Source: an uncultured Armatimonadetes bacterium (GTDB lineage Bacteria > Armatimonadota > Armatimonadia > Armatimonadales > Armatimonadaceae). Taken from it: a stretch of DNA of 58,391 nt. The stretch is taken from the NCBI GenBank assembly GCA_903881535.1, contig CAIRTT010000055.1:1-58391 (forward strand), in the 5' to 3' direction. The position numbers and the translations under genes were made by a program. Under the pieces are notes generated by a model that worked only from the letters and a program-made list of their open reading frames with translations, was not told the DNA's origin and did no database searches. Shown here one piece after another: positions 1 to 58,391 of this stretch (positions within the stretch are counted from its first letter, which is position 1; each line of letters starts with the position of its first letter).

Positions 1-128
1 ACATTTTGTTGATTGGGCTTGTCTCTATTCTTGCCGCAGGCTTTGTTGGCTGGGGAACGCTGGAATTTATTATGTACAAGTTGAAGAACTAACATGGCAG
101 AGGAAAAACTGGACTCTACGCTTGAAAA
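1..128. repeat. terminal overlap, copy 1 (identical to 58264..58391)
   Basis: Bases 1..128 recur exactly at 58264..58391. The break lies inside the 57867..58355 ORF, whose last codons and stop recur at 1..92. This indicates a circular or permuted assembly. Confidence 0.9.
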
Positions 129-705
129 GGTTTTGGCTTATGTAGACAGCCCGTTCAAGTTAATAGCAATCATTGTCATGGGCTTGGTTGCATTTGCGGG
201 GTATTTTGTTTGGCAGAATCAAACCGTGCTGATTGGTGCGTACCAAGAAAGCAAAAAAATGCCAACGATCTACGAAGAACGTGTAGACGATGCGGCAAGT
301 GTTTTGTTCAAACAGACTGACGCAAGGTTTGTTGCCATCTTCAAAGTTAATCCAATTCTGGGGACGCGAATCTTGCACCGCTTGTACACTAAGGACGGGC
401 GAAGCAAAGAGATGGAAGGTTTGGACGTTGGCTTGTTTACAGCGAATGTAGCGAACAACAATGATGTGGTGAAGTTAATGGCTGGCGAGACGCCATGCAG
501 TTCGTATCTAAGGCCGCAGTCTGAGTTGGGTATTTGGTATATTTCGCAGGGTGTTTCATTTACCTGCCGTATCAGTGTCCCGCCAGACCGTAGTCGGTTT
601 ATTGGGCAGATCACGGCAGGCTGGGCAGAGCAGCCGGAGAATATGGAGCATGTAGTCTCTATGTTAGAAATCGCAGCAACTATGCTTGTAAAAAGGGGTA
701 ATTAA
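94..705 (+). CDS. membrane-anchored protein of unknown function, lysis-cassette neighbour
   Basis: 203-aa ORF with its ATG 1 nt after the upstream stop. One N-terminal hydrophobic helix (PFKLIAIIVMGLVAFAGYFVW) precedes a globular domain of about 150 aa. A GAF-like impression is unverified. Confidence 0.6.
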   Translation: MAEEKLDSTLEKVLAYVDSPFKLIAIIVMGLVAFAGYFVWQNQTVLIGAYQESKKMPTIYEERVDDAASVLFKQTDARFVAIFKVNPILGTRILHRLYTKDGRSKEMEGLDVGLFTANVANNNDVVKLMAGETPCSSYLRPQSELGIWYISQGVSFTCRISVPPDRSRFIGQITAGWAEQPENMEHVVSMLEIAATMLVKRGN

Positions 706-1200
706 ATGGATTGGTTAAAGACTATTGCACCCACCATCGCTACTGCGCTGGGTGGCCCTCTTGCTGGACTGGCAATTGAAGCCGTGTCAAAAGCCATCGG
801 GATCGACCCCAAGGACGTTCAGTCCACAATCAGCGAAGGCAAATTGACTGCTGACCAGATCATGCTTTTGAAGCAGGCCGAGATCGCTATGGCGGCGCGG
901 GCGCAAGAAATGGGTCTGGACTTTGCCAAACTCAACGTGGAAGACCGCAAATCTGCCCGTGATATGCAGATTGCAACCAAAAGCTATTTGCCTCCAACCT
1001 TGGCGGTAGGCGTGACTGTTGGATTTTTTGGCATACTTGGTGGCTTGATGTACGGTCAGATAGAACACGCCCCCCAAATTGACATCATGCTGGGTTCACT
1101 AGGCACTGCTTGGACAGGCATCATCGGATTTTATTTTGGTAGCAGCGCATCAAGCCAAAACAAAGACAATCTCCTCCATCAATCAACACCCACAAAATGA
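706..1200 (+). CDS. putative holin (GTA_holin_3TM / DUF3154-like)
   Basis: 164 aa. N-terminus is MDWLKTIAPTIATALGGPLAGLAIEAV, with a central KSARDMQ motif and C-terminal hydrophobic helices. It lies directly upstream of the nuclease and endolysin genes. Confidence 0.55.
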   Translation: MDWLKTIAPTIATALGGPLAGLAIEAVSKAIGIDPKDVQSTISEGKLTADQIMLLKQAEIAMAARAQEMGLDFAKLNVEDRKSARDMQIATKSYLPPTLAVGVTVGFFGILGGLMYGQIEHAPQIDIMLGSLGTAWTGIIGFYFGSSASSQNKDNLLHQSTPTK

Positions 1201-1625
1201 ACTTACTTCCACTAGCCTTGTTGTGCCCTTTTCTGGCTATGGCCGAGCCAGTGGGCGTGATTTATAACGCAGTTATCAACCGGATCATTGATGGTGACAC
1301 TGTAGTAATCCAAGCCAACTACTTGCCAAAGCCACTAAAGCCTGAAATTGCGGTTCGTATATACGGTGTAGACACCCCAGAGAAAGGTTTCCGCGCCAAG
1401 TGCAAAGAAGAAGATGACAAAGGCCATGCCGCTACCGACTTCACAACTGCCGCCATTAAATCGGCAACTAAGTTTCAGGTGTCGCTTTTGGAGTGGGACA
1501 AGTACGGCGGACGGGTGCTTGGCGACATTATTCTGGACGGCAAGAGCCTTCGTAAGATGCTGATTGACCAAGACATGGCCAGAGAATACTTTGGCGATGC
1601 AAAGAAACCGTGGTGTACACAATGA
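1197..1625 (+). CDS. secreted staphylococcal-nuclease (SNase/thermonuclease)-like nuclease
   Basis: Signal-peptide-like N-terminus MNLLPLALLCPFLAMAEP. SNase motifs IDGDTVVI, VRIYGVDTPE and GGRVLGDI are present. ATGA overlap with the holin-like gene. Confidence 0.8.
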   Translation: MNLLPLALLCPFLAMAEPVGVIYNAVINRIIDGDTVVIQANYLPKPLKPEIAVRIYGVDTPEKGFRAKCKEEDDKGHAATDFTTAAIKSATKFQVSLLEWDKYGGRVLGDIILDGKSLRKMLIDQDMAREYFGDAKKPWCTQ

Positions 1626-2215
1626 TTACTGCTGAACAACTGGCAAAGCTAAAGATTGACCCCGAGTGGCTGGAGCCTTTAAACGACACGTTCCAGCGGT
1701 ATGACATCAGCACTCCCTTGCGGATGGCTGCGTTTATTGGCCAGTGCTCCCATGAATCCGGCGGCTTTAAGGTCTTGCGGGAAAACCTGAACTACTCCGC
1801 AGAACGGTTATGCAAAGTATGGCCTAGTCGTTTTCCTTCATTAGAAGCGGCTCAACCTTTCCACAGAAACCCGGACATGATTGCCGATAAGGTGTACTCT
1901 GGCCGGATGGGCAACAATGAGGAAGGTGACGGCGCTCTGTACGTGGGCCGGGGCTGTATCCAACTGACGGGAAAAGACTCCTACACGCTGGCTGGAGATG
2001 CGCTTGGAGTAGATTTCATGCATAGCCCTGACCTTGTGGCCATCCCCAAGTACGCAGCCCTGACCGCAGGCTGGTTTTGGAACAAGCGGGGGCTGAATAA
2101 AGAGGCCGATGCCAGGGACTACACGGGGATGACAAAGAAGATCAACGGTGGCACAATTGGTTTGGACGACCGCGTTGCGCATATCAACACGGCCCTTGGT
2201 GTTTTAACTGCTTGA
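1622..2215 (+). CDS. endolysin, glycoside hydrolase family 19 (chitinase-like)
   Basis: Motifs FIGQCSHESGGF, GRGCIQLTG and KKINGG. The ATG at 1622 forms an ATGA overlap with the nuclease stop. An alternative GTG start lies at 1610. Confidence 0.85.
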   Translation: MITAEQLAKLKIDPEWLEPLNDTFQRYDISTPLRMAAFIGQCSHESGGFKVLRENLNYSAERLCKVWPSRFPSLEAAQPFHRNPDMIADKVYSGRMGNNEEGDGALYVGRGCIQLTGKDSYTLAGDALGVDFMHSPDLVAIPKYAALTAGWFWNKRGLNKEADARDYTGMTKKINGGTIGLDDRVAHINTALGVLTA

Positions 2216-2223
2216 GGTAGACC

Positions 2224-4101
2224 GTGCCATTACAAAAAGTCTTGCTCAAACCCGGCGTAAATAGGGAAAATACTCGTTACACCAACGAAGGCGGGTGGTA
2301 TGAGTCGGACAAGGTTCGTTTTCGCCAAGGTACACCCGAGAAAATCGGGGGCTGGACACAGTACAGCACTTCAACATTTCTAGGCCTTTGTCGATCGCTA
2401 TGGAACTGGTTCACACTGGCAGGCCAAAACCTTGTGGGAGTCGGCACAAACCTGAAGTTTTACATTAACCAGGGCGGAGCATACTATGACATCACGCCCA
2501 TTCGCGCATCGTCTACGATCAACAATAATCCATTTGTCGCTACCCTTAGTTCTTCTGTCATTACCGTAACCGACACCGCGCATGGCGGAGCCACGGGCGA
2601 TTTTGTGACATTCAGTGGTGCGACGAGCCTGGGCGGCAATATTACCGCCGACGTCCTTAACAAAGAATATCAGATCACTGTCCTGACAGTTAACAGTTTC
2701 ACCATCACGGTGGCAGCTACGGCCAGCGCAGCTGACGTTACAGGATCCCCTGGCGGCGGCGCATCAGTAGTTGCTGCATATCAAATTGCTATTGGCCCTG
2801 AAATCGAAGTCCCACTCGTGGGTTGGGGCGCGGGCGGCTGGGGCTATGGGCCATGGGGCGTTGGTACTTCAGCGGTCAACTCTCTTCAACTTTGGAACCA
2901 ATACAACTTTGGTGAAAACCTCCTGTTTGGCCCGCGCGGCGCGGGCATTTATTACTGGGTAGCCAGCACTGGCGTAGTGGTCAGGGGCGTAAATCTCACC
3001 ACGCTTGGTGACGCAAATACGCCCGTAGTGCAGAACTTCATCATCGTGTCGGACACGTCCCGCTTTGTGCTTGTCATGGGAACAAACGACCCCTATGCGG
3101 TGAATCCCACTGCCATGGACCCCATGCTTATTCGTTGGTCCGACCAGGAAAACCCTTTTGTGTGGATACCGTCGGCTACCAACCAAGCAGGTAGCATCCG
3201 CTTGTCTCACGGCTCTAAAATTGTCACGGCCATTCAAACTCGACAGGAAATTGTCACGTTTACCGATCAGGCGGTGTATTCTGTCCAATACCTTGGCCCG
3301 CCCTATATTTGGGGAACCCAGCTCTTGGGCGACAACATTTCGGTGTTGAGCTCAAATTGCGTGGCTCTTGCTTCAGGCATCATTTATTGGATGGGCGTGG
3401 ACAAGTTCTATATATACGATGGCCGCATACAGACACTCAATTGCGATTTGCGACGTTATGTGTTTGGGGATATTAATCTTGCACAATCAGAACAAGTGTT
3501 TTCTGGCACAAGCGAGGGGTTTAATGAGGTTTGGTGGTTCTATTGCTCGGCTAATTCCACCACCGTGGACAAGTACGTAATCTACAACTACCTTGAAAAG
3601 CTCTGGTATTACGGCACGATGGCGCGCACAGCATGGTTGGACTCCGGCTTGCTGCCCAATCCAATTGCAGCCACATATCTCAAAAATATTGTCAACCAAG
3701 AAGCTGGCGTAGACGATAACGCAACGGGAACTCCTGCAGCAATTGAAGCCTACATTTCATCGGCTGAATTTGACATTGGTGATGGCCACAACTTTGGCTA
3801 TATTTGGCGTGTGTTGCCTGATTTGACATTTGGCGATTCTGTGGTTTCCCCTAGTGGCGCACAACCCCAGGTCACAATGACGCTTTATCCCATGGCAAGC
3901 TCGGGTTCGGGCGTGGGCACCTCCGCTTCTGCTGGCATTACAAAAATAGCGGAATACAACATCACCGAAGAGTTTACGGGGATTGTGTACACGCGGGTAC
4001 GGGGTCGGCAGATGATCTTGAAGATGAGTTCCAACCAGATTGGTACAAGTTGGCAACTGGGTGCTCCACGTATTGACATTCGACCTGATGGCAGGCGCTG
4101 A
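2224..4101 (+). CDS. virion structural protein (tail-associated, podovirus type)
   Basis: 625 aa with a GTG start and GAGG 6 nt upstream. The conserved-looking N-terminus is MPLQKVLLKPGVNRENTRYTNEGGW. The Gly/Trp motif GWGAGGWGYGPWG is shared with the 51647 protein. Confidence 0.55.
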   Translation: MPLQKVLLKPGVNRENTRYTNEGGWYESDKVRFRQGTPEKIGGWTQYSTSTFLGLCRSLWNWFTLAGQNLVGVGTNLKFYINQGGAYYDITPIRASSTINNNPFVATLSSSVITVTDTAHGGATGDFVTFSGATSLGGNITADVLNKEYQITVLTVNSFTITVAATASAADVTGSPGGGASVVAAYQIAIGPEIEVPLVGWGAGGWGYGPWGVGTSAVNSLQLWNQYNFGENLLFGPRGAGIYYWVASTGVVVRGVNLTTLGDANTPVVQNFIIVSDTSRFVLVMGTNDPYAVNPTAMDPMLIRWSDQENPFVWIPSATNQAGSIRLSHGSKIVTAIQTRQEIVTFTDQAVYSVQYLGPPYIWGTQLLGDNISVLSSNCVALASGIIYWMGVDKFYIYDGRIQTLNCDLRRYVFGDINLAQSEQVFSGTSEGFNEVWWFYCSANSTTVDKYVIYNYLEKLWYYGTMARTAWLDSGLLPNPIAATYLKNIVNQEAGVDDNATGTPAAIEAYISSAEFDIGDGHNFGYIWRVLPDLTFGDSVVSPSGAQPQVTMTLYPMASSGSGVGTSASAGITKIAEYNITEEFTGIVYTRVRGRQMILKMSSNQIGTSWQLGAPRIDIRPDGRR

Positions 4102-4763
4102 TGGCCACCAGCCCAATTCAAGTTATTGTCCCGGAGCCGCCCAGCCTGCCACTGGGCACGGACCAGTACGAGCGCCGGTATCAAGATCAATATTCCAACG
4201 TTCTGCGACTGTATTTTAACCGCCTGACCAATGCGCTGAGTTCCTTGTTTGGAACAGCGGGGGGCAAGGTCCTTGGTTTTCCTTACGGGGCCTTTGAAAG
4301 CACTGTCTCCCAAACAGCCACCGCCAACATCGCCACATTGTTGACATTAAACACAACGGACTTTTCCAATGAAGTTTCGTTAGAAACGCTGTCAAAGATT
4401 AAAGTAGTCAACCCCGGCCTGTACAACTTGCAGTTCAGCGTACAAATACAGAACTTGGACAATGCCCCACAGGATATTTTTATTTGGCTGAAGAAGGGTA
4501 ATGGGGCCACCATCACCGATATTGTGGGCTCTACAGGCATTGTAGGCTTGCCCGCCCGTAAAGACCCAGCAGACCCCGCACACAATATTGTTGGCTGGAA
4601 TTACTTTATCAATATGGCCAAGGATGATTTCATCCAGATTTACTGGTCTACCACCCATGCCTCCATGAGCATCCCTGCTTATGCGGCATCTGGTACACCC
4701 ACCAAACCGTCTACGGCATCTGTCGTAGCTACACTTTCATTTGTCTCGGCTGTGTACACGTGA
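4101..4763 (+). CDS. virion structural protein, unknown function
   Basis: 220 aa with a TGATG overlap with the upstream gene. Placement in the structural block is the only evidence. Confidence 0.5.
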   Translation: MATSPIQVIVPEPPSLPLGTDQYERRYQDQYSNVLRLYFNRLTNALSSLFGTAGGKVLGFPYGAFESTVSQTATANIATLLTLNTTDFSNEVSLETLSKIKVVNPGLYNLQFSVQIQNLDNAPQDIFIWLKKGNGATITDIVGSTGIVGLPARKDPADPAHNIVGWNYFINMAKDDFIQIYWSTTHASMSIPAYAASGTPTKPSTASVVATLSFVSAVYT

Positions 4764-4811
4764 TACCATCGACCAACCCATTTTTCGCCCGTTTTAGGCA
4801 AGAGGACTGAC

Positions 4812-7800
4812 ATGGCAACAGCACCCCAACAAGGCATTATGGCGCTTCCAGAGAATGATGAAGTGGGCAAGCCCACTATTTCTCTTGAAGATTCCTACGA
4901 CGCCTCAAAAAGCGCTCTTCAAGAGGTTGCGCCAAAAGCTGCATCGGACATGGATGCTATTGTTGCTCAGCTGCGCCCACAGTTGGAAAAACTGACGGAT
5001 GAACAGTTGGATCAGATGATTGCAATTGTTAAATCCTTGCATGACCACCCGCAAGACTACGAAAAAGCCATCAAAGATCTGACTTCCAGCGGCCAGTTGG
5101 AAGCAGGCGATCTGCCTGACAAATACGACCCAGAGTTCTTGGCAGTGGCATTGAGCCTGTTGATGGAAACCAAGCGCTCTCGCAAGGGCGGCGGCTCTAT
5201 GCCCATGGCCCAAGCGCCAATGCCCCCGGAGCAACAGTTTGCCCGCGGCGGTATTGCCAATGCAGCCCAATCTATGGCTGCGCAAGGCCGTTTTGGCGAC
5301 TCCATGTTGGCGCACATTTCGCCAAAAGAAGCCGACCTTTTAAAACAGCATGGCGGTGCGGGGACCATTAACCCTGCAACGGGCCTGCCCGAATATTGGA
5401 ATCCGCTACAAGATATTGGGAATGCTTTTAGGAGCATCGGCAACGCAGTCAAGAGCGTCCTACAAAGCTCCGTGGGCCGGGTCATTGCCACAGTTGCACT
5501 GGCCGCGTTCCTTGGCCCAGGGGCCTTTGGCATTACAGGGATGGGGCTATCTGCTGGCGTAGCTGGCGCAGCTGCTTCTGGCCTTGTCACCGCGGCAGCG
5601 GGCGGCAGTCTTAAGGACTCTTTGAAATCCGCCATGATGGGTTACTTTGCCGCCCCCGGCGGTCCTGTTTCCAATTATGTAAGTGGCGCAATAGGTGGTG
5701 CAACAGGTCTCGCCGGAACCGCTTTGAATGCCGCAACCAGCGGCGTTATTGGCACGGCCGGCGGCTTGTTGTCTGGCCAGAAGCTGAGCGATGCAGTTCG
5801 CAGCGGCTTGACTGCTGCTGCAGTTACCGGCGGCTCTCAATATGCTCAGGCTTCTGCTGGGGCACCAAACATGGCCCCGGTGGAAAGCCGCGGATTTACT
5901 GATGTTCCAGCTGCTCCTAATTTAGCGGTTACCCCAGAAGCTGCCGGTGCTCCTGTTGCAGCCTCCGGGACTGCTCCTAATTTAGCGGCTAACCCGACAG
6001 CGGCTGGTGCCCCTACTCCCGGGGCAAACGTTTCCGTTTCAAACGTTGAGTTTGAGCCAAATCCAAACTATAAAGCACCTGCCCCTTCCCCCGCAGGTAC
6101 AGTAGAAGCGCCACACGTCCCATCGGTGGGCGAAGCTGCCTCCACCATTGGCAAAGGCCTGGGCATCGGCGAAGGCAATTCATTTAATTTGGACACATTG
6201 AAACAAGGTGCATCGGACCTATTTTCTCCGTCGCTATCTAAAGAACAGTTGATGCAGACAGATGCATATAAGAGCGCGATTAACTCGGGATCCTCGATGT
6301 CCAAGGCCCTTGACGAGGCCGGCAAAGTCTACAACCCTGGAATGCTGCGCTCCTACGGCCCCGGCGTGGCCGCAGGTATTGCTGCGTTGGGCGCAACCGG
6401 TGGTTTCTCCCCAAAATCGGTGCCTATGTCGGCCGAAGCACGTGCAATGATTGATCACTTCAATGCCCAACGCGCGGATGTAGCCAACAATCCTGGAAAA
6501 TACAAATTGCAAAATGTGCCGGGAGCACAGTACGACGAAAAAGGCAACATTATTGGCAATCAGGCATGGACGCCCACTCGTATTTCCCCACAAGATACAT
6601 CCGTTGCAACTCCCAAATACTATTCCCACGGCGGGATTGCTGCGCACTTTGCGGATGGGGGTGCGGCTGACCCCACTGATGCAGAAACATTGAGAGCTCA
6701 AATCCAAGCAGGCCCCCAGACGCAAGATGCCTTGAATCGGGCACTTACGACATACACACCTGAGCAGCTGTATGCGGCGTTCCCTGAATTCGCCTCTTCT
6801 AACCGCGAAGAAGGGCTCGCCCAGTATGCCAAGGCAGCAGAAGACGCACGCCAATTTATGGCTGGGTCTTCATCAGAAACTGGAATAGCTAACACCGCGC
6901 CAACCTTAACCCCACCGGCAGAAGACTCCAGTCGAGAAAAAGCCAGTAGCGCAGGCGGCACTAGCACAAAACTGGACCCCAATGATGCAAAAGCATTGAG
7001 GGCCGCAATTCAAGCAGGGCCACAAACACAGGATGCGTTAAACGAGGCTTTTATGACGTACACGCCTGCGCAGTTGCAGGCCGCTTTCCCTGAGTATGGA
7101 TCAGTTGAAAAATACAACACCGCTTCGGGAAAAGCATATAGCGACATGGAAATAAAAGCCCGCGAAGCAGGGCGCGAGGCAATGTTTGGCCCCGGAGGTT
7201 CTGCACAGGGCCGAAGCGTAGTTGTCAGCCCTGACGACTGGTCTAACCCCAATCATGTCCTTACTCCAGCGGAACAAGAAGCAAAACGTCTTCAGGATTT
7301 GGTTTCTGGGTATAAGGGCGTATCTAAGGTTCCTCAGGCTGAAATTGATGCGGCAAAGGCTGCGGCCCAGCAAGCGGTCAAAGACGGAAAGCTGTCACAA
7401 GCAGATTACGATTTCTTGGTTTGGCGGACAAACGAAATCAACCCAATGTCGCAGCAGAAGATTGGTCAAGATTATGCTACGCAAGGAACAAACCCCTATA
7501 GCCAAGAAAGCTGGAGCATAGCAAAAGAAGCCAACGCAAAAGCTGCCCGGCAAGCGCAACTGTATAAAGACAACGGCCTTCAGTTTCAAACGCCTGATTG
7601 GCAGACCCCTGGTTATGCAGACAGGCAAGCCAAGCGGGACGCAGACCAAGCAGCAAGGGATGCCGCACAGCTTGCGGCATGGAATGCAATTCCCGCTAAC
7701 CAACGACCGGTTGTAGGCCCGGGCAATGTGACATCCCCCGGACCCGTAACATCCCCCGGACCAATAACATCCCCCGGACCAGTAACACCCCCTGTTCAAA

Positions 7801-8285
7801 CACCGGGACCGGTAGTCGTGCATCCACCTGCGCCATATGTGCCGCCAGGGCCTACAACTTCTACCGCCCCGCCCGTAGTAGCTGCCCCAAGCCAGCAAGG
7901 ATACCCAGTTGATGTAACGAAATTGGCCGGGTATAACACGTCATGGACGCCTGCGCCAAACCCGTGGGCCAACATCTTTACACCTGTCACCCAAAAGTAC
8001 AACGTCAACCCCTACAATGTTACGCCCCCAACTGGAACCTCTCCGACTGGGAAAGCGACGGGCGGTATTGCTACTTTGGCGTCTAAAGGTTATCCTCGAC
8101 GCACAGGACAAGTAGAAGGCCCGGGGACCGAAAAGTCTGATTCCATCCCTGCAATGCTGTCTGACGGCGAGTTCGTCATGACCGCGAAAGCTGTACGTGC
8201 TGCAGGTAGTGGCGACCGTCGCGCTGGTGCGAAAAAAATGTACGCACTCATGCATCAATTGGAAAAAAACGCTTCTCGAGGCTAA
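4812..8285 (+). CDS. large Ala/Pro/Gly-rich virion protein (internal/ejection candidate)
   Basis: 1157 aa with internal duplications and (V/I)TSPGP tandem repeats. Contains repeated GGIA motifs, GDSMLAHISPKEADLLKQHGGAGTINPATGLPEYW, and the C-terminal motif DSIPAMLSDGEFVMTAKAV. Confidence 0.55.
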   Translation: MATAPQQGIMALPENDEVGKPTISLEDSYDASKSALQEVAPKAASDMDAIVAQLRPQLEKLTDEQLDQMIAIVKSLHDHPQDYEKAIKDLTSSGQLEAGDLPDKYDPEFLAVALSLLMETKRSRKGGGSMPMAQAPMPPEQQFARGGIANAAQSMAAQGRFGDSMLAHISPKEADLLKQHGGAGTINPATGLPEYWNPLQDIGNAFRSIGNAVKSVLQSSVGRVIATVALAAFLGPGAFGITGMGLSAGVAGAAASGLVTAAAGGSLKDSLKSAMMGYFAAPGGPVSNYVSGAIGGATGLAGTALNAATSGVIGTAGGLLSGQKLSDAVRSGLTAAAVTGGSQYAQASAGAPNMAPVESRGFTDVPAAPNLAVTPEAAGAPVAASGTAPNLAANPTAAGAPTPGANVSVSNVEFEPNPNYKAPAPSPAGTVEAPHVPSVGEAASTIGKGLGIGEGNSFNLDTLKQGASDLFSPSLSKEQLMQTDAYKSAINSGSSMSKALDEAGKVYNPGMLRSYGPGVAAGIAALGATGGFSPKSVPMSAEARAMIDHFNAQRADVANNPGKYKLQNVPGAQYDEKGNIIGNQAWTPTRISPQDTSVATPKYYSHGGIAAHFADGGAADPTDAETLRAQIQAGPQTQDALNRALTTYTPEQLYAAFPEFASSNREEGLAQYAKAAEDARQFMAGSSSETGIANTAPTLTPPAEDSSREKASSAGGTSTKLDPNDAKALRAAIQAGPQTQDALNEAFMTYTPAQLQAAFPEYGSVEKYNTASGKAYSDMEIKAREAGREAMFGPGGSAQGRSVVVSPDDWSNPNHVLTPAEQEAKRLQDLVSGYKGVSKVPQAEIDAAKAAAQQAVKDGKLSQADYDFLVWRTNEINPMSQQKIGQDYATQGTNPYSQESWSIAKEANAKAARQAQLYKDNGLQFQTPDWQTPGYADRQAKRDADQAARDAAQLAAWNAIPANQRPVVGPGNVTSPGPVTSPGPITSPGPVTPPVQTPGPVVVHPPAPYVPPGPTTSTAPPVVAAPSQQGYPVDVTKLAGYNTSWTPAPNPWANIFTPVTQKYNVNPYNVTPPTGTSPTGKATGGIATLASKGYPRRTGQVEGPGTEKSDSIPAMLSDGEFVMTAKAVRAAGSGDRRAGAKKMYALMHQLEKNASRG
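7728..7799 (+). repeat. 18-bp tandem repeat x4 encoding (V/I)TSPGP
   Basis: Units are gtgacatcccccggaccc, gtaacatcccccggacca, ataacatcccccggacca and gtaacaccccctgttcaa, read directly from the sequence. Confidence 0.85.
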
Positions 8286-8288
8286 AAC

Positions 8289-9740
8289 ATGGCAGATCCA
8301 ACAGTCACCCAACAGATAGTCTCCGAAAGCCCCGCAATAGAGGCTTATAAAACGGGCCTTTTAGAGGCGGGAAAAAACCTTACAGATGCCACGGCAAAAA
8401 ACTATGCCGCGGGAAACCCGCTTCTTCCAAACTATCAAGTTGCAGGCCTTTCGCAGGACCAAAAAGATGCGATGGCCATGGGCAAACAGGGCATCGGGGC
8501 GTATACCCCGATGGTTACTGCCGGGGGCCAGAGCCTTGGTGCAGGGGCCTCGTTCCTTGGCCAAGCTGCTAATACGCTGCAGGCCGCAGACACTCGCAAC
8601 CAGTTTGGTGGCGCTCAGGAGTTATACAACCAGGCCGGCCAGACAGCGGGCCAAATTGGTAACTTAGCCAACGTAGCCAACACGGGCCTTGATTACATTA
8701 ACGCAGGCTCCCAGGGCCTTGCACAGGCTCAGCAGCAAGCTGCCTCCGCCACACAAAACGCCGAGCCACAGTTTACAGCAGGTCAGGACACACTGCGGCA
8801 AGGTATTGGTGCATTGCAGGGTGCGGCTCAGGCGTATGATCCCAATAGCGCCCAGGGTTTCATGAATCCGTATCAGCAGCAGGTCATTGATGCGTCCATG
8901 CGCCAAATTGATCGGCAAAATGCAATTGCCCAACAGGGTGTGCAGGCCCAAGCGGCACAGGCGGGCGCGTTTGGCGGCTCTCGCGACGCGATTCAACGCG
9001 CCGAAATGCAAAGAAACGCAGCTGACCAGAAAAACTCCGTCATTGCTAACTTGATGAATCAGGGCTATACACAGGCTCAGGCCCAAGCACAGACCGCATT
9101 TGAGCAACAGCAGGGCCGTCAATTGCAAGCAGGTAGCGCCATTGGCCAAGCCGGGGCAACTCAGGGTTCTTTGGCTGCGCAGCAAGCAGGTGTGGGCCAA
9201 TCGGGTGCCAACTTGCAAGGGCAGTTGGCCAGCTCCCAAGCAAATCTGGGTGCCCAAACGGGCCAACTGGCCGGCACACAAGCGGGGATTTTGGGCCAAC
9301 AGGCTCAATCGCAGGGGGCCTTGGCCCAAGGTATTGGCAACTTGGCTGCTCAGCAGTTTGGCGTGGGCCAACAGATTGCCGGCGGTATTGCTTCAATCGG
9401 CACTCAAGCAGGCAATTTGGGCATGCAGCAAGCGCAGCTGGGCAGTATTGGCCAGCAGATGCAGTCCAACGATGTCAACGCTTTGTCCGCGATCGGTGCT
9501 CAGCAGCAAAAGCAAACCCAAGCAGAGACCGATGCGGCCCGCGCAACCAACGTGCAAAACGCCATGCAGCCTTACCAGCAGTTGGGTTACCTGTCGGATA
9601 TTTACAAAGGGGCCCCATCGACGCAAATGGCTGTTACGCAGCAAAGCGCCCCAGTGCCAAGCGCATTCCAGCAGATTGCCGGATTGGGTATTGGTGCATT
9701 GGGCTCCGTCGCCGCTGCCAGCAAGGCTGGACTTTTCTAA
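8289..9740 (+). CDS. Gln/Ala/Gly-rich low-complexity virion protein
   Basis: 483 aa, strongly Q/A/G biased, in the structural gene block. Confidence 0.5.
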   Translation: MADPTVTQQIVSESPAIEAYKTGLLEAGKNLTDATAKNYAAGNPLLPNYQVAGLSQDQKDAMAMGKQGIGAYTPMVTAGGQSLGAGASFLGQAANTLQAADTRNQFGGAQELYNQAGQTAGQIGNLANVANTGLDYINAGSQGLAQAQQQAASATQNAEPQFTAGQDTLRQGIGALQGAAQAYDPNSAQGFMNPYQQQVIDASMRQIDRQNAIAQQGVQAQAAQAGAFGGSRDAIQRAEMQRNAADQKNSVIANLMNQGYTQAQAQAQTAFEQQQGRQLQAGSAIGQAGATQGSLAAQQAGVGQSGANLQGQLASSQANLGAQTGQLAGTQAGILGQQAQSQGALAQGIGNLAAQQFGVGQQIAGGIASIGTQAGNLGMQQAQLGSIGQQMQSNDVNALSAIGAQQQKQTQAETDAARATNVQNAMQPYQQLGYLSDIYKGAPSTQMAVTQQSAPVPSAFQQIAGLGIGALGSVAAASKAGLF

Positions 9741-9746
9741 GGAAGT

Positions 9747-12221
9747 GTGATGAACGAAGAGATCCTCAAACGCGACATGTTTTCTAAACCCCTGTCAAAG
9801 GATGCCCGTAACAGTGGCATCATGTCAGGCTTTGAAGACGATATTGATACCTACGGGGAAAACCCTAAGGAGGGGCCCGAGGGCCAAGAAGAACAGAACC
9901 TTGAGGACATGCCGCCCATGGCGCGCACTCCTCAAAACCCTGAAATTCTGATGAACACGCTACGTGGCGATATGCGCTCAGTTGACGCTCGCTACGAGGA
10001 ACTGGCACAGATGGTTGGGGAGCAGGCAGCGCAGGATACTCCCCCTGAAGTGTTGGCCATGCTGCAAATCCAACTTGGCCAGCAAGGTCAACAAGGCGGC
10101 GGTATTGGCGGATTGCCACAAGGTGCAGGCATGATGCCTCCCCCAATGCCCGGCCAAGGAGCTCCCGGCCCACAAGGCGCGGCCCCCGGCGGCATGTCCC
10201 CTATCCCACAAGGACCAATGCCTGCCGCTGGAGGACCCCAAGGCCCTTTTCCGGAGGGCGGGGCTGAGCAGGCTCCGCCGCAGCATTTAGCACACGGCGG
10301 AGAAGTCGGATACTACCCTCCAACAGCTGACGGCATGCCTCCAATGCATGCAGCTTTGGGTGCGTTGATCACTCCTGCCATGCGTTATGGCCAGATGGCC
10401 GCGGAGCGCGTGGGGCCAATCCTGTCCTCTGCAAATGCAACTTTGGGCCGTGCGTTTGCGCAGCCTTCGATGACGCAGCCTTTCCTTGAAAACGTTCGTG
10501 GCCCAGGTGGCCGCTTTACTGCCGAGCAAATACAGCGCGGCGGGGAGATGGTGTACCCCACTTTGACCCAGGGCATGATGAACAGCGCCGCCACATTGGC
10601 GGACAAATACCCACGGATAAGCGCTCTTGGCGGATCGGCGGCAGCCCTGCTGGGGCTGAACAGCTTGCGACCTGATGCTGAAGGGCAAAGCGGTACTTCA
10701 GCACTGGCTGAACAGATTCCTACGGACACGGCAGAAGAGCGCGCAGCACGTATCGAGCGCGCGCGCCAAGAACCTGCGGTCAAAATGAGCTTTGATCAGC
10801 CGTTTACGACTACAAAATCTGATCAGTTTAAATTGCGTGAAGGACCACGGCCCATGCCCCCTGTTGCTGCCCCCGGGGAAGTTGCAGCGCAGGAACCCGC
10901 ACCGCAGGGCGACACGTTGGGCGACTTCATGCAGCAAAAATTGGATGAAGCAAACGCACGTCCAGCATTTGCTGAAGAAGCAAAAACAAATCAGCAATTT
11001 ATTAAAGATGCATTGAAAAACACGGGCACCAAGAGCCGTTTCCAACGTATTGAAGATGCTGCAAACGAGAACATTCCGTTGTTTTCCAAGTTCCTTGGCG
11101 AAGACAAAGAAACCGCCAAAACGAACGCTCTGCTGTTGTTGGCCGATGCAGGCTTTCGTTTTGCCGGTAGCCGTCAGCCTACGGTGGGCATGGCGCTGTC
11201 CGAGGCCCTCAGTGGGGTGCCAAAAGGTTTTGCTGCCTTGGCACAACAAGCAGAAGACCGCAGGATCAAGATCAACACGGTTGCACTGCAGTCTGCGATG
11301 TCCGATGTGGCGCAGCAGGACAAAGATGCCCAAGCCATCAAGATGGAAATCTTGAAAGGCGACATGAAAATGTTGCTGGAGCAGGCGAAGAATGGGCAAA
11401 CGCAAGTTGAGGATGGTGGTGGCGGTCTTCGTATTGCCAAAAACAAACAAGGCGGCTTTATGGGGGTGTCTATTGACCCCAATGACCCAACCGTCAGGAG
11501 TTCGTTGGCAAGCCGCTATACCTTGCGGGACACAGACAACCCTTACGTCGAAAACCGTGGCCAAGCGCCAACATCGGTGGAAACCGATAAGCCGGAACGC
11601 GTTAAGCTAACCAGCACATTGCGCGCCTTGGACAACAGTTTGTCCACATTGGACAACCTCAAGGGAACATACGCAGGGCTGTATAGCCCCGGTACATGGT
11701 TCCAGGACAAGGTCAACAACTTGTTGGTTCCTGTTTCTATGGGCACTATTCGTCCGGATGTTAATCAAGTGGATGCGGCCACCCGCGTCAGCACAGGCTT
11801 GAACACAATCCTGAAGAATATTGCTTCTGCAAATGACAGCGGCCGAGTTGCTGTGCAAGAACAAGAATGGGCCCGTGATACCGCCAAAGGTATTTCTGAC
11901 CCTAACGCGTTCTTCTCCAACAAGGAAATTGCTGCCAAACAGTTCAACAGCATGGAGGCCATGCTGCGCAACTCGCGTCAGCAGGTCTTGACCCAGCTGG
12001 GGTACGAGAATAATGACTATGTCATGCGCACCCCAAATACGGGTACACAAAGCGATCCGTTTACGGTGCCCAAAGACCCTGCGGAACAGAAACGCATGTT
12101 TGTTTTCCTTGGCAGCACGATTGGAAAGCTCCAGGATCCAAAAGCGACTGTGTATTTGCAGCTGCCTAATGGCAAAATAGATGCATTCAACCCAACCCAA
12201 CTGCGTGGATTGATTCAGTAA
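9747..12221 (+). CDS. large virion protein, unknown function
   Basis: 824 aa with a GTG/ATG start at 9747/9750. Has a Pro/Gly/Gln-rich N-terminal third and the motif LAHGGEVGYY. Confidence 0.5.
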   Translation: MMNEEILKRDMFSKPLSKDARNSGIMSGFEDDIDTYGENPKEGPEGQEEQNLEDMPPMARTPQNPEILMNTLRGDMRSVDARYEELAQMVGEQAAQDTPPEVLAMLQIQLGQQGQQGGGIGGLPQGAGMMPPPMPGQGAPGPQGAAPGGMSPIPQGPMPAAGGPQGPFPEGGAEQAPPQHLAHGGEVGYYPPTADGMPPMHAALGALITPAMRYGQMAAERVGPILSSANATLGRAFAQPSMTQPFLENVRGPGGRFTAEQIQRGGEMVYPTLTQGMMNSAATLADKYPRISALGGSAAALLGLNSLRPDAEGQSGTSALAEQIPTDTAEERAARIERARQEPAVKMSFDQPFTTTKSDQFKLREGPRPMPPVAAPGEVAAQEPAPQGDTLGDFMQQKLDEANARPAFAEEAKTNQQFIKDALKNTGTKSRFQRIEDAANENIPLFSKFLGEDKETAKTNALLLLADAGFRFAGSRQPTVGMALSEALSGVPKGFAALAQQAEDRRIKINTVALQSAMSDVAQQDKDAQAIKMEILKGDMKMLLEQAKNGQTQVEDGGGGLRIAKNKQGGFMGVSIDPNDPTVRSSLASRYTLRDTDNPYVENRGQAPTSVETDKPERVKLTSTLRALDNSLSTLDNLKGTYAGLYSPGTWFQDKVNNLLVPVSMGTIRPDVNQVDAATRVSTGLNTILKNIASANDSGRVAVQEQEWARDTAKGISDPNAFFSNKEIAAKQFNSMEAMLRNSRQQVLTQLGYENNDYVMRTPNTGTQSDPFTVPKDPAEQKRMFVFLGSTIGKLQDPKATVYLQLPNGKIDAFNPTQLRGLIQ

Positions 12222-15200
12222 TGGCAACCATAATGAACGCCCGAGGTGAAATGGTCGACCTGACGACAGGGGATGTTGTCGGCCGATCAGAGACTGCGCC
12301 CGTGAGCCAAGAACCACGGTCCGCTGCAGCCCCAGACCTGCCGGTCCCTGAGGGCGACAAGCTAACAGGTTTGGTCAACAACCTGTCCTGGGGCTTTAAC
12401 TCTGCACTTTTTGCTCTCCCCGATGCTGCCACCCGAATGATCGGAAAAGGGCTTGGGTTGGACGAAAAGCAGGTGTTTCAGCTGGGCAAGTTTTTTAACC
12501 GAGGTGAAGTCAACCCTGCCAATGCCGAGCAGCGGTACAGCCGCGCAATTGGAGAAGGTTTGGGCGGAACCTTGCCTTTTACCGGATTACTGGCCTATGC
12601 GGCAAAAGCTGCCCCTATGGTCAAAGTTGCAGAACCTGCTGCGGGCACCTTAAAACAAGTGGCCAATGAGGCCCTCCGGTTTGTCCAAGATAACCCCCGT
12701 TTGGCTGCGGCCACTGATCTGGTCTTTGGTGCAGGCTACGAGACCATGCGCCAAGCGGTCGAAGAAAACGTCGACCCAAACAACCCCAACAAAGGGCTAT
12801 ATAAAGAGCTGATGCCCGCCGCAGCCTTTATTGGCATGCCCATGGCCGTGGCCAATCTGCCCAGTGTGCGCATGGCGGGCTGGGCAAAGAACAAGCTCCA
12901 AGGCGCTTCTGCCAACATGGGCGAGATTGAAAAAGAAACCCTGCAAAACCTCCCCGGAGTGTGGCAGTTGCCCTTGGTCAAAATCGTCCCAACGATGTTG
13001 ATGAAGAACGCGGAAAACAAGCTCGCAAAAGTGTTTGGTCCCATCTCAGAAAGCCCCGAGGCGCAAGAAGCATTAAAGCGCTTGGAAACAGCCCTGATGG
13101 ACCCCGATATTGCCAATGCCGGTTTCCTGTTTGATGCAGCCGAAAAGACAATGTATACCCCCTTGCTTCAGCGCAAGGCGGAGTTGTTGCAACAGTTGGG
13201 GCCCAAGGAACTGGAAGTCACCAAGACCCGTATCAACGAAAATCAGCGCAAACTGCAGGTCCTGTTTGACTCGTTCTCGCCAGAAGCCCGCAAACCTATC
13301 GAGGACGCTTTTCTGGCGGCTCAAACAGAGCGCCAGAACTTTTTCACTAGCTTGTTGAAACAACAAAAGGGCATGACCGACGCGGAAATTATGTCGGTAT
13401 CCGAGCGCCTTGGACCACAGAACATTGACCTGCTAAACGATGAGCTACGTGGTGTTTTGATGTCCCGTATGGAGATGGATGCCAGTGGCCGCGAAAAGAT
13501 CTTGTCCCGCATGGGACTGCGCCAAGGAACCTCTCCTGAGGGACTTCCAATGCCTACCCGCGAGGACGGGAAATCCCTGTTCCAATCGGCAGACATGGAA
13601 GATGCGGCTACTGCCCTGATACAGAAGTACCGTGTCGAACGCCCCTCTATGCGGGCGGATGTGCCCGAGCCCATCCGGTTGCTGGAAAACTTTGTCAAGA
13701 CCCAGCAGATGGCCCGCGAAAAGCTGGAAAGCAGAATGCTTACACAGCTCACGGACAACGCCATTTCTGAGCAGCTGGCTTCGGCCGGCAAAGACCTTCC
13801 TGCTGACTTTCAAAAGGCCATTCGGGATTCGGTCGTCAAAATGGTTCGCGGCGAGAAGGTTAAAGGCAAGGGCCGCGGCGTGTCCGTTGGCGAATTGGCC
13901 GGCACCCCTGACGGCAATGGAAACCTGTCCATTCCAACAGGCATCCCTGGCCGCAAGATCACGATCAATCCGGAGCAGCTGCGCGCTGATGCTGCGCGAA
14001 TTGCAGAAGCCGATACAGGCATTGACATCAACCTGCCGGAAGCCCTGGATTACCTGCAAGCAGCCATTCGTTTTCGCAACGATTCACTGGCCCGTTACAA
14101 CGCTGCGATGCACCGCGGGACTACCCGCATCACCGATGCACAGCGCCACCTTGATACAGGCAGCGCCGTATTCAACGATGTTGAGAAACTGATCCTGGGC
14201 CACGTGCCAAAGATCGCGCGCGAGTACGAAGGCATGAAGATGGTGCTGGATGACTACCGCGCCGGATTTGAGCAAAACTTGCCACTGCTCATGGCCCAGA
14301 AGAAGGGCCGCGGCGATGAGTTTTTGCTGCCCAACGAGGCCTTGTTGCAGAAAGCGTTCTCCAACGCCGATAATTTGCGCCAATTAAACGTGTCCCTGAT
14401 GGGCTCGCCTGATGCAAACGGCCTGCTTGAGCGCGGTGCGGTGGATTGGCTGCGCAGCAAGGGCGTAGTTACCAGCGAAGGCTTGGTCGACCCTAAAAAG
14501 GTCCGTTCCGTGCTGGACAAGAACCGCAACATTGTTGAGGCATTGCCCGCCGATGTACAGGCCAAGCTCAAAAACGAAGTGGCCCTGGCCGATGACTATG
14601 CCACCCGCATGGGAGAGCTAGACACACGGCGCGTGAATGCCAAGAACAACGAGCTCGACACGCTGTTGGCCAAAGCCACACGGCCCGGCGCTGACCCCAA
14701 GCAGACCTTGGTCAAAGCGCTTCAGGACCCGGCCACCATGAACACGTTGGTCACCCACTTGGCCAACGACCCTGAAAACCTCGCCGCGCTACGGCGCTCC
14801 GTCTACGACATTGCCACTGAAGGGGCTCAAGGCGGCGGCGCGCTTAAGAACTTCATTGACCAGAACGAAAAGTCATTGCGTGTCTTATTTAAAGACACTG
14901 CCCACTTTGACAACCTCAAGACCCTGGCCGACCTGCAGCGCCGCGTCAATGCGTTTGCGGATGTCACCGGACAGATCCCTGCGTTTGAGTCGTTAGATTC
15001 GGCTTTAAAGCGTGTTTTTGGCTCAGGCATCCAGTTCCTCACGACCACCATGCGCGAGGCCGCTGTGGGCCGAATTAACCCCTCCACGGGCGCTTTGGCA
15101 TTGATGGTGCGCTTGACTGGTGGACTTGAGAACCAGCTGTACCAGCGAATCTTTACCCGTGCCTTGGAAGACCCCGAGTTTGCCAAGCGGATTACGCACG

Positions 15201-15586
15201 TGGGCACCCCGGAGGAAGCCAAGAAGGTGGCTGCATCGCTGCAGAACATCGGCATCCCTGTGTCTAAGTACGCTCCCGGCGTTGCACGTGCCACGGCCCT
15301 CGAAGCAGGGCGCGAAGCCCGTGCTGGCCAGGAGCTGCCAACTGCTGCGGCAGGCAAGCCTGTCATGCCCGAAACAAGCGCCCGGGATATGCTCAAGCGG
15401 GCCATGCCGCCCGCACCGCCAACACGTGGATCGCAGTTCAATCCTCGCCTGCCCACTACCCCGCCGGCCGCGCCGCAGAACACAAATTTGATGTACCCAG
15501 CGCTGTTTCCGAACGATCCAATCAGCGGTATGCTTCAACAACGGGCCGCGGCTCAGCAGCGGCCTCCGGGCGCGCCACCACAGTAA
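12221..15586 (+). CDS. large alpha-helical virion protein (internal core/ejection candidate)
   Basis: 1121 aa with a TAATG overlap with the upstream gene, a helical-looking composition and a Pro-rich C-terminus. Confidence 0.5.
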   Translation: MATIMNARGEMVDLTTGDVVGRSETAPVSQEPRSAAAPDLPVPEGDKLTGLVNNLSWGFNSALFALPDAATRMIGKGLGLDEKQVFQLGKFFNRGEVNPANAEQRYSRAIGEGLGGTLPFTGLLAYAAKAAPMVKVAEPAAGTLKQVANEALRFVQDNPRLAAATDLVFGAGYETMRQAVEENVDPNNPNKGLYKELMPAAAFIGMPMAVANLPSVRMAGWAKNKLQGASANMGEIEKETLQNLPGVWQLPLVKIVPTMLMKNAENKLAKVFGPISESPEAQEALKRLETALMDPDIANAGFLFDAAEKTMYTPLLQRKAELLQQLGPKELEVTKTRINENQRKLQVLFDSFSPEARKPIEDAFLAAQTERQNFFTSLLKQQKGMTDAEIMSVSERLGPQNIDLLNDELRGVLMSRMEMDASGREKILSRMGLRQGTSPEGLPMPTREDGKSLFQSADMEDAATALIQKYRVERPSMRADVPEPIRLLENFVKTQQMAREKLESRMLTQLTDNAISEQLASAGKDLPADFQKAIRDSVVKMVRGEKVKGKGRGVSVGELAGTPDGNGNLSIPTGIPGRKITINPEQLRADAARIAEADTGIDINLPEALDYLQAAIRFRNDSLARYNAAMHRGTTRITDAQRHLDTGSAVFNDVEKLILGHVPKIAREYEGMKMVLDDYRAGFEQNLPLLMAQKKGRGDEFLLPNEALLQKAFSNADNLRQLNVSLMGSPDANGLLERGAVDWLRSKGVVTSEGLVDPKKVRSVLDKNRNIVEALPADVQAKLKNEVALADDYATRMGELDTRRVNAKNNELDTLLAKATRPGADPKQTLVKALQDPATMNTLVTHLANDPENLAALRRSVYDIATEGAQGGGALKNFIDQNEKSLRVLFKDTAHFDNLKTLADLQRRVNAFADVTGQIPAFESLDSALKRVFGSGIQFLTTTMREAAVGRINPSTGALALMVRLTGGLENQLYQRIFTRALEDPEFAKRITHVGTPEEAKKVAASLQNIGIPVSKYAPGVARATALEAGREARAGQELPTAAAGKPVMPETSARDMLKRAMPPAPPTRGSQFNPRLPTTPPAAPQNTNLMYPALFPNDPISGMLQQRAAAQQRPPGAPPQ

Positions 15587-15597
15587 TGGAGTAAAAA

Positions 15598-15987
15598 ATG
15601 GAAATGATTGGACAACTGGTGGGCACCTTGTTTTTAAGCAGGGAAGTAGCCCACCGCGCCCATTTGGCGGTGAAGCCCGTCATGGGCAGCTTTGCTATGC
15701 ACACCAGCCTTGGCGAGTTTTACGACAGCGTCACCGAAATGGCCGACCGCCTGACAGAGGTATATCAGGGCCGTATGGATACCCTGATTGAAATCCCGTA
15801 CCTTGATTTTCCTAAGTCAGAGAACCTTCCAAAAGATATTTTAGGAATCTTGGAAGATCACCTCGACGACATTGAAAGCCTGCGCTACACTGCTGTGGAC
15901 AAGAAGGAAACGATGCTGCAAAACGTGATCGATGAGATCGTTGAGCTTTACAGCCACACCTTCTACAAACTTCGCAATTTCCGCTAG
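15598..15987 (+). CDS. four-helix-bundle Dps/ferritin-like protein (tentative)
   Basis: 129 aa with GGAG upstream. The pattern AHRAHL...SFAMHTSLGEFYD...ADRLTE resembles Dps-like phage proteins. This is from memory only. Confidence 0.45.
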   Translation: MEMIGQLVGTLFLSREVAHRAHLAVKPVMGSFAMHTSLGEFYDSVTEMADRLTEVYQGRMDTLIEIPYLDFPKSENLPKDILGILEDHLDDIESLRYTAVDKKETMLQNVIDEIVELYSHTFYKLRNFR

Positions 15988-16063
15988 ATCTGCGGATTGC
16001 AACAGGCAGTTGCCAGGGGGATAAAGAGACGCGGGCCTACTCCACCTGCGTTTCTCCTGGACT

Positions 16064-16792
16064 TTATGGGCTCACAGGCTGACCATCGGCCTGTGAGCTC
16101 TTTTCTTTGTGGAACCGCTCTACGCGCCGCATCCAAGCGTCCTTGTACTGCGAGAACTCCCGCCCACACGTGACAAATTCTTGCGTCGCACCCGTCTGGT
16201 CCACCATCATCACCACACCGTGATCGATGTCCGTTCCATGCTTGACGTTGTGTGCTACAGCGTACGCGGCCAACTGCAGGAAGTAGTCCTCAATCCAGTT
16301 GCGCTGCTTCATTTTATTGGCTTGTTTGAAGTCAATGATTGAGGGGTTGTTTTTGTACACCGCCACGCAGTCAGATGTGCCTGCATACAGCCCCGGGTGG
16401 TACAGCATCACCTCTGCGCCCCAGACCTCTTGGACGTGCGGAAAGAATGTATCAATGAGCTTGTAGCCCATCCAATAACCACGGACCGCGAGCCATGTGC
16501 GCGGTGTTGGCAGATCGCGGTTCAGCAGCAGCCGCTCCACCACGTTGTGCATGTGGGTGCCCACCGTAGCCGCGTCATTTTTGATGCGCTCCGCTTCTTC
16601 TGGACCAATGCGCGCGGCCCACGAATCAAGGTGCTTGGCGTCTTTGGTGCTCGACAGGATACTGGTGACACTGGGTAGACGTGTCGATTCACCGGGGTGT
16701 ACGTACACACGTCCTTCGGGTGCGTCGATTCTTTGCAGTTTTTCGTACACGTAGCGTTTGTGAACAGGGATGAGTTGCATTAGATGAGCCAT
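16064..16792 (-). CDS. PD-(D/E)XK RecB/Cas4-like exonuclease
   Basis: 242 aa. Motifs are GTHMHNVVE and GTSDCVAVY...IIDFKQ...YFLQLAAY (the D...D/E-x-K...Q..Y pattern). Confidence 0.7.
   Translation of the reverse strand: MAHLMQLIPVHKRYVYEKLQRIDAPEGRVYVHPGESTRLPSVTSILSSTKDAKHLDSWAARIGPEEAERIKNDAATVGTHMHNVVERLLLNRDLPTPRTWLAVRGYWMGYKLIDTFFPHVQEVWGAEVMLYHPGLYAGTSDCVAVYKNNPSIIDFKQANKMKQRNWIEDYFLQLAAYAVAHNVKHGTDIDHGVVMMVDQTGATQEFVTCGREFSQYKDAWMRRVERFHKEKSSQADGQPVSP
16070..16108 (+). terminator. rho-independent terminator for the rightward block, embedded in the 3' end of the converging nuclease gene
   Basis: 10-bp perfect stem (gctcacaggc / gcctgtgagc) with a 9-nt loop, followed by tcttttcttt. Confidence 0.6.
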
Positions 16793-18231
16793 TCTTTCAG
16801 TTTTTCTCCCAGCACTTGGCTGGCGATATTGATCTTGCCGCGCAGGGCCTTGACGATGTGCTCGTCAACTGTGCCCGGAGTGATCAGGTCCACGTAGGTT
16901 ACCTTGTCCGTCTGCCCGATCCGGTGAGCTCGGTCCTCGCTCTGCAGCCTCACTTCCAAGTCGAAGCTGTTGCTGTAGTAAATGACCGTCTTGGCTTGAG
17001 TTAAAGTCAGGCCGTACCCGCCGGTACGAGGGTTGCCCACGAAGAACCGCAGGTCGCTGTTCGGGTCCTGAAACTTCGTCACGATTTCCTGTCGTTCCTG
17101 GGTTTCCGTGTCCCCGTAGTACGTCGCCACACTGGTCATCCCGTACTGCTTTTGGATCGCGTGTTTGACCCGTTCGATGTCCTTGCGATAGTTGGCCCAT
17201 ATGATTACCTTTTCTCCAGTTTCTTCAAGCACGTTCATCAATTCATCAATTCTATTGCTGGGAATATCCAGCTCTGTGCCGTCGTCGAGCTTGACGTGGC
17301 CGCAGCAGATCTGATGCAAGCGCATGAGCTGTGTCAATGCATTGTTGGTCGTCATGAGCCCCCCGTTGACCTCGGCCAGGGCCATGAGCTTCATCTGGTT
17401 GTAGGCCTTTTCCTGCTCCTTGGTGAGCTCGATTTCCCGCATCGTGTAGACCTTGTCAGGCAGGTCCAGGCACTCATCTTTGGTCACGCGAAATGCAAAC
17501 TGATCGAGCTTTTCTTTGAGCTCATCGAGCCTGCGAAAACCCACTACCTGCTTAAATGTGTGCGTGGACATTTTGCGTTCCACAGTGACCGCGTAACGCG
17601 CTTGGAATGAGTAAAAACTGGCGGCGTTCAGATACTGGTTTCCAAGGAATTCGCACTGCGCATAAAGGTCCAGCGGGGTCTTGGTTACTGGCGACCCCGT
17701 AGCAATGCGCCTGTACCGCGCATCACGGCCCACCTTGATGATGCTCTTGGTGCGCTTGGCCTTTTCGTTCTTAATCGTGGTGCTCTCATCAACGGCCATA
17801 AATGCTGTGGTGACACGCAAAAAAGTACGCGCAAATGCAGTGCCTTTTTCGGTGCTGAAAGCCTCGATATTCATGATCAAAATACGCAAGTCATCGACTG
17901 CATTGAGCATGACGCTCATCTCATGCTGCTCCGCTTTGCGCGCCGTGGGCGACCAGCAGGCCATTTTGTAGGGCACATGATCGGGCATATGCTCGGGAAT
18001 CTGGTCCTTGTACCAGTTCCGATACACCCCCTTGGGGGCCACAATTAGCATGGCGTTTATCTTGCCCGTGTCGTACAGCATGGCTGCATTGTTGATAAGC
18101 ATAAAGCTCTTACCAGTGCCCATTTCTGCAAACAAAGCAACACCTTCATCTTTCCAGAAACGGTGCAAATATGCCCCTTGGTGGGCGAACGGTTTGTTCT
18201 TAAACGGGTATCGTTGGAGGGTTAAATCCAT
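16780..18231 (-). CDS. SNF2-family (SF2) DNA helicase/translocase
   Basis: Motifs FAEMGTGKS, AVDESTTIKN, TGSPVTKTPLDLY and QSEDRAHRIGQ. I place the start at MDLTLQ (18231), because the longer ORF to 18303 would run over the divergent promoter. Confidence 0.85.
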   Translation of the reverse strand: MDLTLQRYPFKNKPFAHQGAYLHRFWKDEGVALFAEMGTGKSFMLINNAAMLYDTGKINAMLIVAPKGVYRNWYKDQIPEHMPDHVPYKMACWSPTARKAEQHEMSVMLNAVDDLRILIMNIEAFSTEKGTAFARTFLRVTTAFMAVDESTTIKNEKAKRTKSIIKVGRDARYRRIATGSPVTKTPLDLYAQCEFLGNQYLNAASFYSFQARYAVTVERKMSTHTFKQVVGFRRLDELKEKLDQFAFRVTKDECLDLPDKVYTMREIELTKEQEKAYNQMKLMALAEVNGGLMTTNNALTQLMRLHQICCGHVKLDDGTELDIPSNRIDELMNVLEETGEKVIIWANYRKDIERVKHAIQKQYGMTSVATYYGDTETQERQEIVTKFQDPNSDLRFFVGNPRTGGYGLTLTQAKTVIYYSNSFDLEVRLQSEDRAHRIGQTDKVTYVDLITPGTVDEHIVKALRGKINIASQVLGEKLKEWLI

Positions 18232-18260
18232 AATCTTTCTGCCTTTCTTTAAAACAGGTG

Positions 18261-18319
18261 TTGACAACCTGCAAAAGTATTGTACACTAACCCTACGTTT
18301 CAAGAAAGGATAGTGTAAC
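18261..18319 (+). promoter_or_regulatory. sigma70-type promoter plus conserved leader for the replication block
   Basis: TTGACA (18261) - 16 nt - TACACT (18283), then AGAAAGGATAG (18303..18313) 6 nt before the GTG at 18320. Confidence 0.6.
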
Positions 18320-18649
18320 GTGTCTAAAGTTTATGTAGTGCAAGAGATGCCCAATCACGACATCGCCTCTGCAATGAAGTTCGGTGAGTTGCAAGTTTTG
18401 CTGCCCTCCAATACTCAAGTTGCTTTTTCCACCGCGCCAGTTGTGCGCCGGCTGCGAAACAAGCTGCGAGAGTACAAGGATGGCGATTACCTGCTGCTGA
18501 CCGGTGATCCCGTAGCAATTGGCTTGGCCTGCTCAGTTGCCGCGTTGTATAACTCTGGCCGGATGACACTTCTCAAATGGGATCGCCGTGAGAGAATGTA
18601 TATCCCCGTGAAAGTCGATGTAACACAGAATGGAGAAAGTGATGACTGA
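18320..18649 (+). CDS. hypothetical protein
   Basis: 109 aa with a GTG start after the conserved leader. Confidence 0.6.
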   Translation: MSKVYVVQEMPNHDIASAMKFGELQVLLPSNTQVAFSTAPVVRRLRNKLREYKDGDYLLLTGDPVAIGLACSVAALYNSGRMTLLKWDRRERMYIPVKVDVTQNGESDD

Positions 18650-19196
18650 TATCAATGATATGTTTGAACAGGATGCGGGTGCCCTTGTTGTCAAGAATGA
18701 GGACCTGTCTTCCGTAGGTGCTTTGGCCAAGCGCGCCAAAGAGCTGGAGAAAGAAATCTCTGAGCTCGATGACGTGATCAAAGAGCGCAAAGAGCAGCAG
18801 CGCAAGTTGCTGGAAGAGACCATCCCTGCAATGCTGCAGGAACTGGGCATGGCCAAGTTCACCATGGCTGACGGATCAGAGATCACAGTCAAGCCTTTTT
18901 ACAGTGCATCCATCAAGGATGAAAACCGTGCGGTGGCATACGAATGGCTGCGTCAGAACGGCTACGATGACATCATCAAGAATACAGTGTCTGTGCGCTT
19001 TGGTCGTGGTGAAGACGATCTGTGCGAGACACTCCTGAACCAATTGCGCACGGGCAACTACCCAGTTGAACAAGCGCAAAAGGTCGAGCCCCAGACCCTC
19101 AAAGCCTGGGTGCGCGAAATGGTGGAAAAGGGACGCGAGTTCCCCACCGAAACCTTCTCGGTCTACATCGGCCAGAAGGCAACCATCAAATCATGA
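18642..19196 (+). CDS. coiled-coil protein, replication/recombination module, unknown function
   Basis: The ATG at 18642 has GGAG 7 nt upstream. The ORF-track start at 18630 lacks an RBS. The N-terminal half looks like a coiled coil. Confidence 0.55.
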   Translation: MTDINDMFEQDAGALVVKNEDLSSVGALAKRAKELEKEISELDDVIKERKEQQRKLLEETIPAMLQELGMAKFTMADGSEITVKPFYSASIKDENRAVAYEWLRQNGYDDIIKNTVSVRFGRGEDDLCETLLNQLRTGNYPVEQAQKVEPQTLKAWVREMVEKGREFPTETFSVYIGQKATIKS

Positions 19197-19212
19197 ACTA
19201 AGGAAAACCATC

Positions 19213-19986
19213 ATGGCAAAGACAGACGTAGCAGTAAAAGAGACCAACGCATTGGCATTATCCGGTGACTTTGAGCAGGACGCCTCAGGCGGTTTTGAGA
19301 GCATGGGCCAGGAAGACTTTGCGCTTCCATTCCTTCGCCTCTTGACCAACACTTCTCCTGAAGTGGGTGAGGTAGACGGCGCATTGCCCGGCATGATTCT
19401 CAATAGCGTGACAGGCGAGTTGTATGACGGCAAAAAGGGCATCGAGGTCATCCCTTGCGCTTATGTGCGTCAGTACATTGAATGGGCCCCACGTGGCTCT
19501 GGCAGCGGTGCTCCCGTGGCCATCTACACAGCAACCTCGGACATCCTGAGCCGCACACACCGCGAGCCAGGGGACAACAAGGATTACTTGGAGAATGGCA
19601 ACTACATCGAGAACACGGCCAACCACTACGTGATGGTCATCAACAATGACGGCTTTCCTGAGGCCGCATTGATCAGCATGAAGTCCACGCAACTCAAGAA
19701 GTCGCGCAAGTGGAACAGCATGATGATGTCCACCAAGTTGATGGGTAAGAACGGCCCGTACACCCCTCCGATGTACAGCCAAATCTTTCGTCTCACAACA
19801 CAAGCCGAGTCCAACGACAAAGGCAAGTGGTTCGGCTGGGAAGTCGAGAAGGTCGGCCCTATCGCTGACATGAGCTTGTACCAAGCTGCACGGGCCTTTG
19901 CCCAGCAAATTGGCGCAGGCGAGGTGAAGGTTAAACACGAAGCCGACGGCGTCCCAGGCGGCGGCAACGGACCAGCACCCTTCTAA
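19213..19986 (+). CDS. conserved replication-module protein, unknown function
   Basis: Start at MAKTDVAV with AAGGAAAA upstream. The longer Arg/Ser/Pro-rich N-terminal extension from 19066 overlaps the previous gene and looks non-coding. Confidence 0.55.
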   Translation: MAKTDVAVKETNALALSGDFEQDASGGFESMGQEDFALPFLRLLTNTSPEVGEVDGALPGMILNSVTGELYDGKKGIEVIPCAYVRQYIEWAPRGSGSGAPVAIYTATSDILSRTHREPGDNKDYLENGNYIENTANHYVMVINNDGFPEAALISMKSTQLKKSRKWNSMMMSTKLMGKNGPYTPPMYSQIFRLTTQAESNDKGKWFGWEVEKVGPIADMSLYQAARAFAQQIGAGEVKVKHEADGVPGGGNGPAPF

Positions 19987-20109
19987 AAGGATCGGGGCCG
20001 AAAGCGGATGCTGCGCGCCTTACCCGTTACAGAAACTGCGGCTTGACGCTACGGTTAACGGATTCGCCCACAGTGCAGCGAGTAGGCCCCACCTACCGAG
20101 AAAGAGACG

Positions 20110-21642
20110 ATGACCGACATTACAAAATTCAAGGCAATATTCAGCGGTCTGGATATAGCCTACGGTACATACCGTATCAAAAAGGAGCGCGGTGATGGAA
20201 AACAAGCGGGGCAAGCCACGGTGGTTAGGAAACCGCCCATTGATGAGCTCTGGGAGCAGCATCTGGTTGGTGTTGACCCTTCCCTTGGGATTATTCCTAT
20301 CCGTGCTGACAATACTTGTATTTGGGGCTGTATCGATATTGATCAGTATCCCTTTGACCATAAAGGACTGGTGGAACGCCTTGCGGCGATGAAATTACCA
20401 CTGGTTGTTTGCCGATCAAAATCTGGGGGAGCCCATGTCTTTTTATTCACGCGGGAGCCCACACCTGCCCGAGATTTCCAGGCGTATCTCAAGAATGCTG
20501 CAGCGCTTCTTGGCGAGGCCGGCCGTGAAATCTTCCCGAAACAAGCTGAAATCCTGGTCGAGCGCGGAGACACCGGCAACTTCCTTAACCTTCCATACTT
20601 CGGGGGCGACTCTGGGACGCGTTACGCATTCAACGCTGATGGTACGGCGGCAACTCTCGAAGAGTTTTATGGGCTCTACGAAGCAAATGTCCAAGACCCG
20701 GGGTTTGCTTTTCCTGAGCCGCCAAAGGCACCTGACGCGCCCATCAAAGATGGTCCCCCGTGCCTGCAAGCCCTCTGTACTCAAGGCGTCCCAGAAGGGA
20801 CTCGAAACAATGCTCTGTTTAACATCGGTATTTACCTCAAGAAAGCCCATCCTGGATCTTGGGAAGATCAGATGGTCGAACATAACTTCAAGTACGTTTC
20901 GCCGCCTCTGCCAAATAATGAAGTGCAGCTGCTCGTCAAGCAAGCTGGTAAAAAGGATTACCACTATAAATGCAAAGATGCACCGTTGAATAGTTTTTGC
21001 AACAGCGGCCTGTGCCGCACACGCAAACACGGGATTGGCGGCAGTGGCCCTGATTCGCCAGAGATCGCATCGCTTTCCAAGTACGCCAGTGAACCGCCCC
21101 TGTGGTTCCTTGACATCAACGGACGGCGCATCGAGCTCGACACCGACAGCCTGTTCCTGCAAGCAGCATTTCAAAAAGCCTGCATGGAAAAACTCAACGT
21201 TCTTCCCCCCACCTTGCGCAAACAAGATTGGGAGCAGATGCTCAATGCATTGCTGAAAGAGATGATCGAAACCGAGCAGATCACTGTGGCCAGTGAGGAC
21301 ACGAGCCTGACCGGCCGCTTCATGGACCTGCTCGAAGAGTTCACCACTCACATGCAAAATGCAATGGACCGCGAAGAGATCATCATGGGCCGTCCCTGGA
21401 CGGATGACGATGAAGCCATGACGTACTTCCGGATGAAGGACCTCGAATCGCACTTGAAGCGCAACAACTTTGTGGGCCTGAGCGCCCCCAAGATGGCACA
21501 GCGTCTTCGCGATATGCAGGGTGAGCCCATCAGTTTATTTCTGAAGGGCCGCACCGTGCGTTGCTGGCGCATTCCCCGCTTTGAAAAGCAGGATGCACCG
21601 TTTACCACCCAGACTGTACGCGTACAAGGAGCACCATTTTGA
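20110..21642 (+). CDS. archaeo-eukaryotic-type primase (AEP, prim-pol-like) with C-terminal domain
   Basis: Motifs GCIDIDQYPF and CRSKSGGAHVFLF...NLPYFGG. No Walker A motif is seen in the C-terminal half. Confidence 0.7.
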   Translation: MTDITKFKAIFSGLDIAYGTYRIKKERGDGKQAGQATVVRKPPIDELWEQHLVGVDPSLGIIPIRADNTCIWGCIDIDQYPFDHKGLVERLAAMKLPLVVCRSKSGGAHVFLFTREPTPARDFQAYLKNAAALLGEAGREIFPKQAEILVERGDTGNFLNLPYFGGDSGTRYAFNADGTAATLEEFYGLYEANVQDPGFAFPEPPKAPDAPIKDGPPCLQALCTQGVPEGTRNNALFNIGIYLKKAHPGSWEDQMVEHNFKYVSPPLPNNEVQLLVKQAGKKDYHYKCKDAPLNSFCNSGLCRTRKHGIGGSGPDSPEIASLSKYASEPPLWFLDINGRRIELDTDSLFLQAAFQKACMEKLNVLPPTLRKQDWEQMLNALLKEMIETEQITVASEDTSLTGRFMDLLEEFTTHMQNAMDREEIIMGRPWTDDDEAMTYFRMKDLESHLKRNNFVGLSAPKMAQRLRDMQGEPISLFLKGRTVRCWRIPRFEKQDAPFTTQTVRVQGAPF

Positions 21643-21908
21643 AAAAGATCGAAGGCTACGATGAAGCTATTTTGGGCCCCGTCTCCAAGTGGGATGGGAA
21701 TGAGCAAATTGCGGTGTTGGCATACGACGCCGAGGTAATCCGCAAAATGATGATGCGAGACGGCATGGATGCAGCCGACGCAAGGGAGTACATCGAATAC
21801 AACATTGAGGGTGCTTACATGGGCAAGGACACGCCCCTACTGGTCTGGACTGATGATCTGTGGTGGGACGAAGAAGAGGACCTTGACTGGACAGCAGGGA
21901 ATGACTGA
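21639..21908 (+). CDS. small acidic conserved phage protein
   Basis: 89 aa with a TTG start and AAGGAG 7 nt upstream. Overlaps the primase stop. Confidence 0.6.
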   Translation: MKKIEGYDEAILGPVSKWDGNEQIAVLAYDAEVIRKMMMRDGMDAADAREYIEYNIEGAYMGKDTPLLVWTDDLWWDEEEDLDWTAGND

Positions 21909-23403
21909 TATCCACAAAATATTCGGTCCCCCAGGGGCCGGTAAGACAACCTATTTGCTCAACGTTGTTGACAGAGAATTGCTTGCCGGCACCCACCCGA
22001 TGCAGATCGGGTATTTCAGCTTTACGCGCAAAGCGGCCAACGAAGCCAAAGATCGGGCCGTGCGCAAATTTCCGCATCTGAATGAGAAGATTGATTTTCC
22101 ATTCTTTCGTACTTTGCATAGCTTGGCTTTTCGTTGCCTGACGGTCAAAGCCGATGACATCCTGCGGCCAGAACACTACAAAGAGTTTGCAGAGCAAGCC
22201 GGCATCCAGTTGAATCTGTCCAACGATTCCGACGACGACTTCATCAAAGCCGACAACCCTATACTCAACGAAATCAATCTGGCCCGCATCCGCGGCGAAG
22301 ACCTGCGCACCCACTACAACAAGTGCGGCCTGGACATTGAGTGGTATCACTTCGAGTTTGTAGAGCGGACCTACCGCCACTACAAAACAGCAAAGAGTTT
22401 GCTTGACTTTACCGACCTACTCGAGCTCATCGTGCTTGAGCCCGACCACCTGCCCCGCCTTGAAGTGCTGATCGTTGACGAAGCCCAGGACCTGTCCCGG
22501 CTGCAGTGGATGATGGTCGAGGCCCTCGCCAAACGCGCCAAGCGTGTATTCATCGCAGGCGACGATGATCAGGCCGTGTTCACTTGGGCCGGCGCAGATG
22601 TCAAGAGCTTCCTGGCCTTTGACGGAGCCATCACAATCCTTGAGCAGTCCTACCGCGTACCGTCCCTTGTCCACCGCTTGGCCAACAGCATCGTCAACCG
22701 AATCAAGCAGCGCCAGCCAAAGACATGGAAGCCCCGAGACTTCGAGGGCAAGGTCATGACCTACATGCGCTTTGAGGATGTCTACATCGACGAGGGCCAG
22801 TGGCTCATCTTGGCCAGCACCAACTACCTGCTCGACCCTGTCTACAACCACCTGAAAGCCTCCGGCATCCTGTTTGAGCGCAGCGGCGTTCCCAGCCTTT
22901 CTCCGCAGATTGCACAGTCCGTGGTGGATTGGGAGCGCCTGCGCAAGGGGCTGCATATACCCTACGAGGCGGTGAAAAACCTTTACCGGTACGTGGACAC
23001 CAATCTGGTCCAAAAGGGCTTTAAAACGTTTAAATCAGGCGATCCTGATGGGTCCTATTCGCTGGCAGACCTGAAGGCGCACCATGGCCTGCTCGACTCG
23101 CCCGTGTGGCACGAAGCACTGACCAAGATTGCTGACGACAAACGCGACTACCTGATCGCGCTTCTTCGCCGCGGCACCCGCCTATCGGAGCCGCCACGCA
23201 TTAAACTGTCCACCATCCACGGAGCCAAAGGCGGGGAGGCGGACAACGTCTTACTGCTCATGGACCTCTCCCCCAAATTCGCCAAAGAATATGCCATCGA
23301 TGCGGACAACATCCACCGCCTGTTCTACGTCGGGGTGACCCGCGCTAAACAAGCATTGCACTTGGTGATGCCCAAACACATAGACAAAGGATTTCGCCTG
23401 TGA
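21901..23403 (+). CDS. UvrD/Rep-like SF1 DNA helicase
   Basis: Start at MTDIHKIFGPPGAGKTT. Motifs LIVDEAQDL, FIAGDDDQAVFTWAGA, TIHGAKGGEADNV and FYVGVTRAKQAL. Confidence 0.85.
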   Translation: MTDIHKIFGPPGAGKTTYLLNVVDRELLAGTHPMQIGYFSFTRKAANEAKDRAVRKFPHLNEKIDFPFFRTLHSLAFRCLTVKADDILRPEHYKEFAEQAGIQLNLSNDSDDDFIKADNPILNEINLARIRGEDLRTHYNKCGLDIEWYHFEFVERTYRHYKTAKSLLDFTDLLELIVLEPDHLPRLEVLIVDEAQDLSRLQWMMVEALAKRAKRVFIAGDDDQAVFTWAGADVKSFLAFDGAITILEQSYRVPSLVHRLANSIVNRIKQRQPKTWKPRDFEGKVMTYMRFEDVYIDEGQWLILASTNYLLDPVYNHLKASGILFERSGVPSLSPQIAQSVVDWERLRKGLHIPYEAVKNLYRYVDTNLVQKGFKTFKSGDPDGSYSLADLKAHHGLLDSPVWHEALTKIADDKRDYLIALLRRGTRLSEPPRIKLSTIHGAKGGEADNVLLLMDLSPKFAKEYAIDADNIHRLFYVGVTRAKQALHLVMPKHIDKGFRL

Positions 23404-25265
23404 AAACCATGCCCCTGTTCCCTACGCGCACCGAATGGGTTGCGCCCGAGACCTTCCCCCGTTTAGACGATGCAAAGGAGATTGCAATTGACCTCGAAAC
23501 CTGCGACCCGCACTTGGAATCGATGGGGCCCGGTTGGCCTCGTAATGATGGCTTTGTCGTCGGCTATGCAGTGGCCGTCGATGGCTGGTCCGGCTATTAC
23601 CCTGTTGCTCATGGTGGTGGTGGCAACTTGGATAAGCGACTTGTGGAACGATGGGTTGCTGATGTCCTTAAAACCCCCGCCGACAAAATCATGCACAACG
23701 CCGCCTACGACTGCGGATGGCTGCGCGCCAGTGGGTTCACCATTAATGGACGCGTCTGCGACACCATGCTCGCGGCCCCATTGCTCGATGAGAACCGGTT
23801 CAATTACTCTCTGAATTCTCTTGGATTTGATTACCTTCAAGAAATCAAAAGCGAAGCAGGGTTGAAACAAGCCGCGGCCGACTTCGGGGTGCATCCCAAA
23901 AAGGAGCTGTGGAAGCTGCCTGCGATGTACGTCGGAGAATACGCCGAGCAGGATGCAGCCCTGACATTAAAGCTGTGGCAGCATTTTAAGATCAAACTCC
24001 GCCAAGATGAGTGCGAATCCATCTTCGATCTGGAGACAAGGGTTTTCCCTGCCCTGCTGGACATGACTTTTCGTGGTGTTCGGTTTGACCGAGAAAAGTG
24101 TGGCCGTTTGATTGAGCAGCTGCAAAGCCGAGAGCAGAGCCTGCACAAAGAGATCAAGGCCATGGCCGGCATCCACGTCGATGTCTGGGCCGCACAATCG
24201 ATCGCCGTTGCCTTTGACCGCTTAAATCAAGCCTACACAAAGACGAGCCAAGGCGCACCGAGCTTTACCAAGGGTTTCCTTGACGGCTGCAGCCACCCGA
24301 TTGCCAAGCTGATCGTGGAAGCCCGCGAGGTGAACAAGACCCACGGCACGTTCCTCAAGCCCTACATGGAATTCAGCGCCAAGACAGGGCGCGTCCACAC
24401 GCACTTCAACCAGATGCGCAATGAGGACGGCGGCACCGTCACCGGACGACTGTCCGCGGCCAGCCCCAACTTGCAGCAGGTGCCTGCCCGCCACGAGATC
24501 ATTGGACCGATGGTGCGAGGACTGTTTCTGCCCGAAGAAGGGCAGCTGTGGGCATCCAACGATTTCAGCTCACAGGAGCCACGCCTGTTGGTGCATTACG
24601 CATCGCTCTTGGGCCTGCCTGGGGCCGACAAGATGGTTGACGCCTACCAAAACGATGCGCTTACCGACTTCCACCAGATGGTGGCCGACATGGCCGGCAT
24701 CAAGCGTAAGCAAGCAAAGACCATTGGCTTGGGGCTGATGTACGGCATGGGTGTGAACAAACTGTCCGCGGAGCTCGACTTGGACCTTGACGAAGCCAAG
24801 GACCTGATCGCCACCTTCCACCAAAAGGTGCCCTTCCTCAAAGGCACAGTGACCGCGGTGATGAAGCGCATTGAGCATCCGGCAACAGGGGGCGCAATAC
24901 GTACCTTGCTTGGCAGGAAGTGCCGCTTCCCGTTGTGGGAGCCGATGGAATGGGGCGTGAACAAGGCGCTGCCGCGGGAGCAAGCCGTCATTGAATATGG
25001 CCAACGGATCAAGCGCGCCGGCACCTACAAGGGGTTGAACAGGTTGATTCAGGGGTCAGCCGCGGACCAGACCAAAGCAGGCATGGCGGCGCTGTATGAA
25101 CAGGGCTATACCATGCTGCTGCAGGTGCACGATGAATTGGTGCTGAGTGTGGACAACAAAGAGCAAGCTGAGGCTGCTGCAGAGATCATGGCCAAGGCCG
25201 TGAACCTTGGGGTTCCCAGCCGCTGTGATGTGGAAGTGGGCCCGAACTGGGGCGAGGCGAAATAA
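23400..25265 (+). CDS. family A DNA polymerase with 3'-5' exonuclease domain
   Basis: Exonuclease motifs DLETCD and HNAAYD. Polymerase motifs DFSSQEPRLL (A), RKQAKTIGLGLMYGMG (B) and LQVHDELVL (C). Confidence 0.9.
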   Translation: MKTMPLFPTRTEWVAPETFPRLDDAKEIAIDLETCDPHLESMGPGWPRNDGFVVGYAVAVDGWSGYYPVAHGGGGNLDKRLVERWVADVLKTPADKIMHNAAYDCGWLRASGFTINGRVCDTMLAAPLLDENRFNYSLNSLGFDYLQEIKSEAGLKQAAADFGVHPKKELWKLPAMYVGEYAEQDAALTLKLWQHFKIKLRQDECESIFDLETRVFPALLDMTFRGVRFDREKCGRLIEQLQSREQSLHKEIKAMAGIHVDVWAAQSIAVAFDRLNQAYTKTSQGAPSFTKGFLDGCSHPIAKLIVEAREVNKTHGTFLKPYMEFSAKTGRVHTHFNQMRNEDGGTVTGRLSAASPNLQQVPARHEIIGPMVRGLFLPEEGQLWASNDFSSQEPRLLVHYASLLGLPGADKMVDAYQNDALTDFHQMVADMAGIKRKQAKTIGLGLMYGMGVNKLSAELDLDLDEAKDLIATFHQKVPFLKGTVTAVMKRIEHPATGGAIRTLLGRKCRFPLWEPMEWGVNKALPREQAVIEYGQRIKRAGTYKGLNRLIQGSAADQTKAGMAALYEQGYTMLLQVHDELVLSVDNKEQAEAAAEIMAKAVNLGVPSRCDVEVGPNWGEAK

Positions 25266-25335
25266 GTTGTTGGTGGTTCACATGAAGCAGTGTTCTGAAT
25301 TCATAACGGCGCTAACCCGTCGTTCCACCAACAAC
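25266..25335. terminator. inverted repeat filling the convergent intergenic gap (candidate bidirectional terminator)
   Basis: gttgttggtgg (25266..25276) pairs perfectly with ccaccaacaac (25325..25335). The 48-nt interior contains smaller palindromes (ttcacatgaa, tgaattca). Confidence 0.4.
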
Positions 25336-25641
25336 TTAAAAGTTTAACCACGTTTTTATTTTTTGCCAAAGCGTTGGCGTTGTTTTTTTCTGATCATCGA
25401 ACAAATCGAGTTGCTCCAGAATGAACATGTACTCGCCTTTGCCGCCGCGGGGGCTTTGCTGCAGCTCCGCGCGCAGCCGACCTTGAGACTGTAGGTATAA
25501 ACCCGCACGACGGATCACGGACGACGGGACACGCAGATCTCTGCCCAGCTCACTGGTCCTGGCCGTGTAGCCCACCTCACGCAGGTGGAACATGATCATG
25601 CGCTGCACTTCGATCGAGGTGTATTTCCTTGGTTCGCTCAT
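25336..25641 (-). CDS. winged-helix-like DNA-binding protein (tentative)
   Basis: 101 aa, the last gene of the leftward operon. Confidence 0.5.
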   Translation of the reverse strand: MSEPRKYTSIEVQRMIMFHLREVGYTARTSELGRDLRVPSSVIRRAGLYLQSQGRLRAELQQSPRGGKGEYMFILEQLDLFDDQKKTTPTLWQKIKTWLNF

Positions 25642-25925
25642 CGCGCATTCCCCTCGAGCCTGTCGGCCACCAGGGTCGCGTATCCTGCGATATCGCGCCA
25701 GCTGTCAACGTTATCGGGGTTGCCGTTGACAATGCGGCCGATCTTGTGAACGATCATGTGCATGGCCTCCTCTTGGTCAGGCTCGAATCTTGTCCCCACT
25801 AAGTCGCAATGCTGTTGCAGGACTGATTTGAGCTTGATCATGACCGTTGCGCCATTGATGAACAGACCATACTGCGTCTGCCGCGTGTCCAGAATGGTGT
25901 CGACTTTGGATTTTTTCTTTGCCAT
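25638..25925 (-). CDS. DUF6378-like phage protein (tentative)
   Basis: 95 aa. The pattern RQTQYG...MHMIVHKIGRIVNG...DSWRDIAGYATL is recalled from that family. Confidence 0.5.
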   Translation of the reverse strand: MAKKKSKVDTILDTRQTQYGLFINGATVMIKLKSVLQQHCDLVGTRFEPDQEEAMHMIVHKIGRIVNGNPDNVDSWRDIAGYATLVADRLEGNAR

Positions 25926-25928
25926 AAT

Positions 25929-26114
25929 TTACTTTCTGTTAATTGAAGGTTGATCAGCGCTCTTGGCGAACACGCTGTAGTAGCCGGCAGGCTGGGTCCC
26001 AAGCATCAGCCGAAGTTTCTCGGCCCCGCCCCATTCCCTGAACTTCTTCCACTCAGAGTCAGATAGGCGCACGGCCCGCGGCTTAAGGTCCTCAGGCGGC
26101 TTTGGTCTTGGCAT
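25929..26114 (-). CDS. small protein, possible DNA-binding
   Basis: 61 aa with the motif RAVRLSDSEWKKFREWG. Confidence 0.5.
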   Translation of the reverse strand: MPRPKPPEDLKPRAVRLSDSEWKKFREWGGAEKLRLMLGTQPAGYYSVFAKSADQPSINRK

Positions 26115-26268
26115 GATGCGCTCTCGAGTAAATGGTGAAAAATGTGTTCTTTGCCAAACTAGCTTGACGGCGCGCGGCGTCCGATGCCTTGATGTTTTTG
26201 TCCTGCAAAATGATGCTTGGACGGGGGTTTTCTTTCCACAGAAAGGGGGAGTCAGGGTGTTCTTTCAT
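26092..26268 (-). CDS. hypothetical 58-aa protein
   Basis: Hand-translated as MKEHPDSPFLWKEN...HHAKTKAA. Below the ORF-track cutoff. ATGA overlap with the upstream ORF. Confidence 0.4.
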   Translation of the reverse strand: MKEHPDSPFLWKENPRPSIILQDKNIKASDAARRQASLAKNTFFTIYSRAHHAKTKAA

Positions 26269-26435
26269 TTCACTTCCTTGCGTAAACGCTCCAACTCTTC
26301 CTGCGTAACAAACGGGATCCCTGTCGGGAAATCATCGCGCAGTCGTTGCATCTTTAGGCTGTAAGCCACAGCCATGCGCCGTACCCGCGACTCCATCTCA
26401 ATGCGGTTGAACTCGTCGTCTTCCTCAGTTCTCAT
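26265..26435 (-). CDS. hypothetical 56-aa protein
   Basis: Hand-translated as MRTEEDDEFNRIEMESRVRR...LRKEVK. ATGA overlaps at both ends. Confidence 0.5.
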   Translation of the reverse strand: MRTEEDDEFNRIEMESRVRRMAVAYSLKMQRLRDDFPTGIPFVTQEELERLRKEVK

Positions 26436-26608
26436 GCTTTCTCCTGTTTAAAGTACCATTTCCATTTGCGTTTCTTGGCTATCATGTCCAGCATTTTTTT
26501 GACGTACAGCTCAAGAGGGACGCCAGCTTTTTTCACCAATTCAACCTGCGTCCGGTTCAAAATTATTCTGCTGACTTTGTCTTGGCCCCTGACCTTTCTA
26601 ACGATCAT
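26432..26608 (-). CDS. hypothetical 58-aa basic protein
   Basis: Start at MIVRKVRGQ, chosen for its ATGA overlap with the upstream gene. Confidence 0.5.
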   Translation of the reverse strand: MIVRKVRGQDKVSRIILNRTQVELVKKAGVPLELYVKKMLDMIAKKRKWKWYFKQEKA

Positions 26609-26976
26609 GTGCTCTTCTCCTTGAGTATGCGTTCTGCCCATTTAGCTCCGCAGTAAAACATTGGTTCCGCACCTTCTCTCAATTCATCCGTCAGCCCTAC
26701 CCACTCACGCTTTGGATACAAAGGCCACACCTGCCCAAGCGGTGTAAACAGGGGGTCGTTCTTGTCAGTACTGACATGGTGGTTGGTGGGGTCGTACCAT
26801 GCTGTTGGTTTATCCATTGTGCGCTGTAACGATTGTGTAAAGTTTTCTAATTCAAGCACTTCGTTGATACTTCGGGCTTGTAGCTTTTGAATTGATTTAC
26901 TCATGCCGCGAAATAGGTTGTCCCTAACAATAAGCAGTTGCTCAGTAATCATGTGCATTCGTTCTTCGTCGGTCAT
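26605..26976 (-). CDS. hypothetical protein
   Basis: 123-aa ORF, translationally coupled to its neighbours. Confidence 0.6.
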   Translation of the reverse strand: MTDEERMHMITEQLLIVRDNLFRGMSKSIQKLQARSINEVLELENFTQSLQRTMDKPTAWYDPTNHHVSTDKNDPLFTPLGQVWPLYPKREWVGLTDELREGAEPMFYCGAKWAERILKEKST

Positions 26977-27281
26977 GTGTTCCCCCTGTTTCGAATAGCA
27001 TCAGCGCAATGAATAGGATCAGGGCATTGCACATTTTCATCCGATTTTCCCCATGCACGATATAAATCTTCACAAAGCATTGCACACGCCTCACGCTCTG
27101 CTGCTGCAATGTCGCGTTCGTACTCACCCCAGTTTTCTGGCGTCCATGTTCTATTGCGCTCATCAGCACGAATAATGGCTTCGAAGCGTTCAAGGCATCC
27201 ATACTTGCCGTTACAAGTGCAATCGCGCAAACCCGCCTCCCGCGCCATTTCCATAATGGTTCGTTTACGCCATCCAGTCAT
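26973..27281 (-). CDS. hypothetical Cys-rich protein
   Basis: 102-aa ORF with several Cys residues (CTCNGKYGC, CAMLC, QCPDPIHC). Confidence 0.6.
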   Translation of the reverse strand: MTGWRKRTIMEMAREAGLRDCTCNGKYGCLERFEAIIRADERNRTWTPENWGEYERDIAAAEREACAMLCEDLYRAWGKSDENVQCPDPIHCADAIRNRGNT

Positions 27282-27436
27282 TCTGAGTCCTCCAACGAGT
27301 CGTTAATCAGTTGTTGCTTGACGATCTCCAGCACACCAATCACAGTGGACATGTACAGGGTCTCATCAAACTCGTGGATGTCTTCCAGCAGTCTGTCAAC
27401 AAGTGCTTGGGCCACTGCGCCTTGGTTCAGGTTCAT
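27278..27436 (-). CDS. hypothetical 52-aa acidic protein
   Basis: Hand-translated as MNLNQGAVAQALVDRLLEDIHEF...DSLEDSE. ATGA overlaps at both ends. Confidence 0.55.
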   Translation of the reverse strand: MNLNQGAVAQALVDRLLEDIHEFDETLYMSTVIGVLEIVKQQLINDSLEDSE

Positions 27437-27684
27437 GCTTCACCCCTCAGTTGTTTCTGTTGCTCTTCATAGTCGGCTTGCCATTTCTTGCGCAGTTCTT
27501 GGCACTCTCCGCAGTGGCACTGGAATGTCCACTCGTCAGGGTCAGCAATGCCGCCCTCCGCCTTGACCGGTGCGCGGCCATAGTTATACGGTCTGGTTGG
27601 CTTGAGCGGCTCTATCCGATCAAACTGGCTCTTGCCCGCTTCGTAAAAATCCTTCTTCTTCCCTGTGCTGTTGTCTATACTCAT
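27433..27684 (-). CDS. hypothetical protein
   Basis: 83-aa ORF, coupled to its neighbours. Confidence 0.6.
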   Translation of the reverse strand: MSIDNSTGKKKDFYEAGKSQFDRIEPLKPTRPYNYGRAPVKAEGGIADPDEWTFQCHCGECQELRKKWQADYEEQQKQLRGEA

Positions 27685-27902
27685 TTCTTCCTCGCTTTCA
27701 GCATGGCGTCGGCAAACTCATATGCCATTTGTGCGTATGCGTCATAATTCCCAGCCCACTTGCCCGCATTTGCATGGAGCATCGAGGGCAACGCCTTGGC
27801 CGCAAAGTAGTCGCGTAGGGTCATGCCATTACTGCCGCCAATAATTTGTCCATTTCTGGGGTCAGTAATAAGACCTGTTGGGAATGCTGGTTCGTTTTTC
27901 AT
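27681..27902 (-). CDS. hypothetical protein
   Basis: 73-aa ORF, coupled to its neighbours. Confidence 0.6.
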   Translation of the reverse strand: MKNEPAFPTGLITDPRNGQIIGGSNGMTLRDYFAAKALPSMLHANAGKWAGNYDAYAQMAYEFADAMLKARKK

Positions 27903-28120
27903 GATGACTCCAACCCTCTGTCAAACGCCCATTTGTTGGGATCAACCCGCTCAGGTACAAATCGGGTGAGCAGCGTCGCTAGATACGTCTGCTTATCCTT
28001 CATCGCATACAGTGTGCGCATATCGCTGTAGTCCAACGTTATGCTTTTCACAGCCAACCCCATAGTCGGGCCACCCACCTTGGTAGATCGCTCGGTCCCA
28101 TCGTTTAAATGCAAAATCAT
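27899..28120 (-). CDS. hypothetical protein
   Basis: 73-aa ORF, coupled to its neighbours. Confidence 0.6.
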   Translation of the reverse strand: MILHLNDGTERSTKVGGPTMGLAVKSITLDYSDMRTLYAMKDKQTYLATLLTRFVPERVDPNKWAFDRGLESS

Positions 28121-28323
28121 TTGTTGCTCCTTTGTTCACGGCAAGCCTGCCGCTGCTCTTTGGTTATATCCGGATGCCCCTCCGGCAAGGAACAGTCCAC
28201 ACGGCCCATGTCCCCAATACCGGTAGCCAACACCACACCCAATGCCAACAGCGCCATTACCAACACAGCTGACCCTAAGTACCACGCCACTAACTCCACT
28301 TGATGTCTTAAACTCATCGCCAT
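28117..28323 (-). CDS. small membrane protein
   Basis: 68 aa with one hydrophobic helix (LVAWYLGSAVLVMALLALGVVLATGIG). Confidence 0.6.
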   Translation of the reverse strand: MAMSLRHQVELVAWYLGSAVLVMALLALGVVLATGIGDMGRVDCSLPEGHPDITKEQRQACREQRSNK

Positions 28324-28439
28324 ACCCCTTTGATTACAGTTTTGCCCTGCTTGGGCGGTTTGTCCTGCTTGACCGGCTGCGCCGAAGGATGTACCGTGCG
28401 CGCCGGTACATGGACCACGGACCGCGCAGCATGGACCAC
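28314..28439 (-). CDS. doubtful short ORF (GTG start)
   Basis: The 75-aa track ORF overlaps the upstream gene by about 100 nt. Only a GTG-initiated 41-aa version fits the gap. Coding character is weak. Confidence 0.25.
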   Translation of the reverse strand: MVHAARSVVHVPARTVHPSAQPVKQDKPPKQGKTVIKGVWR

Positions 28440-28440
28440 G

Positions 28441-28659
28441 TCAGTCTTCAGAACGAAGGTGAAAGCGAGAAATAAACTCGCTGCTCTTGATATCCCATGC
28501 ATGTGCCTTGCTCCCGCATCTGTGCTCTTCAGCTTGACCAATCACACGAAACAAACGCCAACAATCGTTGCATCTCCAACGAATATCTACCCGCTCATTT
28601 CGCCCCATGTCTATCCGCGTGAATACCACACGCTCCACATTGCTCTGCCTATTCATCAT
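28441..28659 (-). CDS. small zinc-ribbon-like protein
   Basis: Start at MMNRQSN with GGGAGGAGGGGG upstream. Contains a CNDC...HRC pattern. Confidence 0.55.
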   Translation of the reverse strand: MMNRQSNVERVVFTRIDMGRNERVDIRWRCNDCWRLFRVIGQAEEHRCGSKAHAWDIKSSEFISRFHLRSED

Positions 28660-28813
28660 CCCCCTCCTCCCATTCGTACACCGAGATCTCCCCAGGATCA
28701 AAACCAAGGCTCAAATAAACTTCGTCCAGAACCTCGGGCCCCGACTCACCCTCCTTGACATAATGATCACTGCGGCCAGAATCGTAGTTGATATACACAT
28801 GAAAGCGCTTCAT
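28649..28813 (-). CDS. hypothetical 54-aa acidic protein
   Basis: Hand-translated as MKRFHVYINYDSGRSDHYVKEGESGPEV...YEWEEGDDE. ATGA overlap with the upstream gene. Confidence 0.55.
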   Translation of the reverse strand: MKRFHVYINYDSGRSDHYVKEGESGPEVLDEVYLSLGFDPGEISVYEWEEGDDE

Positions 28814-29109
28814 AGATCACCCCCACGACTGTCCCAAATAGCTTGCTCAATCTCTTCAAACAGAGAGTCCCCCAATACGCCCGTCAGGCTCACACCCACC
28901 TCACCAAACAAATAGACGTACTCAATGGAGATCGCCTCCTCCACAGCAGGCTCGTAAAACGTGCCCTTCTCCGGCGGCGTGTAATCAAAGTAGATGTCCA
29001 AAGGAACATCGCACAGCTCCGTGTGAAACGCAAAATGGTTCAACCCCACCAAGTGCGAACGGTCCACCGGTATACCGGCAACTGGTACATCAGCATTTAT
29101 ATTTTTCAT
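28810..29109 (-). CDS. hypothetical protein
   Basis: 99-aa ORF, coupled to its neighbours. Confidence 0.6.
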   Translation of the reverse strand: MKNINADVPVAGIPVDRSHLVGLNHFAFHTELCDVPLDIYFDYTPPEKGTFYEPAVEEAISIEYVYLFGEVGVSLTGVLGDSLFEEIEQAIWDSRGGDL

Positions 29110-29348
29110 ATCTTTCCCCTTAATGTGCTCGTAAATGCCGGCTTTGCCGGTTGATGGCGACCATACGAAGCCAACAGCTCCGCTTGCTCACGCAAAATAT
29201 TTGAATCCATAGGACGCGCCATCTTCCAACGGTCCCCCAAAAAACGAATTGACTGCACCCACTTGCGCATGTTGGCGCGCTGCATGTCCCGAGAGACATG
29301 GCCCACGGACCAGAGACGACGGGCCTGCACTAAACGTGTCGTGTTCAT
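29106..29348 (-). CDS. hypothetical protein
   Basis: 80-aa ORF, coupled to its neighbours. Confidence 0.6.
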   Translation of the reverse strand: MNTTRLVQARRLWSVGHVSRDMQRANMRKWVQSIRFLGDRWKMARPMDSNILREQAELLASYGRHQPAKPAFTSTLRGKI

Positions 29349-29587
29349 TGCAAAGTCTCCTTCGAGCGAGACATGAAGTCATCGTGTAAAGCCTCAATGC
29401 CCTGCATCAAGGTGCGCTTGGGCATCCCCATGCCAATGCTTAAAACGGTGGCAGCAGCCATTAAACCAAGAACGCAATCGACAGGTTTTCCAATTTGTTC
29501 CTGAGAAAACCGTACAAGGATTTCAGCATTTTGCATCGCTGTTAGCATCATGTCTTGGGAATCTACGGAGTCGTTACTAGTTGTCAT
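29345..29587 (-). CDS. hypothetical protein, first cistron of the leftward operon
   Basis: 80 aa, preceded on the minus strand by AGAAAGGATAG (complement of 29591..29601). Confidence 0.6.
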   Translation of the reverse strand: MTTSNDSVDSQDMMLTAMQNAEILVRFSQEQIGKPVDCVLGLMAAATVLSIGMGMPKRTLMQGIEALHDDFMSRSKETLQ

Positions 29588-29590
29588 TAG

Positions 29591-29646
29591 CTATCCTTTC
29601 TGTGTTGAGAAGGTGTTATTATCAGGGTACAAGCGACACGTGTCAA
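29591..29646 (-). promoter_or_regulatory. strong sigma70-type promoter plus conserved leader for the leftward operon
   Basis: On the minus strand: TTGACA (29646..29641) - 17 nt - GATAAT (29623..29618), then AGAAAGGATAG. Confidence 0.7.
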
Positions 29647-29673
29647 GAAGAAAATAGAAAATATTTTGGGGAT

Positions 29674-29764
29674 TTTATTGTGGGAAACCCTTATGGGAAT
29701 ATATACAGGGTGGGAATGTACACAGGGTGTGGATTTATACAGAGTGGTGGTCTATATGTGGGTT
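29674..29764. repeat. iteron-like array of imperfect 13-18-bp direct repeats
   Basis: Units are atatacagggtggga, atgtacacagggtgtgga, tttatacagagtggtggt and ctatatgtgggtt, plus weaker units upstream (ttattgtggga, cttatggga). Confidence 0.6.
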
Positions 29765-29801
29765 TTGATCTAAGGAGGGGGGTTTTTATGTGTTTTTGCG
29801 G

Positions 29802-30021
29802 TTCCCTATAGAACTTTTTAGGGTAAGAGGTGTTTTTATTTTTTTAAAACGTCAAAATGGCGTAATAGACGTAATGGTGTAAGAAGTGAGTGTTTATGCG
29901 GGTTGTGGACTAGACGGTGACATTACAGGGGTAGTTGAGAGACGTAATTACTGGGATGTCCCAGACTTTTTTTTTGGAAGGTTTTTTTTTCATCGATACC
30001 CCTAAAAAGTTCTATAGGGAA
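29802..30021. repeat. 22-bp perfect inverted repeat pair separated by 176 bp
   Basis: ttccctatagaactttttaggg (29802..29823) is the reverse complement of ccctaaaaagttctatagggaa (30000..30021). The interior holds an AT-rich tract, AGACGTAAT x2 and T9-GGAAGG-T9. Confidence 0.85.
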
Positions 30022-30070
30022 ACAAGATTGGTTTTGGAGAGGGGAAAGGGCCTTGGACCATGGAGCGCGC

Positions 30071-30098
30071 TTGACATTGTTGTTGCAGCCGCTACATT
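30071..30098 (+). promoter_or_regulatory. sigma70-type promoter for the rightward terS block
   Basis: TTGACA (30071) - 16 nt - TACATT (30093), 33 nt upstream of the ATG at 30131. Confidence 0.55.
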
Positions 30099-30130
30099 GG
30101 TGTTCATTGAAATTGCATGGAGCAAAAGTT

Positions 30131-30361
30131 ATGTTACAAATAGAGAAAGATATTCCTGTTCCGGAGCAGACAACGAAGTATCCGTTCAAGGATATGGAGA
30201 CGGGCGACAGCATCTATTTTGAGGATGAGAGACAGGCCAACAGTGCCCGTGTATCGGCATTGCGGTTTGCGGGCCGTCAGGAGGCCGTCTGGGGCTTTAC
30301 GCTGCGAAAGACGGACCCAGACAGGGATAAGGTAGGATGGCGGCTCTGGAGGACTGAATAA
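30131..30361 (+). CDS. small conserved phage protein
   Basis: Start at MLQIEKDIPVPE with GGAG 9 nt upstream. The track start at 30053 would overlap the promoter. Confidence 0.55.
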   Translation: MLQIEKDIPVPEQTTKYPFKDMETGDSIYFEDERQANSARVSALRFAGRQEAVWGFTLRKTDPDRDKVGWRLWRTE

Positions 30362-31026
30362 TGGGCAAGAAGGACGTTTGGAATGTGCCCCCTGTCACGC
30401 CTGATAAGGCGCGCAATAGGTTGGCCACTCCCGTCAAACCCCTGAAGAAGTACAAAAGCCTTAGCGACAAGGAATGGACCTTTGTTCAGGAGCTTGTTGC
30501 GGGTGATGGACGGGTGACCATGAAGGAGGCAGCGCTTCGCGCAGGCTATACGGAAGTGAGCGCCTCTGTGATGGCGTGGAAGCTCACGAACCCTGATATC
30601 AATCCTCACGTGGTGTCGGCAATTCAGGCTTACCGTGCTGAATTGGCATCCAAGTACAACACGTCCTACGAGCGGCACATGAAGGACCTGCAGACGATCA
30701 GGGACAAGGCTCTGGAAGCAGGTGCGTACGCAGCTGCTGTACAGGCCGAATATCGCCGTGGCCAAGCCTTGGGTACGATCTACGTAGAGCGCAAGGAAAT
30801 CAGGCATGGCACGATCGACAGCATGAGCAAAGAGGAAGTGCAGCGCAAGCTGGACGAATTAAAACGGCTATATGGCGGTCCCCCACCGACTGCCTTGATT
30901 GATGCCGATACCGGAAAGGTGCTCGACAGTGTCGCAAGAGAAAAAGACCCCGCTTTTGAATCTGGAGTGGAAGAACCTCCGACTGACATTTTTGAACTGG
31001 ACCCCTCCGATGGCCCAGACTCCTGA
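30361..31026 (+). CDS. terS: terminase small subunit (Terminase_2-like)
   Basis: Pattern LSDKEWTFVQELVAGDGRVTMKEAALRAGYTEVSASVMAWKLTNPDINPHVVSAI, followed by a coiled-coil region. Confidence 0.7.
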   Translation: MGKKDVWNVPPVTPDKARNRLATPVKPLKKYKSLSDKEWTFVQELVAGDGRVTMKEAALRAGYTEVSASVMAWKLTNPDINPHVVSAIQAYRAELASKYNTSYERHMKDLQTIRDKALEAGAYAAAVQAEYRRGQALGTIYVERKEIRHGTIDSMSKEEVQRKLDELKRLYGGPPPTALIDADTGKVLDSVAREKDPAFESGVEEPPTDIFELDPSDGPDS

Positions 31027-31444
31027 GGCGCGCTTTTCTGCACGTGTTCGCGATGGCTTGGGCGCGGTCGGATGCGATGTGGAGCGAATCGAAAACAGGG
31101 TAAACCTTGGCGTGTCCGACATGGTGGTCGGCGTGGGTTCGCGCTATGTCACGATCGAGCTCAAAGCGGTTACCGCGGGGCTTAAGGTTACGCTGCGCCC
31201 CCACCAGATTGCCTTTTTGCTTCGCCATGGCCGCGCCGGCCGGCCGGCGTTTGTGCTTGTGTGGCAAGCAGCGCGCAAGGATAGCCCTGACTTTGTCCAT
31301 TTGTACCGCGGGCGCGATGCGATTGCCCTTGCTGAATCGGGTTTGCGCCTGATGCCTATGGCCGCATGGCCAAGCCGTGGCCTACCATGGCAAGAGCTGA
31401 AGGATGCCTTGATAGATGATGACTATCAGGGGGCTGAAAATTAA
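31010..31444 (+). CDS. VRR-NUC / PD-(D/E)XK nuclease
   Basis: Start at MAQTPEARF, a 17-nt overlap with terS. Contains GVSDMVV...VTIELK...LRPHQIAFL. Confidence 0.6.
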   Translation: MAQTPEARFSARVRDGLGAVGCDVERIENRVNLGVSDMVVGVGSRYVTIELKAVTAGLKVTLRPHQIAFLLRHGRAGRPAFVLVWQAARKDSPDFVHLYRGRDAIALAESGLRLMPMAAWPSRGLPWQELKDALIDDDYQGAEN

Positions 31445-31456
31445 AGAAAAAATCAA

Positions 31457-31524
31457 TTAGACAGGGCTCAAATTGGCGTAGAATTAACGCATCGGATCCC
31501 CCGATACCTAGAAAGGATAGAGAG
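31457..31524 (+). promoter_or_regulatory. cassette module A (promoter, short hairpin, conserved leader)
   Basis: TTAGAC (31457) - 16 nt - TAGAAT (31479). Hairpin atcgg/ccgat at 31491..31505. Leader TAGAAAGGATAGAGAG lies directly before the ATG at 31525. Confidence 0.6.
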
Positions 31525-31734
31525 ATGAAAACCTTAACCCATGAACAAGAGGCATTCGTTCAGGCTTATGCGCGAATCGTTGCGGTGGCATCCGAGGAAG
31601 TCGTTCGGATTTACTTTGAGATGGACGATGACGATAAGTTTTATGAAACATACCAACATGAGTATGCAAGCGTAACGGATGCCTATCTGCTGTGGGACGC
31701 TGCCCGCCGTTACGAAGCAGGGGAGACAAAATGA
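31525..31734 (+). CDS. hypothetical protein
   Basis: 69-aa ORF after module A. Confidence 0.6.
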   Translation: MKTLTHEQEAFVQAYARIVAVASEEVVRIYFEMDDDDKFYETYQHEYASVTDAYLLWDAARRYEAGETK

Positions 31735-32099
31735 AAAACGTTTACGCTTATTTCAGGGACTGTAAAAACTGCGGCTTAGAAATCCCTGACTTTGACCAAT
31801 TCGCCCGATATAACGCCGTTGAAATTGATCCGGTTTTTGTTTTTTATGATGACCTTGGGAACGTTAACGGGTACGAGCGAACCGATGAGGCGGAAATTAA
31901 ATTGCACCCTTATTGGAATGTGGTGTATAGCGTGTATTTGCACCACGACGCAATGCACCCCGACAATCGCGGCTTTGGTGGTGCCCAATGCGTTGGAGAC
32001 TTTCCTTCGCTTGAGATTGCTCAGACCTTCGCGGCTTTTATGGATCAGCTGCTAAACCTTGCAAACTACATCAAAACAACACCGGAGAAAACAGCATGA
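31731..32099 (+). CDS. hypothetical protein
   Basis: Start at MKNVYAYF with GGGAGA upstream and an ATGA overlap. Confidence 0.6.
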   Translation: MKNVYAYFRDCKNCGLEIPDFDQFARYNAVEIDPVFVFYDDLGNVNGYERTDEAEIKLHPYWNVVYSVYLHHDAMHPDNRGFGGAQCVGDFPSLEIAQTFAAFMDQLLNLANYIKTTPEKTA

Positions 32100-32260
32100 C
32101 CGTTTCCGAATTGCTTGCTCAGTTTAAAGATGTCGCCGGCGACACACTGGTTTATGTCTGGTTAGGTGGCGAAAGGCACCCAGTTTTGAACGTGGATGAT
32201 TCTTTTTTAAGCCCAAAAGACGGCGGATTTATTGAAATAAATGTGTTGACCGATGCTTAG
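32096..32260 (+). CDS. hypothetical 54-aa protein
   Basis: Hand-translated as MTVSELLAQFKDVAGDTLVYVWLGGERHPVLNVDD...NVLTDA. ATGA overlap. Its 3' end carries the module B promoter. Confidence 0.5.
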   Translation: MTVSELLAQFKDVAGDTLVYVWLGGERHPVLNVDDSFLSPKDGGFIEINVLTDA

Positions 32261-32311
32261 GTTGTGTTATACTTAACCCTGTGGAATAACCCACACTTAG
32301 AAAGGATAGAG
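32246..32311 (+). promoter_or_regulatory. cassette module B
   Basis: TTGACC (32246) - 16 nt - TGT-TATACT (-10 at 32268). Hairpin tgtgg/ccaca at 32280..32295. Leader CTTAGAAAGGATAGAG lies before the ATG at 32312. Confidence 0.65.
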
Positions 32312-33016
32312 ATGTTAAAAACTGTAGCCGTCATGTCTAATAAAAAGACCGGTCCCATTGCAGGCACTTACCGCAGTGGGGCGCATGAGACCTATGCAAC
32401 ATGCCCTAAAACGTGTGGATTGCATCCAAAAAGCGAGACCGGATCAGAACAGATTGATCCGGAATACTTGGCGGCATTGCTTGAAGCCGTACCGCGTAGG
32501 GGCATTGCATGGACTTATTCACACTTTGACGCTAAGGGTTTACCCATGTGGGAACAGGGCAAAACTGTGATCAATGCAAGCTGTGACACGGAAGCCGAAG
32601 CCGTGGCAGCTGTGAAAATTGGCCGGCCGGCAACATTTGCCGCGCCCTTGAATACCGCGGACCAATGGCCCAAAACTGTGGAAGGCGTTAAATTTGTCCG
32701 GTGCCCTGCCGATATGTCCGAATCATTCACGTGTCAACAATGCGGGAATGGATCCCCACTGTGTGCCCGCGGTGACCGTGATTTTGTTGTGGTGTTTGTT
32801 GCGCATGGTAGCGGTGCCAAAAAAGTAGGAACCGATCAAGAGGGCGGATGCTATGCTGCACAGGGTCCGGTAGCTATGCAATGGCACGGAACCCGCAAAA
32901 CAGGTGCCGCCAATGACGCTCAGGCCTTGCGCGCTTTCGCTAAGTCTCTCCCGTTCGGGTCCATGCTGCGCCATCATGTCGCCGGCGATATTGGACGGGA
33001 CCGGATCCAATGCTGA
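32312..33016 (+). CDS. Cys-rich protein, GP88-like (tentative)
   Basis: Start at MLKTVAV after the conserved leader. Contains CPKTCG, FTCQQCGNGSPLC, GGCYA and LRHHVAGDIG. Confidence 0.5.
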   Translation: MLKTVAVMSNKKTGPIAGTYRSGAHETYATCPKTCGLHPKSETGSEQIDPEYLAALLEAVPRRGIAWTYSHFDAKGLPMWEQGKTVINASCDTEAEAVAAVKIGRPATFAAPLNTADQWPKTVEGVKFVRCPADMSESFTCQQCGNGSPLCARGDRDFVVVFVAHGSGAKKVGTDQEGGCYAAQGPVAMQWHGTRKTGAANDAQALRAFAKSLPFGSMLRHHVAGDIGRDRIQC

Positions 33017-33210
33017 TATTTGCCGTACTAATCATGCTCATTTTGTGGTGGATTGTTGACTTATTCGATCCTAATGGTTAACCGGACCGGCAAAACCCGC
33101 GGTTCCTGCCGGTTTCCCTCTGTGGTTATGCATTTATTGCATAACCTTGCTGAGTTAAGCCGGTCAGGGTAAACCTGCCCCGTGGTCCCTGTTGCTTGCT
33201 GCGTTAAACG

Positions 33211-33244
33211 TGGCGCTTGGCGCTTGGGCCGTGGCGCTTGGCGC
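33211..33244. repeat. GGCGCTT boxes / 13-bp direct repeat tggcgcttggcgc x2
   Basis: Copies at 33211..33223 and 33232..33244. Further TTGGCGCG and GTGGCGCGCG copies lie at 33274..33298. Confidence 0.8.
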
Positions 33245-33257
33245 GGCTTGCAGTGAT

Positions 33258-33275
33258 AGTTAGTGCTCACTAACT
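33258..33275. promoter_or_regulatory. 18-bp palindrome agttagtgctcactaact
   Basis: 8-bp arms that are exact reverse complements around a 2-nt centre. Confidence 0.7.
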
Positions 33276-33298
33276 TGGCGCGCGGACCGTGGCGCGCG

Positions 33299-33320
33299 CA
33301 TTGTTTCACGTGAAACAATG
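33299..33320. promoter_or_regulatory. 22-bp perfect palindrome cattgtttcacgtgaaacaatg
   Basis: The two 11-nt halves are exact reverse complements, with a CACGTG centre. Confidence 0.8.
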
Positions 33321-33358
33321 GCCGCGGGCCGGCTATCGGGGCGCGTGGTTTGATAGGA

Positions 33359-33442
33359 AAATACAATGGGCCGTGGCCCACGGACCGCGGTATAATTGAG
33401 ACACTGCGGCACGGTGCCGCAGTACTTAGAAAGGATAGAGAA
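33359..33442 (+). promoter_or_regulatory. cassette module C
   Basis: AAATACAATGG (33359) - GC-rich palindromic 23-nt spacer - TATAAT (33391). Hairpin actgcggca-cgg-tgccgcagt at 33403..33423. Leader CTTAGAAAGGATAGAGAA. Confidence 0.65.
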
Positions 33443-33640
33443 ATGATGAGCTTTATTACACCTTCAAGGAAATACCACGTAGAGAGCCACGGTAACGGGT
33501 GGGCTTATGAGGTAACCCACCGCGAGAGCGGCGCGTCGTTCTGGGTTCAAGACCACGACGCGGAACAGCTGCAGCGTGACACGGACGACTTCACACAAGA
33601 GGATATCTTGTCTGAATATTTAGACATGTTGGGGGAATAA
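33443..33640 (+). CDS. hypothetical protein
   Basis: 65 aa, start at MMSFITPS after the leader. Confidence 0.6.
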   Translation: MMSFITPSRKYHVESHGNGWAYEVTHRESGASFWVQDHDAEQLQRDTDDFTQEDILSEYLDMLGE

Positions 33641-33641
33641 C

Positions 33642-33770
33642 ATGACGCACGACGAAATTCGGGAATACTACGATTCCCACCTCAACATGACGCTGCGAGA
33701 GCTCTCGCAAATGACCGGCTTGAGCATACCCGTGCTCAAGGCAATTATTTTGGAAGGGGCCGTTATATGA
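33642..33770 (+). CDS. 42-aa helix-turn-helix-like protein
   Basis: Hand-translated as MTHDEIREYYDSHLNMTLRELSQMTGLSIPVLKAIILEGAVI. ATGA overlap with the next gene. Confidence 0.5.
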   Translation: MTHDEIREYYDSHLNMTLRELSQMTGLSIPVLKAIILEGAVI

Positions 33771-34165
33771 GCTGCTTTGTTGTTTCCCCACTGCACATCG
33801 ATATCCTTGTATCGTGGGCCATGGCCCACAAGGCCCCGTGCTTTCCGGCACCCTTGACGCCCGTGATGGTTGCTAACCTGTTGGCTGACGCCAACAATCA
33901 GGCTTATGCAGAACGCTACAAGGAACCAGTGACAAACCACTACCGGTTTGAATTTCGAGAGACCGCGGGAAAGGTGCCGGCCCTGCAGATTCTTAAGGCC
34001 TGTCGCTCCCTTAAGTACCAGTGCAGCGACTGGCGCGAGTGGAAAGAAAGCCGCGCGTTTCAACTGGTTGACGCTATTGAGAGTATGGCAATTCATAAGC
34101 TCCCAGGCTATGACGACATGTTGTGGGAGCTGACCCCGTATCTGCGGAACAGTCTTCCCGCATAA
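33767..34165 (+). CDS. hypothetical protein
   Basis: 132-aa ORF. Confidence 0.6.
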   Translation: MSCFVVSPLHIDILVSWAMAHKAPCFPAPLTPVMVANLLADANNQAYAERYKEPVTNHYRFEFRETAGKVPALQILKACRSLKYQCSDWREWKESRAFQLVDAIESMAIHKLPGYDDMLWELTPYLRNSLPA

Positions 34166-34167
34166 CG

Positions 34168-34190
34168 CTATCGGGGCCATGCCCCGATAG
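34168..34190 (+). terminator. GC hairpin after stop codon (terminator-like, no U tract)
   Basis: ctatcgggg-ccatg-ccccgatag: a 9-bp perfect stem. Confidence 0.45.
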
Positions 34191-34192
34191 AT

Positions 34193-34275
34193 AAATACAA
34201 TGGCCCGCGGGCCATTGTCCGCGGTATAATTGATTCAACCAACAATCAGTTGGTCAACCTAGAAAGGATAGAGAA
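34193..34275 (+). promoter_or_regulatory. cassette module D
   Basis: AAATACAATGG (34193), 16-bp palindrome atggcccgcgggccat, TATAAT (34225), weaker hairpin accaac/gttggt (34238..34254), leader CCTAGAAAGGATAGAGAA. Confidence 0.65.
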
Positions 34276-34704
34276 ATGTCAAACCCCTTCCGTAAACACG
34301 TCAGCAACCTGTTCGGCTCACGCGGCTGTGATATCGACAGCGCATTGAATGACGCTAATGAAATTGTGCAGGCCCTGCCGGTCGAATCACGCGCGCATGC
34401 AATGACCGCGCTCATGATACTGGTCAACACTGCAGCCGGTGCCTTTGATCAGGCTCAGGGTCCAAGCCCTGAGAAGCTCGCAATACTGGACCTGATCCGG
34501 ACCGAGATAGGTAACTGGGCAAGTAGTAACCTTGACGATCACATTGACGGGTGGATCGGTGACAACTTGGACAATCACCTAGACAACTGGGCAACTAACA
34601 ACTTGGACATGGACCACAGCATTGAGGAGTGGATGAACAGCAACATACAAGGTACGGTTAGCGAAGCAATAGACAACATGGACCTAGTGGTTCGTGTGCG
34701 ATAG
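34276..34704 (+). CDS. hypothetical protein with NLD-x-H/W repeats
   Basis: 142 aa. The C-terminal half reads NLDDHIDGWIGDNLDNHLDNWATNNLDMDHSIEEW. Confidence 0.6.
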   Translation: MSNPFRKHVSNLFGSRGCDIDSALNDANEIVQALPVESRAHAMTALMILVNTAAGAFDQAQGPSPEKLAILDLIRTEIGNWASSNLDDHIDGWIGDNLDNHLDNWATNNLDMDHSIEEWMNSNIQGTVSEAIDNMDLVVRVR

Positions 34705-34706
34705 TT

Positions 34707-34793
34707 AAATACAATGGACCTCAGGCCACGGCCTGAGGTATAATCTAAGTACTGGATCAGCCGATCCAGTACAACTCAGAAAGAAGAAACACC
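34707..34793 (+). promoter_or_regulatory. cassette module E
   Basis: AAATACAATGG (34707), hairpin acctcaggc-cacg-gcctgaggt running into TATAAT (34739), UTR hairpin gtactggatc-agcc-gatccagtac (34749..34772), degenerate leader AGAAAGAAGAAAC. Confidence 0.65.
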
Positions 34794-35069
34794 ATGACTA
34801 AGATCCTCATTATCGACAGCACCCGTTATGCTTTACCTGCGGGCATGAGCACCAAGGACCAACAGGCATTAGCCGGCTTTCTGGTCACACTGACCAGAGT
34901 GGATTATGAATACTGCTACGGGGATGAAGAGAATGCCTACTACGCAAGAGACGGGGCAGCCATCAGCATCAGTGAGCAGGAGCTGATGACCAAAGCCGAG
35001 GCCAAAGCCAAAGCAGAAAAGACCCGCTTAGAGTACGAAGCGAAGAAAGCGGCACAAGAAAAAGTATAA
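34794..35069 (+). CDS. hypothetical protein
   Basis: 91-aa ORF with a Lys/Glu/Ala-rich C-terminus. Confidence 0.6.
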   Translation: MTKILIIDSTRYALPAGMSTKDQQALAGFLVTLTRVDYEYCYGDEENAYYARDGAAISISEQELMTKAEAKAKAEKTRLEYEAKKAAQEKV

Positions 35070-35097
35070 GCAACTGGGGGCCACGGCCCCCATTATT

Positions 35098-35153
35098 GTG
35101 TTATACTCTAAGTACTGAAGCACGGTGCTTCAGTACTTAGAAAGGATAGAGAG
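35098..35153 (+). promoter_or_regulatory. cassette module F
   Basis: TGT-TATACT (-10 at 35102), 15-bp perfect UTR stem (35108..35122 paired with 35126..35140, loop cgg), leader CTTAGAAAGGATAGAGAG. Confidence 0.65.
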
Positions 35154-35342
35154 ATGAACGCACTTACAACACCCGACCAGATCCAAGCCTACCGCAGGCT
35201 AACCCTAATCCAGATGCTCAAGCTGGAAATCAGGGGGATGCATAAGAAAGGCCGAAGCGCCTACAGTATCCTGAAAGAAGAGACAGGACTGAAGGGCACA
35301 AGGCAGCAGCTGCTAGAGCAGCTAACCAAACCCACACAGTAA
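35154..35342 (+). CDS. hypothetical protein
   Basis: 62-aa ORF. Confidence 0.6.
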   Translation: MNALTTPDQIQAYRRLTLIQMLKLEIRGMHKKGRSAYSILKEETGLKGTRQQLLEQLTKPTQ

Positions 35343-35411
35343 CGCAACAGCGCTCCGCGGCCCCGCGGAGCGCATGCATGAGCCTTCCGACAAGGGGGGA
35401 GGGCCATAACG

Positions 35412-35450
35412 AGGCCCTAGCTCTAGAGCTAGGGCCTTCTCCCTGTTTTA
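35412..35450 (+). terminator. 26-bp perfect palindrome followed by a T-rich tail (terminator closing the cassette array)
   Basis: aggccctagctct/agagctagggcct (35412..35437), then tctccctgtttta. A second hairpin, gcgctccgcgg/ccgcggagcgc, lies at 35350..35373. Confidence 0.55.
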
Positions 35451-35552
35451 GCCCCAGAATTATGCCCAGAGAACCTGGACCCCCACCCCCAGAAAAGGCC
35501 CCCTTGGTCCGTGATCCGTGATCCTGGGTTATATTTATAAAAATTTCAAAAC

Positions 35553-37043
35553 GTGGCCCTTGGTCCACGCACCTATATGCAGCCAATTCCTGACGATGTC
35601 CAAGCGGAGCAGTTAAAACTTGAACTGCGGTTACGTACTTTGGAGGCGCATGATCGTGCAACCACGGGCTTTTTAGATTTCTGTCGATATGTGTGGCCGG
35701 AGATGTTGGTTGGTGAGCATCATTTGCGGATTGCGAAGGCGCTGGACAGGGTGGTTTCTGGAGAGTGCAAGCGGTTGATGATTGCGATGCCCCCGCGCCA
35801 TGGTAAGAGTCAGATGGGCAGTTATTTGTTTCCGGCATATCTCATGGGCCGTGATCCGACGTCCAAGTTAATTGTGGGATCCCACACGGCGGAGTTAGCG
35901 CAGCGTTTTGGCCGGATGATCAGGAACCTTGTGGATGATGAGCGGTACAAGGAGTTATTTCCTGGAACGTCTTTGTCGGTGGATTCCAAGGCTGCGGGCC
36001 GGTGGTCCACGAGCCAGGGAGGGGAGGCGTTTTTTATTGGTAAGGGTGGTGCAATGACGGGCCGCGGTGGTGACGTGGTTATTTTGGATGATATTTTGGA
36101 TGAGCAGGATGCGTTGTCGGATACGGCGATGGAGAACACGTTTGAGTGGTACACGTCGGGGCCTCGGCAGCGCCTGCAGCCCAATGGTTCTATTGTGGTG
36201 ATTAATACGCGGTGGAAGACGGATGATTTGACGGGGCGTTTGCTTAAGCAGCAGGGGAACTTGAAGGCGGATCAGTGGGAGGTGTTGGAGTTTCCGGCGA
36301 TCTTACCCAGTGGCAATGCCCTTTGGCCGGGGTACTGGAAGATTGAGGAGTTGGAGAAGGTCAAATTATCGATTGGGATGCAGAAGTGGAATGCTCAGTG
36401 GCAGCAGCAGCCTACGGGATCGGAGGGTGCGATCTTGAAGCGGGAGTGGTGGAGGAAGTGGAAGAATGATGTACCGCCTGTTTGTGAGTATGTGATCCAG
36501 AGTTATGACACGGCGTACTCTAAGAAGGAGACGGCGGATTATTCTGTGATATCCACGTGGGGTGTATTTTTTCCCAGTGCTGATTCGGGGCCAAATTTAA
36601 TTTTGTTGAATGTGCGCCGTGGTCGGTGGGACTTCCCGGAGTTAAAGCGTATTGCCAAGGACGAGTATCGGTACTGGAATCCTGACAATGTATTGATTGA
36701 GGCGAAGGCTACGGGTACGCCGTTGCAGCAGGAATTGAGGAAGATGGGGATACCGATTCAGATGTATTCTCCGGGGGGCAGGCGGCATGGTCAGGACAAG
36801 GTGAGCCGTGCGAACGCTGTGGCTCCGTTGTTGGAGAGCGGGATGATTTGGTATCCTGAGGATGAGGAGTGGGCGCAGGAGATGGTGGAGGAGTGCGCCG
36901 CGTTTCCTGTTGGGAGTCACGATGACCAGGTGGATTCAGCGGTAATGGCTTGGACGCGGTTTCGTGCTGGTAATTTCATTTCGCTGGAAGATGATGACAA
37001 CGAAGAGAAAGAGCCGGATAATAGGATACTGGAATATTATTAA
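35553..37043 (+). CDS. terL: terminase large subunit
   Basis: Walker A-like MPPRHGKS, Walker B VVILDDILDE, and nuclease motifs SYDTAYSKKETADYSV and GSHDDQVDSAVMAW. The start is ambiguous (GTG 35553 or ATG 35577) and neither has an RBS. Confidence 0.9.
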   Translation: MALGPRTYMQPIPDDVQAEQLKLELRLRTLEAHDRATTGFLDFCRYVWPEMLVGEHHLRIAKALDRVVSGECKRLMIAMPPRHGKSQMGSYLFPAYLMGRDPTSKLIVGSHTAELAQRFGRMIRNLVDDERYKELFPGTSLSVDSKAAGRWSTSQGGEAFFIGKGGAMTGRGGDVVILDDILDEQDALSDTAMENTFEWYTSGPRQRLQPNGSIVVINTRWKTDDLTGRLLKQQGNLKADQWEVLEFPAILPSGNALWPGYWKIEELEKVKLSIGMQKWNAQWQQQPTGSEGAILKREWWRKWKNDVPPVCEYVIQSYDTAYSKKETADYSVISTWGVFFPSADSGPNLILLNVRRGRWDFPELKRIAKDEYRYWNPDNVLIEAKATGTPLQQELRKMGIPIQMYSPGGRRHGQDKVSRANAVAPLLESGMIWYPEDEEWAQEMVEECAAFPVGSHDDQVDSAVMAWTRFRAGNFISLEDDDNEEKEPDNRILEYY

Positions 37044-37075
37044 CGCCAAAGAACGGCAAAGAAGGACCGCGAACC

Positions 37076-40000
37076 ATGGCCCAAGACATTATTGAAAAGA
37101 TTCGTGCGGCGGCGCAGGCGAAGGGCGTGGACCCTGACACGGCGCTGCGCATTGCGGGGGTGGAGAGTGAGTACACCCCGTCTGCTCAAAATACACGGTC
37201 CACGGCTGGTGGTTTGTTTCAGGTGATTGATGATACGTGGAAGCGGTATGGTGGCAAGCCTGGGATGAAGCATGATGTGGATGAGAACATCCGCGTGGGC
37301 ACGGACATCTTGGCGGACAACATGCAGAAGATGAAGCAGGCATTGGGCCGTGCGCCGCGGGCCTCGGAAGTTTATGCAGCGCATTTTTTTGGTCCTCAGG
37401 TAGCGCAGACGGTGTTGGCTACGGATCCTGATACGGCGTTGAACAAGGTGTTGACGCCCAAGGTTTTGGAAGCCAATCCGCAGTTGAGAAAAAAGACGGT
37501 GGGCCAGTTTGTTGGCGAGTTGCAGGCCAAGTTTGATAAGGAAGCCCCGGCTAAGGCGGTAGAGACTCCCGCGCAAAAGGAAATGCCTGATTTTGAAGCT
37601 GTGGGGCGCAGTCAGTTAACTGCGCAGGCGACCCCTGCTCCGCAGGACAGGATGCAGCAGCTACAGCAGCGCGTTGCGCAGTTGGGCCCGGGCTACCAAG
37701 CGGCTTTGGCTGCGGCGGTGTTGGCTGAAGATGATGATGAGGAAGCGGATGCAAGGAAAGAGGGCCGTGCTCGGGAGATGTTGGCGCAAGAAAACGCAGC
37801 GCCGCCCCCACAGCTGCTGGCCAATTTGAATATTCGTGCTTCCAACCCATTCCCGGAGGCCAAGATGGCCGAGGGTGGGGAGGTCAAGAATGAGGATGAG
37901 TCTCTAAGCGAGGACCAAGGGCAGGTGTACCCGGGCCGCGAAGAGGTAAGCCCATTTGCTTATGCGGGCAAGCACAAGACATCCACTGCCGATATTGAAA
38001 GCCTGATGGCGGGCTTGAATGTGGACAAAGCCACATTGGGTATTAATGTGGCCAGAATGAAACAAGGCGACAAAGATACTTTGGCGGGGGCCTTGATGGC
38101 TGCGTACAGGGAACGCGTGGGGGACGCAACAGTCAATGCTTCTGTGTCGCAACCCATTGGTTCGGGCGCTGCGGGTACTTACATGGGCGGGGCCAATATT
38201 TCCTATCCGGTGGGCCAGGGCCACGTCATGGCCGGGGTCAATGGAATGCGGGATTCGGAGCAAGGACCACGGGTCACGGGCTATAACTTGGGTTACTCGG
38301 GCAAGGTAGGTCCCGGCACTTTGGATGCATCGATTAATTTCCCCAAAGGGGCAAGCCCCATGGGCCAGCTGCAGTATCGCATCCCATTGGCCGAGGGTGG
38401 AGAGGTCAAGGAGCCATCCATACTAAGTTTGCTGGATTACTCTCGGTCCACGGCCCATGAAATGTACCCCGGGGAGCAGGGGCAGGATGATAAACAGGAT
38501 GCGGCGCGGCATATGTTGGCTGCGGCCACTTTGGCCAAAAAGGTAGGGCCTGATGTTGCTGAATTTTTAGGCAAAACGCATGAATTTATCACGTCCCCTG
38601 CCAAGGCAGCGTTGTATGCCATGGGTTTGGGGAAGATGCCCAAGGATTATGAGCAGGATTTGCACAATAACCGCCGGGGGATTGAGGTGGGCAAGGGTGC
38701 AAAGAGCCAGGCCGACTTGGAGCGCCTGATTAATCTGGATGTAGAGCGCGCAGCCAAACAAAAGATGTCTGATCGCCCGTGGGTGTACCGCGCGGGCGGT
38801 GGGGATGCAGAGCCAACGGCTGAAGAAATTGCGGCAGCATCTCAGCCAGCTAGGGTAAACCCCATGATCCAACGTCAGGGCGAAGCGGCCCGGCGTTTGG
38901 CACAGATGCGGGATGTGAACACGCTGCCTGATCCACGGACCTATGCAGCTGCTTCGGGGTTCATGGGCCAGGCTCCTGATGAGCAGGGTTTTTCCGTCAT
39001 GCATCCTGATGCTGCGGCAATTCGCAAAGCAGGGCAAGCAGGGTTTGCTGGCAGTTTTGTAGCCCCGGCCTTGGGTATGGTAATGTCTGGAATGGCCCCG
39101 TCAAGGGCGGCGCTGGGAACCAACTTGGCCAAGATGGAAGGCGCAGTCAAGCCGCGCGGGGGCACGTGGATGCCGTCTGGCAGGTTGGACGATCTGCTTG
39201 ACAATTACGCAAACGAGGCGTCGCGAGCTAATCCACAAAATGCTGACATTTACCGTGACATTATGGAAAAGAAAGCGCGCAAATATTTTCAAAATGATTT
39301 TGGCACGGCAGACGACAAATTACGCGTCGCTATTGCCAAAGGGGAAATTTCTTTATTTGGTAAAGATGTAGAGACGTTGCCGCCGTATTTGCTGGAAGCT
39401 GCGCGCAATCCTAACGCTGTTGGCCACGAAATAGCCAAGCGTCATTTGGAAAAAGGATACGACACCGCTGCCGATGTCCGTGGACAAATGTACACCGCTG
39501 ACAAACCAGAAGCATACACGTTAAGACAAGTAAAGGAAAACGAGATTCGTCAAAAAATGGAGCAGGAAGGCGTTCCCTTGGAATATCAAAACCACCCGTT
39601 TTACAACACGGTTGATTCGTCAGACATATCCAAATACCCATCCAATTACGAACAAGTAGGCCGTCTTTTGGAACAAGCGGATAAGGGGGTGTTGCCACCA
39701 AACCTGCTTCGCGCGCTTCAACAAAACGAAGTCATGTATGACGTGGGAACGCCAAGCCTGTCGTTGTTTGACGCCCGAGAAATTGGCAAGGGGATTGCGG
39801 CCCTGGATCCAAGCAAACTTAAGAGCATGAGCTTTGAGCAGATGGTAATTGAAAGCGCCAAAAAACTTGAGCCAATTCGAGACTACAACGCAGCAATTGA
39901 AAAAGCAGCATCAGGCGCGCAAGTTCCAAAAGAAGTGTTGTTTCGTTTTACGCAACCTGTTGTGGATACCGATGCGGGCAAATGGGTACAACTGACCGAC

Positions 40001-40456
40001 GCAATGGCCACCAAGATGGAAGGCAAGCTGATGAAGCACTCTGTGGGCGGATATGCCGAGGGCGATAGCTACGGTACGATGTATACAGGCTTGCCATATG
40101 GCGGCAAAAAGGCGTTTGACGACGGCCTTGTCAAGGTGTTCTCGCTGCGCAACGAAAAAGGCTACCCTACCACCACGCTGGAGATGGCCAAGAGCGCCCC
40201 GGACCCAGATGCACCATGGATTGTCACGCAGATCCGCGGCAAATTTAACTCTCAGCCGCCTGAACAAGAATTTGAATCGATCTTTAAGTTTTTGGACAAA
40301 CAGCCTGCAGACATTCAGATTAAAGCTGGTTCATACGCAAACAATGTTCGCGGCGAACAGGCTCAAGGCGGAAGCCGTGTAAACTGGGAAAAAGCGTATG
40401 ATGACTACCGCTTCAACCCCGGCTCAGAGTACAAAGATGCGATCACCGAATTCTGA
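37076..40456 (+). CDS. 1126-aa multidomain virion-associated protein with N-terminal SLT lytic transglycosylase domain
   Basis: The N-terminus IAGVESEYTPSAQNTRSTAGGLFQVIDDTW matches the SLT catalytic Glu-Ser context. Also has two AEGGEVK motifs and ARHMLAAATLAKKVG...THE. The rest is unassigned. Confidence 0.6.
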   Translation: MAQDIIEKIRAAAQAKGVDPDTALRIAGVESEYTPSAQNTRSTAGGLFQVIDDTWKRYGGKPGMKHDVDENIRVGTDILADNMQKMKQALGRAPRASEVYAAHFFGPQVAQTVLATDPDTALNKVLTPKVLEANPQLRKKTVGQFVGELQAKFDKEAPAKAVETPAQKEMPDFEAVGRSQLTAQATPAPQDRMQQLQQRVAQLGPGYQAALAAAVLAEDDDEEADARKEGRAREMLAQENAAPPPQLLANLNIRASNPFPEAKMAEGGEVKNEDESLSEDQGQVYPGREEVSPFAYAGKHKTSTADIESLMAGLNVDKATLGINVARMKQGDKDTLAGALMAAYRERVGDATVNASVSQPIGSGAAGTYMGGANISYPVGQGHVMAGVNGMRDSEQGPRVTGYNLGYSGKVGPGTLDASINFPKGASPMGQLQYRIPLAEGGEVKEPSILSLLDYSRSTAHEMYPGEQGQDDKQDAARHMLAAATLAKKVGPDVAEFLGKTHEFITSPAKAALYAMGLGKMPKDYEQDLHNNRRGIEVGKGAKSQADLERLINLDVERAAKQKMSDRPWVYRAGGGDAEPTAEEIAAASQPARVNPMIQRQGEAARRLAQMRDVNTLPDPRTYAAASGFMGQAPDEQGFSVMHPDAAAIRKAGQAGFAGSFVAPALGMVMSGMAPSRAALGTNLAKMEGAVKPRGGTWMPSGRLDDLLDNYANEASRANPQNADIYRDIMEKKARKYFQNDFGTADDKLRVAIAKGEISLFGKDVETLPPYLLEAARNPNAVGHEIAKRHLEKGYDTAADVRGQMYTADKPEAYTLRQVKENEIRQKMEQEGVPLEYQNHPFYNTVDSSDISKYPSNYEQVGRLLEQADKGVLPPNLLRALQQNEVMYDVGTPSLSLFDAREIGKGIAALDPSKLKSMSFEQMVIESAKKLEPIRDYNAAIEKAASGAQVPKEVLFRFTQPVVDTDAGKWVQLTDAMATKMEGKLMKHSVGGYAEGDSYGTMYTGLPYGGKKAFDDGLVKVFSLRNEKGYPTTTLEMAKSAPDPDAPWIVTQIRGKFNSQPPEQEFESIFKFLDKQPADIQIKAGSYANNVRGEQAQGGSRVNWEKAYDDYRFNPGSEYKDAITEF

Positions 40457-40473
40457 TCACGTAAGGAACAACC

Positions 40474-42828
40474 ATGGCAATTGAAAAACTAATGCGCGCA
40501 GACGATCTCCCAGCCGGAGATGTGGATGTTGAGGTAGATGAAGGTCCAGCGTTGGACGTGGACATAGAGTTTGATCAAGATACGGGTGATGTAATTGTTG
40601 GGATTGGTGAAGGCGAGGACGATGTCCCGTTTGACGCCAACCTTGCAGAGGTGGTGGACAAATCAGTGCTCACGGGCATTGGCGCAACATTGCTTTCTTT
40701 GTTTGAAGCGGACAAAGCATCGCGCAAAGACTGGGAAGACCAGTACAGCAAGGGCTTGAAGCTCTTGGGCTTCAACATCGAAGAGCGTACCCGTCCATTT
40801 AAGGGTGCGTGTGGCGTGAGCCACCCTTTACTCTCTGAATCCATTGTGCAATTTCAGTCGCAAGCGCTCAAAGAGTTGTTGCCAGCCGACGGTCCTGTTC
40901 GCACACAGGTGCTGGGCAAGGAAACGCGTGAAAAGATCATGCAGGCCGAGCGGGTGAGCGACTTCATGAACTACCAGATCACTTCGGTAATGGAAGAGTA
41001 CACACCCGAGTTCGACCAACTGTTGTTTTACACAGGCTACGGCGGATCCACCTTCAAGAAGGTGTACTACGATGAGGCCAAGGGCCGCATGGTCTCTGCT
41101 TTGGTGCTGCCAGACGACCTGTACATCCCGTACAACGGCTCAAGCGTGATGAGCGAATGCGAGCGCGTGACGCACCGCATTTATATGTCCACCAACGCGT
41201 ACAAGAAGGCCGTGATGCGCGGTCAATACTTGGATACCGCGATGGCGCAGGCGACCAACATCGGTTCGCAAACGCAGATCAGAAAAGAAGTTGACAAGCT
41301 CACCGGTATTTCGGCCACATCGGACGAAGAAGAGTTGAGCCTGTTGGAATTCGAGATTGAGTATGACCTCGAAGGCTTTGAACACAAGGATGAAGACGGT
41401 GAACCCACGGGTATGGCGCTGCCGTACATCATCACAATGGATGAGAACTCCATGGACGTGGTGGGTGTCCGCCGCAACTGGAAAGAGGGCGACAAGCTCT
41501 TCCGTCCAAAGCAATACTACGTGCATTACATGCTGGTCCAAGGCCCTGGGGCGTATGGCCTGGGCTTTTTGCAGCTGGTGGGCGGCTTGTCAAAGACCGC
41601 CACTGGCGCATTGCAGCAATTGATTGATGCGGGCACGTTGGTGAACTTGCCTGCAGGCTTTAAGGCCAAGGGCGCGCGGATCATGAACGATGACGTGCCG
41701 ATTCAACCGGGCGAGTGGCGCGATATCGATGTGGGGGGAGCGGAGATTCAGTCTTCTATGCTGCCACTACCCTACAAAGAGCCAAGCCAGACGTTGTTTG
41801 CACTGCTTGGTTTCTGTGTGGACGCCGGCCGGCGCATGGCCAGCATCACCGACATGCAAGTCGGTGACAGCAACCAGAATGCTGCTGTGGGCACCACCAT
41901 TGCGCTCTTGGAAAAGGGCAGCTCGGTCATGTCCGCAATTCACAAGCGCCTGCACTACAGCCAGCGCCTGGAATTTCAATTGTTGGCCAAGGGTTTTGGC
42001 GAGTTCCTCCCGGATGAGTACCCCTACGATGTGCCGGGCGAAAGCCGCACCATCAAACGCAAAGATTTTGATGATCGCTGCGTCAGTGTGCTACCTGTTT
42101 CTGACCCCAACATCTTCTCGGTTGCCCAACGCATCACCATGGCGCAGACGCAGCTGCAGTTGGCTCAGAGCGCACCGCAAATGCACAACATGTACGAGGC
42201 CTACCGCCGCATGTATGAAGCAATTGGTGTGCGGGATATTGATGGCATTTTGAACACGCAGAACGTGGACAAACCCAAGGACCCAGCCAGCGAAAACAGC
42301 CAGGCATTGGATGGCTCTCCGCTTAAGGCATTCTCTGGCCAACAGCATGACGCGCATATCACAGCTCACTTGCTGTTTGGTATGTCTCCCATGATGGGCA
42401 GTATGCCCAACGTGGCCACCAACATCCAGAAACACGTCTTTGAGCACATCACGCTTAAGGCGGAAGAAGAAGTTGAAGCGGAGATCTTCCGTCAATACGG
42501 CGTGGACCCCGGCCGCATGGTTTCTGCCTTGCAGCGTGAAGCTATGGTGGCTCTAAAGGTCACCCAGTTCTACCAACAAGTCAAGCAGGAGCAGACCCAA
42601 CTGTCCGGCGGGGACCAGCCGCCACCTGACCCATTGGTCGAGCTCAAGAAACAGGAGCTGGCGCAGTCTGCGCAGCGTGATCAAGCTAAGTCACAGATGG
42701 AACAGGCTCGTTTGCAGTTTGATCAGAAGCGCGAAACGGACGACATGCAGGTGGATCAGGCCAAATTGGCGATTCAAGCTGCTAAAAATGGACCACAAGG
42801 AGCCCGAAATGCCAATCAAGCCCAGTAA
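40474..42828 (+). CDS. portal protein
   Basis: 784 aa. The call rests on position between terL and the scaffold/capsid genes, an acidic N-terminus and a Gln-rich C-terminus. Family recognition is by context only. Confidence 0.7.
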   Translation: MAIEKLMRADDLPAGDVDVEVDEGPALDVDIEFDQDTGDVIVGIGEGEDDVPFDANLAEVVDKSVLTGIGATLLSLFEADKASRKDWEDQYSKGLKLLGFNIEERTRPFKGACGVSHPLLSESIVQFQSQALKELLPADGPVRTQVLGKETREKIMQAERVSDFMNYQITSVMEEYTPEFDQLLFYTGYGGSTFKKVYYDEAKGRMVSALVLPDDLYIPYNGSSVMSECERVTHRIYMSTNAYKKAVMRGQYLDTAMAQATNIGSQTQIRKEVDKLTGISATSDEEELSLLEFEIEYDLEGFEHKDEDGEPTGMALPYIITMDENSMDVVGVRRNWKEGDKLFRPKQYYVHYMLVQGPGAYGLGFLQLVGGLSKTATGALQQLIDAGTLVNLPAGFKAKGARIMNDDVPIQPGEWRDIDVGGAEIQSSMLPLPYKEPSQTLFALLGFCVDAGRRMASITDMQVGDSNQNAAVGTTIALLEKGSSVMSAIHKRLHYSQRLEFQLLAKGFGEFLPDEYPYDVPGESRTIKRKDFDDRCVSVLPVSDPNIFSVAQRITMAQTQLQLAQSAPQMHNMYEAYRRMYEAIGVRDIDGILNTQNVDKPKDPASENSQALDGSPLKAFSGQQHDAHITAHLLFGMSPMMGSMPNVATNIQKHVFEHITLKAEEEVEAEIFRQYGVDPGRMVSALQREAMVALKVTQFYQQVKQEQTQLSGGDQPPPDPLVELKKQELAQSAQRDQAKSQMEQARLQFDQKRETDDMQVDQAKLAIQAAKNGPQGARNANQAQ

Positions 42829-42964
42829 ATTACAAAAAACAGCGGCAAAAGCACCTAAACCGGTGCAGATGCCGGGCCCTAAACCAGTTGCCAAGGCGGA
42901 TACCCAGCCGGGCGTAACCTACGTTTACCGAAAAGATGCTTTTAAAAAGGTAAAATTGGCATAA
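42809..42964 (+). CDS. 51-aa Lys/Pro-rich protein
   Basis: MPIKPSKLQKTAAKAPKPVQMPGPKPVAKAD... with AAGGAG 6 nt upstream. Overlaps the end of the portal gene. Confidence 0.45.
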   Translation: MPIKPSKLQKTAAKAPKPVQMPGPKPVAKADTQPGVTYVYRKDAFKKVKLA

Positions 42965-42969
42965 AAACC

Positions 42970-42997
42970 TTGCACGTTATATTTCCCAGTGCATAAT
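42970..42997 (+). promoter_or_regulatory. sigma70-type promoter upstream of the head-assembly genes
   Basis: TTGCAC (42970) - 16 nt - CATAAT (42992). Confidence 0.45.
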
Positions 42998-43051
42998 GCA
43001 TTCGGAACCCTTCGGACAGGGGAGAAACTGTCTGCTTCATTGGAGTAATCC

Positions 43052-43237
43052 ATGCTTGAGTTTGCTGAAGCTGTGCAAAGCAGCATTAGAAGGTTGCAAC
43101 GGGACACCGAAGCAATGCTTGTGGCTGGAAAACCACAAAATATGGAGCAGTACAAGTTCCTTCTTGGCCGTTTGGAGGGTTTTAGGTTTATCGATGAGGC
43201 TGTCAAAGACCTCTTGATAAAAAATCCTGATAACTGA
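43052..43237 (+). CDS. hypothetical protein
   Basis: 61-aa ORF with GGAG upstream. Confidence 0.5.
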   Translation: MLEFAEAVQSSIRRLQRDTEAMLVAGKPQNMEQYKFLLGRLEGFRFIDEAVKDLLIKNPDN

Positions 43238-43247
43238 GGGCCAATAC

Positions 43248-43700
43248 ATGGAAATGACTGCGTTAGAGAAGAAGTGGGCCGAAGAATCTGAGGCAGCTGT
43301 GGCAGAAACAGCGGTTGCCGAGATATCTGAGAGCGGCCAGAACACGGAAGCAATCGGGGAGAGCATCCTTGAGCACCTTCCGCAGCCTACAGGGTGGCGA
43401 ATCGTCATCCTTCCTTACCGAGGTGCGGCGAAAAGCAAGGGCGGCATTGCCTTGGCTGATTCGACCATTGAACGGGCACAACTTTCCACCACTTGCGGGT
43501 ATGTTTTGGCGGTAGGCCCTCTGGCTTACGCAGATGAAGCCAAATTTCCCAATGGGCCATGGTGCAAAAAGGGTGATTGGATTATTTTTGGACGATATGC
43601 AGGCGCGCGCATGAATATCGACGGTGGCGAGATCCGAATCTTGAACGATGACGAGATCCTGGCCACGATCAAAGATCCCGAAGACATTTTGCACATGTAA
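43248..43700 (+). CDS. GroES/Cpn10-like co-chaperonin with acidic N-terminal extension
   Basis: Hand alignment to E. coli GroES gives these pairs: RIVIL/RVIV, KSKGGIAL/KSAGGIVL, GYVLAVG/GEVLAVG, KKGDWIIFGRYAG/KVGDIVIFNDGYG, ILNDDEILATI/IMSESDILAIV. Confidence 0.7.
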   Translation: MEMTALEKKWAEESEAAVAETAVAEISESGQNTEAIGESILEHLPQPTGWRIVILPYRGAAKSKGGIALADSTIERAQLSTTCGYVLAVGPLAYADEAKFPNGPWCKKGDWIIFGRYAGARMNIDGGEIRILNDDEILATIKDPEDILHM

Positions 43701-43709
43701 GGAACAGAT

Positions 43710-44636
43710 ATGGCTATAGAAACCCCCGATTCTCAATTGGAATTTGACTTAGGAGCCGACGAGTCTGCGGCAGACGTAGTTATTGACACTGCGCCTCCGC
43801 AAGAAGACGGCTCCCTGTCCCTTTCCCCTGCCTCAGAGCAGGACAGTAAGCACCGCAGCGAGTTGGACCAAGTCAATGACAACGTCCAAAAGCGGATTGC
43901 TAAGCTAACAGGCCGCATGCGTGAAGCAGAGCGCCGTGAGCAGGCGGCAATCGAGTATGCCCGCGGCCTGCAGTCCCAAACCCAGCAGTTGGAACAGAAG
44001 TTAGTGAACACTGACTACAGCCGACTGAATGAGGCCAAGACCCGTTTAGATACTCAGCAAGCCACCCTCAAACAGATCATTCGCAAGGCGCGTGAAGAGG
44101 GTGACTACGACACTGAGGTGGAAGCACAAGAACGGCTGACCAATTTGACGCTTGAGCAGCGTCAAGTGGCTGGTTGGTTGCAGACGCAACAACAGCATGT
44201 CGAAAACTACCAGCGAAACCCTGCCCAGCAGTACCAGCCGCAGGCCCAGCAGCCTGCAAAGCCTGCTCCTAGCGAAAAAGCGGAGGGCTGGGCGGCTCGT
44301 AACTCTTGGTTTGGCCAGGATCGTGTGCTAACCTATGGTGCATGGGGAATCCATCAAACTCTTGTTGAACAAGAGGGGGTTGACCCAGAATCAGATGAGT
44401 ACTACACTGAACTTGACCGTCGTCTTCGGGATGAATTCCCGAAACGCTTTGCCGGTGAAAGCCAGCAACAAAGCCAATCCAGACAACAGCGTTCCGCACC
44501 CGCTGTTGCCCCTGCAACCCGTAGTTCGGGAGTGAATAGTGTGCGCCGTACTGTCCGGCTATCGCCGAGTCAGGTTGCTATTGCAAAAAAATTGGGTGTT
44601 CCTATTGAGGAATACGCCAAGTACGTGAAGGAATGA
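43710..44636 (+). CDS. scaffolding protein (candidate)
   Basis: 308 aa, coiled-coil and Gln/Glu-rich, placed between the portal and capsid genes. Confidence 0.55.
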   Translation: MAIETPDSQLEFDLGADESAADVVIDTAPPQEDGSLSLSPASEQDSKHRSELDQVNDNVQKRIAKLTGRMREAERREQAAIEYARGLQSQTQQLEQKLVNTDYSRLNEAKTRLDTQQATLKQIIRKAREEGDYDTEVEAQERLTNLTLEQRQVAGWLQTQQQHVENYQRNPAQQYQPQAQQPAKPAPSEKAEGWAARNSWFGQDRVLTYGAWGIHQTLVEQEGVDPESDEYYTELDRRLRDEFPKRFAGESQQQSQSRQQRSAPAVAPATRSSGVNSVRRTVRLSPSQVAIAKKLGVPIEEYAKYVKE

Positions 44637-45118
44637 ACATGAGCAAAATTACCATCGACAGAGCCGAACGCGGTGAGGAATCCCGTGATAAAGCAGTTCG
44701 TCGCAAGCCTTGGACACCCCCTTCTCGCTTGGACACACCTCCCGCCCCTGAAGGCTACAAGTACCATTGGATTCGCGCTGAAGTCAATGGTTTCCAGGAT
44801 AAGCAGAACGTGTACTCGCGTCTGCGTGAGGGCTACGAGCTGGTTCGCATCGACGAACTGCCCGCAGCCTACCAAGGGATGATGCCATCTGTTGAAGATG
44901 GCAAACACGCAGGCGTAGTTGCCGTGGGTGGTCTTCTCTTGGGCAAGATTCCGTTGGAAACCGTGGGTGAGCGCAACCAACACTACCGTCAGCGGGCCAG
45001 AGAACAGTTGGAAGCAGTTGACAACGAGATGATGCGAGAAAACGCACACTCTACAATGCGCATTCAGAACCCCGAGAGGAGTTCTAGGACCACTTTTGGT
45101 GGCCGACAGGCTGAGTAA
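44633..45118 (+). CDS. head-module protein, unknown function
   Basis: 161 aa with an ATGA overlap with the scaffold candidate. Confidence 0.5.
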   Translation: MNMSKITIDRAERGEESRDKAVRRKPWTPPSRLDTPPAPEGYKYHWIRAEVNGFQDKQNVYSRLREGYELVRIDELPAAYQGMMPSVEDGKHAGVVAVGGLLLGKIPLETVGERNQHYRQRAREQLEAVDNEMMRENAHSTMRIQNPERSSRTTFGGRQAE

Positions 45119-45153
45119 GCCTAAAGCCATTTTTTAATCTATAGGAGCTTCAC

Positions 45154-45735
45154 ATGGCAAACATGAATAAGCCTTTTGGTTTGCGTCCGATGGGTAACCT
45201 TTCTGCTACTGGTGCACAGAAGCAGTATGGCTACCAAATCGCCGATAACCAATCTGGCGCAATCTTCCAGGGCGACCTGGTTGTCGTCTATGACGGCTAC
45301 ATCATCAAGTACGACGCGGCTACGCACACTGCCCCTACCGGCGTGTTCAACGGTTGCCAATACTTGGATCCTACTCGTGCTAACAAGCCGACATGGAAAA
45401 ACTACTACCCCGGTAGCGTTGACATCACCCAAGGTCAAATTGACTGCGAAGTGGTGGATGACCCAAGCCAGTTGTTCTTGATCCAAGCTGCCGGCACCAT
45501 TGCCCAAGCTGACATCGGCAAAAACGCTGACCCAACCGCAAGCACTACTGGCGATACCACCACTGGTATTTCCAATGCTACATTGGGCACACCCGCAAAG
45601 ACTGCTGCATTGACTATGAAGATTGTTGGCTTGAGCAATGCTCCTGACAACGCTTTGGGCCAATATGCGGTAATGGTTGTTAAACTTAATCAACACCAGT
45701 ACGGTAGCGTCGGTGTTGCTGCTGATGGAGCTTAA
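45154..45735 (+). CDS. capsid decoration/cement protein (tentative)
   Basis: 193 aa with AGGAG upstream, immediately before the major capsid gene. Confidence 0.4.
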   Translation: MANMNKPFGLRPMGNLSATGAQKQYGYQIADNQSGAIFQGDLVVVYDGYIIKYDAATHTAPTGVFNGCQYLDPTRANKPTWKNYYPGSVDITQGQIDCEVVDDPSQLFLIQAAGTIAQADIGKNADPTASTTGDTTTGISNATLGTPAKTAALTMKIVGLSNAPDNALGQYAVMVVKLNQHQYGSVGVAADGA

Positions 45736-45737
45736 TC

Positions 45738-46649
45738 ATGGCAATTACCCGTTCCCAACTTGTAAAAGAACTCGAGCCAGGCCTGAACGCATTGTTTGGT
45801 TTGGAATACAAACGTTATGTCAACGAACACGAAGAGATCTTCTCGATCGAAACGTCTGACCGTGCGTTTGAAGAGGAAGTGATGCTGACCGGCTTCGGTA
45901 CTGCACCTGTGAAGACTGAAGGCGCTGGCGTTCAGTACGATATGGCTCAGGAATCGTTTACCGCTCGGTACACACACGAAACCATTGCTATGGCTTTCGC
46001 CCTGACTGAAGAAGCCGTCGAGGACAACCTCTACGACCGTCTGTCTGGTCGTTACACCAAGGCCTTGGCTCGTTCCATGTCCAACACCAAGCAGGTTAAA
46101 GGTGCTTCTGTGCTGAACAACGCATTTACTGCCGGCAACTATGCTGGTGGTGACGGTGTTGCTTTGTGCTCGACTGCTCACCCCACTGCCATGGGCCCCA
46201 ACTTCGCCAACACGCCTGCTGTGCCTGCTGACTTGAACGAGACTTCTCTCGAGCAAGCCATCATTGACATTGCAGCGTTTACAGACGAACGCGGTTTGAA
46301 GGTTGCTCTGACAGGTCGCAAGATGATTGTGCCTAAAGAGTTGCAGTTCACTGCGGAACGCCTGATGAAGTCCACTTTGCGTACAAGTACTGCTGACAAC
46401 GACATCAACGCGGTCAAGTCCATGGGCTTGATTCCTGAAGGTTTCGCTGTCAACCACTACCTGACAGACATCAACGCTTGGTTCATCATCACTGATGCTC
46501 CAAACGGCTTGAAGATGTTTGAGCGTTCACCAATCAAAACCGCTTTTGAAGGCGACTTTGACACTGGTAACGTGCGCTACAAGGCCCGTGAGCGTTACAG
46601 CTTCGGCTGGTCTGACCCACGCGGTATCTACGGTTCGCCCGGCGCGTAA
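45738..46649 (+). CDS. major capsid protein (HK97-fold type)
   Basis: 303 aa. The N-terminus MAITRSQLVKELEPGLNALFG...FEEEVMLTGFGTAPVKTEGAGVQYD is typical of HK97-like coat proteins. A strong terminator follows. Confidence 0.75.
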   Translation: MAITRSQLVKELEPGLNALFGLEYKRYVNEHEEIFSIETSDRAFEEEVMLTGFGTAPVKTEGAGVQYDMAQESFTARYTHETIAMAFALTEEAVEDNLYDRLSGRYTKALARSMSNTKQVKGASVLNNAFTAGNYAGGDGVALCSTAHPTAMGPNFANTPAVPADLNETSLEQAIIDIAAFTDERGLKVALTGRKMIVPKELQFTAERLMKSTLRTSTADNDINAVKSMGLIPEGFAVNHYLTDINAWFIITDAPNGLKMFERSPIKTAFEGDFDTGNVRYKARERYSFGWSDPRGIYGSPGA

Positions 46650-46697
46650 TATTTCTTCGGAAATATTTGAGAAGGGGGCCTTGTGCCCCCTTTTTAT
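46648..46697 (+). terminator. tandem hairpins after the capsid gene: UUCG-tetraloop hairpin plus rho-independent terminator
   Basis: aatatttc-ttcg-gaaatatt (46648..46667), then aagggggc-cttgt-gccccctt followed by ttttt (46672..46697). Confidence 0.75.
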
Positions 46698-46797
46698 TTG
46701 ATGTATATTGTCTTTAATCCGGGCTCATCCGGTGTTCTAACAGTCCCGGCTGACGACATGCAGACAGAACACCCTCACTTGCATGTAAGGATCTATC

Positions 46798-47319
46798 ATG
46801 GCAAATACCACCTTCACCGGCCCAGTTCGTTCCCTTAACGGCTTTCAGTCCGTCTCCAAAAGCGCAACCACTGGCGCAGTCACCGTAACGGCTACTTTTG
46901 ACGCTACCAGTAGCGTCACCAACTTGACTACTACGGCGCTGGTTTATAGAAACGAAAACCACCCTACAACCGCGGCTATTAACGCTACGGCCACGGCCAC
47001 TGCAGCACAGGTTGCAACTGGCTATATCACTTCCACTTCAGCAGCTCCCACGACCATTACGTTGCCAACAGGGACGCTGCTTGGCGCTGCCCTTGGAGCG
47101 ACCAAAGGCACCAATATAAACCTGTACATTGACAACACCGCTGGCGCGTCTACCGTAACTATTGCTGTAGCTACCAACGGTATTTTGTCCGCTGCCGCTG
47201 CCGCTGGTGCTGGCGCGGGTGCAGGCTTGTTGACTGTTCCTTCTGGTGCAACAGGTTTGGCCCGATTTACGCTGACATTTTCTAGTGCAACAGCTTATGT
47301 GTTCTCGCGTACACTTTAA
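46798..47319 (+). CDS. Thr/Ala-rich structural protein
   Basis: 173 aa. N-terminus is MANTTFTGPVRSLNGF. Confidence 0.5.
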   Translation: MANTTFTGPVRSLNGFQSVSKSATTGAVTVTATFDATSSVTNLTTTALVYRNENHPTTAAINATATATAAQVATGYITSTSAAPTTITLPTGTLLGAALGATKGTNINLYIDNTAGASTVTIAVATNGILSAAAAAGAGAGAGLLTVPSGATGLARFTLTFSSATAYVFSRTL

Positions 47320-47327
47320 TTGATCTA

Positions 47328-47348
47328 GGGGGCCTCGGCCCCCCGTTT
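47328..47348 (+). terminator. GC hairpin with weak T tail
   Basis: gggggc-ctcg-gccccc followed by cgttta. Confidence 0.45.
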
Positions 47349-47363
47349 ACAAGGAGATTAATT

Positions 47364-47867
47364 ATGGGTTTTCAATTTGACGTACTATCCGCGCACCTGA
47401 ACGGGAGTGGCCAGCTTGTCGCAGGCCGCGCCCGTTTAAAAGCGCTGATCCAAATAGGCAGTGCCACAGCAGGCACCGTCAACATTTGGGACACGACAAC
47501 TGCCCCTGCTGCAATGACTTATGCGCGCACGGGCACCACGGTGACGGTCACAAACAATGCTCACGGCCTAGTGACCGGGGATGTAGTTGGTCTAACCTTT
47601 GCCGCAGGCACAGGGGGCACGGCAACAAACGGTAATTATTCAATTACCAAAACTGGGGCCAACACCTACACCGTCGTAGACCTAAACTCCGGTTCCATTA
47701 CCGCGGGGGCAGCGGGAACCCAGGGTACGCGCTGGTTGATGTCGATAGACACCAACGCCACATCAGACGTAGTACCTTTGTTAATCCCCGGGGACGGCAT
47801 AGTTGCCCGAAACGGTATCTATGCCCAACTGAGCAATCAGGCCGGCATCACAATCTTTTACGGTTAA
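47364..47867 (+). CDS. structural protein, unknown function
   Basis: 167 aa with AAGGAG upstream. Confidence 0.5.
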   Translation: MGFQFDVLSAHLNGSGQLVAGRARLKALIQIGSATAGTVNIWDTTTAPAAMTYARTGTTVTVTNNAHGLVTGDVVGLTFAAGTGGTATNGNYSITKTGANTYTVVDLNSGSITAGAAGTQGTRWLMSIDTNATSDVVPLLIPGDGIVARNGIYAQLSNQAGITIFYG

Positions 47868-47877
47868 GGAGTCCATC

Positions 47878-48066
47878 ATGGGACGTGCAGCAAAAATGGC
47901 AGATGATCAGTACCAAGGCGAAGTTCAGCCCGGTGCGCAAAAGCAAGACATGAGCAAAGGCGGTCCCAAGCAGACCCCACGCAAGAATCAATACCAGGCC
48001 CCTAGTGCTTCGGTATCTCCACGTGGTGTTGGCCAAGCCCGCAATAAGCCTTGCAAGATGTACTAA
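47878..48066 (+). CDS. small basic protein
   Basis: 62 aa with AAGGAG upstream. Confidence 0.45.
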   Translation: MGRAAKMADDQYQGEVQPGAQKQDMSKGGPKQTPRKNQYQAPSASVSPRGVGQARNKPCKMY

Positions 48067-48075
48067 AGGAAAGCC

Positions 48076-48234
48076 ATGAAAGCTGGACTGTACGCAAACA
48101 TCCACGCCAAACAGGAGCGCATCAAAGCCGGTAGCGGCGAGAAAATGCGCAAAGTTGGTGTAAAAGGTGCGCCTACAGCAGCCGCTTTCAAGGCATCGGC
48201 TAAAACAGCCAAAAAGCCAAAGGCTCCAAAATGA
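48076..48234 (+). CDS. 52-aa basic protein (conserved GLYANIHAK-type)
   Basis: Hand-translated as MKAGLYANIHAKQERIKAGSGEKMRKVGVKGAPTAAAFKASAKTAKKPKAPK. AAAGGA lies upstream and there is an ATGA overlap with the next gene. Confidence 0.6.
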   Translation: MKAGLYANIHAKQERIKAGSGEKMRKVGVKGAPTAAAFKASAKTAKKPKAPK

Positions 48235-48473
48235 CTTCCCCCGCATGGCAGCGTAAAGAAGGTAAAAACCCTAAAGGCGGCTTGAACGCCAAAGGGCGCG
48301 CTTCTGCTAAGGCCCAGGGCATGAACCTGAAGCCCCCGCAACCTGAGGGTGGTAAACGCAAAGACTCTTTTTGTGCCCGCATGGAGGGCATGAAAGAAAA
48401 GTTGACCAGTGCGAAGACGGCCAAAGACCCGGATTCGCGCATTAACAAGAGCCTGCGGGCATGGAAATGTTAG
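48231..48473 (+). CDS. 80-aa basic protein
   Basis: Reads WQRKEGKNPKGGLNAKGR...SFCARMEGM...DPDSRINKSLRAWKC. Confidence 0.55.
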   Translation: MTSPAWQRKEGKNPKGGLNAKGRASAKAQGMNLKPPQPEGGKRKDSFCARMEGMKEKLTSAKTAKDPDSRINKSLRAWKC

Positions 48474-48713
48474 ATGGACTTGAACACTATTTGGTCAGCG
48501 GCGCTGACTCTTATAACTACGCTCATCGGAATAATGATGAAAGAGAAGTTTGCGGAGCTCAAGCGGCTAGACATTCTTCTCAACAAAACACGAGAGGAAA
48601 TAGCACGTGATTACGTTACTCAAACAGAAATTCAGCGCATTACTGACCACATTGACCAACGGTTTAACCGCCTTGAAGCAAAAATTGACCAGCTTATTCA
48701 AGCGGGGACCTGA
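48474..48713 (+). CDS. small membrane-anchored coiled-coil protein
   Basis: 79 aa with an N-terminal hydrophobic helix (IWSAALTLITTLIGIMM) followed by heptad-like sequence. Confidence 0.5.
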   Translation: MDLNTIWSAALTLITTLIGIMMKEKFAELKRLDILLNKTREEIARDYVTQTEIQRITDHIDQRFNRLEAKIDQLIQAGT

Positions 48714-49099
48714 TGCCAGCTAAATCAGCAAAGCAAAAGCGTCTGATGGATGCAGCGGCCCATAGCCCTGCATTTGCCAAGAAAGTAGGCATCCCACAGT
48801 CTGTGGCGATGGATTTTAGTGAAGCCAGTAAAGGCAGGAAATTCAGAAAAGGTGGCGAAATGAAAAATTGTTACAGCAAGGGTGGCCTGGCTACTCGTGG
48901 CGAAGGCATTGCTAAAAAGGGCTTTGCTAAAGGCGGCATGGCAGAAAAAGGCGTCCAAAAAGGCGGCGTTATCTCTGACCAATCTATGGGCGAAAGCGGC
49001 AAGATGCTGAGCCAGAACGTGCGCAAGAGCGTTCCTGGGGACACGGTTCAAGTCCGTGGTGTTGGCGCAGCTCGCGCGCGCAAGGCAACAATCTATTAA
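48713..49099 (+). CDS. basic protein with KGG repeats
   Basis: 128 aa containing RKGGEM, SKGGLA, AKGGMA and QKGGVI. Confidence 0.5.
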   Translation: MPAKSAKQKRLMDAAAHSPAFAKKVGIPQSVAMDFSEASKGRKFRKGGEMKNCYSKGGLATRGEGIAKKGFAKGGMAEKGVQKGGVISDQSMGESGKMLSQNVRKSVPGDTVQVRGVGAARARKATIY

Positions 49100-49102
49100 G
49101 CC

Positions 49103-49780
49103 ATGACTACTTCCGGCACCTCATCCTTCAACCTGGAATTTGACGACCTCATCAACGAGGCGTATGAACGCTGCGGCATTGAGGTTCGGAATGGTTATGA
49201 CATGAAGACGGCCCTGCGGTCGCTCAATCTGATTTTTGCAGAATGGGCCAACCGCGGGTTGAATTTGTGGACGATTGAGCAGCGCACTCAGGTGCTGACT
49301 CCTGGCCTGTATGTCTATGATTTGCCGGCGGACACCGTGGACGCGTTGTCCGCGGTCATTCGTCAGGGTACGGGGCAGCAGCAGATTGATATTGTGATTG
49401 ATCGAATCAGCCGCGCAGAGTGGTTGCATTTGCCAAACAAGAACACGCAGGCGCGCCCGGCGCAGTACTACATCCAACGCACTGTGCCGGCGCAGGTATA
49501 CCTGTACCCTTCTCCCCCAACCTCTCCTGAATATACGCTGGTGTATTACGCGATCAAACGGATTCAGGACGCGGGGGCGTATACCAACACCGCGGATATT
49601 TCTTTCCGGTTTTTGCCCTGTTTGACTGCTGCTCTGGCTTACTATTTGGCCATTAAAAAGGCTCCGGACCGTGTGCAAATGTTGAAAGCCTTCTACGAAG
49701 AAGAGTTTGCCCGCGCAGCCATGGAAGATCGCGACCGCGCCAGCGTGTATTTGGTGCCTACTTACAGTTCATGGCAGTAA
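49103..49780 (+). CDS. head-tail adaptor (tentative)
   Basis: 225 aa. The call rests on position after the head genes and an N-terminal pattern (LINEAYERCGI...LNLIFAEWANRGLNLW) recalled from adaptor proteins. Confidence 0.45.
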   Translation: MTTSGTSSFNLEFDDLINEAYERCGIEVRNGYDMKTALRSLNLIFAEWANRGLNLWTIEQRTQVLTPGLYVYDLPADTVDALSAVIRQGTGQQQIDIVIDRISRAEWLHLPNKNTQARPAQYYIQRTVPAQVYLYPSPPTSPEYTLVYYAIKRIQDAGAYTNTADISFRFLPCLTAALAYYLAIKKAPDRVQMLKAFYEEEFARAAMEDRDRASVYLVPTYSSWQ

Positions 49781-49781
49781 G

Positions 49782-50282
49782 ATGGGCGCAGGATACGCAT
49801 CAGGCAAGTATGCAATTGCGCTATGCGATCAGTGTGGCCAGCGCTTTAAGCTCAATGCCCTGATCAAGGACTGGAAGGGCTTTAAAGTCTGCCAGGAATG
49901 CTATGAGCCAAAGCATCCACAACTTGAGCCCAAACGCACGATTACGGAGCCCCAAGCCTTGTTCCAGCCCCGCACGGACACCGAGAACCGATTTACTCGT
50001 TGGGGATTCAACACCACAGCCATTTCTGCAGCCTTGTTGCAGGCCGTAAACGTCCAAGAGCCGGGATATTCGTTATTTGTAACCCAGAACATCCAAGGCA
50101 GGCCCTTGGGCGACATCACAGGCACCACAGGGGTTACGATTGCGGACTACAACGCCTACAATGCATGGTTGGCGGGCACTTTGGACAATCAGGCCCAACA
50201 GGGTTATATTGCCAATATCATGTACCCGTACATGTTGGCGTATGAGACCCTGTACAACGATTATCTGACAGGACAGCCATGA
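49782..50282 (+). CDS. zinc-ribbon neck/tail protein
   Basis: Start at MGAGYASGKY. Contains CDQCG...CQEC. Confidence 0.5.
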   Translation: MGAGYASGKYAIALCDQCGQRFKLNALIKDWKGFKVCQECYEPKHPQLEPKRTITEPQALFQPRTDTENRFTRWGFNTTAISAALLQAVNVQEPGYSLFVTQNIQGRPLGDITGTTGVTIADYNAYNAWLAGTLDNQAQQGYIANIMYPYMLAYETLYNDYLTGQP

Positions 50283-50944
50283 ACTATACACAGTTAAAAG
50301 CGGCGATCATTGCTTACACGGAAAATCTGGACGACGACTTTGCCGCAACAATTCCTGTTTTTGTGCAGCAAGCGGAGCAACGGGTGTATAACACAATCCA
50401 GTTTCCCTCCCTGCGGAAAAACATGACAGGGGTCATTAATTCTGGGATCAAATACCTGTCTTGCCCAAATGACTTCCTTTCGGTGTATTCAATTGCCCTG
50501 ATCAGTAGTTCGGGGGTCTATACATACCTTTTAAGCAAAGATGTGAATTACATCCGCGAGGTATACCCAAACCCAACTTCAGCAGCTGCTCCAAAATATT
50601 ACGCATTGTTTGGCCCAACTGTAGCGGGTAGCACTATCACAAATGAATTGTCGTTAATTTTGGGCCCTACTCCAAACGCCACGTATTCAACAGAGCTGCA
50701 TTACTACTACTACCCGGAGTCGATCACCACCGCTGGAACAAGCTGGCTTGGCGACAACTTTGATACGGTGTTGTTGTACGGTTCTTTGATAGAGGCTTAT
50801 ACGTACATGAAGGGGGAGCAGGACATGATGGTTCTGTATAACCAAAAATACATGGAAGCATTGCAGCTGGCCAAGCGCCTGGGCGATGGCTTAGAGCGCC
50901 AAGATGCATACCGGACCGAGCAGGTTCGGGTCCCAGTGACTTAA
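50279..50944 (+). CDS. structural protein, unknown function
   Basis: 221 aa with an ATGA overlap. Confidence 0.5.
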   Translation: MNYTQLKAAIIAYTENLDDDFAATIPVFVQQAEQRVYNTIQFPSLRKNMTGVINSGIKYLSCPNDFLSVYSIALISSSGVYTYLLSKDVNYIREVYPNPTSAAAPKYYALFGPTVAGSTITNELSLILGPTPNATYSTELHYYYYPESITTAGTSWLGDNFDTVLLYGSLIEAYTYMKGEQDMMVLYNQKYMEALQLAKRLGDGLERQDAYRTEQVRVPVT

Positions 50945-50958
50945 GTCAGGAGTTCAAA

Positions 50959-51150
50959 TTGATTGTTACCACCACCAAAGGCGACATGGACGATTCTCTT
51001 CTTGAGAAAAAAGAAGGTTCCGTTGATAATGACGTTGAATATACAACTTGGACTGAATACTGGTTGGATGGTGAACTTGTCCACCGTTCAGCGCATGTAT
51101 CGCTCAAGACTTCCCCTTTCTCTGATCTCGTAGCCGCTTCAATGGCATAA
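50959..51150 (+). CDS. hypothetical protein
   Basis: 63 aa with a TTG start and CAGGAG 6 nt upstream. Confidence 0.4.
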   Translation: MIVTTTKGDMDDSLLEKKEGSVDNDVEYTTWTEYWLDGELVHRSAHVSLKTSPFSDLVAASMA

Positions 51151-51160
51151 AGGAAATATC

Positions 51161-51637
51161 ATGGCAAACACACAATCCATGTGCACCTCGTTCTTGGGCG
51201 AGTTGATGACTGCAACCCATAACTTCGGTGCATCCCCTACTCGTGCAGGCTCTACCGCTGACACGTTTAAAGCTGCTCTGTATTTGGCTTCTGCCACTGT
51301 CAATGCAAGTACTACTGCGTATTCATCTACGGGTGAAGTGACTGGCACAAACTATACCGCTGGCGGCGTATCAATTACTAATGCAACGGCTCCAGCTTCT
51401 ACCAACTCGTCGGTTACGGCGGGCGTAGGGTACTGGACGCCTTCGGCAAACATTGTTTACACGACCGTCACGCTAAGTACCGCGTTTGATACCGTGTTGG
51501 TTTACAACAGCACTCAGTCTAACAAGGCTGTGTCTGTCCATACGTTTGGCTCTCAAACCATTACGGCTGGTACGTTTACATTGACTATGCCATCAAACAC
51601 GACATCCACAGCTTTGCTGCGCTTGTCTACAACCTAA
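51161..51637 (+). CDS. Thr/Ser/Ala-rich tail-associated protein
   Basis: 158 aa with AAAGGA upstream. Confidence 0.5.
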   Translation: MANTQSMCTSFLGELMTATHNFGASPTRAGSTADTFKAALYLASATVNASTTAYSSTGEVTGTNYTAGGVSITNATAPASTNSSVTAGVGYWTPSANIVYTTVTLSTAFDTVLVYNSTQSNKAVSVHTFGSQTITAGTFTLTMPSNTTSTALLRLSTT

Positions 51638-51646
51638 TAGGTTGTT

Positions 51647-52438
51647 ATGTCTCTGGGATGGGGCGACGGCGCTTGGGGTAGCGGGACTTGGGGCGGTGCT
51701 ATACCGCTCACGGGGAATGCTGCTTCCGGCAACGTTGGAACCCCTACCTCAAACATAACGGTAGCCCTCACGGGCGTGGGCGCAGCAGGCGCAGTTGGTA
51801 CGCAGACGGTCAACATCACGATAGCTCTGGCGGGTGTCGGGGCTTCGGGGGTAACGGGATCGGTTGTTGTCAGTAGCACCACCGCTTTGAGCGGTGTGTT
51901 GGCAAGCGGGTTTACAGGCACGGTTGTTGGAGCAAAGGATTTTGCACTGACGGGTGTAGCGGCTTCGGGGGCTGTGGGTACAGTAGTGCCAAGCGCTGCG
52001 GAAGGTGAGGACGGCACATTTGCTTCTGGATTGGTTGGGAACGTAGGACTTAGCGTAACGCTGGCATTGACGGGTGTTAACGCTGCGGGATTGCTGGGAA
52101 CTACGGCGGTTGGCAAGACAGCTAGTTTGACGGGGAACAATGCAACAGGCGCAGTAGGCGCGGTGGCGGTTCCTCTTGGCGGCAACTTAGCAACAGGTGC
52201 TGTTGGATCGGTTACTCAGAACATTACGATTGCGTTGACTGGTGTAGGAACGCAAGGGGCTGTTGGTACAGTTTCCATGACTGGACGAGGCGCAACCCTG
52301 ACGGGCAACGTGGCATCGGGATCATTGGGTACTATGGGTGTGTTTTACTGGAGTTTAATTGATGACAGCGAGACAGCAAACTGGCAGAATGTCGATACCG
52401 CGCAAACCCCCGGCTGGTCGGTTTTAAATACGCAATAA
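51647..52438 (+). CDS. fibre-like protein with about 16-17-aa LTGV-x-A-x-G-x-VGT repeats
   Basis: 263 aa. Starts with N-terminal GWGDGAWGSGTWGG, followed by at least 10 repeat units. Confidence 0.55.
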   Translation: MSLGWGDGAWGSGTWGGAIPLTGNAASGNVGTPTSNITVALTGVGAAGAVGTQTVNITIALAGVGASGVTGSVVVSSTTALSGVLASGFTGTVVGAKDFALTGVAASGAVGTVVPSAAEGEDGTFASGLVGNVGLSVTLALTGVNAAGLLGTTAVGKTASLTGNNATGAVGAVAVPLGGNLATGAVGSVTQNITIALTGVGTQGAVGTVSMTGRGATLTGNVASGSLGTMGVFYWSLIDDSETANWQNVDTAQTPGWSVLNTQ

Positions 52439-52447
52439 GGGTTTTTC

Positions 52448-54175
52448 ATGACTACAGCATATTCATCACTCCTTGGCTTGGCACTGCCAGTCACAGGAGA
52501 ACTCTCCGGCACATGGGGAGACATGGTTGACAACGGCATTACGTCGTATGTTGATATTTCTGTTGCTGGGACGGTAACATTAACAGGCGATGGCGCAGTA
52601 ACACTGTCCAACACCAACGGAACAAGTGCTGCCACCAACATCGTATCCACCCTATCAGGCGCAGGTACAGCATCAGCGCAGTTTGCCATTATCAAGGTTA
52701 CGGGTACGCTGACCACAGCCAAAGTCATTACTGCACCATCTACCAGTAAGACCTACTTGATTGTCAACTCCGCTACGGGCAGCACGGTTACTTTAAAGGC
52801 CAGTGGGCAGACGGGTATTTCCGTAGCTGTAGCTGAGACAGCCATTGCGTACTTCAACGGTACGGACTATGTTAAGGTTTCCTCGACAGTAGGCGTGTCA
52901 ACAATCACGTTTGGCTCGACGGGTTTGACACCAAGTACAGCTACTAGTGGGGCTGTAACGGTTGCAGGCACTTTGGCAACTACCAATGGCGGTACAAACT
53001 TAACATCGTTTACTTCCGGCGGGGCGGTATACGCCACTTCCACGAGTGCATTAGCTACAGGCACTTTGCCAAACACAGCGGGTGGTACGGGTCAAGCCAG
53101 CGCGTTTACTCAGTACGGCATCACTTACGCCAGCACCACAACAGCTTTAGCTACCACTGCGGCAGGTACGTCAACCACTGTTCTACACGGTAACGCTTCT
53201 GGTGCTCCGACATTTGGCGCAGTTTCACTGACTGCTGATGTTTCTGGAACCTTGCCTGTCGCTAACGGCGGCACAGGCCAAGCCACTGCGGCGGCGGCTA
53301 TTACGGCCCTGACAGGCTCACAAACAAGCGCCTACTATCTGCGCTCCAACGGCACAAACGCCACATTGTCGGCCCTTTCTGCGGCTGATTTGACAGGCAC
53401 TGTTGCTATTGCTACGGGCGGTACTGGTCAGACAACGGCGGCGGCGGCAATCACTGCGCTGACGGGAACTCAGACCTCGGCTTATTACCTTCGGTCTAAT
53501 GGCACAAACTCGGTCTTAGCGGCTTTGGCGGCGGCTGATGTGACGGGCACTTTGGCGGTGGCAAACGGCGGTACGGGTGTAACGACATCCACAGGTACAG
53601 GTTCGGTTGTTTTATCAACATCACCTACATTGGTTACGCCTTTGCTTGGCACACCGACATCGGGTGTAGCGACTAACTTAACAGGTCTGCCTTTGACCAC
53701 GGGCGTTACGGGTACTCTGCCTGTCGCTAACGGCGGTACTGGCCTTACAACCTTGACTGCGGGTTACATTCCCTACGGTAATGGCACATCGGCATTGGGC
53801 AACGAGTCCAACTTGTCCTATGACGCAACAAACAATCGTTTGGGTGTAGTCGGTACGGGTTACAGCCCTAACATCACATTGTCGGATGCTTCTACAGTCG
53901 CTTGGGACACCACAACAGGTCAAGTGGCTACCTTCACCTTTGTTTCCACAAACAGGACAATGGGAGCGCCTTCTAGCCTTGTCTCTGGTGCTTTCTATGC
54001 TCTGGCTGTGATCCAGAATGCTGGCTCTAACACACTTACTTGGAATTCAATTTTCAAGTGGACGGCTGGCGTTGCTCCTACCTTGTCCACTGCGGCATCT
54101 GCCAAAGACTATTTTGTATTCCGGTCAGACGGTACAAATTTGTATGAGCAAGGCCGTTCACAAGGTGTCGCATGA
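52448..54175 (+). CDS. tail fibre protein
   Basis: 575 aa, Thr/Gly/Ala-rich, with recurrent (LP)VANGGTG motifs and an internal 50-aa tandem duplication. Confidence 0.65.
   Translation: MTTAYSSLLGLALPVTGELSGTWGDMVDNGITSYVDISVAGTVTLTGDGAVTLSNTNGTSAATNIVSTLSGAGTASAQFAIIKVTGTLTTAKVITAPSTSKTYLIVNSATGSTVTLKASGQTGISVAVAETAIAYFNGTDYVKVSSTVGVSTITFGSTGLTPSTATSGAVTVAGTLATTNGGTNLTSFTSGGAVYATSTSALATGTLPNTAGGTGQASAFTQYGITYASTTTALATTAAGTSTTVLHGNASGAPTFGAVSLTADVSGTLPVANGGTGQATAAAAITALTGSQTSAYYLRSNGTNATLSALSAADLTGTVAIATGGTGQTTAAAAITALTGTQTSAYYLRSNGTNSVLAALAAADVTGTLAVANGGTGVTTSTGTGSVVLSTSPTLVTPLLGTPTSGVATNLTGLPLTTGVTGTLPVANGGTGLTTLTAGYIPYGNGTSALGNESNLSYDATNNRLGVVGTGYSPNITLSDASTVAWDTTTGQVATFTFVSTNRTMGAPSSLVSGAFYALAVIQNAGSNTLTWNSIFKWTAGVAPTLSTAASAKDYFVFRSDGTNLYEQGRSQGVA
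53261..53560 (+). repeat. 150-nt in-frame tandem duplication inside the tail fibre gene
   Basis: Units 53261..53410 and 53411..53560. By hand count 39 of 48 aligned residues are identical, many encoded by different codons. Confidence 0.8.
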
Positions 54176-56529
54176 CCTTCCCAGTACTCTCAGCTAACGG
54201 CCCATCGGGTTACAACTTAACCCGTTCTTTGCGTTTTCGGTCTAGCGCAAGTGCGTATTTACGTAGAGTGCCTACTTCGTCTACCAATGCCCAAAAATTC
54301 ACATTGAGTATGTGGAGAAAACTTGGCGTCTCAGAAGGAAAATATCTTGCCGCCGCAAACCAAGACACTTTGTATGTGACGTTTGATGAAATTTTAATTT
54401 CTTCTGGTAGCAATTTTATTGTAAGAAGTGGCGTGCTTGGTGTTAGCTATACATGGACTTTGACTAGCAATGCGGTGTTTCGTGACCCGTCTTCTTGGTA
54501 TCACATCGTAGTAGCCTATGATACAACTCAGGCAACTGATACCAATCGCGTAAAGGTTTGGGTAAACAACCAACAGCTTACATTTACAGGCACATATCCA
54601 GTTCAAAACTATTCAACAGCATTTGACACAACTGCCCCCCAATATCTTTCAAGCGCTGATGGATATTACGCAGAGGTTAATTGGGTTGACGGACAACAAT
54701 TAACCCCATCATCGTTTGGCTCAACCAACAGCACAACTGGCGTATGGCAACCAGCGGCGTACACAGGCACATACGGCACAAACGGGTTCTACTTGCCCTT
54801 CACGAACACCACAAGCACAACGACCTTGGGCTACGACAGTTCGGGCAACGGCAACAACTGGACAACAAATAACATCAGCCTGACTACAGGGGTCACATAC
54901 GACTCAATGATTGATGTACCGACACTGACCAGTGCGACTGCGGCTAACTACTGCACATTAAACCCTGTCAACGCATCATCGGCGGCTACATTAACCAACG
55001 GCAATTTAAAGATACGCAGTTCGGCACAAGGCACAAACTCGTTTGCAATAGGTACGATAGCCGTCCCTGCAAGCAAAATTTACTTTGAAGCAACTGCTGG
55101 CGATAACACGGGTGCGGTGGTTATTGTTCCTTTAGGTTTATATGCCATCACATCATCTGGCGGCAATTCATATACAGGGTTGTTTGACGGATGCCGATGT
55201 ATCAATGGCGATTTTGAATATGTCATTAACGGAAACCAAACATCGCTTGGCGGTGGGGGCGTAACTGCTGGCACTGTCATTGGGATGGCCTACGACCTTG
55301 TCAGCAATGTCATGTCGATCTACAGGAACGGTACTGCGGTCTTGACCAACCAAGCATTGGGCACTGCAAAAACCGCAATAATGGCTGGCGTTTATCGGGA
55401 CACATCAAATGATGTAGGTTGGGAGTTAAACTTTGGTCAGCAACCCTTTGCGTACTCTGCACCAAGCGGATACGTTGCGCTGAACACATACAACCTGCCA
55501 GCAAGCACAGTTCCAAACGGTGCGGCTTACATGGCGGCTACGCTGTACACGGGTACAGGTGCAACGCAGACAATTACAAACACGGTTGGCTCTGCTTCCT
55601 TTCAGCCTGATTTGTTTTGGGCTAAATCAAGACCAACAACTGACAATAACATTTTGTATGATTCTGTCAGAGGTGTTTCCAAGTATCTTTCCTCAAATTT
55701 AACTGTAGCCGAAGGAACCGCATCTGGTGTTACATCGTTTAACTCTAACGGAGTAACGGTAGGTAGTGACCCAGATAGTAATAGAAATGGCTATGCCTAC
55801 ATTGGCTGGCAATGGAAAGCTGGCGGCACTGCTGTATCCAACACCTCTGGCTCTATCACCTCATCTGTAAGCGCCAACACGACCAGCGGGTTCAGTGCTT
55901 TAACATTTACGTCACCATCTTCGGCTGGCAACTTTACTGTTGGGCATGGTCTTGGTGTTGCTCCACAGATGGTCATCACGAAAAGACGAGATTCAGCATC
56001 GCAATGGTGGGTGTGGAATATTGGTCTTGGCGACAATACCACTTCATATCTGTCACTAAACACTACAAATGCTGTTTTAAATGCAACAGGAATGTGGGGT
56101 TCTATTGGAAGAACAAGCTCACTGTTGGGTTTTTCAGATACATCGTTATCTACAAGCTCTACATTTGTTGTCTACTGCTTTGCCGCAATCAAAGGCTTTA
56201 GCGCATTTGGTAGCTACACGGGTAACGGGTCTACGGACGGGACGTTTGTATACACGGGGTTTAGGCCACGGTGGGTATTGGTAAAAAGCAGTAGCGCTAT
56301 TGGAAATTGGCAATTGCTTGACACTTCAAGAAGCACTTACAACGTAAGCAATGCAAATTTGTATCCAAATCTTTCTAACGCAGAAGTTAACGGCGGTAAT
56401 GAAGATATGGATATATTAAGTAATGGATTCAAACCAAGAAACGCCAGTGCTTCGTTTAACGTAAGCGGCACAACGTATGTGTACGCCGCGTTTGCCGAAA
56501 ACCCATTTTCCAACGCTTTAGCAAGGTAA
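54172..56529 (+). CDS. tail fibre / receptor-binding protein with LamG-like and SPRY-like regions
   Basis: 785 aa. Patterns are SLRFRSSASAYLRRVP...KFTLSMWRK...WYHIVVAYD (LamG-like), TLNPVNASSAATLTNGNL (SPRY-like) and LYTGTGATQTITN...FQPDLFWAKSR. Confidence 0.6.
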   Translation: MTFPVLSANGPSGYNLTRSLRFRSSASAYLRRVPTSSTNAQKFTLSMWRKLGVSEGKYLAAANQDTLYVTFDEILISSGSNFIVRSGVLGVSYTWTLTSNAVFRDPSSWYHIVVAYDTTQATDTNRVKVWVNNQQLTFTGTYPVQNYSTAFDTTAPQYLSSADGYYAEVNWVDGQQLTPSSFGSTNSTTGVWQPAAYTGTYGTNGFYLPFTNTTSTTTLGYDSSGNGNNWTTNNISLTTGVTYDSMIDVPTLTSATAANYCTLNPVNASSAATLTNGNLKIRSSAQGTNSFAIGTIAVPASKIYFEATAGDNTGAVVIVPLGLYAITSSGGNSYTGLFDGCRCINGDFEYVINGNQTSLGGGGVTAGTVIGMAYDLVSNVMSIYRNGTAVLTNQALGTAKTAIMAGVYRDTSNDVGWELNFGQQPFAYSAPSGYVALNTYNLPASTVPNGAAYMAATLYTGTGATQTITNTVGSASFQPDLFWAKSRPTTDNNILYDSVRGVSKYLSSNLTVAEGTASGVTSFNSNGVTVGSDPDSNRNGYAYIGWQWKAGGTAVSNTSGSITSSVSANTTSGFSALTFTSPSSAGNFTVGHGLGVAPQMVITKRRDSASQWWVWNIGLGDNTTSYLSLNTTNAVLNATGMWGSIGRTSSLLGFSDTSLSTSSTFVVYCFAAIKGFSAFGSYTGNGSTDGTFVYTGFRPRWVLVKSSSAIGNWQLLDTSRSTYNVSNANLYPNLSNAEVNGGNEDMDILSNGFKPRNASASFNVSGTTYVYAAFAENPFSNALAR

Positions 56530-56533
56530 CCCC

Positions 56534-57049
56534 ATGTTCGCAATCGTCCAAAACAACACCATCACTCAACTTGTACCCGAGGGCACAGCCTTCACGCTTG
56601 ATGAGGTTCAGTACCCCGCCAACTGGTGCAACCTGTCCACCCCAGAAGAAAAGACCGCTATCGGCATGGTCGATGTGATCTACGGTCAAGCACCGTCAGA
56701 CATCTATTACTGGGTAACGCAGAATGCGCCAGCCTTGGTTGACGGTCAGGTTGTAGTCACTTACACCTCAACCCCCAAGGACTTGGATCAAACCAAGGCC
56801 AACTGCAAGTCACAGATCAATGCCACGGCTTACAGCCTTCTGTTGCCTAACGACTGGATGGTAGTCAAGGCCACTGAGACAAGCACCCCGATTGATCCAG
56901 CATGGAATACATGGAGACAGTCCATCCGTGTTACAGCGGCTGATTCTGTGACTGCGGTCATGGCGGCGGCTGATATGCCAGCACTTGAAGCGGTGATGGG
57001 TAGCATCACTTGGCCTCACGATCCTGACTACATTTCACAAGTTGTATAA
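56534..57049 (+). CDS. fibre-associated protein (DUF4376-like, tentative)
   Basis: 171 aa. N-terminus is MFAIVQNNTITQLVPEG. Confidence 0.45.
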   Translation: MFAIVQNNTITQLVPEGTAFTLDEVQYPANWCNLSTPEEKTAIGMVDVIYGQAPSDIYYWVTQNAPALVDGQVVVTYTSTPKDLDQTKANCKSQINATAYSLLLPNDWMVVKATETSTPIDPAWNTWRQSIRVTAADSVTAVMAAADMPALEAVMGSITWPHDPDYISQVV

Positions 57050-57071
57050 ATAGCCATTCTGGAGTAAACGT

Positions 57072-57785
57072 ATGAAATGCGCAGCATTAATAACAGTCTT
57101 CACACTGGCCCTAACTGGTTGCGCACATGAGTACGCCGCATACGCCGAGGCCCACAAAGCCCAAGCGCAAGCACAATCAGCAAAATATGCCGCATTGGCT
57201 GAGATTGCAAAAATGGGCGACACCACTGCCAAAGTGGCCGCTGTAATGAGCATCAACGGGTTTGGTGGTGGTCAACAGCCACAAATCAACGCGCCCCGCA
57301 ACTGGGCTGACTACGCCCTGTCGTTTACTGGAGCTTTGCTACCTGTAATGGGTCAGGTCTATGCTGTACGCAGTCAGACCAACTTGGGCATCATTCAGTC
57401 TAACAATGCGACCGCGCTTGGTACTGCTCAGTCTAATAACGCCACCACTACAGCAACCAATACGGCAAACGCCTTTGCGGCAGTAGCTAACACCAGCGCC
57501 ACAGGCATGACCAGCATTGCAACTGCTGGATTTACAGCGGCTACTACCATTGCCGGAAAGATTCAAGCGCCACAGCCAAACATCACTTTGAGCGGTACTG
57601 GAGTGATCGGCAATGGAACATATACTTCAATGTCGGGTACTGGCGTTCTTGGCACTGGCACTTACACCACAACAGACACTCACGCAATCAGCACCTCCAC
57701 AAGTACCTCCACAAGTACCTCAACAAGCACAACGGCCAACCCCTCAACAAGTACTAGCCTTACCTGTACCACTGGCCCCTGTTGA
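57072..57785 (+). CDS. lipoprotein with Thr/Ser-rich C-terminal half
   Basis: Signal peptide plus lipobox MKCAALITVFTLALTGC. Also has a (ST)n run and duplicated GTGV(I/L)G(N/T)GTYT. Confidence 0.7.
   Translation: MKCAALITVFTLALTGCAHEYAAYAEAHKAQAQAQSAKYAALAEIAKMGDTTAKVAAVMSINGFGGGQQPQINAPRNWADYALSFTGALLPVMGQVYAVRSQTNLGIIQSNNATALGTAQSNNATTTATNTANAFAAVANTSATGMTSIATAGFTAATTIAGKIQAPQPNITLSGTGVIGNGTYTSMSGTGVLGTGTYTTTDTHAISTSTSTSTSTSTSTTANPSTSTSLTCTTGPC
57693..57728 (+). repeat. 12-bp tandem repeat x3 encoding the TSTS run
   Basis: Units are acctccacaagt, acctccacaagt and acctcaacaagc. Confidence 0.8.
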
Positions 57786-57866
57786 TCGTTGCGTCCGATG
57801 GGCGTGGGCTGGTGATGTGTACCACAGGATTGTGTGGTGTCTTGAGTGGAAAAGGGTTGAAAAAAA

Positions 57867-58355
57867 ATGATCGACCCAATAACCATTGGCGCTGCGTTTG
57901 CGATAGCCAAGAGCACGATTGCTGGCGTCAAAGAAGCCATCAAGCTCGGCAAAGACATTCAGGAATGCTCTGGTGATCTGCTTAAGTTCTTTGAGCACAG
58001 GGACACGGTAGCCAAAGCTGCGGTGCTGGAGAGGAAGAAACCCGGTTCAGAGTTTACCCAAGCGGCCAGTGCTGTGTTTCAGGCAAGGGCATTACGGCAG
58101 GCCGAGAAAGAATTGAAAGAGCAGTTGATTTACTCCGGCAACGGGGATGTGTGGGAAGCGATTCAAGCCGAGTACAACCTGATTGTTGCCCGGCGTAAGC
58201 GGGAAGAACGTGAAGCGGAGGCTAAAGCCAAACTGAAACGGGAAAATCTGGCGGAGACAGTAAACATTTTGTTGATTGGGCTTGTCTCTATTCTTGCCGC
58301 AGGCTTTGTTGGCTGGGGAACGCTGGAATTTATTATGTACAAGTTGAAGAACTAA
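57867..58355 (+). CDS. coiled-coil protein with C-terminal transmembrane anchor
   Basis: 162 aa. Has a charged helical region (RRKREEREAEAKAKLKRE) and then ILLIGLVSILAAGFVGWGTL. The N-terminus ITIGAAFAIA is mildly hydrophobic. Confidence 0.6.
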   Translation: MIDPITIGAAFAIAKSTIAGVKEAIKLGKDIQECSGDLLKFFEHRDTVAKAAVLERKKPGSEFTQAASAVFQARALRQAEKELKEQLIYSGNGDVWEAIQAEYNLIVARRKREEREAEAKAKLKRENLAETVNILLIGLVSILAAGFVGWGTLEFIMYKLKN

Positions 58356-58391
58356 CATGGCAGAGGAAAAACTGGACTCTACGCTTGAAAA
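58264..58391. repeat. terminal overlap, copy 2 (identical to 1..128)
   Basis: Exact 128-nt match to the start of the window. Confidence 0.9.

What the first reader, a model, noticed from the sequence alone, without database searches (positions are those of the whole stretch)
29588..30130. 540-bp divergent control region with iteron-like repeats, AT-rich tract and a 22-bp inverted repeat (candidate origin or switch)
Seen: a leftward promoter (TTGACA-17-GATAAT, 29646..29618) and a rightward promoter (TTGACA-16-TACATT, 30071..30098) flank the region. Between them are four to seven imperfect direct repeats of TAYACAGRGTGG type at 13-18-bp spacing (29674..29764). There is an AT-rich tract (29831..29858). 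AGACGTAAT occurs twice (29867, 29940), with CGTAAT at 29861. The palindrome ctgggatgtcccag lies at 29951. T9-GGAAGG-T9 lies at 29967..29990. A perfect 22-bp inverted repeat (29802..29823 and 30000..30021) brackets 176 bp. Established: iterons next to an AT-rich unwinding element are the hallmark of theta-type origins, and divergent early promoters with repeated operators form phage switches. Inference: this is the replication origin, the main early regulatory node, or both. The AEP primase and the helicases have no other obvious loading site.
Basis: partly seen in the sequence, partly recalled or inferred. Interest (0 to 1): 0.7.

Follow-up and report, generated by a model that had tools for sequence, protein, structure and literature searches.

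The report
Conserved DNA control module beside terminase gene
The 540-bp gap holds two outward promoters around a 220-bp DNA module that related phages always keep just upstream of the small-terminase gene, so it looks more like a DNA-packaging start site than the replication origin first proposed, though only experiments can decide.

Summary
The window is a phage related to the HTVC023P group (closest record: Phage DSL-LC04). About 100 distinct relatives carry the same layout: two inverted arms with a CTATAG core, a T-tract inside each arm, three tandem 9-bp GTAAT boxes plus inverted copies, a central bend site, and a G-rich box. In this clade, sigma-70 promoters face outward on both sides.

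- **Arm spacing:** it falls in steps of about 11 bp (about 206, 217 and 228 bp), which suggests a looped or wrapped protein-DNA complex.
- **RNA:** no conserved fold is predicted and there is no Rfam match.
- **GC skew:** the minimum at 29.5 kb reflects gene direction. DSL-LC04, whose flanking genes run the same way, shows no minimum there.
- **Linked gene:** the only constant neighbour is terS. In one clade terS starts 13-60 nt after the right arm, with no divergent promoters.

My best reading is a terminase recognition (pac-like) site that also forms the head of the late operon (confidence 0.4). A replication origin (0.25) and a purely regulatory role (0.2) remain open. One contig carries the core inverted; this is probably an artefact.

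The parts
29345..29587 (-). First gene of the leftward operon (80 aa, no confident family)
   Evidence: ORF list. No PHROG hit. Only a weak winged-helix hit, E 0.038.
29618..29646 (-). Leftward sigma-70-type promoter TTGACA-17-GATAAT
   Evidence: 11 of 12 matches. Equivalent TTGAC(A/C)-17-GATA(A/C)T sites are seen in relatives.
29635..29644 (.). 10-bp palindrome GACACGTGTC overlapping the -35 hexamer of the leftward promoter (operator-like)
   Evidence: Direct reading. Relatives carry ACGT(A)GTGTCC repeats at the same promoter.
29694..29765 (+). Three 17-bp-spaced repeats TGGGAATATATACAGGGTGG plus a degenerate fourth; specific to this lineage
   Evidence: Kept in the 93%-identical relative L207. 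Other clades have GGACCGnGGACCG heptads or one or two TGGGTGGATATACAG copies here.
29802..29823 (+). Left arm TTCCCTATAGAACTTTTTAGGG (CTATAG core at 29806-29811)
   Evidence: Perfect 22-bp inverted repeat. The TATA core is invariant in 17 diverse relatives, including DSL-LC04.
29833..29849 (+). T5-A-T7-A4 tract just inside the left arm
   Evidence: Direct reading. In 101 distinct relatives the longest T run at this position is 8 or more in 69.
29859..29885 (+). Three tandem 9-bp boxes GGCGTAATA / GACGTAATG / GTGTAAGAA
   Evidence: The block G.CGTAAT.GACGTAATG..GTAA is at least 80% conserved across 17 representatives.
29886..29905 (+). Central segment (TGTTTATGCGGGTT variant). The IHF-consensus site of most relatives sits at this position.
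   Evidence: 57 of 101 distinct relatives have WATCAAnnnnTTR at this fixed position, against 2.5% of shuffles. The window and 12 others carry the alternative sequence.
29920..29948 (.). Inverted box (ACATTAC, 29920-29926) and a further direct box AGACGTAAT (29940-29948)
   Evidence: The columns A.ATTAC and GTAA are conserved.
29951..29964 (+). G-rich palindrome CTGGGATGTCCCAG (conserved as GGG.G...C..CG)
   Evidence: The hairpin itself is not conserved in relatives, so it is not a general terminator.
29967..29990 (+). T9-GGAAGG-T9 tract just inside the right arm
   Evidence: Direct reading. Relatives have T or A runs of 6-14 here.
30000..30021 (+). Right arm CCCTAAAAAGTTCTATAGGGAA (CTATAG core at 30012-30017)
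   Evidence: The arm cores are 206 bp apart here; relatives fall in classes of 201-208, 216-221 and 227-228 bp.
30071..30098 (+). Rightward sigma-70-type promoter TTGACA-16-TACATT
   Evidence: Conserved as TTGAC.-17-TATACT in most relatives. Absent in the clade where terS abuts the arm.
30131..30361 (+). 76-aa gene (GGAG ribosome-binding site at 30119-30122), function unknown
   Evidence: Only hypothetical homologues with no Pfam domain. Present in 78 and absent in 20 of the 98 distinct relatives with a TerS match.
30361..31026 (+). Small terminase subunit (TerS)
   Evidence: phrog_51, E 2.4e-7. Weak Terminase_2 hit, E 0.029. Weak match to the SF6 G1P DNA-binding domain, PDB 2cmp, E 0.36. Annotated as terS in DSL-LC04 and HTVC023P.

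Best explanation
The region is the cis-acting head of the terminase/late operon of an HTVC023P-like phage. Two host-type promoters fire outward. Between them lies a 220-bp module that works as DNA, not RNA.

The module has two inverted CTATAG arms held in a fixed rotational register. Each arm is backed by a T-tract, and together they enclose five to seven GTAAT boxes in both orientations around a central bend.

I propose that proteins bend or wrap this DNA so that the two arms meet, and that the complex is the site where the adjacent SPP1/SF6-G1P-like small terminase recruits the large terminase to start headful packaging (a pac-type site). As in SPP1, the same complex would also damp the neighbouring late promoter.

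Shown: the sequence anatomy, its conservation, the stepped arm spacing, the constant linkage to terS, and the lack of a conserved RNA fold.
Inferred: which protein binds, whether and where DNA is cut, and the headful mode of packaging.
For: 1. Conservation. The same layout is found in about 100 distinct relatives, although the spacer is only about 50% identical overall. It is recognisable in DSL-LC04 and in outline in HTVC023P.
2. Linkage. terS lies downstream on the same strand in 98 of 98 distinct elements with a TerS match. In 14 of them terS starts within about 13-60 nt of the right arm, with no 76-aa gene and no sigma-70 promoter in between. In the members of that clade I examined, the upstream genes run in the same direction. 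The left-hand neighbours vary between relatives.
3. Spacing. Arm cores are 201-208 bp apart (52 elements, mode 206), 216-221 bp (10) or 227-228 bp (2), with none in between. The longer classes come from several lineages. Steps of about 11 bp point to a requirement for helical phase.
4. Central bend. An IHF-consensus site sits at one fixed central position in 57 of 101 elements, against 2.5% of shuffles.
5. TerS type. TerS has weak G1P-type matches. The nearest studied TerL relatives are Aaphi23, PY100 and Pam1; I recall these as headful packagers.
6. Precedent. SPP1 pac overlaps the late promoters, the ribosome-binding site and the 5' end of terS, and TerS binds the flanking pacL and pacR (PMC6316719). 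TerS rings are thought to wrap bendable, AT-tract-rich DNA (PMC4737164).
7. Not RNA. RNAalifold gives a consensus energy of -2.4 kcal/mol, and there is no Rfam hit.
Against: - No DNA ends were mapped. Contig ends are not enriched in the module.
- The GTAAT boxes stay constant while the putative TerS recognition helix varies widely (SASVMAWK, RANQHGTD, TAKESARL). DSL-LC04, with a similar TerS, has altered boxes. If TerS read the boxes base by base, the two should change together. (The SF6 TerS domain is reported to bind without sequence specificity, PMC4737164.)
- The TerS family matches are weak.
- No known pac or cos site has arms placed outside the boxes.
- terS is also the first late gene, so the linkage fits a late-promoter control region equally well.
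- HTVC027P has a different spacer at the equivalent place.
Confidence: 0.4

Rival explanations
1. Replication origin. The GTAAT boxes are iterons for a phage initiator (for example the AEP primase or an unnamed early protein). The T-tracts are the unwinding element, and the outward promoters help to open the DNA.
For: Repeated boxes in both orientations sit beside long T-tracts and a central IHF-type site. In this clade the module lies between divergent promoters. This is the most prominent non-coding stretch I saw near the replication genes; the apparent gap at 18.3-18.6 kb reads as coding. No initiator gene or other origin candidate was found. The boxes stay the same while the TerS helix varies, which fits a different, conserved binding protein.
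Against: The module is never adjacent to the replication genes; it is 3.6-7 kb from the end of PolA. It always travels with terS. Known phage origins usually lie in or beside the initiator gene (my knowledge; for SPP1 oriL see PMC6316719). GC skew gives no support once gene direction is controlled for. The boxes are 9 bp apart, not one or two helical turns.
Confidence: 0.25
2. Purely transcriptional control region. The boxes and arms bind a phage regulator, with host IHF, to form a DNA loop that times the late (terS) operon and, in this clade, the leftward operon.
For: terS is the first late gene, so the linkage fits this reading as well. The arms have palindromic cores (for example ATCCCTATAGGGAT in L007) at phased spacing, like paired operators. 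In the clade where terS abuts the right arm, no sigma-70 promoter is seen, so a promoter may lie within the module. An operator-like palindrome lies on the leftward promoter.
Against: No regulator was identified. The left arm is kept even where there is no leftward gene. No promoter-like site lies inside the module in the window. The module is unusually elaborate for an operator pair.
Confidence: 0.2
3. Invertible switch. Recombination between the perfect 22-bp arms flips the 176-bp core.
For: Contig Ga0209500_10005378 (L003/L155/L216) is 100% identical to L207 over 8198 bp but carries the core in the opposite orientation next to the right arm. The size and repeat length match known invertible elements.
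Against: That contig ends 152 nt into the inverted path, about one read length. Six other near-identical relatives from other samples, plus L207 and the window, have the usual orientation, as do 148 of the 150 loci with a TerS or 76-aa-gene match; the two exceptions are the same contig. No recombinase turned up in the family scans I ran, which did not cover every ORF of the window, and no promoter was found in the core. Most relatives have imperfect arms. Fold-back or template switching at the repeat would produce exactly this junction.
Confidence: 0.04
4. Two divergent promoters for a phage single-subunit RNA polymerase. Read outward, each arm ends in CTATAGGGA(A/G), the same as positions -5 to +4 of the T7 promoter, and the 22-bp arm has the length of such a promoter.
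For: The match to the T7 consensus is from my own knowledge. Relatives read CTATAGGGAG. In some relatives terS starts 13-27 nt after the arm.
Against: No RNA polymerase was found by Pfam, PHROGs or NCBIfam among the large proteins. A published comparison lists the polymerase as specific to the other phage, not to HTVC027P (PMC12753301). There are only two copies in 58 kb. The left arm persists where no gene lies leftward. The core is a palindrome.
Confidence: 0.03
5. A structured non-coding RNA of about 220 nt closed by a 22-bp stem.
For: In the window the arms form a perfect stem. Folded as single-stranded DNA the energy is -26 kcal/mol with a z-score of -2.9.
Against: The consensus fold of 17 relatives is -2.4 kcal/mol. 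Only the invariant TATA and T/A runs pair, and many relatives lack 10 contiguous complementary bases. There is no Rfam match. Both promoters point away from the module.
Confidence: 0.02

Closest known systems
SPP1/SF6 pac site (pacL-pacC-pacR) with the G1P small terminase
   Same: It sits at the head of the late operon and overlaps or abuts the late promoters and the start of terS. It has repeated boxes and AT-tracts that favour bending. TerS binds two flanking segments and brings them together, and TerS also represses its own promoter (PMC6316719, PMC4737164). The TerS here has weak G1P-type matches.
   Different: Here the inverted arms are on the outside and the boxes on the inside. The boxes are 9-bp tandem units and also occur inverted. 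A central IHF-type site is common. No cleavage site has been mapped. The module lies upstream of terS rather than reaching into it.
Lambda cosB (R3-I1-R2-R1) next to Nu1, and P1 pac (hexamer clusters around an IHF site)
   Same: Both have short boxes in both orientations on either side of an IHF bend. Lambda cosB lies immediately upstream of the small-terminase gene; P1 pac lies within it. The module is about 200 bp long, like the distance from cosN to the Nu1 start. (These details are from my own knowledge.)
   Different: The TerL here is of the Terminase_6 type, not lambda gpA. There is no evidence for cohesive ends. Neither system has a counterpart to the two CTATAG arms. There are no GATC-type methylation boxes as in P1.
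Iteron-type phage and plasmid origins (for example SPP1 oriL and oriR: direct repeats plus an AT-rich unwinding element)
   Same: Repeated short boxes lie next to AT-rich tracts, sometimes with IHF. SPP1 oriR lies in a non-coding stretch of the late region (PMC6316719).
   Different: No linked initiator gene is present. The boxes are spaced 9 bp apart. The module is flanked by inverted arms. It is always linked to terS rather than to replication genes.

Membership tests
pac/cos-type terminase recognition site | Lies in or immediately beside the small-terminase gene | tested here: met
   terS is downstream on the same strand in 98 of 98 distinct elements with a TerS match. In 14 of them it starts within about 13-60 nt of the right arm.
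pac/cos-type terminase recognition site | Virion DNA ends or the first packaging cut map to the site | tested here: inconclusive
   No reads were available. Contig ends are not enriched in the module: 6 in 230 bp against about 25 in the flanking 1140 bp. The GenBank records are rotated arbitrarily.
pac/cos-type terminase recognition site | The cognate TerS binds the repeats, so boxes and TerS DNA-binding residues change together | tested here: not met
   The boxes are constant while the putative recognition helix differs widely among carriers, and DSL-LC04 has a similar helix but different boxes. Binding itself cannot be tested here.
pac/cos-type terminase recognition site | Bendable DNA: AT-tracts and/or a host bending-protein site between the boxes | tested here: met
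   T or A runs lie inside both arms in nearly all relatives. An IHF consensus is at a fixed central position in 57 of 101. The window itself lacks the IHF consensus.
Iteron-type (theta) replication origin | Several iterons next to an AT-rich unwinding element | tested here: met
   Three tandem boxes, one or two inverted and one more direct, lie beside T5AT7 and T9GGAAGGT9.
Iteron-type (theta) replication origin | Linked to the gene for its initiator or to the replication module | tested here: not met
   No initiator was identified. The module is separated from PolA and the primase by 3.6-7 kb of variable small genes and always travels with terS.
Iteron-type (theta) replication origin | Strand-composition switch caused by replication | tested here: not met
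   The window's G-C minimum is at 29501, but DSL-LC04 has no minimum at the homologous site when the flanking genes run the same way.
Iteron-type (theta) replication origin | Supports replication and gives a marker-frequency peak | not testable with these tools
   This needs infection time-course sequencing or a plasmid replication test.
Invertible DNA switch (inverton) | Both orientations present in natural populations | tested here: inconclusive
   One contig end shows the inverted form. Eight near-identical sequences and 148 of the 150 loci with a TerS or 76-aa-gene match show the usual form.
Invertible DNA switch (inverton) | A site-specific recombinase encoded nearby, and a promoter or gene part inside the segment | tested here: not met
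   No recombinase appeared in the family scans I ran, which did not cover every ORF of the window. No promoter-like site lies between the arms.
T7-type single-subunit RNA polymerase promoter | The phage encodes the polymerase, and the promoter recurs ahead of gene blocks | tested here: not met
   No polymerase domain was found. There are only two copies in the window. The left arm is kept where no leftward gene exists.
Structured non-coding RNA | Base pairs kept through compensatory changes across relatives | tested here: not met
   The RNAalifold consensus energy is -2.4 kcal/mol, and the paired columns are mostly invariant. There is no Rfam match.
Divergent-promoter phage switch | Back-to-back promoters with operators, conserved across relatives | tested here: inconclusive
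   Both promoters and an operator-like palindrome are present and conserved in this clade. They are absent in the clade where the module sits between co-directional genes. No repressor was identified.

The most novel reading that the evidence does not exclude
The perfect 22-bp arms are a working recombination site. The 176-bp core flips in a fraction of genomes and reverses the polarity of the packaging or replication start site. This would be a programmed orientation switch in a lytic phage, carried out without a dedicated invertase by the phage's own recombination or replication template switching.
Probability: 0.04. Interest if true: 0.7.

Novelty: new variant of a known kind. Interest (0 to 1): 0.42.

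Why it matters
HTVC023P-type phages are reported as the most abundant known phage group in marine viromes (bioRxiv 10.1101/2019.12.14.876532). The relatives found here include many more from other metagenomes, among them lake samples. In the papers I checked I found no mention of an origin, packaging site or promoter for the group.

This module is a conserved, precisely bounded cis element. It gives a concrete target for mapping how these genomes are packaged or replicated. It is also a short DNA signature (arms plus GTAAT boxes) that retrieves members of the group from metagenomes. The 11-bp steps in arm spacing make a simple, testable prediction about DNA looping.

Tried and rejected
- **Nucleotide searches against phage records:** megablast and blastn found nothing useful.
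- **RNA and tRNA:** Rfam (gathering and E-value modes) and tRNA scans gave no hits in the window.
- **GC skew as origin evidence:** rejected after the DSL-LC04 control.
- **Structured RNA:** rejected by the consensus fold.
- **RNA polymerase or recombinase:** Pfam, PHROGs and NCBIfam scans found neither.
- **The 76-aa gene:** a homologue search returned only unnamed proteins, and a sequence search against solved structures gave only chance-level hits.
- **Physical ends:** contig ends are not enriched in the module. Apparent clustering of locus starts downstream of terS fell at non-homologous positions and may be storage boundaries.
- **Record termini:** the HTVC023P record starts at a gene start, so it gives no terminus information.
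- **Co-variation:** box sequence did not track the divergence of TerS, the primase or PolA.
- **Second candidate spacer:** the gap at 18.3-18.6 kb reads as coding.
- **Bacterial genome scan:** it found only phage contigs binned into metagenome-assembled genomes, so there is no firm host.
- **HTVC027P:** its equivalent spacer differs and did not help.

Full report
**Observation.**
- The 22-bp inverted repeat (29802-29823 and 30000-30021) is perfect. The 22-mer occurs nowhere else in the window even with three mismatches, and 100 shuffles gave none.
- The promoter scan ranks the leftward TTGACA-17-GATAAT first in 25-31.5 kb (11 of 12 matches). The rightward TTGACA-16-TACATT ties for second at 10 of 12.
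- Three 20-nt repeats lie at 17-bp spacing (29694-29747), with a degenerate fourth.
- Three of the window's six + strand CGTAAT fall at 29861, 29870 and 29943.

**Genome context.** The window is a phage genome.
- Replication genes lie at 16-25 kb: SNF2 helicase, RecE-like exonuclease, AEP primase, UvrD-like helicase and family A DNA polymerase.
- Small leftward genes lie at 25.9-29.6 kb.
- From 30.1 kb a long rightward block carries a 76-aa gene, terS, a VRR-NUC-like nuclease, terL, the portal, the capsid and tail genes. It appears to continue into the start of the window.
- The nearest records are Phage DSL-LC04 (PolA 72% identical, TerS 69%) and the Pelagibacter phages HTVC023P and HTVC027P.

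**Relatives share the layout.** DSL-LC04 and HTVC023P also have a 550-650-bp spacer upstream of terS, with an inverted repeat spanning about 220 bp. A TerS-based scan of IMG/VR and a scan with the internal motif CGTAATAGACGTAATG gave about 100 distinct copies.

The spacers are only about 50% identical overall but share one order of parts:
1. a left arm ..CC(C)TATAGrnnTTTTTrGGG;
2. a long T-tract;
3. three tandem 9-bp boxes (G.CGTAAT.GACGTAATG..GTAA);
4. a central segment;
5. one or two inverted boxes (ATTAC);
6. a further direct box;
7. a G-rich box (GGG.G...C..CG);
8. a T or A run;
9. a right arm AAAA...CTATAGG.

Most relatives then have TTGAC.-17-TATACT, the 76-aa gene and terS. A leftward TTGAC(A/C)-17-GATA(A/C)T promoter is also seen in the relatives I inspected. 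The TAYACAGRGTGG repeats are kept in the 93%-identical L207. Other clades carry GGACCGnGGACCG heptads there instead. Traces of those heptads appear in DSL-LC04 and HTVC023P, and to the right of the right arm in the window (30050-30067).

**It acts as DNA, not RNA.**
- The consensus fold of 17 diverse copies is only -2.4 kcal/mol. The only long-range pairs join the nearly invariant TATA cores and the T and A runs of the arms.
- Many relatives lack 10 contiguous complementary bases between the arms.
- There is no Rfam match at any threshold.
- Both promoters point away from the module.
- The window's stem gives a z-score of -2.9 as single-stranded DNA, but that stem is specific to this lineage.

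**GC skew.** The cumulative G-C minimum falls at 29501, as the origin idea predicts. It also coincides with the switch from leftward to rightward genes. In DSL-LC04 the small genes left of the spacer run the same way as the late genes. There, skew is positive on both sides and dips only over two reversed genes. Skew in this group follows gene direction and says nothing about an origin.

**What the module is linked to.**
- terS follows the module on the same strand in 98 of 98 distinct elements with a TerS match.
- In 14 of them (TerS 58-69% identical to the window's), terS starts within about 13-60 nt of the right arm. There is no 76-aa gene and no sigma-70 promoter in between.
- In the members of that clade I examined, the genes upstream run in the same direction, leaving a spacer of about 300 bp that is essentially only the module.
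- The divergent-promoter setting is therefore a clade feature, while the link between module and terS is general.
- The left neighbours differ: small leftward genes here, an HNH endonuclease in DSL-LC04, gp20 in HTVC023P.
- Cis-acting sites usually stay beside the gene for the protein that uses them. This is my inference from general knowledge, and it favours a terminase-related role.
- It fits a late-operon control region equally well, because terS is the first late gene.

**Geometry.** Arm cores are 201-208 bp apart in 52 distinct elements (mode 206), 216-221 bp in 10 and 227-228 bp in 2. None fall in between, and the longer classes come from several lineages. Steps of about 11 bp suggest that the arms must face the same side of the helix, as in a loop or wrap. 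An IHF-consensus site sits at one fixed, near-central position in 57 of 101 elements, against 2.5% of shuffles. The window and 12 others have TGTTTATGCGG there instead.

**Terminase type.**
- TerS matches phrog_51 (E 2.4e-7). It matches Pfam Terminase_2 weakly (E 0.029) and the SF6 G1P DNA-binding domain, PDB 2cmp, weakly (E 0.36).
- TerL is of the Terminase_6 type, and its nearest studied relatives include Aaphi23, PY100 and Pam1. I recall these as headful packagers but did not verify that.
- In SPP1, pac overlaps the late promoters, the ribosome-binding site and the 5' end of terS. TerS binds pacL and pacR on either side of the cut, and it represses its own synthesis (PMC6316719).
- TerS rings are proposed to wrap bendable, AT-tract-rich DNA (PMC4737164).

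**Evidence against TerS reading the boxes.** The putative recognition helix differs widely among phages that share the GTAAT boxes, and DSL-LC04 has a similar helix but altered boxes. Divergence of the primase, PolA or TerS does not track the boxes either. The binding protein remains unknown; it could be a host factor.

**The inverted copy.** Contig Ga0209500_10005378 (L003/L155/L216) carries the core inverted next to the right arm.
- It is 100% identical to L207 over 8198 bp, and L207 has the usual orientation.
- It ends 152 nt into the inverted path.
- Six other near-identical relatives from other samples have the usual orientation with perfect arms.
- So do 148 of the 150 loci with a TerS or 76-aa-gene match.
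- Fold-back or template switching at a perfect repeat would give exactly this junction.

I treat it as a probable artefact or a rare recombinant. No recombinase turned up in the family scans I ran.

**The T7-like look of the arms.** Read outward, each arm ends in CTATAGGGA(A/G), which matches the core of the T7 promoter as I recall it.
- No RNA polymerase was found.
- The transcriptome paper lists the polymerase as specific to the other phage, not to HTVC027P (PMC12753301).
- The motif occurs only twice in the window.
- The left arm persists where no gene lies to its left.

I keep this only as a lead.

**Verdict.** The region is a conserved cis element of a widespread phage group. Its function is not settled. 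My ranking is a pac-type terminase recognition site at the head of the late operon (0.4), a replication origin (0.25) and purely transcriptional control (0.2). It is a new variant of a known kind of element, of moderate interest.

Noticed in passing
L083 4897-5017 (Pelagibacter phage HTVC027P, MN698241.1, spacer between gp35 and gp34): The large spacer at the equivalent position in HTVC027P has no CTATAG/box module. It does contain a full-length match to the Rfam Flavobacterium-1 RNA (RF02976, 90 bits against a gathering score of 58.9). The neighbouring genes gp33 and gp34 were reported as an unusual early-to-middle expression cluster (PMC12753301).
   Followed up: partly
window 29635-29644: A perfect 10-bp palindrome GACACGTGTC overlaps the -35 hexamer of the leftward promoter. 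Relatives have ACGT(A)GTGTCC repeats over the same promoter, which looks like an operator for an unidentified regulator.
   Followed up: no
window 31010-31444: A VRR-NUC-like (PD-(D/E)XK) nuclease gene overlaps the end of terS by 17 nt (phrog_2165 and phrog_93). It is kept after terS in the relatives checked, at 31-99% identity, so it may belong to the packaging module.
   Followed up: no
L003/L155/L216 (Ga0209500_10005378) against L207 (Ga0114978_10002755): The two contigs are 100% identical over 8198 bp but differ in the orientation of the 176-bp core. The inverted one stops 152 nt past the arm, so this is either a rare inversion or a fold-back or assembly artefact.
   Followed up: partly
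L091, L149, L118, L208 (relatives); window 30012-30021 for comparison: In one clade the terS start codon lies 13-27 nt after the right arm, and the arm's own GGGAG or GGAG sits where a ribosome-binding site would be.
   Followed up: partly
window 30050-30067; L001 4924-4990; L002 5738-5760; many IMG/VR relatives left of the left arm: Heptad-like GGACC repeats (GGACCGC GGACCGA GGGTC) recur in the spacer from the marine HTVC023P to the other relatives, though on different sides of the module. Their function is unknown.
   Followed up: no
L019, L066, L070 (relatives), inside the module: The 11- or 22-bp longer versions of the module carry an extra internal arm-like motif (GCTATATAGG or GCTATATGGG). 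L204 has a third arm-like copy that also reads as a good sigma-70 -10 hexamer (TTGATT-17-TATAGT) for the leftward gene.
   Followed up: no
window 36000-39000: GC skew is unusually high (+0.38 at 36-37 kb) over the end of terL and the start of the 1126-aa protein with a lytic transglycosylase domain. This is well above the rest of the late block.
   Followed up: no
window 25263-25380: A perfect 14-bp inverted repeat (25263-25276 and 25325-25338) and a terminator-like hairpin (25364-25379 followed by a T run) lie just after PolA. They probably mark the end of the replication operon, where it meets the leftward genes.
   Followed up: no
L208 (JAIXOW010000141.1), L210 (DATHYR010000413.1): Phage contigs carrying the module are binned into Oxalobacteraceae and Pseudomonadales metagenome-assembled genomes. 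This is a weak hint at the host range and is not proof.
   Followed up: no

Follow-up and report, generated by a model that had tools for sequence, protein, structure and literature searches.

Six small gene units lie between the DNA-packaging genes terS and terL of an uncultured freshwater phage. We propose, as the best and probably the correct explanation of the whole, that six autonomous expression modules make up this 4-kb interval of the 58-kb stretch of DNA analysed here (the window), which would serve as a hyperplastic bay for accessory genes. In each of them a -10 hexamer, often extended (TGnTATAAT), is followed by a hairpin, a short C/A-rich linker and a purine-rich Shine-Dalgarno leader, with the ATG 2-3 nt further on; the hairpin begins at the 7th base past the -10, which is the likely transcript +1. 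A covariance model (R1), built from 15 modules of relatives with none taken from the window and searched with filters off, picks out exactly these six modules when run over the window as a whole, at E 4.5e-10 to 1.7e-4; its next-best match has an E of 0.15. The -10 hexamers, hairpins and leaders recognised in a preliminary description of the sequence were thus recovered independently. The leader TAGAAAGGATAGAGA occurs five times in exact form (31509, 32298, 33427, 34260 and 35138) and is confined to 31.5-35.2 kb in a search of the window, with a degenerate copy, TCAGAAAGAAGAAAC, at 34776; at up to 3 mismatches it has 7 matches in the window against 0.52 expected, a count reached in 0 of 100 shuffles.

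The modules and their genes are all on the forward strand. U1 (31476..31523) comprises the -10 TAGAAT (31479-31484), a hairpin (31491-31505) and a leader (31509-31523) before the ATG at 31525, and is supported by its R1 match (E 9.7e-5), its fold and the exact leader. Its three genes (31525..32260), of 69 aa (31525-31734), 122 aa (31731-32099) and 54 aa (32096-32260), are linked through ATGA-type overlaps and gave no matches in family searches; the 54-aa gene is missing in L002, the closest relative. U2 (32246..32312) combines a -35 TTGACC at 32246 with TGtTATACT (-10 at 32268-32273), a hairpin (32280-32295) and a leader (32298-32312) whose final A doubles as the A of the ATG, on the basis of a promoter scan (10/12 with TG), an R1 match (E 1.7e-4) and the fold. 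Behind it (32312..33081) lie the conserved core gene of the interval, found in nearly all relatives and encoding a DUF7227 protein (32312-33016; Pfam PF23872 at 1e-31), and a possible 23-aa hydrophobic ORF (33010-33081); no fold match was found for the U2 genes. The non-coding GC-rich stretch that follows (33083..33351) contains repeats of the form CTTGGCGC..CCGTGGCGC, and the upstream module box recurs there incompletely at 33315-33330; the partial module copy previously noticed at 33312-33357 is indeed present (repeat families D3 and D4). Relatives have another gene at this place, and tblastn found no remnant of their family-3 gene in the stretch.

In U3 (33352..33441), an upstream box, GATAGGAAAATACAATGG, and a GC hairpin precede the -10 TATAAT (33391-33396), a 9-bp hairpin (33403-33423), the leader (33427-33441) and the ATG at 33443; the module rests on repeat families D3 and D6, an R1 match (E 1.3e-8) and a fold z of -3.6. 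Its genes (33443..34190) encode 65 aa (33443-33640), 42 aa (33642-33770) and 132 aa (33767-34165), the last an ORFan for which 5.8e9 proteins yielded 2 clusters, and are followed by a 10-bp GC hairpin (34168-34190; -18.5 kcal/mol). U4 (34186..34274) likewise has an upstream box and GC hairpin (34197-34218), then the -10 TATAAT (34225-34230), a hairpin (34238-34254), the leader (34260-34274) and the ATG at 34276, with a D3 copy at 83%, an R1 match (E 2.6e-7) and the fold as its basis; its single gene (34276..34704; 142 aa, family 5) shows patchy conservation among relatives. The upstream box of U5 (34700..34791) comes with a hairpin (34718-34739) abutting the -10 TATAAT (34739-34744), after which come a second hairpin (34751-34770), a degenerate purine leader (34776-34790) and the ATG at 34794; this module has the best R1 match (E 4.5e-10) and a D3 copy, and its leader variant AGAAAGAAGAGAG also stands upstream of U5-gene homologues in relatives. 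The U5 gene (34794..35092; 91 aa) ends in a terminator-like hairpin (35075-35092), then TTATTGTGTT. U6 (35099..35152), with TGtTATACT (-10 at 35102-35107), a 9-bp hairpin (35114-35134), its leader (35138-35152) and the ATG at 35154, is recognised from its R1 match (E 6.2e-7) and as a D6 copy 89% identical to U3. Its gene region (35154..35437) encodes a 62-aa protein (35154-35342) belonging to phrog_19182, a phrog without assigned function, and ends in two perfect GC hairpins (35350-35373 and 35412-35437) before terL, for which the ATG at 35577 is a more likely start than the 35553 given earlier. The GC hairpins described after the stop codons are all present (-17 to -25 kcal/mol), but as terminators they lack a U tract in most cases, a T-rich run following 35075-35092 only. 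The count of 11 ORFs of 42-234 aa is correct, apart from the possible 23-aa ORF. Family, PHROG and fold searches gave no functional match for any ORF of the interval, and any part in host takeover or anti-defence is purely conjectural.

About 80 related metagenomic phages (terL proteins 74-96% identical) keep this design, and distant clades have the same architecture with their own clade-specific leader sequence; the genome_contigs scan returned two MAG contigs only. Over 294 kb of terS-terL intervals the leader occurs 216 times, compared with 9 times in the 698 kb outside them; an ATG lies 2-3 nt past 162 of the 216 copies, and all 113 covariance-model matches are on the + strand, upstream of terL. 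The folding energy of the 36-nt segment before the leader is -12.4 kcal/mol, compared with -6.9 for random segments (z = -2.9, 159 distinct contexts). Covariation is observed at 8 of the 8 pairs of the seed alignment, and across 95 distinct model matches 98.9% of cells are paired, with both sides changed in 241 of 656, against 17-37% paired in slid controls, pairing statistics that are inflated both by the fitting of the alignment (A2) to the model structure and by the picking of seed sequences by eye. Between U6 and the orthologous module of L002 there are two compensatory pair changes. Stems and loops vary freely, pairing alone being conserved; some hairpins of the window are short (5 bp in U1 and U2, 6 bp in U4), the fold z-scores of its single UTRs are modest (-0.4 to -3.6), and the predicted folds of the 5' UTRs leave the Shine-Dalgarno region largely unpaired. 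That the hairpins covary and do not decay argues against the repeats being functionless, that is, recent duplicates of one start region whose modules are by-products of a few tandem duplications, a reading that we disfavour as extremely improbable. It would account for the 89% identity of hairpin and leader between U3 and U6 and for the 75-83% identity of the upstream boxes of U3, U4 and U5, but the genes behind the modules are mutually unrelated, the architecture persists among the relatives and in clades with other leaders, and promoter-plus-hairpin similarity averages 0.58 within one genome versus 0.62 between orthologues.

The promoter, as judged from its sequence, would be of the host sigma-70 type: the tract upstream is A-rich, the -35 is weak, and the -10 is strong and in many cases extended (TGn). 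Among 75 distinct promoters, GTGn precedes TATAAT (exact TGn in 40), positions -41..-27 form an A-tract, CAC follows the -10 by 5-7 nt, and the -35 position shows a weak TTG; most of the promoters match TTGACA at only 3-4 of 6 positions. At up to one mismatch, AGAAAGGATAG has 7 sites in the genome, every one with a promoter-like site just upstream and a start codon just downstream. Outside the array, a leader stands at the head of the replication operon (18261..18322, + strand; TTGACA-17-TACACT, then AAGAAAGGATAGTGTaacGTG) and another at the head of a leftward operon of ~20 small ORFs at 25336-29587 (29585..29646, - strand; TTGACA-17-GATAAT, then CAGAAAGGATAGCTAATG). Since the leader also follows these two canonical sigma-70 promoters, the array probably consists of host-RNA-polymerase (early) units, and the leader, standing at the heads of the small-gene and replication operons, would mark the promoter-proximal cistrons of transcripts, probably early, that the host polymerase makes. 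It could be supposed that the modules are instead middle or late -10-only promoters for a phage-modified RNA polymerase, comparable to those of T4 late transcription, and that the small ORFs are co-expressed with the surrounding packaging and structural genes. The location of the array within the long rightward terS-terL-structural gene block, the weak -35 matches and a small 'sigma-like' protein annotated in relatives (window homologue at 21639-21848) are consistent with this proposition, which is nevertheless rather improbable: the -10 is the consensus sigma-70 TATAAT, the TGn extension compensates for the poor -35, the leader stands behind two textbook TTGACA-17-TAnAnT promoters, and the late block start (~30071-30131) has a different leader.

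The leader is conserved over 13-15 nt, far more than 16S pairing requires, which could also be understood if the hairpin and/or leader were a recognition site for a phage or host factor co-regulating the whole class, neither element being a passive stabiliser plus ribosome site. Candidates would be a translational repressor or a sequence-specific endoribonuclease for shutting off early mRNAs, comparable to RegA/RegB of T4, or else an antitermination signal resembling nut/put. Clade-specific leaders with a constant architecture are expected from co-evolution with a trans-acting partner, every promoter-proximal cistron of one putative temporal class carries the leader, and a like argument has been published for SAS motifs (PMC3203893). 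However, the free variation of stems and loops disfavours sequence-specific recognition of the hairpin, an RNA-binding regulator was not found in the genome, and both leader sites outside the array are without a hairpin, which is therefore dispensable for leader function; we consider a recognition site unlikely.

The accessory-gene bay is corroborated by the comparison of relatives, in which a presence/absence table and module maps show modules of the terS-terL interval gained, lost and replaced, the junctions falling at the modules. Gene order is thus not invariant, and the repeated promoter/hairpin/leader units of an accessory locus proposed in the preliminary description are upheld. Promoter-plus-hairpin segments 100% identical over 42 nt stand before different, unrelated gene families. 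The left ends of homology blocks fall within -5..+4 of a leader start in 289 of 578 cases, although BLAST extends through any conserved leader, which may partly account for blocks ending there, and right ends lie at +8..+25 in both genomes in 7.4% versus 2% expected. Gene adjacency is kept at 65% across module junctions versus 79% within modules, a modest gap, and the window differs from L002 by two single-gene indels, one right-edged in a promoter and the other inside an operon. Directly upstream of the array, always so in the relatives compared, is a gene for a PD-(D/E)XK (VRR-NUC/Hjc-like) nuclease (31010..31444, + strand; PHROG 2165/93) that overlaps the terS stop. The product called VRR-NUC earlier stays below Pfam thresholds; it carries a D..ExK..Q nuclease motif (invariant D37, E50-x-K52 and Q66) and has only weak Pfam/PDB and Hjc/nuclease matches. 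This neighbour, the semi-conserved hairpin flanks (cACTG...CAGTaCAACC) and the clustering of junctions at modules would suit hairpins acting as DNA-level recombination sites (an attC-like fold or a cruciform) of an integron-like system processed by the nuclease. Such a system is very unlikely, since the junctions lie at the leader and start codon and not at the hairpin, an integrase or recombinase was not found among the large ORFs examined, the fixed 7-nt spacing of the hairpin from the -10 better suits a transcript 5' end, and the overlap of the nuclease gene with terS suggests a packaging role.

Among known systems, the array resembles the PeSL cassettes of T4-like phages (Arbiol et al, 2010, PMC2839356; Comeau et al, 2014, PMC4122927) but is differently built, and it is a new variant, a member of neither PeSL nor SAS/ESAS. 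The array and the PeSLs alike consist of short composite motifs repeated in a hyperplastic region, in which a small gene, mostly an ORFan, has its start codon joined to a Shine-Dalgarno, a stem-loop and a sigma-70-type promoter, with a clade-specific consensus, degraded copies and motifs at indel or replacement junctions of related phages. In half of the array promoters another hairpin ends 0-3 nt before the -10, comparable to the PeSL terminator/promoter composite. The PeSL stem-loop, however, is upstream of the promoter (PMC4122927), whereas in the array the conserved, covarying hairpin follows the -10 and sits on the predicted +1; the array's most conserved part is the 13-15-nt leader, which is the junction site, and not the promoter; and the array belongs to an unrelated 58-kb phage of an uncultured freshwater group, between terS and terL. 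The PeSL-like cassette boundary initially suggested is retained for the indel and replacement junctions and not for the stem-loop position. The SAS/ESAS of cluster K mycobacteriophages (Pope et al, 2011, PMC3203893) are similarly 13-bp asymmetric Shine-Dalgarno-containing motifs a few nt before the ATG of some non-structural genes, in a single orientation, before different gene families in different phages, varying in sequence by subcluster and with an inverted repeat immediately upstream at about half of the sites. The ESAS inverted repeats are sequence-conserved, with RNA pairing unsupported, and were proposed as protein-binding DNA sites, whereas the array stems vary and covary; each array motif moreover stands at a fixed distance from a -10 of its own, and both the motif sequence and the host phylum differ. 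Lambdoid morons (promoter-ORF-terminator units of late operons) are also autonomous small units with their own promoter and closing hairpin, and non-essential accessory genes inserted between conserved late or packaging genes, but they are individually unrelated insertions without a common leader/hairpin module, defined in temperate phages and prophage-expressed. The moron analogy drawn earlier thus applies to promoter-bearing units and not to the temperate context, no lysogeny gene having been found among the 20 larger ORFs examined.

It can be hypothesised that transcription starts 7 nt past the -10, at the first base of a 5-10-bp hairpin, so that all of the mRNA's extreme 5' end would be base-paired. 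An accessible unpaired 5' end is required by RNase E and RppH (PMC3997798, its refs 93-95), and the hairpin would shield the short transcripts from this 5'-end-dependent attack, by analogy with the ompA and papA 5' stabiliser stem-loops (same references). There too, a hairpin at or near the 5' end precedes an unstructured ribosome-binding region, and structure is needed while sequence is not; in the array, transcript 5' ends are placed from the -10 spacing only and stabilisation is predicted. The unstructured linker ACAACCCU and the invariant purine-rich leader AGAAAGGAUAGAG(A) would offer the ribosome a Shine-Dalgarno element, AAGGA, ~7 nt from the AUG. The T7 gene 10 leader, with a 5' stem-loop and a strong Shine-Dalgarno, is comparable to such a module. 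The first cistron would be followed by 0-2 translationally coupled small ORFs and the unit closed by a GC hairpin, often abutting the next -10 as a putative terminator/promoter composite. We propose that the invariant leader is the exchange junction, promoter and hairpin remaining with the upstream gene while the sequence behind the leader is replaced, inserted or lost, possibly through short-homology recombination at the leader or through selection of insertions behind a ready-made expression signal. As the related phages combine a common design with different genes behind it, the locus resembles a plug-in bay for accessory genes.

The terS-terL interval of this phage genome contains an array of six modules (U1-U6), each composed of a -10 element, a hairpin, a linker, a purine-rich Shine-Dalgarno leader and an ATG. 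The elements claimed in the preliminary description, -10 elements, hairpins, leaders and starts among them, were all found in place when the window was checked. The sequence TAGAAAGGATAGAGA is present in five exact copies (31509, 32298, 33427, 34260 and 35138) and nowhere else in the window, and the leader at up to three mismatches gives seven window matches against 0.5 expected. A covariance model of the module (CM R1) was trained on 15 modules that all came from phages other than this one, and was run unfiltered on both strands of the whole genome. Its matches below E 0.15 were the six proposed modules and no others (E 4.5e-10 to 1.7e-4), all of them within 4 kb. The hairpin of every module starts at nucleotide 7 past the -10. 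Rfam at gathering thresholds gave no match over the whole window. A second repeat family, GATAGnnAAATACAATGG - GC hairpin - GGTATAAT, lies upstream of U3, U4 and U5, and among the unit-closing hairpins of the window only that at 35075-35092 has a T-rich tail. The array also includes a 270-nt non-coding GC-rich stretch (33083-33351) with palindromes and the direct repeats CTTGGCGC..GGnCCGTGGCGC at 33216 and 33274, at a site where most relatives have a 320-350-aa gene (MAHMID...PWHGLG). Its reading as a remnant of the relatives' family-3 gene was set aside, no remnant being detected in 33083-33350.

At ~58.3 kb, the window represents a complete phage genome; its positions 1-128 and 58264-58391 are identical over 128 nt, and it is circularly assembled or terminally redundant. 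A rightward block on the plus strand runs from ~30.05 kb across the genome ends to ~16 kb and comprises terS (30361-31026), terL (35577-37043), a 1126-aa protein that includes a transglycosylase, and the portal, head and tail genes. The replication genes (primase, helicases and PolA) occupy 18.3-25.3 kb on the plus strand, and a leftward operon of ~20 small ORFs, mostly with ATGA overlaps, extends from 29587 to 25336 on the minus strand. Between this operon and the late block lies an AT-rich (~45% GC) divergent intergenic region (29650-30050) with long A/T runs and three TAyACAGrGTGG-like repeats near 29690-29760, which could hold operators or an origin. In-frame repeats were also observed within the gene of a 1157-aa protein (three 18-nt tandem units, 7731-7792) and in that of a 575-aa tail-fibre-like protein (52965-53744; copies of ~50 nt spaced by ~150 nt). 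The sole deposited relative is DSL-LC04, a metagenome-assembled phage with 65.7% nucleotide identity over one third of the query, for which a new family without cultured members has been proposed, with this phage as its type (PMC10611076); that paper makes no mention of these motifs. A terL-based scan of IMG/VR provided 80 related loci (terL identity 74-96%), ~50 of which have both terS and terL, always spaced by 3-8 kb. No prophage copy was detected in 185,579 genomes, where the matches were two MAG contigs only, one from a Verrucomicrobia and one from a Crocinitomicaceae bin, and both probably represent phage DNA caught up in the binning rather than an indication of the host.

The same architecture is found across the relatives. 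At up to two mismatches, AGAAAGGATAGAG has 216 coding-strand copies within their terS-terL intervals (294 kb), 9 copies in 698 kb of flanks and 26 on the opposite strand, and it is followed by an ATG after 2-3 nt in 162/216 cases and after 0-4 nt in 200/216. With leader and -10 as anchors, the module consensus reads from the 5' side as an A-rich tract, a weak TTG, GTGn-TATAAT, 5-6 nt and (C)ACTG-stem-loop-stem-CAGT, and continues after the hairpin with ACAACCCT, AGAAAGGATAGAG, 2-3 nt and ATG. The -10 is strong (TATAAT, with TGn in 40 of 75 promoters), and the -35 consists of the weak TTG only, mostly with three or four matches out of six. Distant clades exhibit the same layout with a clade-specific leader: ATACAGGGAGAAA; CATACAGGAGAAA in DSL-LC04; AAAGGAGAAATGAGAA; AGAAAGTGAGAAAG; TAGAAAGAATAG. 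The conservation of the leader past its AAGGA core, together with this clade specificity, is more than 16S pairing alone explains, and could reflect either a trans-acting partner or homogenisation via recombination at the leader. The 91-aa gene family keeps a leader variant of its own (AGAAAGAAGAGAG / TCAGAAAGAAGAAAC) without the GGA core, at 34776-34793 in the window and at 1091, 3002, 2860 and 7220 in the related loci L010, L078, L041 and L053, respectively, and is one case of a leader variant travelling with its gene. In several relatives, the non-coding stretch directly upstream of terL bears tandem or dispersed repeats (L054 7291-7400, with five 23-nt tandem copies of TTGATCTGTCCCTATTTATTCGG; L001 7960-8640; L051/L066 ~7150-7800; GGCCCGTGG-type repeats in others), which may be packaging-recognition or replication sites. 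An enrichment of CCGTGG/CCACGG was inconsistent among relatives and was rejected as a pac or terminase-binding signal.

The hairpin is conserved in structure: its stem sequence varies freely while the pairing is kept by covariation. The 36 nt before the leader have a folding energy of -12.4 kcal/mol, compared with -6.9 for random segments (159 distinct upstream contexts), and compensatory changes affect all eight pairs in the MAFFT seed alignment. Over 95 distinct CM matches, in an alignment fitted to the model from a seed picked by eye, 98.9% of cells are paired and 241/656 are changed on both sides, compared with 17-37% paired in slid controls. The family matrix has a CAC at 5-7 nt after the -10, the usual context of a start site, and the hairpin is for this reason predicted to begin at the transcript start (+1 hairpin). 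We propose that each module would be a host-type promoter whose transcript begins base-paired at its 5' end, followed by an open and strong ribosome site. Base-paired 5' ends are poor targets of RNase E and RppH, and 5'-terminal stem-loops stabilise mRNAs of E. coli (PMC3997798 and its references 93-95). The +1 hairpin would guard the mRNA 5' end in the same manner, and a conservation restricted to structure would fit a stabiliser role. Known stabilisers likewise depend on structure over sequence, matching the covariation with free sequence variation seen here, and lie within 0-2 nt of the 5' end, the start being placed here by its spacing from the -10. Other roles were considered and rejected: the stems are too short for an RNase III site, the U tract of an intrinsic attenuator is absent, and an operator would share a common sequence, of which there is none. 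A stable hairpin ending 0-3 nt before the -10 accompanies only about one promoter in two across the family, the conserved, covarying hairpin being the one downstream of the -10. The GC hairpins would close units and, where a -10 abuts them, form a terminator/promoter composite.

The leader also occurs beyond the array. A relaxed search of the window with AGAAAGGATAG at up to one mismatch adds two sites: 18303 (+), after TTGACA-17-TACACT and before the first gene of the replication operon, and 29601 (-), after the near-consensus TTGACA-17-GATAAT (29646-29618) and ahead of the gene that heads the leftward small-gene operon. The hairpin is absent at both, and ordinary, varied ribosome sites serve the other window genes, among them the one that opens the late block. 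The leader can thus be read as a signature of promoter-proximal cistrons behind sigma-70-type promoters, which is the main reason for suggesting that the array is probably transcribed early, by the unmodified host polymerase. The leftward operon (25336-29646, minus strand) is likely a second early or accessory region. The scan of the 20 larger window ORFs revealed neither an RNA polymerase or sigma factor nor an integrase or repressor; the "sigma-G" annotation of DSL-LC04 concerns an 85-aa protein of unclear nature and was not retained as a phage sigma factor. A start region of 37 nt that differs from the array leader, CAyGTAAGGAACAnnnATGGCnATnGAAA, is common to the portal gene and to that at 43710 (40450-40486 / 43686-43722, 76% identical), first codons included, and is a second shared translation-start motif, in this case of late genes.

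Comparison of the relatives' terS-terL intervals, which the preliminary description had called for as a check on cassette shuffling, revealed gain, loss and replacement of modules with junctions at the modules. The nuclease and DUF7227 genes are common across the family, the 142-aa and 91-aa genes patchily so, and no others; the seven other window ORFs are found, among the relatives, in the closest one (L002) only. In 27 non-redundant loci the backbone order is nuclease, DUF7227, family 3, family 5 (the 142-aa gene) and family 2, between which entire modules are gained or absent and additional genes appear at module tails. Gene order is sometimes altered, the 62-aa gene standing before the 91-aa gene in four loci and after it in the window. 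In pairwise comparisons, homology breaks off in both genomes between leader +11 and +22, or restarts at the promoter or leader: over all pairs, 289/578 left ends of homology blocks fall within -5 to +4 of the leader start, and 7.4% of right ends at +8 to +25 in both genomes against 2% expected, part of this being a BLAST-extension effect of the shared leader. BLAST extension does not explain at least five independent cases in which 42-nt promoter and hairpin segments, 95-100% identical, follow the same upstream gene and precede different downstream families. Between the window and L002, the 54-aa gene (32094-32260) is an indel with its right edge between the -35 and -10 of U2, and L002 has one additional gene within the U3 operon; exchange therefore occurs both at modules and inside operons. 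Modules were not retained as strong linkage units, because the difference in gene adjacency is only modest (65% vs 79%). Concerted evolution of promoter and hairpin inside genomes is weak (0.58 vs 0.56-0.62) and was likewise rejected, only the leader and the -10 being homogenised within genomes.

The view that the 11 ORFs are unassignable was borne out, since no family, PDB or fold match gave a function. For the array ORFs, the Pfam, PHROGs and NCBIfam searches yielded DUF7227, three PHROGs without known function and nothing else, PDB sequence searches with four proteins and one profile gave none below E 0.02, and the 132-aa protein is an ORFan. The Cys-rich DUF7227 protein (32312-33016, first gene of U2) is the sole universally conserved cassette gene, with 537 homologue clusters in metagenomes; none of its homologues among the matches listed bears a functional name from its source, and its AlphaFold model (pLDDT 65) found no PDB match better than E 0.25 with Foldseek. 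The label "VRR-NUC" for the gene at 31010-31444 finds no support above the Pfam threshold, no VRR_NUC match being obtained at E <= 1 in 18 family members. Five of the 18 have weak Hjc matches, and the motif D..ExK..Q is invariant (D37, E50-x-K52, Q66). This nuclease gene, which begins within terS so that 17 nt including the terS stop are shared, occupies the same position in essentially all relatives and may be part of the packaging machinery rather than of the cassette array.

Among known systems, the likeness to the PeSL elements of T4-like phages, drawn in the preliminary description, holds for the promoter/stem-loop/Shine-Dalgarno logic and for the location of indels, and fails for the position of the stem-loop. 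Both are composite motifs concentrated in a hyperplastic region upstream of small variable ORFs, and both close at their 3' end with a Shine-Dalgarno sequence plus start codon (here an ATG 0-4 nt after the leader in 200/216). Both are also clade-specific and lie where related phages differ by an insertion, deletion or replacement. PeSL promoters are sigma-70-like with a -35/-10 spacing of ~17 nt; in the modules the -10 is strong and the -35 a weak TTG. The PeSL stem-loop lies upstream of the promoter (PMC4122927), whereas the conserved hairpin here is downstream of the -10. A further trait of PeSLs is that DNA flanked by two of them can be excised as mini-circles. The SAS/ESAS elements of cluster K mycobacteriophages likewise include a ~13-bp asymmetric Shine-Dalgarno motif near the starts of non-structural genes, in one orientation and 3-7 nt upstream of start codons (PMC3203893). 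However, the SAS consensus is 5'-GGGATAGGAGCCC and that of the leader AGAAAGGATAGAG, and the 17-bp inverted repeats of ESAS are conserved in sequence, with departures that do not preserve RNA pairing (PMC3203893), whereas the stems here vary and covary. Lambdoid morons, promoter-ORF-terminator units set between late genes, are alike in their autonomy; the units here have promoter-like and hairpin elements, with a T-rich tail at 35075-35092 only. Morons have no common module and belong to temperate phages, being expressed from the prophage, a lifestyle for which the 20 larger ORFs scanned here supplied neither integrase nor repressor. Integrons (attC) differ in their tyrosine-recombinase integrase and conserved R''/R' cores; no recombinase was found here among the larger ORFs, and the junctions map to the leader and not to the hairpin. 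The array is a new variant of phage regulatory cassettes that belongs to none of PeSL, SAS/ESAS and morons.

It can be hypothesised, although we consider it rather unlikely, that each clade keeps its leader for more than translation, as the place where cassettes cross over throughout the phage family; co-infecting phages would thereby trade early accessory genes, in a functional counterpart of the integron that needs no recombinase. If so, a gene recombining behind the leader would at once come under a promoter and acquire both a ribosome site and a shielded 5' end for its mRNA, and the terS-terL interval would be a fixed docking site for the trade of early, possibly anti-defence, genes; the adjacent conserved nuclease might contribute to this exchange. 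The more than 150 distinct +1 hairpins before one constant leader constitute a natural test set for the effect of 5'-terminal structure on mRNA stability and expression. Freshwater metagenomes abound in this phage family, whose DUF7227 core gene alone accounts for 537 protein clusters at 90% identity. The signature (TGn)TATAAT, 6 nt, hairpin, linker, clade leader and ATG picks out accessory genes of uncultured phages that are expressed independently and probably early. Such genes are the usual hunting ground for host-takeover and anti-defence functions. The array provides a second, independently evolved case of regulatory cassettes acting as gene-exchange junctions, and carries the PeSL idea, in another internal layout, to phages that are not T4-like.

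Follow-up and report, generated by a model that had tools for sequence, protein, structure and literature searches.

The closest described counterparts of the locus analyzed here are the promoter-early stem-loop (PeSL) cassettes of T4-type phages, hereafter PeSLs. By definition, a PeSL combines a stem-loop terminator and a Shine-Dalgarno/start with a sigma-70-like promoter that has an AT-rich region upstream of it (PMC2839356; PMC4122927). PeSLs are repeated in hyperplastic regions, where they mediate shuffling (PMC2839356; PMC4122927). A second precedent concerns recombination at DNA ends. The Pseudomonas Chi octamer GCTGGCGC, which has been defined experimentally, attenuates the RecBCD nuclease of P. 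syringae when the enzyme reaches the octamer from the 3' side (PMC5959072). In the lambdoid phages LLS and MD8, oriented Chi sites are numerous and cluster near the end left open after packaging (PMC12315714).

The window, meaning the whole 58,391-nt stretch of DNA that was analyzed, is a 58-kb phage genome that assembles as a circle, with a 128-bp overlap, and is related to phage DSL-LC04; lake-water runs X1 and X2 contain this genome at 100%. Between terS (30361 to 31026) and terL, after the gene string terS-DUF7227, lies a gap rich in repeats and palindromes, referred to here as the island. Comparison of genomes establishes that this gap is real and conserved across a family of uncultivated freshwater phages: the original prediction had left conservation to be checked, and about 25 distinct relatives have a homologous, single-copy intergenic island at the equivalent place. 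In order, the island consists of terminator-like hairpins, a core (33151 to 33216), GC-rich heptamer repeats with hairpins, a terminator, and a cassette. The prediction also treated the gap as an exception in an otherwise tightly packed genome, but it is not unique, because further noncoding stretches exist at 29588 to 30052 and 35343 to 35552.

The surroundings of the island differ from genome to genome. Gene content between DUF7227 and terL varies among relatives, and the window lacks the DUF932 gene found before the island in relatives. In DSL-LC04 and in the L049 clade, the equivalent noncoding stretch opens with a clean terminator, and its repeat region lies directly 5' of the terL promoter. 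A DNA similarity search of 50,697 GenBank phages returned no match to the island, and a terL search for the host yielded a single 2.6-kb contig binned in a Crocinitomicaceae metagenome-assembled genome, which is too weak to name a host. HTVC027P was too diverged and too differently arranged to inform the island comparison.

In the reading we prefer, to which we give an even chance, the island is a composite transcription-unit boundary with PeSL-like cassettes, combined with a candidate sequence-specific site. The features on which the argument draws are as follows.

32312 to 33016: DUF7227 gene, its stop codon overlapped by the ATG of the mini-ORF
33010 to 33081, plus strand: hydrophobic 23-aa mini-ORF, MLIFAVLIMLILWWIVDLFDPNG, whose ATG overlaps the DUF7227 stop (ATGCTGA) and whose own stop is at 33079 to 33081
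33084 to 33122 (stem 33086 to 33113), plus strand: hairpin A, ACCGGCA...TGCCGGT then UUUCCCUCU, a moderate candidate intrinsic terminator
33124 to 33146, plus strand: hairpin B, GGTTATGCA-TTTAT-TGCATAACC, a 9-bp perfect stem with an AT-rich loop
33151 to 33216, plus strand: conserved core, GTTAA-N10-GTAAACCTGCCCC...GTTAAACGTGGCGC, single copy per genome, no conserved fold
33210 to 33244, plus strand: heptamer array, five (G/T)TGGCGC units in a single orientation, alternatively 1.6 copies of a 21-bp unit
33258 to 33275, unstranded: 8+2+8 inverted repeat, AGTTAGTG-CT-CACTAACT, specific to the strain lineage
33276 to 33309, plus strand: predicted terminator, in which a TGGCGCGCGGACCG unit and TGGCGCGCGC form a hairpin of 7 GC pairs, then AUUGUUUCAC
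33299 to 33320, unstranded: 22-bp perfect palindrome, CATTGTTTCAC joined to GTGAAACAATG
33321 to 33331, unstranded: mini-hairpin GGCCGCGGGCC, in place of which L002, a 98%-identical relative, has GGCCCGCGGACCGCGGGCC
33333 to 33356, unstranded: stem-loop/operator element CTATCG-N12-TGATAG, which opens the promoter cassette
33357 to 33442, plus strand: remainder of the cassette, comprising a AAAATACAATGG box, a GC hairpin spacer, TATAAT, a 5' hairpin, and the leader ACTTAGAAAGGATAGAGAA, with ATG at 33443; this part lies beyond the right edge of the gap as originally predicted

The cassette at 33333 to 33442 has the parts of a PeSL, namely a stem-loop, an A/T-rich box, a sigma-70-like promoter with a weak −35, a Shine-Dalgarno sequence, and a start. 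Its TATAAT lies at 33391 to 33396, its 5' hairpin at 33403 to 33423 (−15.4 kcal/mol, z −4.1), and its ribosome-binding element is an AAGGA before the ATG at 33443. Units of this kind, about 110 bp long, recur at least 5 times within 31.4 to 35.2 kb, with copies preceding the starts at 31525, 32312, 33443, 34276, 34794, and 35154, and the 18-mer leader that they share occurs 6 times versus 0.01 expected. The opening element, CTATCG-N12-TGATAG, has its unique exact match in the window at 33333 to 33356, and the window's equivalent stem-loop element is also found at 34170 to 34192. In most cassettes of the main-family relatives shown, CTATYG-N11/12-CGATAG sits directly 5' of the −35 region (L039 is without it), and most of the cassettes shown run CTATYG-N12-CGATAG, AAACAATTCATTGGAC, N17, a TATAAT-like box, a hairpin, and AGAAAGGATAGAGAAATG. 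The family consensus promoter is TTGGAC-N17-CACAAT/TGTAAT; a consensus promoter scan did not flag the 33333 to 33442 cassette, whose −35 is poor. The layout nevertheless suggests that the cassette acts as a promoter. The many repeats fall in a hyperplastic stretch populated by small orphan genes, and cassettes appear to bound the insertions, deletions, and replacements of genes that distinguish relatives. If the cassettes are active, they would account for the exchange, among relatives, of the small-gene block that precedes terL.

One function offered by the original prediction, an operator cluster controlling the downstream module C, survives for the right end of the island, as the predicted promoter cassette at 33333 to 33442, but not as a gene-specific operator, which is disfavored because the island is conserved while the first gene in the slot after it comes from at least 10 unrelated families among relatives. 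A 42-aa helix-turn-helix-like protein (33642 to 33770) was rejected as a binder of the island, its HTH match being below threshold (E of about 0.04) and its occurrence limited to the window lineage.

Just left of the cassette, the hairpin at 33278 to 33299 (−15.5 kcal/mol) was the top plus-strand candidate of the terminator scan within 30.0 to 35.6 kb. As a pattern match it has the two elements of an intrinsic terminator, a GC-rich hairpin (7 GC pairs) and an adjoining U-rich tract, ATTGTTTCAC. The interval 33276 to 33309 aligns with the canonical terminator of relatives, such as L014, where a stem of 11 GC pairs is followed by TTACTTTTCC; the window version, with its weak tail AUUGUUUCAC, is weaker than these relatives' 11-GC-pair stems followed by TTACTTTTCC or TTTGTTTTTTCC. 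Individual GC hairpins vary in a compensatory way (GGGGCGCG/CGCGCCCC versus GGCCCGCG/CGCGGGCC, for example), and the modules are optional. Farther left, both hairpins named by the original prediction were found, at 33086 to 33113 and 33124 to 33146. Hairpin A (−15.9 kcal/mol, z −2.4) starts 3 to 4 nt after the mini-ORF stop; it was not flagged by a strict terminator scan, and in L002 it carries three changes that, by hand pairing on the alignment, still allow the stem. Hairpin B folds at −13.1 kcal/mol (z −5.2), and its position in relatives is occupied by a different hairpin with a ATTATTTG-like center. Terminator activity in the island is thus a prediction from sequence features.

Two symmetric elements lie near this terminator. 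The 22-bp perfect palindrome at 33299 to 33320 was confirmed (−12.2 kcal/mol, z −3.7), and L002 retains 18 bp of it. The right half, AAACAATGG, is a copy of the box that lies near the −35 in the cassettes, and together with the mini-hairpin at 33321 to 33331 this half looks like a partial copy of the −35/hairpin part of a cassette (compare 34193 to 34212). Cassette hairpins score as minus-strand terminators, and in other cassettes the terminator scan flagged a hairpin followed by CCATTGTATTT in that role; the palindrome may accordingly be read as two back-to-back U-rich terminator tails. The supposed 18-bp palindrome at 33258 to 33275 has the inverted arms but is not perfect, as two 8-nt arms flank a nonsymmetric CT; its hairpin is weak (−5.5 kcal/mol, z −1.4), and L002 lacks the repeat.

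At the left end, the claim that the gap has no credible ORF fails for 33017 to 33081 and stands for 33082 to 33331. The first interval belongs to the mini-ORF, and the same stop overlap, followed by a membrane peptide of 19 to 23 aa with a ...GWLLD-like motif, is present in about 20 distinct relatives; in L002 the sole change in the mini-ORF is synonymous (GAT to GAC). On this comparative evidence 33010 to 33081 encodes a 23-aa membrane mini-protein conserved in the family, which adds a hidden gene to the family's annotation. The second interval is noncoding. The 106-aa minus-strand ORF at 33061 to 33381 is frameshifted by strain indels: L002 has lost 65 bp, and two other strains have gained 14 bp. 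A plus-strand ORF of 32/39 aa at 33053 to 33172 was also rejected, as its changes in L002 are exclusively nonsynonymous.

As a composite boundary, the island would be the window's shortened copy of a family-wide, single-copy intergenic landmark. The 23-aa membrane mini-gene would close the terS-DUF7227 gene string and be followed by a 3' untranslated tail holding two hairpins, the core of about 65 nt conserved in sequence rather than fold, and the slippage-prone TGGCGCT heptamers. The GC hairpin and its U-rich tail would stop rightward transcription, and the 22-bp palindrome, with its back-to-back terminator tails, would lie beside a partial cassette copy that stops leftward transcription. From 33333 the complete cassette, with its stem-loop, A-rich box, and sigma-70-like promoter, would restart transcription for the next small gene, which would be preceded by the cassette's 5' stabilizer hairpin and invariant ribosome-binding leader. 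Because cassettes flank each small gene from 31.4 to 35.2 kb, they could supply homology for swapping the flanked genes, as PeSLs do. The parts of the island, its conservation, its copy-number instability, and its variable downstream cargo are demonstrated by the sequence comparisons, and with them a previously unlabeled gap acquires an annotated layout in a freshwater phage family that is abundant and uncultivated.

Some properties count against a plain boundary: the 65-nt core is nearly constant, the GC-rich repeats all have one orientation, and the landmark keeps a single copy and a constant position as its neighbors change. A constant core, oriented repeats, and a fixed single copy would equally suit a genome-level cis site. 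Core identity to relatives is 76 to 91%, while four-fold degenerate sites of the same relatives are 23 to 40% identical (saturated), and purifying selection on the core is clear by this measure. A search with nhmmer found no copy in DSL-LC04 and one strong copy in the window, whose own sequence was, however, included in the model. Scanned as a pattern, the core matched solely this phage family among viral contigs, gave 0 matches in 596 Gb of genomes, and gave 14 in metagenomes, 3 of them unrelated chance matches. RNAalifold on 20 core sequences returned no consensus structure (6 marginal pairs, −2.1 kcal/mol), and a folding-strand test counted 9 G-T versus 5 A-C non-Watson-Crick positions. By eye, the palindromes and core had no convincing match to the sigma-54, LexA, CRP, DnaA-box, or IHF consensus. 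We infer that the core is recognized by a sequence-specific factor; as a single-copy element under selection, it is the best handle on the family's pac site or on a key DNA- or RNA-binding factor.

The repeats to the right of the core are less stable. Tandem Repeats Finder reports a period of 7, TGGCGCT × 4.9, at 33211 to 33244, and 33210 to 33251 can be viewed as two 21-bp super-repeats. The 13-bp direct repeat TGGCGCTTGGCGC was found at both predicted sites, 33211 and 33232, with further copies TTGGCGCG at 33275 and GTGGCGCGCG at 33289, so that every repeat listed in support of a repeat-dense island was located, in a clustering far beyond chance. TGGCGC occurs 6 times on the plus strand within 85 nt and 0 times on the minus strand there; across the 58 kb it occurs 37 times per strand, and any other 275-nt window has at most about 2. 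Copy number of the TGGCGCT array differs between near-identical strains. The 65-bp deletion in L002 removes the right half of the array, the 14-bp insertion duplicates a unit of 33276 to 33309 in strains of runs X3 and X5, and hairpin modules are present or absent depending on the relative. The island of L074 has (CTTTGCC) × 7, and one-orientation period-7 GC repeats recur independently in the window, the main family, L074, and DSL-LC04.

A packaging cis site, in which the small terminase would recognize the core, the phased TGGCGC boxes, or both as pac, with packaging proceeding rightward through terL, would account for several of these observations, although on balance we consider it unlikely. 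The core is single copy, family specific, and conserved in sequence rather than fold. The island lies between terS and terL (in DSL-LC04 and in the L049 clade the equivalent repeat region is directly 5' of the terL promoter) and stays while neighboring genes change, its direct repeats are spaced 7/14/21 bp in one orientation, and headful or terminal-repeat packaging would agree with circular assembly across a 128-bp overlap. Against this, the array gains and loses units between near-identical strains and whole modules vary in relatives, which is unusual for a terminase site, and the core, conserved alongside an 80%-identical TerS, is absent from DSL-LC04 despite a 69%-identical one. A pac site usually lies within or adjoining terS, but the array is 2 kb from that gene. 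Contig ends also fail to converge on one nucleotide: some 7 of roughly 30 contigs have an end within the island, at scattered positions, and these ends were rejected as physical DNA ends and read as assembly breaks in a variable repeat.

The same instability could mean that, terminators and cassette aside, the repeats and palindromes are functionless debris of slippage and recombination, tolerated in a recombination-prone junction. Changes in copy number between strains, hairpins that differ by lineage, and the partial cassette copy at 33309 to 33331 agree with this, but the purifying selection on the core and the independent recurrence of oriented period-7 repeats argue against it, and we find it quite unlikely.

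It is similarly doubtful, and in our estimate quite improbable, that the island yields a noncoding RNA, for example a 3'-UTR-derived one with the core as a single-stranded seed between flanking hairpins and with a terminator at its end. The island lies 3' of a coding string and 5' of a terminator in all clades, the core, like a seed region, is conserved in its sequence but not its fold, and 33070 to 33200 folds better than shuffled sequences (z −3.8). Length and module content vary widely, however, the promoter scan found no upstream promoter, no complementary target was found within the window, and wobble-pair counts carry no strand signal. The structured RNA suggested by the original prediction is disfavored as well: the sole Rfam 15 match at an E value of ≤1 is a snoR53Y hit that is not credible (22.5 bits versus a gathering score of 43, E of 0.33), ARAGORN found no tRNA or tmRNA, and the core has no consensus structure by RNAalifold.

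A Chi-like cluster is very unlikely. Here, oriented G/T-rich octamers upstream of a packaging start would attenuate host RecBCD entering the concatemer end and moving leftward, as the activity of GCTGGCGC on P. syringae RecBCD (PMC5959072) and the LLS and MD8 precedent (PMC12315714) would allow; the predicted host of DSL-LC04 is Pseudomonas (PMC10611076). In main-family islands GCTGGCGC occurs 52 times on the plus strand and once on the minus strand, at 5.9 per kb versus 0.21 per kb in the flanks, and the plus-strand orientation would be the active one for a DNA end located right of the island. The 52 counts, however, represent 2 to 3 homologous positions inherited across relatives rather than independent events, and one of these positions is inside the cassette's CTATTG...CGATAG element. 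No exact Pseudomonas Chi octamer is present in the window island, where the boxes CGTGGCGC and CTTGGCGC match at 6 of 8 positions. The window genome shows no genome-wide enrichment (5 on the plus and 4 on the minus strand versus 7.5 expected), and the DSL-LC04 island has CCTGGCGC once and its complement twice. Just as hard to credit is a packaging-end landmark that unites the two ideas, with the core as terminase recognition sequence and, upstream, Chi-like G/T-rich boxes of one orientation, the exact octamer in most relatives and variant heptamers in the window, that would protect or recombinationally activate the concatemer end exposed by the first cut. If such a landmark existed, the hypervariability of the heptamer array would reflect differences in Chi specificity from host to host. 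The oriented octamers of relatives offer a testable link between the island, host RecBCD, and host identity.

The secondary origin with iteron-like repeats that had also been proposed is extremely unlikely despite the two 21-bp super-repeats and many hairpins, because the island is GC rich (0.60, with no 40-nt window below 0.35 outside the hairpin B loop) and so lacks an AT-rich unwinding stretch, no initiator gene adjoins it, and the GC-skew minimum lies elsewhere (28 to 29 kb, with a 465-nt AT-rich divergent region carrying 17-bp × 3.2 repeats at 28 to 30 kb); its repeat number is also unstable between strains.

Each of these readings borrows from a known system, and the likeness to each is partial. 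The pac/cos arrays of P1 (pac hexamers), lambda (cosB R sites), and SPP1 (pacL boxes) are, like the repeats here, short direct repeats of one orientation, in single copy and in the neighborhood of packaging genes. Those sites lie within or beside terS, whereas the array described here is 2 kb from terS and shifts in copy number. The Chi clusters of LLS and MD8 resemble the relatives' islands in having the exact octamer, in one orientation, in a noncoding stretch upstream of terminase and structural genes; they differ in that each island has 2 to 3 sites rather than tens per genome, and the window has 6-of-8 variants only and no genome-wide bias. Morons and operon junctions (PMC2839356) share with the composite boundary a hairpin with a U-tract and then a promoter, placed between small genes that are expressed independently, but morons are independent of conserved flanking repeats, while the flanks here are conserved cassettes and a selected 65-nt core.

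The fullest match for the composite boundary is the PeSL of T4-type phages. Both are units of about 100 bp with a stem-loop terminator/attenuator, an A/T-rich box, a sigma-70-like promoter, a Shine-Dalgarno sequence, and a start, both are repeated among small orphan genes, and in both the content between copies differs in close relatives. Unlike T4-type PeSLs, with which they share no sequence similarity, the cassettes here belong to a podophage-like genome of about 58 kb from an uncultivated freshwater family and have, in addition, a hairpin in the 5' UTR and a leader of 18 nt that hardly varies; the window's −35 is weak, and the island is about 250 nt longer than a cassette. With these differences, the cassettes would represent a PeSL-like shuffling element outside the T4-type myoviruses, in which PeSLs have so far been described.

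The final 128 bp of the 58,391-base window repeat its start exactly (1-128 = 58264-58391), so the window represents a genome of about 58.3 kb that assembled as a circle, the 128-bp copies being the overlap left when a genome that is circular or circularly permuted is assembled. Within GenBank it is closest to DSL-LC04, a phage assembled from a metagenome (protein identity 64% for terL and 66% for DUF7227) that belongs to a proposed uncultivated family known from sequence alone (PMC10611076); the Pelagibacter phages HTVC027P and HTVC023P come next. The genome is laid out as follows.

16-25 kb, replication block (helicase, primase, helicase, PolA)
25.3-29.6 kb, leftward, small genes
From 30053, rightward, gene string
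30361-31026, in the rightward string, small-terminase (terS) candidate
35553-37043, terL, first of the structural genes
40474-42828, portal, in the structural block
terL onward, across the contig junction, to ~16 kb, structural genes

The terS candidate overlaps an ORF in a different frame (30899-31444) by 128 nt; this ORF is kept in relatives, and its PHROG matches, all weak, are to helicase and endonuclease families. GC skew peaks for the whole genome at 36001-37000, within the 3' half of terL, with a value of +0.375. The gene just upstream of the repeat-rich intergenic island at 33017-33356 had been called GP88-like and instead encodes a DUF7227 protein that probably starts at the 32312 ATG, preceded by one of the cassettes described below.

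All hairpins, repeats and palindromes that the original prediction listed in this gap were found at their coordinates. The motif TGGCGC occurs six times within 85 nt of the island, always on the + strand, and 37 times per strand genome-wide, with no second cluster; Tandem Repeats Finder reports a period-7 array in the island, and perfect palindromes of at least 16 bp are confined to 31.2-35.5 kb. The description of the gap as noncoding holds for 33082-33331, because strain-level indels (65 bp, 14 bp) disrupt every long ORF on either strand, but not for the first 65 nt, which encode a 23-amino-acid hydrophobic peptide. The ATG of this mini-ORF overlaps the DUF7227 stop, an arrangement found with a similar peptide in ~20 distinct relatives. 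What was described as an 18-bp palindrome is present as an inverted repeat, but its structure is 8+2+8 and it is missing from a 98%-identical relative (L002). The last 24 nt of the gap are part of a repeated cassette. The longest perfect palindrome in the genome (AGGCCCTAGCTCTAGAGCTAGGGCCT, 26 bp, 35412-35437) lies inside a 210-nt noncoding stretch before terL (35343-35552) that also holds the direct repeat CCGTGATCCGTGATCC; in relatives, the counterpart of this stretch conserves a AAAACCACCCCCTTG...GGGGTATATAT motif, probably the late promoter.

When the gap was compared with the window by BLAST, further copies of its right part turned up ahead of other small genes. Start-codon alignment of the sequences preceding 31525, 32312, 33443, 34276, 34794, and 35154 shows that they have most of these six elements in common.

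Stem-loop CTATCG...CGATAG
A-rich box AAATACAATGG
GC hairpin within the spacer
TATAAT-like box
Strong hairpin at the predicted transcript 5' end
Near-invariant leader ACTTAGAAAGGATAGAGAA-ATG

The leader is present in six copies against 0.01 expected. Cassettes of relatives share the design in a clearer sigma-70 form (CGATAGAAACAATTCATTGGAC-N17-CACAAT/TGTAAT), and where CCATTGTATTT follows a spacer hairpin of the cassette, the two together score as an opposite-strand terminator. Cassettes of ~85 to 110 bp, each combining a predicted promoter and terminator with a nearly invariant 18-nt leader (AGAAAGGATAGAGAAATG), flank each small gene across 31440-35153, and an additional leader copy stands at 18303-18320, ahead of the gene at 18320. 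Co-occurring related strains in three sequencing runs (X1, X3, and X5) differ from window 31500-35500 by cassette-bounded rearrangements. One contig fuses 31528 to 34256, between two leaders, skipping 2727 nt, the outcome that cassette-mediated recombination would produce.

Conservation in relatives, which the original prediction had proposed checking, was borne out by a homologous intergenic region in ~25 distinct relatives; an IMG/VR protein-guided scan returned 50 loci. The island-derived DNA pattern GTTAA-N10-GTAAACCnGnCCC-N15-45-TGGCGC matched 17 viral contigs, all from this phage family and with one site apiece, plus 11 more family contigs and 3 unrelated chance matches in metagenomes, and had no match in bacterial or archaeal genomes (596 Gb). 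In relatives the region is preceded by a DUF932 gene, which the window lacks. This gene (Pfam E 2e-55; 4888-5844 in the related locus L008, 15030-16079 in the DSL-LC04 record) lies between mini-ORF and island in most island-bearing relatives examined and is also absent from L002.

The island of relatives runs from a stop codon through one or two hairpins, the conserved core, AAACGTGGCGCGG, GC-rich heptamer-like repeats with 3 to 4 GC hairpins (modules present or absent), a canonical terminator, and a G-rich block to the cassette. In the window and L002, hairpins, core (33151-33216 in the window), TGGCGC boxes, a weaker terminator, and cassette are retained, with lineage-specific palindromes in place of the middle. 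More distant clades have at this position a clean terminator and then several hundred noncoding bases with one-orientation repeats, which are period-7 CCGTGG boxes in DSL-LC04 and a G-rich block plus GCTTCGCT x3 in the clade of locus L049; in both, the repeat stretch immediately precedes the terL promoter. The G-rich block between terminator and cassette in main-family loci (GGTGGCGGCGGGGGCGGGCGGG, or GGCGGGGGTGGGCGGGC in the L049 clade; ~6150-6200 in locus L014, 5750-5785 in L049) is nearly invariant and on paper could form a G-quadruplex; it is missing from the window lineage.

Compared with the main family, the window is saturated at four-fold degenerate sites of terS and DUF7227 (23-40% identity); noncoding positions 33166-33216 are 76-91% identical. 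A search for a consensus fold of the core found none, and the core is single copy and absent from DSL-LC04, which points to recognition of its sequence, via a protein or base pairing. The heptamer array shows instability: 65 bp of it are gone from L002, two other strains have an extra TGGCGCGCGGACCA unit, and loci L021 and L074 have expansions of their own. The L074 island (metagenome contig Ga0070749_10042500) carries (CTTTGCC)x7, a period-7 array in a different lineage. Island hairpins vary in sequence by lineage while the hairpin is kept, with some compensatory changes. A wobble-pair comparison of the two possible folding strands counted 9 G-T against 5 A-C positions and gave no strand signal.

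Within 30.0-35.6 kb, the top + strand terminator candidate is the 33278-33299 hairpin with AUUGUUUCAC after it, which aligns with the terminator of relatives. The right half of the 22-bp perfect palindrome (GTGAAACAATGG) plus GGCCGCGGGCC looks like the segment of a cassette that carries the -35 box and the hairpin (compare 34193-34212), a segment that on the opposite strand forms a predicted terminator with tail CCAUUGUUUCAC. Based on this alignment and likeness, the palindrome would represent back-to-back terminator tails between two GC hairpins, partly cassette derived.

We hold with moderate confidence that the island is a composite transcription boundary, the best explanation and one covering most parts. 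It leaves one element over, the core, a selected sequence with a putative binding partner. The island may instead be a pac site, as first suggested, a reading that fits its single copy, conserved sequence, fixed position, and repeats in one orientation but not the unstable array, the distance from terS, or the lack of the core in DSL-LC04. A secondary origin is unlikely in a GC-rich island with no AT-rich element or initiator gene, and is also weakened by a much better candidate at 29588-30052. This divergent noncoding region, AT-rich (GC 0.40) and 465 nt long, separates the leftward operon of small genes from the terS operon, which runs rightward. It contains a 17-bp tandem repeat (TGGGAATATATACAGGG x3.2, 29694-29747) as well as a 20-bp inverted repeat (29806-29825 / 30000-30019), is close to the cumulative GC-skew minimum (~28-29 kb), and ranks first as a candidate for origin and early control region.

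The proposed gene-specific operator cluster is unlikely because what follows the island in relatives comes from at least 10 unrelated gene families; the small HTH-like protein considered as its regulator has a sub-threshold match and occurs in the window lineage only. A lead of low probability is that the island marks the packaging end, where oriented Chi-like boxes would act on the DNA end left open by packaging. GCTGGCGC has 52 + strand copies and a single - strand copy in main-family islands; this octamer is the experimentally defined Chi for Pseudomonas syringae RecBCD, recognized from the 3' side (PMC5959072), oriented Chi sites of the lambdoid phages LLS and MD8 cluster by the end exposed after packaging (PMC12315714), and Pseudomonas is the host predicted for DSL-LC04 (PMC10611076). 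However, these counts derive from just two or three inherited positions, the window boxes match at only 6/8 bases, and the octamer is not enriched in the window genome. A structured RNA is without support: the core has no consensus fold, Rfam gave no credible match, and no tRNA or tmRNA gene was found.

The island is real, conserved, and mostly explainable as promoter-early stem-loop (PeSL)-like cassettes together with the boundary of an operon, within a phage family that is new, and it also holds one selected element beyond these. In T4-type phages, PeSLs combine a stem-loop terminator with a sigma-70-like promoter that has an A/T-rich box upstream, and they also include a Shine-Dalgarno sequence and a start; they recur across hyperplastic regions and mediate the shuffling of genes (PMC2839356; PMC4122927). 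The window cassettes fit this published definition, with a likeness that is one of design and not of sequence.
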